From NCBI GenBank assembly GCA_003990765.1, contig RBNJ01000182.1, forward strand, positions 1-37,747: a stretch of 37,747 bases of DNA, read 5' to 3'. The notes under the pieces were generated by a model. That model did no database searches, was not told where the DNA came from, and saw only the letters and a program-made list of their open reading frames with translations. Source of the DNA: Jimgerdemannia flammicorona. Taxonomy: Eukaryota. The translations under genes were made by a program, and so were the position numbers. Each line of letters starts with the position of its first letter. The stretch's first letter is position 1. Shown one piece after another: positions 1 through 37,747 of this stretch.

Positions 1-10
1 AAAAAAAAAA

Positions 11-1819
11 AAGACCAGCTTAGTTATATTTGCGTATTGCTGCAGACAATACCTAATTAGGAAATTTCATAAAGGAGTTAAGAGTAGGACCTAACAGGGA
101 GCGGATTTACTTAAGAGTGGTTTGTGGGTTATTTGAATAGGTTTATTCACTATTTATGATATTGCTATACTAGGAGTAGTTGTGTAGAGAGATATTATGA
201 GGAAGTATTCAGGAATGTTCTTGTGTGTTCAAGTCTGAAATTCTGAGGTCTGGGGGAGGGGGTATTTATACCTAGTGAGGGGCTATCTGGACTATACTAG
301 ATATGGATGTAGCACTAAGTGCTTTGCTGAGTCGGAATGCAGTCATATAGTATAAGTGTGATCTGATATGTCAAGAGATCGTCTGACTGCTGAGTCAGTT
401 CACAGTCACATCGTACAAAGCTAATCTAACTATACTATGACTACTAGGCTATTTATGGGTTTAGGTGCTGTCTGGGTAGTCCTCAATGACATCACTATCA
501 ATTGCATCATCTCTGATGAAGTAGTCATTCAGAAAAAGTAGTTCATGGATTACTTCTCCTTGTTCGCTGAGGTAATAATACATTGGAACTTTGTCTCCAT
601 CCCACAAGATGGTGTCATCTGTCTCATATGCTGGGTAAGGTGTTGGTGGGTGAAGGAGGGGTGCATCGTCTTCACTTTCTTCAGATTCACTGTCTGCATA
701 CCTTCTGTAGGTTACAGTACTATGAGTTGCAGGATTGTAGTAAGCTGGTGGCTGTGGTTCATGTCGCTCATACTTAGGTAGTGGAGTGGTTGGTTCGATC
801 TCAAGGGTTTTTTGGAGGTATAGGTTGTATTCTCTGGTCTCTTCATTGTAGTTGAAGTAATTGGGGATAAATGCTGGTTAGTATTCATACTAGTGGTCAT
901 TGTCCCAATAAGTCTCGTAGGCTGTTATGAATTATTGTAAGTTCATCGGCAAGGTTGGCAGTATGATCAGAGTTGGTAGAGATCCTTGGCTAGAGGTTAT
1001 ATCGGCATCAGAGGGATCATTGTCTTCTGCTTCGTCTTTATTGAAGTAGATTATATCGTAGATGTCCTTCATGGTGTATCCAACTTGGGGCATTTGTAGG
1101 ATATGATCGTTGGGGTGTGGAAAGGTTCTGTCTGTGGTTTTGACATACTTGAGGTACTTGTGGTTGAGTTCTTGTATCATGTCATCGATTTGGCCATAGG
1201 ACAGGGTAGCAACCATTTCAGCTATGGTAACTTGGAGGCGGAGAATAATGGTACTGTACTCATAGAAGAGTTCTTGATGTTTGCAGGTGATGAGCTTCTG
1301 GTGTTGAGACATCTCGGTAATATCTGTATCATGGTGGTGTTCAACCATGTCTTCTAGGAGGCAGCCAATCTGGTAGTAGCTTGAGATTTGTCTGATTTAG
1401 TGGGCCTTACTAAGCATGTTCAGAGCATTCCAACAGGCTTCTATGAAGTAGAGGGGTGCTAGACTATGGATATTCATGAGAGGCAGAGGGGGTGTGGCTT
1501 AGTTGACAATGGTATTCCAAATGTCAGCATGGATGCAGGTATAGATCTCGGTGGTCATGTTTGTGTATTTGGAAGTTATGGTTGTTGTTTTGTTTTGGTT
1601 CTCTGATTTGACATGTTTTGGTGCTCAGTATATATACATTTGATCCTGATTGGTAAGATTCCATTTGTGTAGATCTTGTATTCTATGACTTCATATTGAC
1701 TCAGCTTTGTGATCAAGCAGGTAATTTCCAGATTTGTTCAGAGGTCGTGTGTGATTTCAGTGGCTTGTTTGGAGGGTGACCTGTAATTTCGGTGGCTTGG
1801 AGGTTGTGTGCTTACAACT
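11..1819 (-). mobile_element. Long LTR of Ty3/chromovirus-like family A (copy 1; the internal region would continue left of the window)
   Basis: 11-~520 is the reverse complement of ~21735-22242 (TATAAATACCCCCTCCCCCAGACCTCAG, AATAAA, ...AACTAAGCTGGTCTT). 1770-1819 (rc AGTTGTAAGCACACAACCTCCAAGCCAC) matches 20972-21020. Exact termini are uncertain. Confidence 0.75.
932..1558 (-). pseudogene. Degenerate LTR(U3)-encoded ORF of unknown function, family A version
   Basis: Extending ORF 932..1348 upstream in frame gives MTTEIYTCIHADIWNTIVN*ATPPLPLMNIHSLAPLYFIEACWNALNMLSKAH*IRQISSYYQIGCLLEDMVEH..., which aligns by eye with the LTR ORFs of families B and C. Confidence 0.55.
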
Positions 1820-2319
1820 AGTATATACTTAATCAAAATTTATAAACTATTATCTAGCTATTATGTATAAATATCTCTAGTAGAAATTTAAAATAAATTA
1901 ATCTTAGTTTAATATATATATATATTATCACATAGTAGTTGCTGAGTCCTTTAAATATACCAGATTCTCTTCAAGGTATATCTCTTAGACTAACTCAAGT
2001 TTGTTATAAGTAAGTTCTTATTGGAGTGCCTTCTCAAGGTCTTATAGTCCTCAAACTTCTTATCTTTAACTGTCTTATTATCTCTTAGATTACTTATAAG
2101 AAAGTGTATATAAGTGAACTTAACTGACTTTATTTCAGAGGAAATAAGAGAGATATTTATACAAAATATAATTCAATGGTTGCTAAGATATAAAACTAAA
2201 TATAAATTCCAATATCTAAAATAAAATACCAGGATAGGAAAAACTGCTAAATTCCAAGGTCAGCACTGATGGTTATATAGGTTTAGGATGCTAGTATAAT
2301 TTTGATGGTATAGAAAAAT

Positions 2320-2412
2320 AGTGCTGGAATAATTCAGTGTCATATCAGAATACCAGTACTGGTATAATTCAGTATTACATCAGAATGCCAGTGCTGACAT
2401 AATTCAGTATCA
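2320..2412. repeat. ~35-bp tandem repeats in LTR B upstream of the TATA box (putative enhancer array)
   Basis: Unit ~AGTGCTGGAATAATTCAGTATCACATCAGAATGC(C/T); about 3 copies here and about 4 in the 5' LTR (19040-19168), which explains the 35-bp LTR length difference. Confidence 0.8.
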
Positions 2413-2422
2413 CTAAAGAACT

Positions 2423-3238
2423 TTAGAGCAGAATGTTCAAGACCATAGGGGCTTCATTCTTATCAGAGGTCAGAATGTCTTTGAAGGAGATGAGGTCTGC
2501 AAATTTATCATTATTGTATATCTTATGTATATTATATAGGATGATATCATCACCAATAATGTCATTATGTTTGGTGGTGGTGGAAACAAGGAGGTCTAGG
2601 GCTCTCCAGTCTATGAAATTCTCTTCCACAAAATAGGGGACAAATGTGGAGTCTTGGAGAGGTCTAACCTGGATGCTTGGGTCTTGGAATACTAAGATCA
2701 ATCTTTGCAGGAATTGGTCTAGATTGTTCTGGAAGATGGGATGTCAGAAGTCTTCTACTTCATCACTGTTGAGGGTGATAGTGGACTGGGCTTCTGTAGC
2801 CACTCTGGCTTTTAGTATATTGATATGGTGGACTAACAGATCTCTGAAATCTGAGACTCTAACATACTCCAAGTTGAGGATCAACTATGACATATATCTG
2901 AAGATCTGATATATCTTCTTAGCTATCTTTATTTTACATATATCTATAGGAATGGCATCTTATAGCTCTTGAGTACTGGCTTGTGGGAACTCCCAGCAGA
3001 GGAGGTTTCCTATTTCATACTCCTGTCATATTTGGAGGTATTCAGTAGCAATAGTGATCCTTATTTCTATTTTACAGCAATAAAGGATATAATGATAAGG
3101 GTCACCAGTACCCAGGTTGACACTAGGAGTCCTTCTTGAGTGGGTTCTCATGGCTCTTCTGATGTCTTGGAATATTCTTTCTTCAACTGAGATGTCTTGA
3201 TAGTTCTTTGATCTTGAGATTTGGTGAGCAGCAGGCAT
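2423..3238 (-). pseudogene. 272-codon LTR(U3)-encoded ORF, family B 3' LTR copy
   Basis: ORFs 3026..3238 and 2423..2701 are in the same frame; ATG to TAA spans 816 bp, identical in length to 19178-19993. Most internal stops are sense codons (TGG/CAA) in the other copy. Confidence 0.7.
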
Positions 3239-3480
3239 TTTATTTATAGTAAGTCTTTGAGCTATTTTGGGATTAGTGGGTCTTATTGGTTACTGCTACT
3301 GCAGTTTCTTGATCCTTCTTTTATATTCCTCAAGATACCTATATTATGGTCACAATGACTTATAGTTGGTCATCATTGCTCATCTTGTATGCCATATGAT
3401 CTTCTTGTACTTCAATCTGGTGGCTTATAAGGAAAGACTGTCTCCTGTGCTGATGTCATCATTCTGGAGTCACTATTACA

Positions 3481-3490
3481 TCTTCCTCCT
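3481..3490 (-). promoter_or_regulatory. Polypurine tract of element B
   Basis: Minus-strand AGGAGGAAGA directly abuts the TG start of the 3' LTR. Confidence 0.8.
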
Positions 3491-3779
3491 GAATAAGGAT
3501 CTTCTTGAATATTATTATTCATTAGTCCAGTCCTGAAAAATTTGCTGATCTCATAACCTCTGGCAAGAGGTTGAAAAGTGGTATTTATAGGCTGGTGTCT
3601 TCCCTTTGTATTTTGGCATAATATTGAAAAGTCACTCTCTTTATATAGAGCAAGGGTCTGATTCTGATCTTAATCAATTAATTGATGGTTTGAACTCCTC
3701 TGGCTTGAAAGTCTCACAGATGAGTAGTTGCTGGTACTGTATTCCTTAGAGAATGGTCTAGACAGATAGCCTGCTAGTT

Positions 3780-4018
3780 ACAAGACATACTGTTATGATT
3801 TGTAGACTAGAATCTCATGGGTGATCATCATGTTTTGCTTCTCTTATATAGGTTTATGGTACTTCTTGAGTCTGTTTCTATATACCATGGTAGGCAGTAT
3901 GGTCCCTGAGATTTTTCTAAGCCAGAAGATAGTTCTCTTGATATCTTGCACATAGAAGAGTTCTTCCCATTTGGGCTCCAGTTTTCACAACTATGAGGCT
4001 TCTATCATATTTCAATAC
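3780..4018 (-). pseudogene. C-terminal (GPY/F) part of element B integrase
   Basis: Removing the hAT plus one TSD copy restores IREKVLLY*NMIEAS*L*KLEPKWEELFY, a decayed KLxPKWxGPF motif, across the junction. Confidence 0.75.
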
Positions 4019-4044
4019 AATAGGACTAGTGCTCTGAATGAGTC

Positions 4045-4460
4045 AATTCGAATCAAATCTAGATTCGATTTGTCACATGACAGTTTGATTTGAATCTCAA
4101 ATCTGAAGCCATCTGAATCAACTTGGATTTAATCTGAATCGCCCCATCTGAATCACCCCATCTGAATCACCCATCCGAACCACCCCAATCCGAATCACTC
4201 AATCTGAATCACTCAATCCGAATCACCCCATCTGAATCACCCCATCTGAATCACCCATCTGAATCACCCATCCGAACCACTCTAATCCAAATCACTCAAT
4301 CCAAATCACTCAATCCAAATCACTCAATCCAAATCACTCAATCCAAATCACTCAATTCGAATCCTCCAATTCGAATCCTCCAATTCGAATCCTCCAATTC
4401 GAATCCTTCAATCTGAATCCTCATCTGAATCCTTCAACCAAATCCTCCAATCTAAATCCT
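4045..4460 (+). repeat. Left subterminal repeat array of the hAT (putative transposase-binding sites)
   Basis: Many 13-14-bp units ATC(C/T)(G/A)AATCAC(C/T)C, grading into ATTCGAATCCTCCA. Confidence 0.85.
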
Positions 4461-4556
4461 CTACATGACTCATATGCCAGACATGTCCACAACACAACAC
4501 ACACACACGTATACACATACATACATACACATGCATATGCAAACATGCAAACACAC

Positions 4557-7139
4557 ATGTCGACAGATCAGTCTTCAATAGTTCACAGTACCAATGATGC
4601 TTCAAGTTAAACATTCCTGATAGTTCCACACCTTCCATGCAATCCTTGCTCCGAAATCTGGCAACATTGTACTAAGATAGAAGATAATGTTGTTTGTAAT
4701 TATTGCAGGTAAAAAATTAAGATGCACCTATTGACACTTTGTTTTGACACACATATAATATTGTTTTGACACATACATGATATTGTTTCATCCACCCCCA
4801 TGAACTGCACCAGCCAGAAGTTCAAAATGCTTGGGGGTATGACTTCGAACATGAATCGACACATAAAAGACAAGCACTCTGACAAAATCAAAAAGAACAC
4901 AGAGACAAATAAAATCAACATCCAAGCTATAGTGGGTACATTTATCTGATTGCCTGACTATTTCTGTACCAACAATGCTATTTAATCAAAAATTTTAGCC
5001 ATACTCTTCAGCAGAATTTCAAAATCGGCTTATTCGCTGGATTGTGTATACAGACCAGCCATTCACAACCATCAAGAGTGATCAATTGCATAGCATCTTT
5101 GGCCTCCTCAAGCATGATTTATATTTGCCAAGTGCCGATACTATTCACAAAGATGTCCTGGAGGCCTATAGGAAGGAGCATGACAATCTCTGCCAGACAC
5201 TTCAGGTAAAATAAGGGCAGCACTATGACCTTTGCAAGCTGAATTATATAAAAGAGCTCACCAATTTAACCTCACATTCAATAAGCAGAATTCGGCAGGC
5301 AAAATTTTATTTATGATTGACACATGGACATCCCCCAATGCAATTTCGTTTCTGGGCATTACCGGTCATTGGATTGACCTCAATTGGCAGCTTAAATCTC
5401 TCACCCTTGACTTCATCAAACTTGCTGGCCCTCATTCTGGAGACAACATCACAGATGCTTTTATTAGTTGTATCTGGGAGCTTGGGATTACTACCAAGGT
5501 AAAAAAGGGGGGCTTGCTGTCAGGTCAGCATTTTGAGGGAGGTCCTAAACCAAACTAGATTTTATTGGTTACTTATTTTCACATAAATTTGTCAACCAAA
5601 TATTTCAAGTACAGATTTTGGCCATTACAATGGACAATGCCACAAACAACTTAACATTTTTCCAAGGTTTAGCAGCCAGCCTCAAATAGGAAAACATGGC
5701 CTTTAGTGCAGAAAGCTGCCGTATGTGATGCCAGGCCCACGTACTGAACCTCGCTGTTCAGGACTATCTTATGCACATAGACAAAACATCCAAGAGATAA
5801 GGGACCCTGAGTATAATTTCCAAGCTGCACAAACTGGTTGTGTTGATCTGATCATCCCCACAACAATGAGACAAATTTGCTGTGCAGTATAGGGTAATCA
5901 GTTTAGCCCTGAAAGAGCTTATATTGGATGTCTGTATACATTGGAACTCAATATTTGCAATGATCCAGCATGTGCTGGAGTTTGCTGTGGTATGCATCCT
6001 TTTTTTCTTCAGTTGGCTGAAGTAACTGTTTCAGATGATAGAAGATTTATTTTTTTTTAAAAAAAAAAAAAAGCCAATAGATTCAATGATGGCTGCCAAC
6101 AAGGAAATACAGGCTGAGGCTCTAGGTAAAAGCGAGTGGGATGTACTTAGGAATGTTGTCAGAGTTTTGGAAGTAAGTGGTGGTTGCCCTAGCTCCATAC
6201 TCATTTTGTCTGCCTCTGCACAGTGCAACACCTCACCACATATAACTGCTAGTATTTTGACGATTGTATGAAGGATATAGTCAAACAAACGACCCTGACA
6301 ATAAGCTCTGCGATACCGGTATACAACCTTCTGATTGACTGGCTAGAGGACAAGCTTGAGGACAGGCTGGAGGGTTGTAGTAATTTACAATTAAGCCCGG
6401 ATCAGAGAGATGCCATGGAGGTTGCTCTAAGCAAGCTTAGAAAATACTACTCCCAAACAGATACTGCTGTATACTCAATCAGTACAGGTATATCGATGTT
6501 GGCATATGGCCATTGCCCCTTCCAAAATAGAGGAAACTCCGCAAAAACTCACTCTCCTTTTCTTCGAACAGTGCTGGACCCATGCTTAAAGCTACAATAC
6601 TATAAAGATCAGAGCTGGGAGCAACACTTCATTGAGAGAACCAAGCAGGCCATAATTGAAGTGTACCAGAAAAACTATGCACCACCACAAGGTTCTGGCC
6701 GAAGTTCAAATGAATATGCCAAGGGATCCCTCCTGTCTCACATTTACTTTGGCAGAAAGAGGAAGAGGAAGCCGTCAGTAGAAGAGCTACTGTCAATAGA
6801 CGAACTTACCATTTACCTCACCAGTGACTGTGTGGTCCTGCTGGAGGGCACGGAGGTGCTCAACTGGTGGAAGGTGGGTTGTCAGGCAGGTGTTGGACCA
6901 ATTTAACCCACCAATCTAACCACCACTCTATCTACCAGGGTGTGCAGCTGTATCAAACAGACTTCTCCAGCCTGTATGGTATGGCTCGGGACTATCTGGC
7001 GATTCCTGCCTCCAGCGCTCCTGTCAAGCAAGTGTTCTCAGGTAGGGTGGACCTTGTTGCCCCAAAGAGGTGTGTGCTGAATGCTGAGACAATCTGGGTA
7101 TATATGTGTCTGAAGTCTTGGTGGGGCTTGGGCCACTAA
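4557..7139 (+). pseudogene. hAT (Ac-like) transposase with N-terminal BED zinc finger; multi-exon and inactivated
   Basis: ATG at 4557. BED finger SEIWQHC...VCNYC / intron / ...TSNMNRHIKDKH. Then DTWTSPNAISFLGITGHWID, ITMDNATNN, CQAHVLNLAVQD (CxxH), LDVCIHWNSIFAM, LDPCLK, LNWWK, ARDYLAIPASSAPVKQVFS (catalytic ER decayed to KQ) and CLKSW. GT-AG introns and several stops. Confidence 0.93.
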
Positions 7140-7182
7140 AATTCGATGGGTCTATAGATAAGTTGGTTGGCCTTGTGGAATA

Positions 7183-7797
7183 TTTAATACCTTTCAAATT
7201 AATAAAAGGAAAAAAACCTGAGGACTCGGCCCGGAGTTTGTGGCCAAAGTGGGGCAGAGTTGGTGGCAGTGGCAGCGGAGGGAGTGTACAATATTTGCAG
7301 CCCTTAGCCAGCAGCAAGGGGCAGCCCCAAGCTGCCAGTGCCTGGGTCAGTGGGTGGGTCAGTGGGCGGGTCAGCAGAGGGAGCATATAAAATTTGTGGC
7401 CCTCTGCCAGCAGTAAGGGGCAGCCCCAAGCTGCAAGTGTCTGGGTTGGGGGGGGAGGCGGAGGGAGTATGCAAAATTTGCAGCCCTCTGCCAGCAGCGA
7501 GGGGCAGCCCCAAGCTGTCAGCGCCTGGGTCAGTGGGTGGGGCAGGCGGAGAGAGTGCACAAAATTTGTGGCCCTCTGCCAGTGGCATAGGGGCAGCCTC
7601 AAGCCACCAAGGAGTCCAGGGTGGAGGGTGTTTCTGGCAGTCGGAGGGTACTTCTGGCGGTCAGAGGGTGTTTCTGGCAGTTGAAGTTGCTGGTTCGGGT
7701 CCCACAGGCACCCCGGCCCTGCACTGCAGCACCGCACCAGCGGCACTATAGAGTAGGGCTGAGGGGCCAGTAGGGCCCTGTATAATGGCTAAGCTAG
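7183..7797 (+). mobile_element. Non-autonomous Helitron-like element with internal ~85-97-bp tandem repeats
   Basis: 3' end is a GGGCC-agtag-GGCCC hairpin, ~15 nt, then CTAG|T (7794-7798), with a longer decayed GC stem-loop at ~7711-7766. The 5' end A|TTTAATACC may be a decayed TC start. About 3.5 repeats of ATTTG..GCCCTCTGCCAGCAG..AGGGGCAGCCCCAAGCTG lie at 7293-7605. Confidence 0.55.
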
Positions 7798-7892
7798 TGC
7801 TACATAAGAGGTGCCTGACCCAACCCCTCCACATAAGACTGCCTAACTCATACAAAATGGCTGCCTAATCCTCACGAAAGATTGCCTAACCC

Positions 7893-8883
7893 TCACAAAA
7901 ACTGCTCCACCTGCTGGTCCCAGGCCTTGATGAGCCTGTCATCTGTTGTAAGTGCGATGACTGTTGTGTCTGAGCTCTCCTCGAAGGCGACGGTGCCATG
8001 GTGATTATGTGGTTAGAATAGGATGGCCATGTTGGCTGCAAATGGGACCCCGAAACTGTAGGTGAGGTCATACCAGACTCCGCTACTATCCTTCCAGGTT
8101 GGGCCCTTCCTTTCTGGGATATAAAACATTACCAGGGTGATGTTGTTGTCTGTGTGTGTAGGCAGAGAAAGGTTGTGCTCGACATATCCTGATGTGACGC
8201 AAGCGTACGGTTGGGTGAACCCTTGGTCCAGGACCTCATACTGCTAGGCTGTGCTAGTGGATGCCTACCCTTGGTCCAGCCCTGGGAGCCCCAGCTTGGA
8301 AATCTGCCAAAACGGACAGCAACCAGTTAGTCCTTTTTGTGTTCAGGGGGCAGAAACCCCCCAGGCCACAGAAACCCCCCAGGCTGCAGTACCCTAAAAA
8401 AGCAGAGCTCCTCACCTCATATAGTATGCTAAATTGCACCAAGAATATATGTACAGCCGTGCCGAGATCACCACCAAGCTGGCCTGCCATACACTCTACC
8501 AATCTGCTCAAAGAACCCCAGATCATAGCTGCCATTGCCGCACAGGCCATGTCGTGCTCATGTGCAGTTTGCTCTTTGATGGCACTTCTAAAGTTCTGGT
8601 AGGAGTACAGAATCTTGTGCATCCCTGGAATTGTATCAAAAAGAGTATGTTGGCAAAGAGTGTGATTTATCTGGGGAGGGGTTAAAAAAAAAAAGAGAGA
8701 TGAGTACAGGGGATTTCGGAACCCATCCTTCGCCAGTGTTGCAGTATACCTAATTTCTATCCAAACTCCCCTTCCTTGCTTTTTTCGCCCCCTCTTCCCT
8801 GCTACCCAGTATTTGACACAATCCTCGCAAATCTCGTTGATATGGCGGTGAAGCTCATCACCATAGAGATTCCTTACCACCAT
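7893..8883 (-). pseudogene. 3' exons of the hAT cargo gene: candidate TET/JBP-like 2OG-Fe(II) dioxygenase domain
   Basis: MVVRNLYGDELHRHINEIC...GRGVWIEIRY...DMACAAMAAMIWGSL...LYE, then an intron (8415-8304: GTGAGG, GACTAAC branch, CAG), then ISKLGLPGLDQG[48-bp insertion]FTQPYACVTSGYVEHNLSLPTHTDNNITLVMFY...SGVWYDLTYSFGVPFAANMAILF*PHNHHGTVAF...VIALTTDDRLIKAW. HTD is at 8156-8148, HGT at 8000-7992 and the stop at 7895-7893. Confidence 0.65.
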
Positions 8884-8976
8884 TTTTTTTTTTTTTTTTT
8901 TTTTTTTTTATAGTCTCTTGGACTGCCCTTTATTACCGAAGTCTATAATGTAAACAATACAAAGTCACCCCTATCC

Positions 8977-11900
8977 TCAACCGATGCCCCGGGGGCCCAA
9001 ACTCCCCCCCTCATCCTCTCCCTGCCCGAAAACCACCCAATTACCCACTACCTGAACCCTTCCACCACTCTTCTGGGTGATACGCCGCACCAGACCCCTG
9101 TGGTACCCCCCACCCATCTCCCAACCCTGCCACCAGCTATTCAAAATATCCAACATCAACCATTCCCACTGGGCCATCTTGTCATCAACCCCGATCCAGT
9201 GCCTGTCCTCAAATACATAAACCCAATGCCCAGCCAGTCCAACCCACATAGCCAGAGCCCAACTAAGGGTCTGCCATTCGTCCCCAACTCCACTCACCAG
9301 TCGCTGGTGGAGCTCTCCATATTGCCCCCCTTCCTCTCCTTCCCTGATACCCAGCCCTACCCTGTCCATAATACCTCTCCAAAACTCCCCCAAAACCTTG
9401 CATTTACCAAGCCAATGTTCAGGTGTTTGTACCACTCCCCCCTCCTGACCAACATTGAAACAATTCTCACACTCGAATGCTCCACCATCCACCAAGTGTC
9501 CAGACCGATAATTCAACATCACATTCCGCTGTAGGACCTGCCACCACACCACTCAGAACTTGGGGGACAGCCACTGCCACACCCATTTGCTCCAAAGCCA
9601 GAGTCCATTCCAATCCCACTCCTCCCCAATTCCAACCCTCTGCCAGACTTCTGGCCACAGGTCTCCACCTAGGCCTCACAGACACTTCAGGCCCTCGCCA
9701 AGCTAAAAGTCCTCCACCAGGGCCCCACCCAATAGAAGCCTGTCCCACCGCCACATCTATGGTCCCCAAATCTCCTCGGCTTCATCACCTCACCACCGAA
9801 GTCCAATCTTCTTAGCACCATCCACCACCCCCCACTAAAAGCCTGTAAACCGCATCTTCCTGCTCCCGTCCATGGCCACCATCGCAAGCAGATCACTGGA
9901 GCCACCATGTGGGGAGTACCAAACCTCCCACAACCTCTGCATGAGTGGCACCCACTCCTGTCCCCTGAGCTCACTCGCCCTTCGCAGTCACCAGGCTCTC
10001 AGACATAGAAGCCACTTAGTAAAGTCCACTAGGCCCAGCCCACCTCTTTCCAAGGGCAGTGTGAGCACCTCCCAACCAACCTGGCTTCACCGCCCTCCCC
10101 AGATCCATGACCTTGCTATCTTCAACAACTCCTTAACCACCCAGGTTGGGAAATCCAAATGATATCCAACATACCACAGCTTCGGCATCCAGTACATATT
10201 CAACACCATCACACTTCTAGCAAGAGATATATGCCGGCCTCCCCATCTCAGCAAGACATTACCCCACTCCAGAAGTTTATAGTCCCACCATGCCTGGGGA
10301 AGAAGAGATCTGAATACTAAGAAGTAGATTCCCAAGTAGTACACTGGTTCACCCGCTGGTACCACTATCCCAATAATATTGCCACCAACAATTCCAGTGC
10401 CCAGCACCAGTGTCTCGCATTTGTGCCAGTTCAGTTTAGCACCAGAACCCCACTCATACCATTCCACAGTCCTCTGTAACTCTCTCATATCCCCCAAGGA
10501 GCCCAGCCTGACCACCATATCATCAGCAAAGGCCCCCACCTTCCAGTTCACCCCTAAGATATCTAAGCCTCCAATCTTATGCCGAATTCTGTCCAGTAGT
10601 GGCTCCAGGGAAAGAGCATACAATATGGGTGACAAGGGGTCCCCTTGTGGTACCCCACATCCCAGGGGAAAGATCACCCCCCGGTGGCCATTGATGACCA
10701 ATGCCACCTGACTATCCTCCAAGAGGCTGATTAATGATCTTTGGACCCCTGGCGGGATGCCAATCTGCTTCAGCACTCCTTCCAGCCATATTCTCTGCAC
10801 TCTATCATAAGCCTTCTCTTGGTCCAGAAACACCAATCTGCCATCCACTCCTGTCACCCAGGCACCTTCAATCACTCCATGAACCTAGGCTGTCTCATCT
10901 CGAATCAACCGACCACTGACAAACCCATGTTGTTCCACACCAAGAACCTACTGAGCAATGCCTTGCAACCTCATCACCAAGATTTTCATCACCAATTTGC
11001 GGTCTATATCGAGAAGCATAATTGGCCACCAGTTCCTCCAGTCCTCTCGCCTACCCTTGTCCTTAAAGAGCAAAGAGACCAGCTCCAAGCACTGTCCCCC
11101 AATCCAGGCACCAGACTGAAGAACTCCATCACACATAGCAGTCATTTCCTCTAGCACCTCATCCACCCCCATCATCTTCTGCCAAAAATCCCAGGGAAGC
11201 CCATCCTCTCCTGGAGCTGTCCCCTTACTTGTTGAGGCCACAACCCTGCAAATCTCCTCACCACTCACCGGGTCCCCCAATGCCCCAAGTCCCATCACAG
11301 GGTCCAGGTGCCAATCTCCCAGATGTCTTTCAATGTTCAGAGCATCCAATCCCCCATCCTTCTCACTCCAAAGATTCCTCCACCAGGTTCGCAGTAGGTC
11401 CAGAATCACCGGAGTCTCCACCACTAGCTCACCATTCTCGTCCAAAACTCCCTCCCACCACTGCCTCATTTGTCATGCTTGTAACAACCATGACAAGAAT
11501 CTGGTAGGCCTCTCCCCCTCCTCAAGCCCCTGCCACCACAGGTGGGCCACCATTCCCTGCAACTGCTCCTCCTCCTCCCTGCGTAGTACCCCTTTGAGCT
11601 CCTCCACCTCCTGCCAGATCCTCGCAATATACCAATCAGTCATGGCCCCACCCTCCAGCACACCTGCCCATCTCCCCATGAGTGCTGCCAGATGCCGCAA
11701 GGCCCACCTCACCCACCGCCTTTGCTGGGCACACTTCCCTTTCCCTGCTTCCCTTCAATACTCCTGAGCCTTTACCTTCAGCCTTCTCCAGTGGTCCCCA
11801 ATCTCCAGTCTTTGTTCCCACCACCTACCTATGTTTCCAATCACCTCCGATTCCCATCCCTCCCACAACACCCTATCCTCCAACAGGGAAGAATTTAGTC

Positions 11901-12639
11901 GCCAATGTCCAGGCCTCTCCTCATTTCCCCCAAACCTCCCCCCTCCAAGTAGCCCCCAGTGATCAGACCATGGACACCATATGACTTCCAGTGCCAATCA
12001 GACATCTGTTCTCCAACACTCTGCCATTAGTACCCAGTCAATCCTGGAGCCCAGTCCTGCCACCCAGTGGGTGTATATCTGCCGATCAGCCCAAAAATGT
12101 CTTCCTAAGTCTACTAGAGAACACAACCTCTCCATCTCCAACCAGTCACCCAACCCACCACTTTCACTCCACACGCCTCTCCCTCTATCAGTTCTGTCCA
12201 GCTCCTTATCCCATACCATGTTGAAGTCACCCCCCATACAGTCTACTCCAACTTCTCCCAACACACCAGCCTCTTTCAATCTGCGGATCCATTCCACCCT
12301 CTCCCCTCTCTCAGCTGGGCAGTAACAAGACCCGACCATCAGCGGGCCCCATCCAGGCCTCTTCCACACTCCCCACACCACCTGAGACCCCCAATGTCCA
12401 ATGTTCCCAATGTCCCCCATCCCTTTCCAAATGAGAATACACACTTTCCCCCTCCAAACTGCTGTGCCCCCCCATTCCTTAGTCCAATCCTGTAAGTCCA
12501 CATCTGCCTCATAACGAACATCCTGCAGTAAGAAGAGGTCTGCATCCAGTCCCTTAAGCCAACCAAATATATACTTCCTCCTAGCTGACCCCTGTAGCCC
12601 ATTAACGTTCAATGAGAAAATCCTAGTTGTATTGTTCAT
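8977..12639 (-). pseudogene. LINE ORF2: APE endonuclease + reverse transcriptase + C-terminal CCHC
   Basis: SLNVNGL, GGDFN, RIDWV, SDH; APGEDGLP, WWPIMLLDIDRK, LDQEKAYDRV, GVPQGDPLSPILY, FADD, YLG; CENC...EHWLGKC. Broken by stops. Confidence 0.95.
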
Positions 12640-12670
12640 ATTGAAGAAATGTTGCAATAGAGACCCCAAC

Positions 12671-14588
12671 CTATAATTCCATGCTCATCTCATCTCCCAT
12701 CAGATCCAAGTACCGCTCAGCTTCCAATTCACCCTCTGCATTATCCTGAGCATCCAGTGCTCCCAAGATTTCCTGACATTCCACCCTGTCCACTTCCTCC
12801 ATATCAGTCCTGTAGTCCAAGCAGACAGTATGCCACTTCTCCAGTCCCTTCCTCGAATTCCACAAGAAAATTGCTCTGTCACTCACAATTCTCCTAAGTT
12901 CCTCTTTCCACTGATCATCAACCTGATACTCAACTGACTCCAGGAGGACCGCCAGGATCTCATTCCTCATCTTCCTTGGCACCTCCTCCTCCTGTAGGAT
13001 CTCCTCCCAATACTTCTCCTCCAACACCCTGAAGTCCTCACCCCCCAGCTCTTCAGCTGCTACCCCTTCCAAGGTCTTCCACATCTACTTCTCCTCATCC
13101 ACTGCCTCTGCCACCCCCTGAGTGATTTGTCCTCCATCCACCTCGGGGTCTACCAGTACGCTCCTTCTCACTGACTCATCCCACTCCTCATCTGGCACAT
13201 CCATTAGCTCCTCCTCTCCCACTGCCCCATCTGGAACACTATACTGAGAGTGCACACCCTCACCCATTTCAGCATCCACCTCCAAATTGCCCTCCCTCTC
13301 CTCCCCACCTCCGATCCATACTCTGCCCTGTACCATCTCTCCCCCCTCAGCCCAGGTACTCTCCTATGACCCTGCAACTCTCTCTCCTGAGCTCCCACCA
13401 GCCCCACCCCCACCCAGCTTCATCAACAGCTCCTTCTGGATCCTCCTCCCCTACATCTTTTCCTATGCCCCCTTCTCTATCCAGATCCTCTTCCTATCTA
13501 CCTCCCCCATCACCATCCTGGCCTCAAACTCCTGCCAGGCCAATCTCCTCCTCGCCACTGCCCCTTCCAGGTCCTCCAGCGCCTCCAACAGATCCTCCTC
13601 CTCCTCTAGAGTCCCCTTCACCCTGGTGACCTTACACTCCACCAGTCTCCACCTCAGTGCTACTGGCCAGTCCCTTGACTTCCCCATATTCTCCTTCCCA
13701 GCCAGCTACACCCTGACATCGACATCGCCAGTTCTAAGCTCTGTGCCCTCCCAGACCTTGAACCCAACATCTACAATCTCACCATACTTCTTGACTGCCT
13801 CCACAACCAACTCCCTGGTCCTTTCCTTTGACACAGTCAGGAGGTCCAATACCATCAACTGCACCACTCGGGGGTCCCAGCGCATGCACCAGGCCATAGG
13901 GACCACAACTCTGCCCACCATCACCCCCTTCTCCATAGCTGCCAATAAGGTGTCTTCCTCCTCAAACCCTACCTCAACCCCTTCCTTATCTCTCAAGAAC
14001 TTCACCAATGCTGCTCTCTTAGCCTCCTGCGCCACCAGCCCCAAAATCATCCTCACCGTCACTGCCAAGCCCCCTGAAGCACATCATGACTATGAATTCT
14101 GACCTCGACTTCTTGAGTAATAGGGCCAACACTATGCCCATCACCCCATCAGCCAGGTCCCCAGGCCTCATGCCCACTCCAAGTTCCAAATTGCCAATTG
14201 CCATCACATCTGGATTTTTTGCCAGATCCCCAGTCACAGCTCCATCAACAGTCACATCTCCAGCCCCTACTCCGGCCCCTTCCCTACCACCAGAGGTACC
14301 TCGGGGAGCACCTTCCTGACCCCCAGCAGTAGCCATCGATGTCTTCCCCAGTCCCAGCCAACCATCTAGCCCAGAAGCCATCTTTTCCATTCTGACCTTG
14401 TCAGCAAAGGTCGACCTCTCCCCTCCTCTCTGCCTCAGACCACCCCTTCCTCTGCCACCTGGGCCTCGGCTAGCTATCGAGGCCCCTGGCATCCCCAAAC
14501 CATCTCCCCTCCTCCCTACCTGCTGCCAGCCAAAGGTGCTGTCACCCCCCTGGCCAGTATACTCACCAGTTCAATCGTTGCTATCCAT
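12671..14588 (-). pseudogene. LINE ORF1 (Gly/Arg-rich N-terminus, Glu-rich helical C-terminus)
   Basis: Chain of minus-strand ORFs (14019..14498, 13706..14068, 13463..13687, 13085..13336, 12671..13084) upstream of ORF2, colinear with LINE copy 2. ATG at 14588; stops and a frameshift near 14070. Confidence 0.8.
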
Positions 14589-14676
14589 GTTGTTAGTCGT
14601 TGGACACCAAAAACGTTGTAAAAAGTGTTGTCTGAGTCTTGTGTCACCCAAATGTTACTGGTGAAAGGTCCGCTTG

Positions 14677-15744
14677 TTCCTTACCACCATCGCAACCACC
14701 TCTCCACATTCATTAATAAAGATATAGTTCTCTTCATCATTGGTTACTCCTGCTGGCCAATGGACCCCTTGGTTGAGTACGATTGACTCTGATTCGAATA
14801 TAGACCCCCAAGCCTTGATGACGATGCTGGTACTACTCATGCTGAATATCTTGCCCTCAAATTTCTCTATTTGATCAGATACCGAACGTGGTTGAACTCA
14901 GATAACTTTGAACTCTCCTTTCAAATAGAACTGAGCCCTGATCTGAGGGACCAAGATAAGTATGCAGATGGGTTGCATGCAGGCAGGTTGTGTGTAGGCG
15001 GGTTGCAGGCAGGTTGCATGCAGGTGGGTTGCATGTGGGTGGGCAGGTTATGTGCAAACGGGTTGTATGTGGGTTACATGCAGGTGTGGGTGTTTTTAGG
15101 GGGAGACCATATAAAAATGAAATTAAATAAAACATGGAGATGGGTATTTCAGAAAAGAGTGTGAGTGAGTGAGCTGCATGCTGACGAGTTGCATGCCGAC
15201 GAGTTGCATGCCGACGAGTTGCATGAGTTACACAAGAATTGCTCACAAAGGCTTGCTTCTATTCCTTTTGAGACCTCCACCACGCGATACATTGACTCAA
15301 CAGCTCAGCCACCAAAGGCATGCCCCACAACATCCGCCAGCCTTTCTTCATCTTGACCAGATGTTGCGAATAAAGTCAGCAGATCTTGCCATAGAGCTAT
15401 AGACCCTAAGAAAAGCATGAGATGAATTGGGTTGTGCTGGGGAAGTTTAAATAAATACAAGTAAACAAGTGGCAGCCGAGTGAGCAACCTACATCTACTA
15501 TCGGCTGCTCCAAAAAGGCTGCCACATACATAGCTGTGAGGTCTGTGAATTCCGAGGTCTGAAGGGCTGCTGTGAGTTGTTGCCAGAATTCTCCCTCATC
15601 TCCACCATTGCCATCACCACCACCACCACTGTCACCCCTTTGGCTCTCGATGAGCAGCTTGTGTGCTGTCCATATGAGAAAGAATCTAACATTGTCAGCA
15701 GAGAGTGTGTTTCCACCTCAAATACTCCCTCTTTTGACAATCAT
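14677..15744 (-). pseudogene. 5' exons of the hAT cargo gene
   Basis: Exon ...IRAQFYLKGEFKVI*VQPRSV...MSSTSIVIKAW...IFINECGEVVAMVVRN joins in frame to MVVRNLYGD (8883) once the LINE is removed. Upstream exon candidates lie at ~15405-15250 and 15744-~15490, with TGA stops at likely CGA sites. The splicing model is partly uncertain. Confidence 0.6.
14968..15227. repeat. Minisatellite-like GGTTGCATG(C/T) and GAGTTGCATGCCGAC repeats in a probable intron of the cargo gene
   Basis: Repeated 12-16-bp GGTTGCATG units at 14968-15085 and 15-bp units at 15170-15227. Confidence 0.7.
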
Positions 15745-15944
15745 TGCAGGGTGAAAAATGAGTAGACTGGACCAACGTATGAATTAAGGGCTGCTGTTTT
15801 GTTTGCTTGTGATGCAGCAGGAAAGAACAAAGAAAAAGAACAAAGAAAAGAGAGAGAACAAAGGAAAGGGTGATGTTACCAAAGTGCGGCAGAAAAAAAA
15901 AAACAAGAGCGAAATGAACAAAAGAAAGGGTGACATCACCAAAG

Positions 15945-16140
15945 ATTTCAATCTGAATGGATCAATCTGGATGGGTCAATCCAGATGGATCATTCAGATA
16001 GATCATCTGGATAGATCAATCTGGATGGATCAATCCAGATCAATCTGGATCAATCTGGATCAGATCACGAGACCAATTCAAGTTGATTCAAATCCATCAC
16101 ATGATGAATCTGAATCGAATCTTATCCGGATCAACTCCAT
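15945..16140 (-). repeat. Right subterminal repeat array of the hAT
   Basis: Repeated GATCAATC(C/T)(A/G)GAT and ATCTGAATC motifs next to the right TIR. Confidence 0.75.
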
Positions 16141-16163
16141 TCATTCAGAGCACTAAATAGGAC

Positions 16164-18620
16164 CTTTTCTCTGATTTGGATGAGTTTTAGGGTCTTGTGA
16201 TTCTTTTCTGCATTTTTCTTTATCAGCACTTGTGACTTGATAATATAATCTTCAGCCTTCTTTCTGATTTGGTATAGTCTCCAGATTTCTGCATCAACTT
16301 GTCTCTAAGTTAAGTCTAGATTTATAGCTGAGGTTCCATCAGAATCTTCTTCTCCAAAGAGCAGTTCTCTTGGAGTAAAGTGTGTACTCTATGACTGTAT
16401 ATCTCATAGAACAGAGAGAGCAGTTGAGAGGTAGTTATTCCAATTCTTGTATGTCTCTGAGATCTTTGCTAGAATGTTCTTGAGGGTCTTATTGGTTCTC
16501 TCTATCTATCTATTTCCTTGAAAGTGGTATGTAGTAGTCTTGATGTGCTGAATCTTTTATTTCTGATATATTATCTCATAGAATCTATTGACAAATTCTG
16601 TACTATAGTCTGTTGCAATTTGCTTCAGTATCTTATAGTGGCAGATAATTTCTTAGTATAGGAAGTCAGCTATAGAGAGGGCATTGGCTTCTTGTAATGC
16701 TCCTGCTTCTATCTATTTTGTAAAGAGGTCTACAATAACTATAATATAGTAGTTTTCTGATAGTATTACTGGTAGTGACCCAATAATATTCATTGTAATG
16801 TGGTAGAAGGAGATAGGCTCAATTCTTGATGACCTAGGTGCCTGGTCTTGCTGATCTTATTTCTGTTTTTGATACTTATCATACTCTTTGACAAATTGGT
16901 GTAGGTCTTCTTTTATTTTGGACCACTACATGGTTCTTCTTGCCTTGTCATATATGTTGGTTCCTCCTAGGTGTTCTTGCTCATGTACTTTCTTCATTAC
17001 TTGATACTTCTTATGTTTAGGTATTACTAGCTTTCCTCCTTTTCTGAGTATAGTGTTGTCTAGTTCAAACTGTTTCTAAGTCTGGTTGATGATGGTGATT
17101 GTCCAGAGTTCAAGGTGATTGAGTATCTTCTACTGTCCAAGATAGCTGATTAATCCATAGTATAACTCCTTATTCATGTTAAATAGTCTTGATGGGAGTG
17201 TTTCAGGATGTCCTTGAGAGTGCATCAGTATTGGTGTTGGTTCTTCCTGAGCAGTGCTTGACAGTATAGTCATACTCTTGCAGTCTGTAGATCTATCTGG
17301 TATATATTTCTTTGAGGTTCAGAGTGTGGAATAGTCAGATAAGAGCAGAATGGTCTGTTTGAATGGTGAAGTATTTCTCAGCTAGATAGTAGTAGAACTT
17401 ATCTACTGCCCAAACTACTGTTAAGCATTTGAGCTTGCATGACTTGTAGTTCTGTTCTGCTCTACAGGTACCTTAGCTTACATAGGAGATGACATATTCA
17501 TGTCCATCTTTCTTCTGAGCTAAGACTACTCCAAGTTCTATAGCACTCACATCTGTCTGCAGGATGAATTCTAGGTTCCAATCTGGTCTTCTGAGGATAG
17601 GTGCTTGGGTCAATCTGGTCTTGAGTTTATTGAAGATTTCTTGGCATTTCTTGGTCTATTTAAATTTGGTTTCCTTCTTCAGTAGCTCATAGATAGGTGT
17701 TATAATTTTAGAGTATTCTTTGATGAATCTTTTGTAGTAGCTGGCCAGTCCAAGGAAGGCATGGACTTCTGTAGTTGTTCTGGGTCTCAGGTAGGCTGCA
17801 ATAGCCTCAATCTTCATAGGATCTGTATGGATTCTGGTCTGGTTGATGAGGTGTCCTAGGTAGGCAATTTCTTGAGCTACAAACTTACATCTCTTAGGCT
17901 TAATATAGAGGCCATACTCCTTGAGCTTCTTGAGAGCTAGCTGTATATAATTGATATGTTCTCATGCAGTATTACTGAAGACAATCACATTGTCAACATA
18001 GATAAAGAGTCATTTTCCAATCTTATTGCTGAAGACTCTATTCATCATTCACTGGGAACTTACTAGGGTATTGCACATTCCAAATAGCATTCACAGGTAG
18101 ATATAGGTGGCATCAGATATGATGAAGGCTGATTTTTTGAATATTTGATAAGAGCTGCCTATCCTTCTTGGTAATTATATTGAGTTTTCTGTAGTCAATG
18201 CAGAGTCTTGGTGCAAACTCTCCAGGTTTACTTCCTTTCTTTGGGGCAAGGACAATGGATGAAGTCCAGAGACTGATAGCTTGCTTAATAATTCTGACTT
18301 CTTCTATTTCCTTGAGTTCTGCTTGCAGTTATTCTCTATAGATAGGTAGTATAGATCTGGCTTTCTGGTAGAGTAGATGGGCTTGGTATCACTAGTGTCA
18401 ACTTCATAATAGTACTTGAGTTCTTGATTGTGGATATCCCTGAAGTCTGTAGTAAGTACTTCTTTATTCTGGTGCAGGATCTTGAGAAGTTGTTCTTCTA
18501 GGGGAAAGTTTTCTCTAATGATATATATATGCTTAATTCTTACAGGGGTGACTCTTGTAGTCAGGGTAGTTGTTGTGGTGGTTGTTTGTTTTTCAGCTTG
18601 AAAGTGAGGGATTCATCTTG
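16164..18620 (-). pseudogene. Element B pol relic: reverse transcriptase, RNase H, integrase
   Basis: RT: WTSSIVLAPKK..RLCIDYRKLN, MLFGMCN, YVDN (YVDD). RNase H: FILQTDVSAIELGVVLAQ, TDHSAL. Integrase: HEQEHLG (HHCC relic), VDLFTK, HFQGNR*IERTNKTLK. Internal deletion in RT. Confidence 0.93.
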
Positions 18621-18627
18621 AATCACT

Positions 18628-18642
18628 AGCCAATGGGCACCA
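18628..18642 (-). promoter_or_regulatory. Putative primer-binding site of element B
   Basis: Minus strand reads ...TGACA|ACT TGGTGCCCATTGGC, with TGG 3 nt after the LTR end. The tRNA was not identified. Confidence 0.65.
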
Positions 18643-18645
18643 AGT

Positions 18646-20235
18646 TGTCATATAGTAGTCACTGAGTCCTTCAAATATGCTAGATTCTCTTTAAGGTATA
18701 TCTCTTAGACTAACTCAAGTTTGTTATAAGCAAGTTCTTATTGGAGTGCCTTCCCAAGGTCTTATAGTCCTCAAACTTCTTATCTTTAACTGTCTTGTTA
18801 TCTCTTAGATTGCTTACAAGAAAGTGTGTATAAGTAAACTTAACTAACATTATTTTAGAGGAAATAAGAGAGGTATTTATACAAAATATAATTCAATGGT
18901 TGCTAAGATATAAAGCTAAATATAAATTCCAATAACTAAAATAAAATGCTAGAACAGGAAAAACTACTAAGTTCCAGAGTTAGCACTGATGGTTGTATAG
19001 GTTTAGGATACTGGTATAATTTCAGTAATATAGGAAAATAGTGCTGGAATAATTCAGTATCACATCAGAATGCTGGTGCTGACATAATTCAGTATTACAT
19101 CAGAATACTAGTGCTGGCATAATTCAGTATTATATCAGAATACTGGTGCTGGCATAATTCAGTATTACTAAAGAACTTTAAAGCAGAATATTCAAGACTA
19201 TAGGGGCTTTATCCTCATCAGAGGTCAAGATGTCTTCAAAGGAGATGAGGTCTACAAATTTATTATCATTATGTATCTTATATATGTCATGCAGAATGAT
19301 GTCATTGCTGATGATGTCATTATGTTCAGTGGTGGCAGAAATAAAGAGGTCTGGGGCTCTCTAGTCTATAAGGTTCTCTTCTACAAAATAGGGGACAAAT
19401 TTGGGGTCTTAGAGAGGTCTAACCTGGATACTTGGGCCTTAGAATACTGAGATCAATCCTTGCAGGAATTGGTCTGGGTTGTCCTGGAGGATAGAATACC
19501 AGAAGTCTTCTACTTTGTCACTATTGAGAGTGATAGTGGACTGGACTTCTGTAGCTACTCTGACTTCTAGTATATTGATATGGCAGGCTGATAGATCTCT
19601 GAAATCTGAGACTCTAACAAACTCTAAGTTAGGGATCATCTATAGTATATATCTGAAGATCTGATATATCTTCTTAGTTATCCTTATTTTATATATATCC
19701 ATAGGAATAGTATCTTGTAGCTCTTGAGTGCTAGCTTGTGGGAACTCCCAGCAGAGGAGGTTTCTTATTTTATACTCCTGCCATATTTGGAGGTATTTGG
19801 TAGTAATGGTGATCCTTATTTCCATTTTATAGTAGTAGAGGATATAATAATAAAGGTCACTAGTACCCAGGTTGATACTAGGAGTCCTTCTTGAGCAGGT
19901 CCTCATGGCTCTTCTGATGTCTTGGAATATTCTTTCTTCAACTGAGATATCTTGGTGATTTCTTGACCTTGAGGTTTGGTGAGCAGTAGGCATTTTGTTT
20001 GTAGTAAGTCTTTGAGCTATTTTGGGATTAGTGGGTCTTATTGGTTACTGCTACTATAGTTCCTTAATCCTTCTTTTATATTCCTCAAGATACTCATACT
20101 ATGGTCACAATGACTCACAGTTGGTCATCATTACTTATCTTATATACCATATGATCTTCTTGTACTCCAATCTAGTAGCTTGTAAGAAAAGGCTATCTCC
20201 TGTACTGATGTTATCATTCTGGGGTCACCATTATA
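18646..20235 (-). repeat. 5' LTR of element B (1590 bp)
   Basis: Colinear direct repeat of 1926-3480; ends TGACA before the PBS. Confidence 0.9.
19178..19993 (-). pseudogene. 272-codon LTR(U3)-encoded ORF, family B 5' LTR copy
   Basis: ORFs 19640..19993 and 19439..19639 are contiguous in frame; the 816-bp span equals the 3' LTR copy. Confidence 0.7.
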
Positions 20236-20430
20236 ATATAAATTATTATATATATAATCTTCTGAGTTTTTAGTAATAATATTTAAGTTACTTTAGACTT
20301 TTAACTAAACTCTAAAAGTCTAACTATATAACTTCTATTTTATTAAAAACTAATATATAAATCTAATAATAAATATCTTAAAATCTAAATTATAAGAAAT
20401 TTAATCTTTATATAGTATAATATAGTAGAT

Positions 20431-20970
20431 TAGTACTCTAAACAAGTCAATTTAATCTAGATTAGATTCAGATTGGATTTGGATTAAATCCTATCTAAAT
20501 CAACTATTGTTTTGATTTCCAAATTAGACAATTAAATGTTTATATCAATAACTTGATAAATAATTATCCAATTTTGATGATTTTAGTATTATTTGAAAGC
20601 TCTTAATAAGACCTTTCTAATGATACTAAGAATATTAAAATTGGAATATGCATTACTGAGTTATCAAGAAAAATATCTGACTCACCAATTTTAGAAATTA
20701 TTCAACTTACTGATTTTGGAAATTTCTTCAAAAGAACATTTTTCTTAATAGCTTGGTAATGTATAATCTGATTTTAATATTCTTAGTCTCATTAGAAAGA
20801 CCTTATTAAGGACTTTCAAATGACATCAAGATTATCAAAATTGGATAATTATTCATTAAGTTATTAATGCAAATATTTAATTGTCTAATTTGGAAATCAA
20901 AACAATGGTTGATTCAAATTGATCTAGATGGGATTTGAATCTGATCCAGATTAGCTCATTCAGAGTACTA
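20431..20970. mobile_element. Non-autonomous hAT-family fold-back MITE (540 bp)
   Basis: Termini TAGTACTCTAAACAAG / CTCATTCAGAGTACTA resemble the TIRs of the large hAT. Long imperfect inverted arms at ~20495-20675 and ~20735-20920. Flanks TAGTAGAT / TAGTAGTA are an imperfect 8-bp TSD. Confidence 0.8.
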
Positions 20971-20971
20971 T

Positions 20972-22242
20972 AGTAGTATAAGTATATAACCTCCAAGCCA
21001 CTAAAATTGTATGTCATCCTTAAAACCAATTCAGAAATCATATATAAGACTACAAAACAAGTTACTAAAGAGATCACCTAGTTACACAAAATACACCAGC
21101 AAGTATAAGAACTTACTACCAAGATATAAGAATACCAAAAAAAGTACTATAATCATAAGACTGACTCTAAACTTCTATAACTAGTTTTGGTATACTATAT
21201 TATTATAAAAAGAAACTAAAGTATTAAACTCAAATAAAGATGAGAAGAACTCTATCTTATCTATCAAAGGTTTATAAATCATACTTATTAACTTAAGACT
21301 AAGATACACTGCAACTATATAAGACCTCATCACTTAGTAGAAGCAAAATATATTTGAACAACTCTGTTTACTCTATCTATATCACCTCTGTTGAAAAATG
21401 ATAGATATTTCATCTGAACTCAAAAAAGCCAACATTGTTGAAACCAATCTCAAGTTCATCTATATGATAGATATTACTACTAAAAATTGCCTCAAATTAT
21501 AGAAAATATCATTTCTGAGAGGTTTGAATCTCTAGTCATAACAATGAGAGCCCTCACCCTAGACAAGGATGGCCAGTTCTTGCAAATGTGCCAATAGTTC
21601 AAAAAAAAGAGAGAACCAAGACCTATTATTCTTGTACAACTACTACTACTGAGGACAGCTTTAATTTTGCAAGAAATAGAGATAATGATACCTTTGAAAC
21701 TAATGATATTAGAAGTCAGAAAACTGCTCAGACCTTATCAGAGATGATGTTATCAATAGTAATATCATCAAAGACTACCCAGATAGTATCTAAATCTATA
21801 GATAGCTTAGCAGTCATTAGTATAGTTAGATTAGTCTCATATGACATAACTGTAATCTGACTCAGCAGTCAGATGATCTCTTAATATATTAGATCACACT
21901 TATACTATATGACTATATTCTGACTCAGCAAGGTACTAAGTACTATATCTATATCTAGCCTAGTCTAGATAGTCTCTCATTAGTATAAATACCCCCTCCC
22001 CCAGACCTCAGAATCTCAGACTTGAATATATAAGAACAATCTTGAACACTTTCTCATAATATCCCCTCACACAACTACTCTCAGTATAGTAATATCGTAA
22101 ATAGTAAATAAATCTATTTAATAACTCATAAACTACTCTTAAGTAAATCTATACCCCATTAGGTCCCACTTCTAACTATGTTATAAAATTTCCTAATTGA
22201 GTATTGTCTGCAGTGATATACTAATTCAACTAAGCTGGTCTT
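20972..22242 (+). repeat. 5' LTR of chromovirus-like element A (copy 2)
   Basis: Both ends match LTR A copy 1 in inverted orientation; TATAAATACCCCC at ~21984 and AATAAA at ~22107. Confidence 0.75.
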
Positions 22243-23314
22243 AATTTCTTAAACTTTCTGAAATATAGAAAATTCCAAACATCTAAAACTAGTCTAAAAA
22301 AGAACTTTGGTTAAGATGTCAATCTGATCTTGAAATCAATAAGTATAGAGAATGTACTCTATATAAAATTAATCTTAACCTAAAGAAAATAATCTTCTAG
22401 AATATCTAGAACTTTCAGAAAACTCTTCCAGAACTTTCAAAAAATCCTTTCAGAACTAAGTAATAGTTACCCTAATAAGTAACCCTCTTACAACTTAGTA
22501 GTAGCAGTTTACAATCCAATTCTGCTTCAAGATACTTCCTCACCCTACTACAAACCTCTATAAGAATTCCTACAAGTTGGTATAAAGTCCAATCTCTGAA
22601 CTGGAATTTATCTCAAAATATCTGATAATCTGGAGAGAATTGAGCCTAATATATAAGAATAATTTGACCTCCACATCTACAACAAGTGGAACAGACTTCA
22701 TCAATAGAAGAAAGTACTCCAATTAAATCAGCAGATAAGTGAAACCCTATACACTGAACTTCTTGCTCTACACCCTGCAAGTTAAGATGAAGAAGATCTT
22801 ATAGAAGTCTTCTTTACTCTTCTCAATAAGAGTTTTATTAGCTCTACAAATCCAAGTGACCTAGAATAACCAGCAACTATCTTTCTAGCCTTAGTTCCTC
22901 ATAAAGCCCAAGCCTCTATAGTTAAGTAGCTCAACTCTACTGACTTTCACTATACCAGAACCAAGACCATCTTATACTACTGCTTCCAGAATTATAAGAC
23001 TCACTATATTCTTAAATAAGAAGTAAGAGAAACTCTTCATCAATAACCTAACTCTGAACTAGAAACAGGCCCAGCTATAACCCTATCTGAAACTGAGACC
23101 AATACTAAACTAAAACCAGATTTTGAATTAAACCCATCTGAAATCTAATATACAACTGATTCTATTTACTTTGATATCAAGCAAACTCAATTACATAAAG
23201 ACTAAACCAAAGAGAAGGAGGAGTATCTCAGTAAATTCAATCCTGGATATACTATCAAAGAAGATATACCTCTATTAGGACAAAACATACCTCAAAGATA
23301 TGAAGCCAATGACT

Positions 23315-26300
23315 GGCTATCCCTATCTAAATCACCAGAGCTCATTCCAAGGTCAACCATTCATCTCCTACTCTACTCACTAATCTTCATCAGAGGTCTC
23401 TCCATCTCCTTCCTTCCCCCCCTCCCACCAGAGGCTACAATTCCAGTCTGCTAGAAATACTATACCAAAACTTTCCCAAAACTTTACACTCCCCTAGCCA
23501 ATATTCAGATGTTTGTACCACTTCTCTCTCCTGACCAATGTTTATATATTTCTTATACTCAAATATGCTATCCACTACAAAGTGCCCTGACTGATAGTTC
23601 AGCATTATATTCTGCCTTAAGAACCTCTACCATATCACCCAGAACTTAGGGGGAAGCTATTGTATCACTCACTTGCTCTAAGACTAAATACTATTCCAGT
23701 CCCACTCCTCACCAATCCCCACCCTTTGCCATGCTTCAGGCCATACTTCCCCCTTGAGCCCCCTCATACATTCTATTCTATCACCAAGCTGGAAGTCCTC
23801 TACCAATGTATCTCTTAGCAATAGTCAGTCCCATCTCCACATCTGTGGTCCCCAGTCCTCTACCCTCTCATTCCCCTTCTACTAAAGTCCAATTCTCCTT
23901 TTACTATCTACCACTTCCTACCAAAAATCTTTATATCACATTCTCCTGCTTCCATACATAATCACCATTGCAAGCAGGTCACCAGTTGCTCTGCAAGGGG
24001 AATATTAGATCTCCCACACCCTCTGCATGAGTGGTACCCACTCCTGGCCTCTCAACTCACTTACTCTCTTCAGCCACCATGCTCTCAGACAATATAAGTA
24101 CTTGGTAAAGTCTACTAAACCCAGTCTGCCTCTGTCAACAGGTAGAGTCAGAACCTCTCAGCCTATCTGACTTTGCTGCCTGGTTTAAATCTATGATCTT
24201 GCCATCTTCAGAAGTCTCCCAACCACCCATGCTAAGAAGTCTAGATAATACCTTACATACTACAGCTTTGGTAGCCAATATACATTCAGCACCATCACTC
24301 TTCCTGCTAAGGATATATGCTGACCACCCCACCTCAAGAGAATACTCTCCAATACTAGTAGCTGGCATTCCTACTATGTACAGGGCAGAAGAGATCCATA
24401 TATTGAGAAGTATATCTCCAAGTATCAGACTAGTTATTCTCCTGGAACCACTGTTCCAATCACATTGCTACCAACTATTCTGCTGCCTAGCACCAGAGTC
24501 TCACATTTGTATCAATTGAGTCAAACACTGAAGCTCCTCTCATATTATTTCACAGTCCTCTTTAATTTCTCCACATCTGTTAACAAATCCAGGCCAACCA
24601 CTATATCATCCACAAAACCCCCAATCTTCCAGTTAATCTCCAAAATATCCAAACCCCCAATTTGATACTGAATCCTATCCAATAGAGGCTCTAATGACAG
24701 GGTATATAGGATGGGTGATAAAGGATCCCCTTGCAGCACCTTACAACCTAGTGAAAAGGTCACACTCCTGTACCTATTTACTACTAATACTACTTAACTA
24801 TTCTCTAATAGACTGATTAATGACTTCCTGAACTCTGGGAGAACTCCCACATATTTCAGCACTCCCTCCAGCCAGACCCTCTTCACCCTGTTGTATGCCT
24901 TCTCCTAATCCAGAAATACTAACCAGCCATCAACCCCAGCTGCTCAAGCTCCTTCAATCACTCTATAAATCCAGGCAGTTCTATCTTGGATTAACTAACT
25001 ACTAACAAATCCCCTCTACTCCACTCCTAGCATCTGCTGAGTGATCTCCTGCAGCCTAGTCATCAAGATCTTTATCACCAGCTTGCAGTTTATATCAAAG
25101 AGTATGATCAGTTGCCAGTTCTTCCAATCTTCTCTTCTCTCCTTATCCTTATAGAGCAAGGAAACCAGCCCTAGGTGCTGGCCTCCAATCTAAGTTCTAG
25201 ACTAAAGGACCTCACTACTTATTGCTGTTATCTCCTCCAATACTACCTCTACCCTAGCTATCTTTTTTCAAAAATCTCAAGGAAGCCCATTCTCTCTTAG
25301 AGCTGTCCCCTTGCTTATCAAAGCCAAGACCTTATATACCTCCTCACCCCCTTCTTCTTCACTCCATAAGTTCCCCCAATGAGTTTCAAAATCATAAGAG
25401 TCTCTACCACTATCTCTCTATTCTCATCCAAAATATCATCTCACCACTGTCATGTTCTCTAAGCTTGGAGCAACTTTGAAAGAAATCTAGTAGACCTCTC
25501 CCTCTCCTCCAACCCCTGTCACTGTAATCTCACTACTATCTCCTTTAGCTGAATCTCTTCCTCTATTCATAGTACTTCCTTTAGCTCATCAACTTTCTTT
25601 TATATCTGCAGGATTTGTCAATCAGCCTCCTCCTAATTCTCCAGCAACCCTGCCCATCTCTCCAGAAGTACTACCAATCTCTGTGAAGTCCATTGCACTT
25701 GCTGCTACTGCTAAACACTCCTTCTTTTCCCTATATCTCTGAGCACTCGATTTCAGCTACTATTAGTGATTCCTAATTCCCAATCTCTGCTTCTACCACT
25801 TACTAATCTTCTCAATAACTTCTATCTTCCAGTCTGTCCATAAGGAGTCATTCTCCAATAGAGAAGAATTCAGTCACCAATATCCAGGCCCATTCCCACT
25901 TCCTCCAAATCTCTCACTTCCTATCAGACCCCAGTGATCTGACTATGGGCACCAAACCATCTCCAGTATATCCCAGACATCTACTCTCCAGCACTCCACC
26001 ATCAATACCCAGTTAATTCTGGAGCCCAGTCCTGCCACCCAGTAGGTATAAATTCAGCAATCCACCCAAATCTATTGCCCCAAGTCAACCAAGGAGCTCA
26101 ACCTCTCAATCTCCATCCAATCATCTAACTCACTACTTCTGCCTCTTATTCCTCTCCTACTATTAATCCTATTCATCTCATTATCTCATATTATATTGAA
26201 ATCATCCCCCAGGCAATCAATTACAGCCTTATCCATAATACCAGTCTCTCTCAAGTCTCTGATCCAATCTATACATTTCCTCCTCTCAGCTGGGCAATAA

Positions 26301-28645
26301 TATGATCTAACAGTTAAAGAGTTCTACCCAGACCTCTTCTATACTCCCCACACCAATCTACTCTCCCAATGTCCAATATCTCTAATGTCTCCCATCCCCT
26401 TTTAAACCAGAATGCCCACCCACCCAGTCTATATAACTGCCCTACCCCATTCTCTAGTCCAGTTCTGTAAGTCCATGTCTACCTCATACTATATATCCTA
26501 TAGTAAGAAGAGATCTGCATCCAGTCCCCTCAGCCAGCCAAAGATATTCCATCATTGTATCATACCCCTCAACTCATTCACATTCAAAGAAAATATTCTA
26601 GTTGTATTGTTCATATTGAATAATATTTGATATTGAGAGCCTAGTCTAGTACTCCATACTTATCTCATCACTAGCCAGATCTAAGTACTGCTCTGCCTCT
26701 AATGTATCCTCTACTACAGCCTGAGCATCCAGTGCTTCCAGGATTTCCTGACACTCCACCCCATCCACAACCTCCATTTCTGCCCAATAATCTGTATATA
26801 CTACTCTCCACTTCTCTAACCCCTTCCTTGAACCCTACAAGTACTCTATCTTATCATTCACCATCCCTCAGAGGACCTCCTCTCTCTGATCATCAACTTG
26901 ATATTTCACTGACTCCAAAAGCACTACCAAGATCTCATTTCTAATCTTCCTCAGCACCTCCTCACTATACAAAATCTCCTCCCAATGTCTATTGCTTAAA
27001 TCTCTCTCCTTAGCTCCTCAGCCACCACCCCCCTTCAGAGTTTTCTATAGCCACTTCTCTTCATCCACCATCTTGGTAATACTCTGAGCAACCTCTTTGA
27101 GCCCCACCACAGGGTCCACCAAAGTGCTTCTCCTTCCCAACTCATCCCACTCCTCCTCCAGTATATCTAGTAGTTTCTCCTCTCCCCCTGCCCCATCTGA
27201 GATACCATACTGGGAGTGTACTTCTTCTCCCATTTCTGTATCCTCTACTATATCACCCAGTCTCTCCTTGCTTAATCTACTCTGGGCTACATTCTGAGCC
27301 AACCTGTGCTCCTCAGCCTAAGTACTCTCCCTCAGTCCAGCACTACTTTCTCCTATCCTGCTATCTACCACACCCCCTCCTAGCTTCTCCAATAACTTCT
27401 TCTGGATTCATCTCTCCTGCATCTTCTCCCAGACCATCTTGTCCATCCTGATCCTCTTTCCATCTACAATCTCTACTACTATCTTGGCTTTATACTCCTT
27501 CCAAGCTAGTCTCCTCCTCTTGACTGCTCCTGCCAGATTCTCAAGAGCCTCCTGCAAGTCCTCTTCTTCCTCTGGCATCTCTTTCACCCACAAGACCTTG
27601 TACTCAACTTGTCCCTACTTAAGAGTTGCAGGTCAGTTCCTTGTCTTCTCTATATTCTCTCTTTTAGCTAATCTCACCCTAATGTCAATATCTCCTATCT
27701 GAAGTTCAGTACTTTCTCAGACCCTAAACCCAATGTCTATAATCTCTCCATACTTCTTGACCACCTCCACAATTAGCTCTCTGGTCCTCTCCCTTGACAC
27801 TATAGGAAGATCCAATACTGTCAACTATACTACTCAGAAGTCCCAGCACATACACCTGACCATAGGAATCACTACTCTGCCCATTACTACCCCCTTCTCC
27901 ACAGCCTCCAACAATGATGCCTCTTCCTTAAATCCAACCTCAACCCCTTCTTTCCCCTTCAAGAACTTCACTGAAGCTGCCCCCTTTACCTCCTGTGCCA
28001 CCAACTCCAGAATTATTCTTATAGTTACATACTACCATGTCTTGGAAGTATAATATGATGGTGAATTCTGACCTCAACTTTTTGAGTAACAGTACTAATA
28101 CCATGCTAGTTATATCATCTGCTAGGTCTCCAGGCCTTGTACCCTCCCTCTGTCCTGATCTGTCAACAACCATCATATCTGGATTTTTTTCCAGATCCCC
28201 AGTCACAGCTCCATCAGCAGTCACATCTCCAGCCCCTACTCTCCCCCCCCCTCCTACTGCCCAACCCTCTCATAGGAGCCCCTCTCTGTCCCTCAACTAT
28301 AGCCATCAATGCCTTTCCCAGTCCTAACTAACTATCTAGACCAGATGCCATTCTTCTCATCTTGACCTTGTTAGTAAAGATTATCCTCCTCTCTCCTTAT
28401 TATCTCAATCTGCCCCTCTCTCTATCACCAATACTGCAACCAACCATAGAAGGCTCTGGTATCTCCAAACCATCTCTCCATCTCTTCTCAATATGCTACC
28501 AGTCAAAGGCACTACTGTCCCCCTGGCTGATATGCTTACTAGTATAGTTATTGCTATTTATGTTGATAGTCTCCTTTTACCAAAAACATTGCAGAAAGTA
28601 TTGCCTGAGTCTTGTGTCACCTGAATATTACTGGTAAAAGGGTTT
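23315..28645 (-). mobile_element. Second, more decayed L1/Tx1-like LINE, 3'-truncated
   Basis: Colinear with LINE copy 1 from its 5' end (CTGAGTCTTGTGTCACC...TTACTGGT) to ~9230. Contains LQGDPLSPILYTLSLEPLLDRI and GFVDD. No poly(A) or TSD; internal deletion near 25350-25450. Confidence 0.92.
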
Positions 28646-28899
28646 TGTAGAACAAAATATATCTATATAATAATAGACAGCTATCTATTGAGTCTTTACT
28701 CCAGACTCACAACTATTACTCTAGTAACTTATACAGACTCAAAGAACACCATTATACTCTACATCAGTACTGTAAGTTATATTAGTAATACTACTACCAG
28801 TAGTCTAACTGCCTTCAGTAAACAACATAGCAAATCAATAGATTCTAGACCTCACAGCCCAAGTAGCTATAATGGTAGCAACTATTACTGCCTTAGCAG

Positions 28900-29806
28900 A
28901 ACAGACCTAACTAACAAAAGTCTGAGCCTACCTACCTTCAATAGTACTACACAGAAAGTCCAAAGCTTCATTAGTATAGTTGATATCAATTTTGAAGCCA
29001 ATTAATAGACTAATGAGTAAGTTGCTAACTGTCTTCTGATAAATAATCAAGACCACACTCTGGAATAACTCTTTGCTACTTCTATAGCTTATGTCTATTA
29101 AGTTGTTACATTCTTCCAAGAACCTACCAAAGAATGGTGGTAAACTCTTCCTAAAAAATCCCTCACATGGGATATCTGACCTGCAGTTATTGCTCAGAAT
29201 ATAGTAAATAATACCCTAGAATATGAAGACTACCCTATAGTCTCTAGACTCAAACAGCTCATAATTACTCAATACTGTAGTGAAACTTTGATTACTGAAT
29301 CTTGAGTAAAACTCTGCAACCTTAAGTTTGATATACGTATATAGCAAAGAGAAATTCAAAATCTTTTATACAAAACTTGAGTCACTCCTGAACACTATTG
29401 ATCTAGGATATATTGCCAATGACAAAGTATGAAATGGTACAAGAGTAGACCATTTATTCAATATACTACCTGAATGGCTTACAAGAAAAATCTGAGAATA
29501 GGGATATCTTATTAGTTGTAATCACTAACAATAGTACTTAGCAAGAATCAAGACTATGGTTAAATGAATTCTAACAGCTAGACCAATTCTGTCTCGAAGA
29601 TAATTCAATAATAAGAAAAGAACTTAGACCAAAAAAGAAGAATCTAAACATGAAGCATCCCAAGCTCTCTCCATATCCATCTCATAGATACCCCAAAATC
29701 CTAAATCTACCTAACTAAGTACCTTCAAGAAACTTATAAAAGAAAAAAGAAATGAACTTTAAAGAAGTAGAGTATACTTTTATTACTGAAAGACAGGATA
29801 TACAGT
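28900..29806 (+). pseudogene. Chromovirus-type gag relic of element A
   Basis: LPTFNSTTQKVQSFISIVDINFEAN (PxxFxG-like gag start) and FKKLIKEKRNEL*RSRVYFYY*KTGY (decayed CxxCxxxGH zinc knuckle). Confidence 0.65.
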
Positions 29807-30825
29807 GTTCCTTTCTCTACTACCTTACTGGTCACAATAGTTTGGTAAGCAACCTTCTGAGTCCACTTTCCACAATTATTACCCTCTCTATCTTGGGTTG
29901 GTTTGCTGTACCTATTGCAGGATAGTAGGAGAGAGGCAATGGTGATGAGTTGTCTCTTTATCAGTATCAGATTGGTGTCTTCTCCACTTTTTCACAGTTT
30001 CTGATATCTTTGGCTATATCTGGAGTACATCTATTTTGGTGTGGTGCTTTCTTCCTTTTGCTATTGCCAACAAGGTACTGTCTTGGTGTGTTATGAACTA
30101 CATAGGGAGTCAGCCAACCTTGGGCATCAAGTGCTCAGTGTAGGTTATCTGCAGGTCCTTGGTACCTATGGTGGGGCCCTCTGGCTTTGGTGAGCTTCTC
30201 AGTGAGTATAGTTCTAATATAAGTGACTACTTTTTAGGTGATATTGGGATGAGAGGAGAGATGGCTGTCACAGATAGGAAGAAGGGTGATAATAGTGAAC
30301 CAGTAGGGTATTAGACTGAGGGCAGTCATTGGGGCTGGGGTGGATACTGTTTTGGTGGGACCTTTTAATTGGTACAGAGTAGTTAGGTGGTAGGTATCAC
30401 TCTTGGCTTCTTTTGGCAATTTGGCAGATTGGGCCCTGGTTATTGGGAAGAGTTGGGGGGCCTGAGGCTACCTATTTTAGACATCTTAGCTATACTCAAC
30501 TGAAACTAGGAGCTGATATAGCAATATGATCAAGACCTGCAGGCTTGAGTAGTGGGGTATTGGAGATCTCCTCCTGCCTCACATATAAGTCCTTTACTTA
30601 TCTTGACTGGAAGAACCAGGTCCTACCCACTGTGATATACTTTGATGAGAGTTTTTCTTTACCTGTCATTCTCTTTGGAGTGATAGGGGCTATTCTATTC
30701 AGCTTGGATATAGCCTTATACATATATTGGGATCTTAGGTATATGCTTTTGGTTATTAGTATATAGCTGGGTTCCCTCTGGTGGTAGGGAGAGCATGGTG
30801 TACATAATGAGGTGTGGGCTAATAG

Positions 30826-30864
<39 letters not shown>

Positions 30865-32178
30865 GACTCATGTCCTGCAGATTTTTATTAGAAGGGACAC
30901 TAGACTATATAGGCCAAAACCCTCCCCCACCATCCACCAAGCACTGCCACCCCATTAACCTAAGCTAGCTATTGTCCAGCAGCTTGACTATGTCAGGCAC
31001 AGTAGAACCGAAAAGGCCTGCACCTCATTCTGTACACCATGCTCTCCCTACTACCAGGAGAAACCCAACCATATGCCAATGACTGAAAGCACATGCCCAA
31101 GAACCCAACGTATGTACAAGGCCATGCCCAAGCCGAATAGAATAGCCCCTGCCACCCCAAAGAGAATGACAGGCAAAGAAAAAACCCTCATCAAAGCACA
31201 ATATGGTGGGTAGGACCTGGTTCTCCTAGTCGAGATGAGTAAAGGACTTACATGTGAGGCAGGAGGAAACCCCCAATACCCCACTACTCAAGCCTGTGGG
31301 CCTCGATCATGTTGCCATATCAGCTCCTGGTTCCAGTTGAGTGCAGCCAAGATGCCTGAAATGGGTAGCCTCAGGCCTCCTGACCCCCCCTGATGACTAG
31401 GGCCCAACCCCGCTGATCGCCAAAAGAAGCTGTTAGTGACACTTACTACCTAACCATGCCACACCAATCAAAAGGCCCCACCGAAGTAGCACCTGCCCCA
31501 GCCCTGATGACTGCCCCCAACCTGACACCCTACTGGTTCACCATAATCGCCCTTCCTCCTATCTGTGACGGCTATCTCCCCTCCCATCCCGACAACACCC
31601 GAAAAGCAGTCACCTATGCCAGAACTGTGCTCGCCGGGAAGCTCGCTAAAGCCAGAGGGCCCCACCACAGGTACCAAGGACCTGTAGGTAACCTACACTG
31701 AGCACTTGATGCCCAAGGTCAGCCAACTCCCTATGTAGCCTGAGATATACCGAGACAACACCTTGTTGGCAATGGCAAAAGGAAGAAGGTGCCGCACTAA
31801 AACAGGTACACCCCAGATGCAGCCGAAGGCACCAGAAGCTGTGAAAAAGTAGAGGAAGCACTGATCCAATACTGATAAAGGGGCAACTCATCACCATTGC
31901 CCTCCTCCCACCATACCCCTGCAGGCACAGCAAACCAGCCTGAGATAGAGGGGGTAATAATAGGGGAAAGGGGACTCGGAAGGTCACCTACCAAACCTTG
32001 TGACTGGTAAGGTAGCGGAGAAAGGAGCGGCTAATATAGACCCTGCTGCACCTGGTATAGTTGAGCTGCTAGATAATAGCTAGTCTAAGTTAATGGGGGA
32101 GCAGTGCTTGATAAGTAGTAGGAGAGGGTTTTGGTCTATATAGTCTAGGTTTCCTTCTAATAAAAATCCAAGAGACAT
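29807..32178 (+). mobile_element. Non-autonomous ~1.2-kb retroposon X, older copy X1, split by X2
   Basis: 29807-30826 is the reverse complement of ~31012-32028, and 32040-32178 is the reverse complement of ~30868-31005. The poly(A) tail has been lost. Confidence 0.8.
30830..32028 (-). mobile_element. Retroposon X, younger copy X2 inserted antisense into X1
   Basis: 31-nt T run (30830-30860) is a minus-strand poly(A) after AATAAA. Degenerate TSD GGCTAATAGGCCCT (30817-30830) / GGCTAATATAGACCCT (32029-32044). No RT coding. Confidence 0.85.
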
Positions 32179-32180
32179 TG

Positions 32181-32460
32181 TAACTTCCTCACAATATCTG
32201 AGTATACCCAGTATTCCATATCAGCTAATTGGTAGACTACTATGAGAACCTATTCTCCAAGCATATAGTTCTACTACCACCCCCAATTAGAATCAATAAT
32301 CATAAGGAATTCAAAATTGAGGAAGTACTTGACAAGGTCTGCAAATATCTCAAAACAGTTAAGTGGTTTTTTCTCATCAAGTGGAAGGGTTACCCCACTC
32401 ATGATACTATCTGAAAAAAAAAAAAAAAGCTCTAGAGAATACATGCAAAGTCCTCCAGCA
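32181..32460 (+). pseudogene. Integrase C-terminus with chromodomain (chromovirus, element A)
   Basis: LPHNI*VYPVFHIS*LVDYYEN...PPPIRINNHKEFKIEEVLDK...FLIKWKGYPTHDTI*: the HPVFHVS motif followed by a chromodomain. Confidence 0.88.
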
Positions 32461-32594
32461 TGACATGGAAACACTCATCCTCCAGCAAAAGAAGGAACTG
32501 CAGCTCTAACTGAAATATATAATACCAAACATTATAGAAAAAAAGAATATCATAGTTAACCAACAAGAAGACACTTAGGTGAAGAATAATCTAG

Positions 32595-32940
32595 TATAGT
32601 ATAGTAAAACATATTTGAATAACTCCATTTCATGCCATCTGTATCATCTCTGCTAGATGATAACAGATGCTTCATATGGAACTTAGGAAAGCTGACAATG
32701 TCAAAACCAATTTAAGCTCATCCACATAACAGATATTATTACTAAAAATTGCCTCAGATTATAAGAAATACTATTTCCAAGAGATTCAAATCCCCAGCTA
32801 CATATAACAATGAGAGCTCTCACCTTAGATAAGAATGACCAGTCCTTGTAAATATGTCAACCAGATAAAAAAAAAGAGGACTAAGACCTGTTAACCCTGT
32901 ATAACTATAACTCTAAGTAGTGATATCTTTAAAATCAAGA
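32595..32940 (+). repeat. Partial copy of family A LTR sequence (probable 3' LTR, truncated by element C)
   Basis: Colinear with ~21335-21700 (e.g. AGATATTA.TACTAAAAATTGCCTCA, ATAACAATGAGAGC.CTCACC.TAGA). A purine run AAAAGAAGGAA lies at ~32487-32497. Confidence 0.65.
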
Positions 32941-32948
32941 TTTTTTCA

Positions 32949-34377
32949 TATAACTAGCATATGTCCTACTTACAGCAACAAGTCATACATTCTGATAGAA
33001 AGCATGATCAAAAGAGGATTATACCAGATAGGTAAATAAGTATAAATACTCAAGGCAAGAATACTCTATAACTCTTATCTCCCTCTCCTCATAAAGAAAA
33101 GACAAGACAAGAATACCTGCTACCTGCTGCCAAACTGTCTGCTATAGCCAGCCCTTCCTAAGCCAGGTTGACCACCTCTTTGAATATATCTAGATTGCTA
33201 TCTAAGGAAGAAACTGTTACTCTAAGATCCTTAACCTCTCTAGCCCAGATCTAGGACAGTATGTTCTTGACTACCATAAACTCATCAAAAAGATCTATAT
33301 ACCTTGCTACCAACTGCCTAGAGATCTGGCATAAATATGAAATCAGTCACCAGCTTTTTCAATATACAAATAGCCTACCTACTGACCAGGTCTCAGACTG
33401 GACCTACCTGGATAGACATAAGTAAAGACTTATTAAGAAGGTCTATCAAATTATATACCATATATTCTTTATGATCTCTAATCTCAACTATGTATATACA
33501 ACTGAAGGACTTCCAGAACCTCTTCTTCTTTAAGGTTAATAAGCTAGAGATCATGATAGCCCAGAAAGCCAACTCCTAAATTACTCTCAAGTTTACTGAT
33601 ATTGAGCCCCACTAGAGCTCTCTCCTGAATGATAACTCAGACCAATGGCTTCAAGGCCTCTCTGATCTTCTTGAAGAACTACTTATCTGAATAGATATCC
33701 CCGGGTATGAGGATCAAGAACTCTACTTGAATGGTCCCAACTACATCAGATGGAGAACTCCTATACCAGTATCCATATAAATATAAGAATTATTTGCAGA
33801 CCTCATTGACTTCTCTATTCTGGACAGTGAGCCATCAGTAACCACCCCCCCCCCACTACCACTGAAGAAGATGGTAACAATACTGAGAAAGACTCCCCAC
33901 TTTTCTCTCCCCTAGTTCTCAATTTCTGAATCAATGAGAATATTGATTTCTAAGGAGAAAAAGATATAATAGAATAAATGAGTGAACAGATGAGATATAA
34001 TGAGCAATCATATGACCTAGTAATAATGTTATCATATAATTAAGTATAATATATAATATTATGAATGATATGAATAATGCAAATAAATGATATTCAGCTT
34101 ATCTCCAATAATTGGTACTACAGTATAGTACTACAGCAATCAGCACCACAGTAACCAGTACTACAGCAATACTGATCATTGCCTAGCAATAGATATCATA
34201 ATCACAAACCTCACTATAGTTATCAAATTAGTCACTTATACTTAGTCAGAAATTATAAACCAACTTATATAAATACCCCTAGTTTCTATTCGAAATAAAG
34301 CAGTTTAAGTTTAGTCCTTGATTTAAGAATCAAGTTCTCCCCACACATATACATTCTTCTGAGTCTTAGTAATGACA
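32949..34377 (+). repeat. Probable 5' LTR of Ty3 element C (~1.4 kb)
   Basis: Same layout as LTR B: ORF, short repeats (34115-34170), TATAAATACCCC (34268), AATAAA (34294), ending TGACA. The partner LTR is not in the window, so boundaries are inferred. Confidence 0.55.
33113..33953 (+). pseudogene. LTR(U3)-encoded ORF, family C version
   Basis: LEIWHKYEISHQL...LDRHK*RLIKKVYQII...MISNLNYV...NKLEIMIAQKANS*ITL...LNDNSDQWLQGL aligns with family B LQIWQEYEIGNLL...MDIYKIRITKKIYQIF...MIPNLEFV...NILEVRVATEVQSTITL...LQDNPDQFLQGL. Frameshifted. Confidence 0.7.
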
Positions 34378-35639
34378 TCTAAGTGACTCTAGTATTTCTG
34401 ACTAAACTCTAGAAGCCTAGCTAACTTCTGCCAGAACTGAGACTGGTATATAAATTCCCAAAGACTTAAGTAAACCTATTGAATCTGAATTCCAAGATGA
34501 ATTCAGTCTGTGCATAGCAAAGAACAAGATCCTTAAAAGATAGGGCAAAAGAGAAAGATCTTTAAAAGATAAAGTACTATTGCTATAACTACTTTCAAGC
34601 AAGTGCTTCTTCAAACTGAAGGCTTTTTGGTATACATTATATACTAAGTCTCTAAGTAATAGTCTTACTTCTCTAATTATCCAAAGTATAAGAGAAGAGT
34701 AGAAGTGAAAGTTATTATACAGAGATAGCCCTAGCTATCTACTTATCACTAATAGTTCTAGATCTATTACAAAAAGTCACCTATGCCCAGTAATACTAGA
34801 TAGCCAGATATCTACAAGACTATATAATGGAAAGAGTCACTGGAGTTAGAATTAAAGCACTCAAGACAATCAGTATGATCTCTACTATAGTGATCAATTG
34901 AAATATACCTCAGGTAAGAGCTACTAAGTAGTAGAGAAATAGTGATACTATAGAGGAACTTACTAAGAAGTTCATCAAAATAACAGCTCATCTAGGAGAT
35001 ATAGTAAAGAAAATTAAAGAAAGAGACTACTACCTAGTTTAGAAGTTTGCTGCTACCTCAGATAAGAAGAGAGATATTTATTATACTTGTGAAGAAGGTT
35101 ACTACTTATATAAATATATAAGTGAAATTAAGTACAAGGCTCAATTAAGCAATGCTATATACATAAAATAAGAAATAGGTCAATACTATTACCTTTGAGG
35201 AGATTGGGAAATCAGATGAAGAAAAATAAGAAGCCTACTCTATCAAGACTATTAAGAAAGATGTTTGTAAGCAACTTTACAAGAAACTACCAGAGTGACT
35301 CAAGAAGAATTCTGTGGAAAAGCAGATGGAGACTGCTATAGAAAGTTAAGATGAAGAGATATAGAGCTAGAATAGGTTATTTAAGGTATCATCTGAGGAA
35401 CTACTCCAGTTAGTGAAGGAGAAAAAGAGAAGAAGCTTTACAAAACTAAGATCTTTAAGTATGATATCTTCAAGGATCTCAGTCAATGTAATCTTTAGCC
35501 AATTGGCAGAAATATCTATATTCAGACAGCAAATGAAATATAGACTTACTGAGATAACTAAGGAGTAAGGTTAGAAGATAACTGAGACTAACAATGTTCA
35601 AGAAGACTCAGGAGAAGAGAGTAAAGATAATTATAAGAC

Positions 35640-35990
35640 TTCTGCCTATATAATCTGTCAGATTGAAGATAGAATCTTTGAAGCTATTATTGATATAGGA
35701 GCAGAAGGATGTCTCCTTAGCAAGAAAGCAACAGACCACCTAGGTTGGAAAGTTGAAAAAGCAACCAAATTGATATTTGTCACAGTAGATGGTATAAGAG
35801 CTACACTTCTAGGAAAGATTTAAGATATTTTCATCAAGTTTGAGAGAGCAACTATTCTAGTAGATGTGATTATAACTAATATTACTAACTATGATATTCT
35901 TATTGACAACTAGTGGCTTTATAAAGCTAAGACAATAATCGATCTGAATGTCTAAAAGATACAGATTATCTACTGAGGCCAGAAGATGTG
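35640..35990 (+). pseudogene. Retropepsin aspartic protease of element C, preceded by a gag relic with a decayed zinc knuckle near 35075-35105
   Basis: FEAIIDIGAEGCLLS (DTG decayed)...LGW...VTVDG...YDILIDN*WLYKAKTIID. Confidence 0.85.
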
Positions 35991-36369
35991 AATTCTCATT
36001 AATATCAATAAAAGAGTACTGCCTGAGATAGAGGAAGAAGAAAGCAAGTAAGAAGAAATCTATATAGTAACTACTTAGAAAAAGAAAAAGAAGATTGGAT
36101 AAATTAGTGAAGAAGACTGGTACAGGATGATAACAGAAGAATATATACTATAAGGAGTCTACCTCTATAGAATTAAGATATACTATAGTGAGTATATTAA
36201 TGATTGTTATCAATATAGTATTAGTATTAGAAAGATCTACCAGAAAAGAAGACAGAAGGCTCTTGAAAAGCAAGCAAGAGAAGAGAAAGAGGAGAAAGAG
36301 GATGATGAATCACCAGCTCTTCTAAAGAATAGTAATAATGAAGAAGAAATCAAGGTCAAGATTCAGAGG

Positions 36370-36770
36370 ATCTACTGTAATATAGTTCTACTAGAATACA
36401 AGTCAGAGAATACAGCTGAGATGGATATTACCACAGTAGAAGAAACTATACTAGAGCCCTAGATAACTACCCTACTTGCAACTGGTCTGGAGATGACCAT
36501 TCCAAAGAATTATATTAGAATTCTTAAGATAAAAAATAGTCTAACTAGGAGTAAAATCACAATTAAAAGAGAAGTCATTAATTCAGATTATATTAGAGAA
36601 ATTCTACTTATTACTAGGAACTACAATTCTATAATTCTATTTTCAATCAAAAAGAAGAACTGACTGATATAGATATTGATCTTTCTAGTTCTTCAGCTAA
36701 GAATTATAGAAGTCAAGAAGTTGGAGGAAATAAAAAAAGAAAGAAAAGAATTCAGATCTATAGAAAGAGG
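36370..36770 (+). pseudogene. dUTPase domain in element C pol, between protease and RT
   Basis: EYKSENTAEMDI (AGxD), TGLEMTIPKNY, KNSL (RSSL), REVINSDYIREI (GVIDSDYxGEI), N*LI*ILI (DRIAQ), EEIKKERKEFRSI (RGxxGFGST): all five motifs in order, with G>A decay. Confidence 0.8.
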
Positions 36771-36819
36771 AGTATTTACCAGTATCAAAATCACTGAACT
36801 AGATTATAAAAAAGAGGAA

Positions 36820-37090
36820 ACTACAAACAAGCATAACTATACTATTGAAAATAAATTTCTACTCAAAAAGGAACTTAAGAAGATACTCTATAAATTTGAG
36901 GATATCCTAGTCATAGATTTCAAAAATATCAAAGAAAAGACTCCATACTACTATCATGATATAGATATAGAAGACACAAAATCAATCTACTAAAAAGTAA
37001 GACCAATACTACTAGTCTACTATAAATAGTTTAGAGAAGAAATCAAGTAGTTGGAAAAAGCTAATATTATTAAAGAGATAAGAGAGATAT
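36820..37090 (+). pseudogene. Start of element C reverse transcriptase (truncated)
   Basis: KHNYTIENKFLLKKELKKILYKFEDILVIDF...YHDIDIEDTKSIY*KVRPI...EEIK*LEKANII is homologous to the start of element B pol. Confidence 0.75.
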
Positions 37091-37680
37091 TTCTTATATA
37101 AATAATAAAGAATAATTAATTTAAAAAAAGTATAACTAAAAGAAGACTTTAGTAAAGATATAATAAGATACTTTTATTAAGTTTATAGATTTTTATATTA
37201 TAATAAATAAGTTTTAACTAAGACTTAAAACTAATAATAATTTAAAAAGTTATAAAAATTAATAAAATATTTAAAAATATTTAAGAAAAATAACTATACT
37301 ATATAAATTTATTATCTTTTAAACAATAATATTTTGTAGACTAATTTATCTTTATATTTATTATTTCTTAATCTATAAGATAAATATAAATTTAAAGATA
37401 TAGATAAATTTGTCTACTAAAATATAATTAGTAGAATATAATATTACATATTATTATAATTTTTAAAAAAGATAAAAAGAGTTTTATTAAGTAAATTATA
37501 TATAAATTATAGCAAATATAAAAAATAATTATCAAATTTAATATATTATAATTATTAATAGAAATATAGTTATATTATAATAAGAAAAATATTATTTTAA
37601 ATAAATGTTAGCTAAAATGACAAATAAATAAAGATATTAAGTTTATATATTCTAACTAAATTTTTTATTAAATATTAAAT
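37090..37680. other. Extremely AT-rich, probably hypermutated repeat relic
   Basis: Almost no C or G, similar to 1820-1925 and 20236-20430. Confidence 0.5.
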
Positions 37681-37747
37681 AAACGACAAATAAAAGTATT
37701 TCTTTCCTACATAGATTTTGAATTCTGATTATGCGAGATACACCCCA

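What the first reader, a model, noticed from the sequence alone, without database searches (positions are those of the whole stretch)
2423..3238. Three different Ty3 families encode a homologous protein inside giant LTRs
Seen: both B LTRs contain an 816-bp sense ORF without net indels whose stops mostly complement each other (one TAG is shared). The presumed LTR of C (33113-33953) is clearly homologous at the protein level (IWxxYEI, KKxYQI, MIxNLxxV, DNxDQxLQGL). LTR A copy 1 (932-1558) is more weakly homologous (IxxDI...QIxxYxIGxLL). Protein similarity with little obvious DNA similarity implies selection. Established: U3-encoded genes are rare, with MMTV sag and lentiviral nef as analogies. 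Inference: an undescribed accessory gene, perhaps a transactivator or silencing suppressor, shared between a chromovirus and non-chromovirus lineages.
Basis: partly seen in the sequence, partly recalled or inferred. Interest (0 to 1): 0.75.

Follow-up and report, generated by a model that had tools for sequence, protein, structure and literature searches.

The report
Mobile accessory gene in retrotransposon LTRs
Several unrelated jumping-gene families in this genome carry the same unknown protein gene with what looks like its own promoter, usually inside their terminal repeats but in one family just outside, an arrangement otherwise associated with complex retroviruses.

Summary
The gene is real; one claimed location is wrong. 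Both LTRs of Ty3 element B hold an 816-bp ORF, dead here by point mutations. B and C proteins are homologous (E=3e-36, 33% over 214 columns); A is a remote relative over ~125 N-terminal residues (at most 3 of 3000 shuffles reach it). Two more families in this genome (E, F) carry it 200-280 bp inside their LTRs. ORF and integrase relationships disagree, so the cassette moves between chromoviral and non-chromoviral elements. Selection is purifying (cross-family dN/dS 0.12-0.28). A TATA-like box lies 60-100 nt upstream in most families; a second TATA lies downstream. The protein has a confidently modelled helical core, an acidic tail, no membrane segment, and no Pfam, PDB or fold match. Best guess: a separately transcribed trans-acting regulator of element transcription; function untested, expression not shown. 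This scan noted the same family before on other pieces of this genome (unchecked AI notes).

The parts
2423..3238 (-). Accessory ORF in the 3' LTR of element B (271 aa, four internal stops)
1926..3480 (-). 3' LTR of element B (1555 bp); 4-bp target duplication at 1922-1925
3481..3490 (-). Polypurine tract of B
3319..3325 (-). TATA-like box 81-87 nt upstream of the ORF start (putative ORF promoter)
   Evidence: (36 of 36 B copies)
2129..2161 (-). Second TATA box (2154-2161) followed by AATAAA (2129-2134): putative U3/R promoter and poly(A) signal
2305..2420 (-). Three to four ~35-bp tandem repeats between ORF stop and second TATA
   Evidence: sequence
19178..19993 (-). Accessory ORF in the 5' LTR of element B (271 aa, four internal stops)
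18646..20235 (-). 5' LTR of element B (1590 bp); PBS-like site follows at 18645
16158..18645 (-). Internal region of B; this copy lacks the gag-protease-dUTPase stretch present in full-length relatives; continues at 3481-4025 beyond a ~12-kb insertion
33113..33953 (+). Homologous ORF of chromovirus C, INTERNAL (stop abuts the PPT); start codon mutated, stops and two frameshifts
33041..33048 (+). TATA box upstream of the C ORF (putative internal promoter)
   Evidence: (39 of 42 C copies)
33965..34719 (+). True 3' LTR of C (~755 bp here, 787-802 bp in relatives), with TATA 34268-34275 and AATAAA 34294-34299
32179..32510 (+). Integrase end and decayed chromodomain of C (copy is 5'-truncated at 32179)
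   Evidence: Chromo hit in relative L116; none in the window copy
32603..32907 (+). Segment of C's 3' region similar to the integrase end and 3' untranslated region of non-chromoviral families E/F (72-78% DNA identity in cleaner C copies): likely recombination footprint
461..1558 (-). Remote homologue in the LTR of chromovirus A (365 aa; homology limited to the first ~130 residues)
1..1816 (-). LTR of family A (~2.0 kb, cut by the contig start), second TATA at 263-270

Best explanation
A mobile accessory-gene cassette of Ty3/gypsy retrotransposons: TATA-like promoter, short leader, 270-365-codon ORF. In B, E, F and A it sits in the 5' part of the LTR, upstream of the element's main promoter, so it is duplicated at each replication and stays in solo LTRs; in C it sits just before the PPT. 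SHOWN: location, homology, purifying selection, exchange between lineages, conserved TATA-like motifs. INFERRED: a short mRNA runs from the upstream TATA to the LTR poly(A) signal, separate from the genomic RNA, and makes a soluble protein (basic N-terminus in most members, ~200-residue helical core, acidic tail). GUESSED: the protein acts in trans in the nucleus to switch on, or keep open against host silencing, the downstream LTR promoter, as foamy virus Tas does from an internal promoter. I put 0.93 on 'functional accessory protein gene', 0.75 on 'own promoter', 0.45 on 'transcription or chromatin regulator'.
For: Selection: between unbroken natural copies dN/dS about 0.12 (B vs L144), 0.15 (C vs L143), 0.28 (B vs C), dS near saturation; within all 5 families the ORF frame gives lower pN/pS (transitions only 0.38-0.79) than the two shifted frames (0.96-1.86). 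Distinct gap runs that are multiples of three: 36 of 83 inside the B ORF, 14 of 106 outside; 26 of 33 B copies keep frame over many lengths. Promoter: TATA-like motif 60-100 nt upstream in 36 of 36 B, 39 of 42 C, 8 of 8 F, 11 of 31 A copies against mean bin background 0.04-0.10, also in 2 of 2 metagenome loci; second TATA followed 16-19 nt later by AATAAA at 128 places in the held, partly overlapping loci. Exchange: integrase vs ORF identity E-F 71% vs 30%, B-E 33% vs 59-63%, A-C 51% vs ~21%, B-C 26% vs 39%; integrase tree splits (A,C) from (B,E,F) at 100/99 while the ORF tree does not; C carries an E/F-like integrase-end segment. Protein: tails hold 12-32 acidic against 0-8 basic residues in 7 of 7 members, no 19-residue hydropathy window above 1.07; core model pLDDT 81, pTM 0.70. 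Analogy: PMC3185757 passages.
Against: No functional or expression data. No DNA-binding fold or motif recognised in the model. Basic N-terminus is weak in C, A and P0021 (3-4 K/R in 40 residues). Within-family selection is weak in B and E (transversion pN/pS 0.63 and 0.59; for B the +1 frame gives the same 0.63) and weaker than the RT control (0.11). Cross-family pairs were picked as unbroken and aligned through the protein, which favours low dN. The F motif (TATTTAA) was added to the pattern after I had seen F; A has a variant matched in only 11 of 31; E's background is high (0.22). An alignment-free reading of two TATA boxes per LTR is not unusual in itself (PMC3601003 passage). My own hhalign run with other settings scored A at shuffle level (17 vs mean 15-18).
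Confidence: 0.45

Rival explanations
1. Counter-defence or replication cofactor acting after transcription: the protein protects the RNA or cDNA from a host mutagenic or restriction system, or helps particle assembly or reverse transcription (like foamy Bet or lentiviral Vif; recalled).
For: Copies are riddled with transitions (110 of 113 differences between the two window ORFs), so host pressure on C residues is strong; B and C also carry dUTPase, a uracil-avoidance enzyme; fast divergence and swapping between lineages fit an arms race.
Against: No motif or fold link to any such protein; the transition load may be plain methylation decay after insertion; a separate promoter kept in solo LTRs suits an early regulator better (inference).
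Confidence: 0.22
2. Suppressor of RNA silencing or RNA export/stability factor that binds the element's RNA.
For: Soluble helical protein with basic N-terminus in B, E, F and P0028; a 300-360-bp 3' untranslated segment is conserved at DNA level between C, E and F and could be a cis-acting RNA site.
Against: Net acidic protein; no RNA-binding fold found; B lacks a detectable copy of that segment.
Confidence: 0.15
3. The ORF is the first cistron of the genomic RNA (upstream TATA is the real LTR promoter, ORF lies in a long R/U5), like a 5' extra ORF.
For: The upstream TATA is as conserved as the downstream one in B; no start site is mapped.
Against: The downstream TATA is followed by AATAAA at a fixed 16-19 nt and is the only one in C's ORF-less LTR, which marks it as the U3/R promoter; in C the ORF cannot be 5' at all.
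Confidence: 0.08
4. Host-directed factor (addiction module or growth modulator) that helps the element indirectly, or a passenger kept for a cis reason.
For: Presence in solo LTRs raises gene dose to thousands of copies (candidate counts 970-3818 per family), as with MMTV sag (recalled).
Against: No partner gene, signal peptide-like or membrane segment seen; protein-level conservation with saturated dS excludes a purely cis role.
Confidence: 0.1

Closest known systems
Sense additional ORFs between pol and 3' LTR of LTR retrotransposons (aORF-3S; PMC7264820, main text read)
   Same: Family C has exactly this position and orientation; present in all copies examined.
   Different: The review places aORFs in the internal region and links sense ones to env-like membrane proteins; this protein has no membrane segment, and in four families it lies inside the LTR.
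Maize Grande gene23 (PMC7264820, main text read)
   Same: Accessory gene of unknown function with its own promoter; nuclear protein proposed to be regulatory.
   Different: Antisense and internal; no homology tested or expected.
Foamy virus tas/bet (PMC3185757, passages read)
   Same: [quoted passage not shown]
   Different: A retrovirus with env; no sequence or fold match found; activity here is untested.
MMTV sag and lentiviral nef (recalled, no call)
   Same: Coding sequence in U3, duplicated at both ends.
   Different: Retroviral, act on host immunity, membrane-associated; unrelated sequence as far as the searches reach.
Bdelloid rotifer ORF3s shared between retroelement lineages (PMC5408684, abstract and outline read)
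   Same: Same accessory ORF type in unrelated LTR lineages, many with dUTPase; modular exchange.
   Different: Those ORF3s are recognisable enzymes or env in the internal region; none reported inside the LTR in the abstract.
Fungal dUTPase-bearing Ty3/gypsy elements and 'add. ORF' (PMC2864245, section 5 and passages read)
   Same: Chromoviral and Ylt1-like lineages, dUTPase at variable positions, a figure legend lists an additional ORF of unknown function.
   Different: The text read gives no position or sequence for that ORF; figure and supplement not seen, so identity with this family is untested.

Membership tests
Ty3/gypsy (Metaviridae) carrier elements | LTR pair with TG..CA-type ends, PPT, PBS-like site, target duplication | tested here: met
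   (B 4-bp, C 5-bp duplications); E and F: LTR start and PPT only
Ty3/gypsy (Metaviridae) carrier elements | pol order protease-RT-RNase H-integrase | tested here: met
   C: protease, RVT_1, RNase H, chromodomain at the 3' end; F: RVT_1, RNase H then rve; A and B: integrase last
Chromoviruses | chromodomain after integrase (families A, C) | tested here: met
   PF00385 E=4e-16 (A), 2e-12 (C)
Chromoviruses | chromodomain after integrase (families B, F) | tested here: not met
   rve and Integrase_H2C2 only; E groups with F by integrase, not scanned itself
Ylt1-like lineage (B, E, F) | RT phylogeny with reference elements | not tested
   no reference sequences fetched
env-like sense aORF | transmembrane segment | tested here: not met
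   maximum 19-residue Kyte-Doolittle mean 0.47-1.07 in 7 of 7 members
env-like sense aORF | position between pol and 3' LTR, sense | tested here: met
   family C only
U3-encoded accessory genes (sag/nef type) | ORF wholly inside the LTR (B, E, F, A) | tested here: met
U3-encoded accessory genes (sag/nef type) | ORF wholly inside the LTR (C) | tested here: not met
U3-encoded accessory genes (sag/nef type) | ORF upstream of the genomic transcription start | tested here: inconclusive
   motif evidence only
Retroviral accessory proteins (Sag, Nef, Tas, Bet) | sequence or fold homology | tested here: inconclusive
   no listed match; absence does not exclude
Foamy-type internal promoter with transactivator | separate promoter for the accessory gene | tested here: inconclusive
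   positionally conserved TATA-like box; no transcript mapped
Foamy-type internal promoter with transactivator | protein activates the LTR promoter | not testable with these tools
   needs a reporter assay

The most novel reading that the evidence does not exclude
A group of Ty3 retrotransposons has independently evolved the regulatory logic of complex retroviruses: a two-promoter LTR whose upstream unit makes a transactivator or anti-silencing protein of a new fold. The unit is traded as a module between chromoviral and non-chromoviral lineages and across the PPT, and because it survives in solo LTRs it could let thousands of otherwise dead repeats supply a trans-acting factor, helping to explain the expansion of these families in one genome.
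Probability: 0.3. Interest if true: 0.85.

Novelty: new variant of a known kind. Interest (0 to 1): 0.63.

Why it matters
LTRs of retrotransposons are treated as non-coding, and annotation tools look for extra ORFs only between the LTRs. Here at least four high-copy Ty3 families keep a selected protein gene inside the LTR and a fifth keeps it just outside, which shows the PPT boundary can shift across a gene and that accessory cassettes travel between distant Ty3 lineages. The protein family has no named relative and a confidently modelled core with no structural match found, and unbroken natural members exist in databases, so its function is directly testable with reporter, localisation and binding assays.

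Tried and rejected
Pfam: 0 families for the two B copies, one sub-threshold hit for A (Hormone_recep E=0.006); three weak hits (E>=0.04) among 17 members; rejected. PDB sequences: best E=0.17. Foldseek: no match at E<=0.001 in PDB or BFVD for model 1 or in BFVD for model 2; VIA-align against 48,161 chains: best Z 4.5 (rmsd 3.1, 75 aligned) and 3.8 (rmsd 2.7, 80 aligned); this shows neither a new fold nor a different one. ESM Atlas: only 'hypothetical' or unrelated small families, scores 0.80-0.83 and 0.92-0.94 with recognition below the mark. Homodimer prediction: no answer, score 0.27 against mark 0.32. RNA: no RNA holder listed; three runs of contigs were laid, two only guessed to be RNA; one covered the LTR deeply and the integrase hardly at all, but contigs cannot show expression. 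Gag or pol origin of the ORF: the family profile hit only the known ORF places in six frames of the window and 15 loci. Idea that 32179-34720 is one 2.5-kb LTR: rejected, its left edge is a truncation inside integrase. Idea that 20977-22492 is a second A LTR with a new U3 gene: it is an A-type LTR shell holding an E/F-like integrase-end fragment. Shared GTCAC/GTGAC-type 5-mers upstream of the ORF in 4-5 of 5 groups (18 vs null mean 3.4; 6-mers not significant, 42 of 500): mononucleotide shuffle is a weak null, kept as a lead only. P0028-type subfamily has no close copy in this genome (best 39-40%). Literature searches that did not list a retrotransposon with an LTR-internal sense ORF: (open-licence library only).

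Full report
Setting. The window is contig C182 of G000, a 231-Mb eukaryotic assembly. It is a nest of decayed repeats. The host was not identified here; earlier AI notes call it a fungus, untested.

Element B. A direct repeat at 1926-3480 and 18646-20235 (86% identical) has TG..CA-type ends, a purine tract before the left copy, a PBS-like site after the right copy and a 4-bp target duplication. Four other elements in hand (L032, L035, L037, L039) show the same LTR pair around gag-pol; the window copy lacks gag-protease-dUTPase and is split by a ~12-kb insertion. Each LTR holds an 816-bp frame from ATG to stop with four internal stops, one codon shared. Of 113 differences between the two ORFs, 110 are transitions. 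The family is abundant (3708 first-look candidates, 40 scored), and many copies elsewhere have no internal stop. The observation at the given coordinates is correct.

Element C. B and C proteins align over 214 columns at 33% identity, E=2.9e-36. But the repeat at 32179-34720 is not an LTR. Its left edge is a truncation inside integrase; other copies continue into integrase. In two full-length elements the two ends share only 802 and 787 bp, starting right after a purine tract that follows the ORF's stop codon, and target duplications flank exactly those ends. All 21 ORF copies in the 20 loci lie directly before this LTR. A metagenome contig (L143) has a C-type ORF in the same pre-PPT position. 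The gag-pol at 34720 onward belongs to another element.

Element A. Its ~2.0-kb LTR (pair in C69, 93% identical) holds a 365-codon frame, 1558 to 461. It does not match B pairwise or B or C profiles alone (E 0.2, 0.037). As relatives were added the same register improved to E=0.0023 and 8e-4. A HMMER profile without A scored four A copies at 5.9-13.9 bits over residues ~8-131; 0-3 of 3000 shuffles and 0-3 of 3000 block shuffles reached those scores. Against this, my own hhalign run with different settings put A at shuffle level, and an earlier narrower profile was borderline. I put remote homology of the N-terminal part at about 0.85; the C-terminal half of A is unrelated as far as seen.

Wider family. 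Protein searches gave only unnamed metagenome proteins: 6, 7 cluster representatives among 1.84 billion, 10, and 1 for A. Two of them led back to further families in G000: E (P0012-like) and F (P0030-like). In both, copies share a sharp left boundary about 270-280 bp (E) and 207 bp (F) upstream of the ORF, preceded in 3' copies by a purine tract, so the ORF is inside the LTR. One subfamily (P0028) has no close copy in G000, so the family reaches other organisms or samples.

Carriers. A and C have chromodomains; B and F do not; B and C carry Pfam dUTPase, and A shows a dUTPase-like stretch by eye in the printout. Integrase and ORF identities disagree: E-F 71% vs 30%, B-E 33% vs 59-63%, A-C 51% vs about 21%, B-C 26% vs 39%. 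The integrase tree (6 rows) separates (A,C) from (B,E,F) at 100/99; the ORF tree (12 rows) places C among B, E and metagenome members, F apart from E, A far out. C also carries, after its own chromodomain, 300-360 bp that are 72-78% identical to the integrase end and 3' untranslated region of E and F. The simplest reading is exchange of 3' cassettes by template switching between co-resident elements (inference; the mechanism is discussed for LTR halves in PMC10787394, passages read). Direction is not established.

Selection. Between unbroken natural copies, dN/dS is about 0.12 (B vs L144), 0.15 (C vs L143) and 0.28 (B vs C), with dS near saturation; pairs with F give 0.27-0.6 and are unreliable. 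Within families found by DNA search (B 28, C 23, A 25, E 13 copies; F 13 found by protein), transition-only pN/pS is 0.79, 0.74, 0.58, 0.66, 0.38 in the ORF frame and 0.96-1.86 in shifted frames; transversion-only values are 0.63, 0.21, 0.36, 0.59, 0.54 against 0.11 for RT of C. For B the +1 frame ties at 0.63, so B's within-family signal is weak, as expected when most change is post-insertion decay. Gap runs in B are multiples of three in 36 of 83 cases inside the ORF and 14 of 106 outside.

Promoter layout. A TATA-like motif lies 60-100 nt upstream of the start codon in 36 of 36 B, 39 of 42 C, 8 of 8 F and 11 of 31 A copies (mean bin background 0.04-0.10); E shows it too but on a background of 0.22. 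The F variant was added to the pattern after I saw it. A second TATA lies downstream of the ORF in B, C and A; in B and C it is followed by AATAAA at 16-19 nt (128 places in held, partly overlapping loci). C's ORF-less LTR has this second one, which marks it as the U3/R promoter. This predicts a short ORF mRNA from any LTR, solo LTRs included, and an internal promoter in C. [quoted passage not shown]

Protein. AlphaFold2 on 30 aligned sequences gives a 206-residue core at pLDDT 81, pTM 0.70: eight helices and a short C-terminal hairpin; the full-length model shows a disordered tail. Tails are strongly acidic in 7 of 7 members, N-termini basic in 4 of 7, and none has a membrane-like window. No Pfam, PDB-sequence or structural match was found (see Tried and rejected).

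Mechanism. The layout, an accessory gene downstream of pol or in the LTR with its own promoter upstream of the main one, matches foamy viruses, where an internal promoter drives Tas, which then activates the LTR (PMC3185757, passages). With the acidic tail this makes a trans-acting transcription or chromatin regulator my first choice (0.45). Post-transcriptional counter-defence (0.22), RNA-level suppression (0.15), a 5' cistron (0.08) and a host-directed role (0.10) remain open.

Known work. The review of extra ORFs in LTR retrotransposons (PMC7264820, main text read) describes them in the internal region, sense ones as env-like. Rotifer elements share ORF3 types between lineages (PMC5408684, abstract). 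Fungal Ty3 elements with dUTPase and an unnamed extra ORF are recorded (PMC2864245, section 5; figure and supplement not seen; PMC3248453, passages). Eight searches of the open library (listings seen) listed no retrotransposon with a sense ORF wholly inside the LTR; subscription papers and Repbase were not searchable. MMTV sag and nef are recalled. A sequence look-up of earlier scan notes found nothing; a word look-up found 32, 8 shown, all from this genome, describing the same arrangement; my reading was formed before that call and these notes are not independent evidence.

Verdict. A real, selected, mobile accessory gene of an unnamed family; inside the LTR in four families, internal in one. 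New variant of a known kind; interest 0.63.

Noticed in passing
L104, L032, L091 (pol of C, B, A); window ~36100-36230: A short Cys/His-rich module lies next to dUTPase or protease in three distant Ty3 families and in the fourth element of the window; no Pfam hit covered it. Possibly a second shared accessory module.
   Followed up: no
window 20977-22492 (+): A-type LTR shell whose ORF-bearing part is replaced by an E/F-like integrase end and E-type PPT/LTR start; other copies exist (L065, L097, L107), so it is a mobile chimeric derivative.
   Followed up: partly
window 32603-32907 and 21342-21642; L143 1-110: A ~300-bp 3' untranslated segment conserved at DNA level across C, E and F; candidate cis-acting RNA or DNA element, structure not tested.
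   Followed up: partly
family B flanks: 4-bp target duplications with a strong NTAT preference, whereas chromovirus C has 5-bp duplications.
   Followed up: partly
window ~4026-16157: A ~12-kb DNA-transposon-like insertion with inverted ends and internal 14-bp repeats splits element B; it holds hAT-like transposase fragments (5229-7139) and a LINE-like element (about 8900-14670, minus strand), with a second, more decayed LINE copy at about 23460-28640.
   Followed up: no
window 29809-32168: A ~1-kb inverted duplication (80%) around a poly(T) tract, with one arm much more mutated than the other.
   Followed up: no
L171 (family F LTR): The 3' part of F's LTR is an array of ~175-bp tandem repeats; F copies keep many CpGs and look younger than the other families.
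   Followed up: no
window 20431-20947: A ~510-bp foldback element with inverted ends, also present in L061, L097 and L107.
   Followed up: no

Follow-up and report, generated by a model that had tools for sequence, protein, structure and literature searches.

A dead hAT transposon from Jimgerdemannia flammicorona with a second, convergent gene that probably encoded a TET/JBP-like dioxygenase

The element at positions 4027-16155 of the window, as we term the whole 37,747-nt stretch of Jimgerdemannia flammicorona DNA analyzed here, is an autonomous hAT DNA transposon, present here as a dead copy, that carries a second gene convergent with its transposase. To judge from its sequence blocks, the protein encoded by this second gene (hereafter the cargo gene) is most likely related to the TET/JBP-like proteins borne by other transposons, and lies nearest to their PE type. 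We favor the view that the gene was TET/JBP-like and that its intact product was probably a 2-oxoglutarate/Fe(II) dioxygenase of 5-methylcytosine (5mC), which would have countered silencing.

The ends of the element are defined by a 15-mer, TAGTGCTCTGAATGA, which occurs exactly at 4027-4041 on the forward strand and at 16141-16155 on the reverse strand. These terminal inverted repeats (TIRs) are complementary at 15 of 15 bases, and the similarity stops past base 15. With up to two mismatches allowed, the 15-mer has three matches in the window against 0.16 expected, a count reached in 0 of 100 shuffles. Both flanks bear an 8-bp target-site duplication (TSD), AATAGGAC, at 4019-4026 and 16156-16163. 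The first five bases of the TIR, TAGTG, fit YARNG, the usual pattern of hAT termini. Subterminal repeats are found at both ends, namely a forward-strand array of ~14-nt repeats resembling ATCTGAATCACCC on the left (4129-4420, repeat family D1; a 97-nt reference matches in 11 registers that overlap at a spacing of 14) and short repeats resembling GATCAATCTGGATG on the right (15937-16060, repeat family D6). The transposase remnants (4999-7139, forward strand) are split by frame changes into at least four pieces, comprising the open reading frames (ORFs) 4999-5214, 5229-5558, in which an IDTWTS motif is visible, 6253-6906 and 6828-7139. The last of these matches the dimerization domain of hAT transposases (Dimer_Tnp_hAT, PF05699, E 1.7e-8; 34.6 bits, with the cut-off at 21.4), and Pfam gave no domain beyond it for the transposase pieces. 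The assignment of DDE catalytic residues, made from known motifs, is putative.

The 8-bp TSD, the short TIRs and the C-terminal dimerization domain are those of the hAT superfamily, in agreement with a preliminary description of this DNA that had reported a hAT transposon with intact TIRs and TSD. The same description placed a forward-strand transposase and a convergent reverse-strand gene between the TIRs, and both are recovered here, as the hAT remnants and as a reading of 361 codons, respectively. Together with subterminal short repeats and miniature derivatives, these features are shared with the canonical hATs (Ac, hobo, Tam3 and fungal hATs), in which, to our knowledge, the transposase is the sole gene. 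The element belongs to a family with many copies elsewhere, for which an empty-site form is also seen, and the same window holds a miniature derivative. Between the two gene ends lies a G+C-rich spacer (7264-7545, repeat family D9), containing a 99-nt unit in three tandem copies; a 254-aa ORF running over it is a repeat artefact that matches no family.

The cargo gene is split by a nested reverse-strand LINE, which encodes an endonuclease and a reverse transcriptase (Pfam Exo_endo_phos, E 1.9e-7, and RVT_1, E 1.1e-18) and has its poly(A) at 8884-8912. On either side of the LINE stands a copy of a 14-bp target duplication, ATGGTGGTAAGGAA (8870-8883 and 14677-14690); since the latter copy belongs to the duplication, the LINE itself occupies 8884-14676. 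Joining the reverse-strand segments 14691-14897, 8416-8883 and 7896-8303 yields 1083 nt, a frame of 361 codons interrupted by no more than three stops (codons 238, 245 and 322). The upstream piece (14691-14897, 69 codons) and the middle piece (8416-8883, 156 codons, beginning with 14 nt of the LINE target duplication) are both open. They are contiguous in P0006, an independent metagenome protein that runs unbroken across the LINE junction, and this protein and the duplication uphold the earlier view that the LINE splits a second gene. An intron of 112 nt (8304-8415), also proposed earlier, has GT..AG ends, and its excision restores the frame into the last exon (7896-8303, 136 codons), where the three stops are found (TAG at 8268-8266, TAG at 8246-8244 and TAA at 8015-8013). 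The copy had previously been called dead, which agrees with our reading. The LINE insertion and the three stop mutations came to the cargo gene later.

Two details of the earlier gene model did not hold. The gene had been started at 15744, where an ATG opens just 8 codons; the proposed 5' part (14898-15744, reverse strand) is at best putative, consisting of low-complexity repeats with no homologue support, with many stops in the low-complexity segment 14898-15250. Further, 8232-8279 had been removed as a 48-bp insertion. The segment is not private to this copy: it is in-frame coding sequence in P0008, an open sister of the gene, is covered by contigs of two runs and shares a motif with published PE-type proteins.

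In all, three independent metagenome proteins match the three parts of the cargo gene, each from a contig of 755-1019 bp without flanking context. P0006 shows 29-41% identity to the two window pieces that it bridges, and P0004, which like P0006 matches the middle piece, is 50% identical. P0008 aligns gap-free with 104 of 130 residues identical (80%; E 6.7e-66), and reads through the positions at which the window copy has stops. At 8604, one of the differences listed for other copies brings back a proline present in P0004. With the middle piece as query, a full HMMER search against 1.84 billion representatives recovered only two true relatives, both tiny fragments. The motifs first pointed out in the rebuilt C-terminus, LPTHTDNN, GVWYDLTYSFGV, AILF and HGT, are all present. 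LPTHTDNN and HGT, like TTDDRLIKAW, read the same in the window and in P0008, the 2 of 2 copies available. HTD and HGT thus persist in the sister copy as a candidate HxD...H iron triad, in which it is ambiguous which histidine is the ligand. The preliminary description had seen no arginine after the distal histidine; in both copies one lies 21 residues downstream of HGT, within TTDDRLIKAW, and by eye it aligns with the arginine of the PE-type T..RL(V/L)K. The 20% residue difference between the window copy and P0008 is about that of neutral decay and therefore provides no argument for purifying selection.

PE-type TET/JBP-like dioxygenases are encoded by fungal DNA transposons of Pezizomycetes and Agaricales (Kojima 2025, PMC12730594). 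Their models match the structures of CMD1, NgTET and CcTET (e<1e-5), and their sequence link to classical TET is weak (HHpred E 1.4-19) (PMC12730594). Reading the cargo protein by eye, with no computed score, against Table S1 of that study, we noted eight colinear blocks in common with the PE-type domains. Thus, cargo NYIFINECGEVVAMVVRNL stands against PE-type NYIFVD..KEIVGLVARNW and GEIVAMVYRNF, AAMIWGSLSR against FALFWNMAR, LGLPGLD against YGLPRMA, QYEV..GFTQP against IYEF..LAPP, and ALTTDDRLIK against SIVTPVRLVK. One further block sets YGFRVPFAANTAVLFQPHDLHGT of P0008 against YGIRVRAAANTLIAWQPKDWHGT of the Agaricus bisporus entry, with 14 of 23 residues identical; the TAA stop of the window falls opposite the Q of WQP. 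The order of blocks is that of the PE type, from an N-terminal strand (GE.VA.V.RN) through YG.RV..AANT....QP...HGT to a C-terminal T..R(L)(V/I)K, and in both cases the protein is the product of a transposon passenger gene and is distant in sequence from classical TET. However, the stated hallmark of the PE type is HxE where others have HxD (PMC12730594), whereas the cargo protein and P0008 have HTD. Relative to the PE type, the cargo protein also has ~36 residues added between its Y(S/T)A block and its FW/IW block and ~5 ahead of the candidate metal-binding histidine; measured from a conserved G/N-Y to HTD, the distance exceeds that of the PE, PU and AG types by 5 residues. The strings THTD and HHGT of the cargo protein were not found in Table S1.

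The preliminary description knew of no hAT that carries a TET/JBP gene, but such carriage is already published: hAT7 elements of six Puccinia species, with 7-bp duplications, carry TET genes of the PU type, and three hAT7 families have TET gene and transposase in one orientation, with the TET gene upstream (PMC12730594). The element described here resembles hAT7 in that a TET/JBP-like gene shares one pair of TIRs with a hAT transposase, and its protein resembles the PU type in that its HxD precedes a hydrophobic strand with IP at the end (LVMFYIP, against AFVMFIP by eye). Unlike hAT7, it has an 8-bp duplication and a cargo gene that is downstream of the transposase and convergent with it, and it starts with TAGTGCTCTG, which is not in the supplement of PMC12730594, rather than with CAACGGTGGGC or CAGCGATGGGC. 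The PU blocks GG.MW..GWRK and RHCT have no counterpart in the cargo protein. CcTET and the AG-type TETs of Kyakuja share the association with transposons and the HxD...H triad, but their carriers are Kyakuja or Zisupton rather than hAT, and the AG-type entries compared have no block similarity to the cargo protein recognizable by eye.

The enzymatic role that we propose draws on the fold assignment published for the family and on TET biochemistry. The intact protein is predicted to be a 2-oxoglutarate/Fe(II) dioxygenase, with the histidine and aspartate of HTD and the histidine of HGT as candidate iron ligands and the downstream arginine as the residue that would hold 2-oxoglutarate. Such an enzyme would oxidize 5mC on the DNA of the element itself, and this may weaken methylation-based silencing or lessen the C-to-T decay that follows methylation. 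The strong CpG decay of the host repeats, described earlier, is seen in observed/expected ratios of 0.15 for the window and 0.00-0.01 for older repeats, and in one run (X1) transitions make up ~83% of the differences listed against other copies. For the PE and PU types the function is likewise without experimental validation and the anti-silencing role speculative; CcTET of Coprinopsis cinerea, which oxidizes 5mC and 6mA, is the only fungal relative with demonstrated chemistry (PMC12730594).

Searches for the dioxygenase family and fold, as proposed at the outset, had no positive outcome. At E <=10, neither Tet_JBP (PF12851) nor any other 2-oxoglutarate family in Pfam was matched by P0001, P0002, P0003, P0007, P0008, P0006 or P0004, and the 11 ORF pieces searched against Pfam at E <=1 gave no Tet_JBP or 2OG-Fe(II) match. 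A phmmer search of PDB sequences returned no TET, and only weak WD40/coatomer-like matches to the C-terminal tail, and a protein atlas yielded nothing of use. AlphaFold2 models had a pLDDT of 35.3 from the single sequence and 32.7 from a two-row alignment, values too low for use of the fold.

There is a minor possibility that the protein was a TET/JBP-like dioxygenase with another substrate or chemistry, such as CMD1-like glyceryl transfer to 5mC, JBP-like thymine hydroxylation or CcTET-like 6mA oxidation. The published study itself leaves room for another activity of the PU and PE types, with CMD1 among their nearest solved structures (PMC12730594), and the cargo protein is too distant from the assayed enzymes to reach Pfam Tet_JBP. 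However, the extreme CpG loss of the host makes 5mC the obvious relevant mark, even though the substrates are not discriminated here. It is unlikely that a TET-like scaffold without catalysis served the element in another role, such as DNA or chromatin binding. Under an alternative alignment, which keeps the H-to-P spacing and makes HNLSLP face the PE-type H.E..P, leucine in the window and isoleucine in P0008 take the place of the PE glutamate, so that the canonical carboxylate would be missing; its replacement in both copies would point to a feature of the family rather than decay of a single copy, and no family model recognizes the protein. Against this, there is a complete HxD 7 residues beyond this position and, after it, the PU-like hydrophobic strand ending in IP, and the distal HGT and the arginine are kept, a triad more complete than would be expected of a pseudoenzyme.

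We consider it quite improbable that the protein is unrelated to TET/JBP, that is, an orphan second ORF of a hAT family with chance or convergent motifs and a tail that is perhaps a single WD40-like blade. It has no computed similarity to any dioxygenase, and phmmer aligns VAFEESSDTTVIALTTDDRLIKAWD to WD40 repeats and to coatomer beta' (E 0.089). Yet the WD40 scores arise by adding ~5 bits for each of many identical repeats in designed proteins, the natural protein WDR5 reaches only E 0.07-1.8, and the same tail also matches the PE-type C-terminus; chance would hardly produce eight blocks that keep their order across ~300 residues, with 14 of 23 residues identical in one of the blocks. Capture of a host gene by this one copy deserves hardly any weight: none of the contigs examined reaches from a hAT end into the cargo gene of another copy and those of the three metagenome proteins are short, but in 4 of 4 runs contigs at least 80% alike cover the stretch in 30 of 30 bins, among them those of the cargo pieces, the summed depth in run X1 (which is not copy number) is of the same order over the cargo pieces (95-167) as over the transposase (177-287), and an 80% identical sister such as P0008 is typical of a repeat family.

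With the cargo protein thus read as a probable TET/JBP-like dioxygenase, the element extends the published pattern of transposon-borne TET genes, in which carriage by hATs was already known (PMC12730594), and differs from the published cases in its 8-bp-duplication hAT lineage and in a PE-like protein with HxD in place of HxE. We tentatively raise the possibility that the protein represents a fourth type of transposon-borne TET/JBP-like enzyme, combining a PE-like scaffold, a canonical HxD and a PU-like strand in an 8-bp-duplication hAT, from a host lineage outside those surveyed. If this is true, the capture of methylcytosine oxidases by DNA transposons would be wider than the three published types, and the fourth type may sit between that of the rusts (PU) and that of the truffles and mushrooms (PE).

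The element is delimited by the 15-mer TAGTGCTCTGAATGA, which is seen at 4027-4041 on the forward strand and 16141-16155 on the reverse strand, with the 8 bases AATAGGAC immediately outside both ends. With a third, singly mismatched copy at 20956-20970, this sequence has 3 matches in the window against 0.16 expected by chance, and none of 100 shuffles contained 3 or more. The likeness between the two ends stops after base 15, and arrays of short subterminal repeats lie inside both of them (4129-4420 and 15937-16060). The transposase is represented by ORF pieces in several frames at 4999-7139 on the forward strand, in a gene that is no longer intact. The piece at 6828-7139 recovered the hAT dimerisation domain in Pfam (E 1.7e-8, 34.6 bits vs a cut-off of 21.4), and the motif IDTWTS is visible in that at 5229-5558. 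Thus, the terminal 15-mers, the flanking octamers and the dimerisation domain bear out the hAT identity, inverted ends and target duplication given in the preliminary description. Pfam detected no family in 14 further ORF pieces (11 outside the element and 3 in the transposase region), Rfam gave no match over the window, and a sigma-70 promoter scan was discounted as irrelevant to a eukaryote. Three tandem G+C-rich units of 99 nt (7264-7545) separate the two genes at their 3' ends and give rise to a 254-aa repeat ORF without a family match.

Contigs of 2 of the 4 public sequencing runs compared with the window (one contig per run, at a depth of about 2) join 4020 to 16158, omitting 12,137 bases that correspond to the element and one copy of the duplication. 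This joint is an empty-site form, either allelic or paralogous. The hAT is flanked by direct repeats at 1925-2611 and 18645-19366 (93% and 82% alike, spaced about 16.7 kb apart), and it may be nested in another repeat or lie between copies of one, in which case the empty-site contigs would be paralogous rather than allelic. The hAT family is abundant: in run X1, one of the four, 3799 contigs are at least 80% alike to the window, and all 30 bins of the window are covered in all 4 runs. No contig connecting the cargo gene with a hAT end was found among the contigs of these runs; other hAT copies likely carry the gene. The public runs listed as holding window sequence number 5 (shares of 0.04-0.16), with no RNA run among those listed. 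A miniature derivative of the same family, about 540 bp long, occupies 20431-20970. Its right end, TAGTACTCTGAATGA, has one mismatch to that of the element, its left end equals the element's first 28 bases except for transitions, inside it are inverted arms of 207 nt, and its 8-bp duplication (TAGTAGAT / TAGTAGTA) has decayed.

The convergent cargo gene on the reverse strand is split by a LINE at 8884-14676, on the same strand, with recognizable endonuclease (E 1.9e-7) and reverse transcriptase (E 1.1e-18) domains. It terminates in a poly(A) at 8884-8912 and is flanked on both sides by ATGGTGGTAAGGAA (8870-8883 and 14677-14690); none of the joints listed for the contigs of the 4 runs bypasses it. 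A second, older copy of this LINE family (about 25850-28641) is 70-86% alike over the matched blocks, and the 5.7 kb around it (22900-28650; 43% G+C) have a CpG observed/expected ratio of 0.00. Further along, a large inverted repeat at 29840-31996, with 817-nt arms that are 79% complementary and 523 nt apart, and with nested inverted pairs besides, probably represents a further element of the foldback or inverted-repeat kind.

Joining 14691-14897, 8416-8883 and 7896-8303, with a predicted GT..AG intron at 8304-8415 on the reverse strand removed before the last piece, yields 1083 bases or 361 in-frame codons of the cargo gene, in which stops are confined to codons 238, 245 and 322. That the gene was continuous before the LINE arrived, as previously proposed, is upheld by P0006, a metagenome relative of the cargo protein that aligns across the LINE junction unbroken and independently confirms the pre-insertion reading. 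Two other details of that reconstruction had to be abandoned. The supposed 48-bp insertion is coding sequence, since another metagenome relative, P0008, retains the stretch and contigs of two runs cover it, and the reading frame from the ATG at 15744, the proposed start, closes after 8 codons. The roughly 350 bases upstream of 14897 are of low complexity with many stops. A second in-frame intron within 8588-8707 was ruled out because it would remove the YxYxNFR block, which is conserved in the relative P0004.

In a complete HMMER search, the middle piece of the cargo protein (P0002) matched three of 1.84 billion representative proteins, namely P0004 (55 aa, 50% identical to the middle piece), P0006 (128 aa, 29% identical to the upstream and 41% to the middle piece) and P0005, a repetitive protein of bacterial type that we took as spurious. 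A word-indexed search with the final exon, in which stops were replaced by X, recovered P0008 (136 aa; E 6.7e-66), which is identical at 104 of 130 residues without a gap. P0008 is an open sister copy of the window's cargo gene, with Q, W and Q opposite the TAG, TAG and TAA of the window. At place 8267, the T of the first TAG, most of the covering contigs have C. Word-indexed protein searches for longer relatives yielded none among 93 candidates for P0002 and none among 605 for P0006. No pattern match was confirmed in two scans of JGI metagenome contigs (199 and 90 matches) or in prokaryote genome contigs (59 matches). A first scan of viral contigs reported 4 'relatives' but returned no loci; as both an exact 39-nt probe and the back-translated PTHTDNNI pattern went without a match, we took these for bare matches to an 8-residue pattern. 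Scanning the viral contigs with P0008 gave nothing.

The CpG observed/expected ratio is 0.15 for the window, 0.00-0.01 for the older repeats and 0.24-0.53 for the hAT and its nested LINE, both of which are also richer in G+C than the older repeats; these higher values indicate that the two are probably younger. RIP of the Neurospora type was rejected on its index values: TpA/ApT is 0.18-0.80 in 5 of 6 element parts (1.19 in a 756-bp spacer) and (CpA+TpG)/(ApC+GpT) is 1.45-2.50. The decay is CpG-directed, even though all three stops of the cargo gene originated at CA or TG sites. Of the differences listed for other copies of run X1 relative to the window, about 83% are transitions, and among these differences the window more often has T or A where the other copies have C or G. 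At 7896-7925 on the reverse strand, the window reads QQ (CAG CAG) and P0008 reads WW, which would suggest an ancestral RR, as both could have arisen from CGG CGG if CpG was lost on one strand in the window and on the other in P0008.

The reading of the cargo product as a dioxygenase drew no support from direct tests: the Tet_JBP and 2OG families of Pfam were silent up to E 10 for all cargo pieces, P0008, P0006 and P0004, a PDB sequence search gave no TET, and the protein atlas returned only short unnamed phage clusters for a 76-aa piece and no usable match for P0002. Two AlphaFold jobs on the cargo protein gave pLDDT values of 35.3 and 32.7, too low for a meaningful fold search. Weak PDB matches of the C-terminal tail to WD40 and coatomer proteins were set aside as an artefact, about 5 bits summed over identical designer repeats, and the WD40 reading with them. 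What favors the dioxygenase reading is the likeness to the PE type, one of the TET/JBP-like classes of fungal transposons, which is described as very divergent, occurring in Pezizomycetes and Agaricales, and linked to TET only by HHpred E-values of 1.4-19 and structure similarity of predicted models (Kojima 2025, PMC12730594). In an unscored comparison by eye with the domain sequences in Table S1 of that paper, the PE-type blocks match those of the window protein and its relatives one by one and in the same order. NYIFVD..KEIVGLVARNW and GEIVAMVYRNF correspond to NYIFINECGEVVAMVVRNL, which spans the LINE junction, GYSAGSRS to RYTA (window) and GISYTVS (P0006), FALFWNMAR to AAMIWGSLSR (window) and AAMMWGTISR (P0004), and YGLPRMA to LGLPGLD (window). 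These are followed by IYEF..LAPP against QYEV..GFTQP (window, inside the 48 bp), YGIRVRAAANTLIAWQPKDWHGT against YGFRVPFAANTAVLFQPHDLHGT of P0008 (14 of 23 residues identical, the window's TAA falling on a Q) and SIVTPVRLVK against ALTTDDRLIK (window).

The hallmark of the PE type is HxE (PMC12730594), which is not found in the window protein; both copies, the window and P0008, agree in HTD, in HGT and in having an Arg 21 residues past the HGT. We prefer an alignment placing HTD opposite HxE, with five extra residues ahead, as it would need fewer gaps and keep the triad; under it, AFVMFIP of the PU type (PMC12730594), another such class, resembles LVMFYIP, which follows HTD in the window. It is possible instead that HN[L/I]SLP lies opposite H.E..P, which would mean that the canonical carboxylate was lost as a family feature. 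The preliminary description holds in part, in its observations as in its interpretation, and the locus is best read as a dead copy of a hAT family with 8-bp duplications and a PE-like, TET/JBP-like gene bearing HxD.

Carriage by a hAT, which the preliminary description did not know of, had already been published: TET/JBP genes are reported inside seven transposon lineages of rusts, hAT included, with 'hAT7' having 7-bp duplications and a PU-type TET (Kojima 2025, PMC12730594). Our literature search for transposon-borne TET with hAT carriage yielded just this paper and a review from 2026 that cites it. The idea that transposons, hATs among them, carry TET to counter silencing is therefore not new here, and as a concept it is untested at the bench (PMC12730594). 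A hAT with 8-bp duplications and this protein type is absent from the available tables of PMC12730594. It has been proposed that transposons use a methylcytosine oxidase of their own to counter genome silencing; the rust and truffle types are unassayed. The locus brings in another lineage of transposons and a protein of divergent type, amid an almost complete loss of CpG in repeats, and it is in a genome with such loss that the strongest pressure on a TET-carrying system would be expected. Its value lies in extending the set of known cases by one and in pointing to a family whose abundance in public runs is sufficient for rebuilding it.
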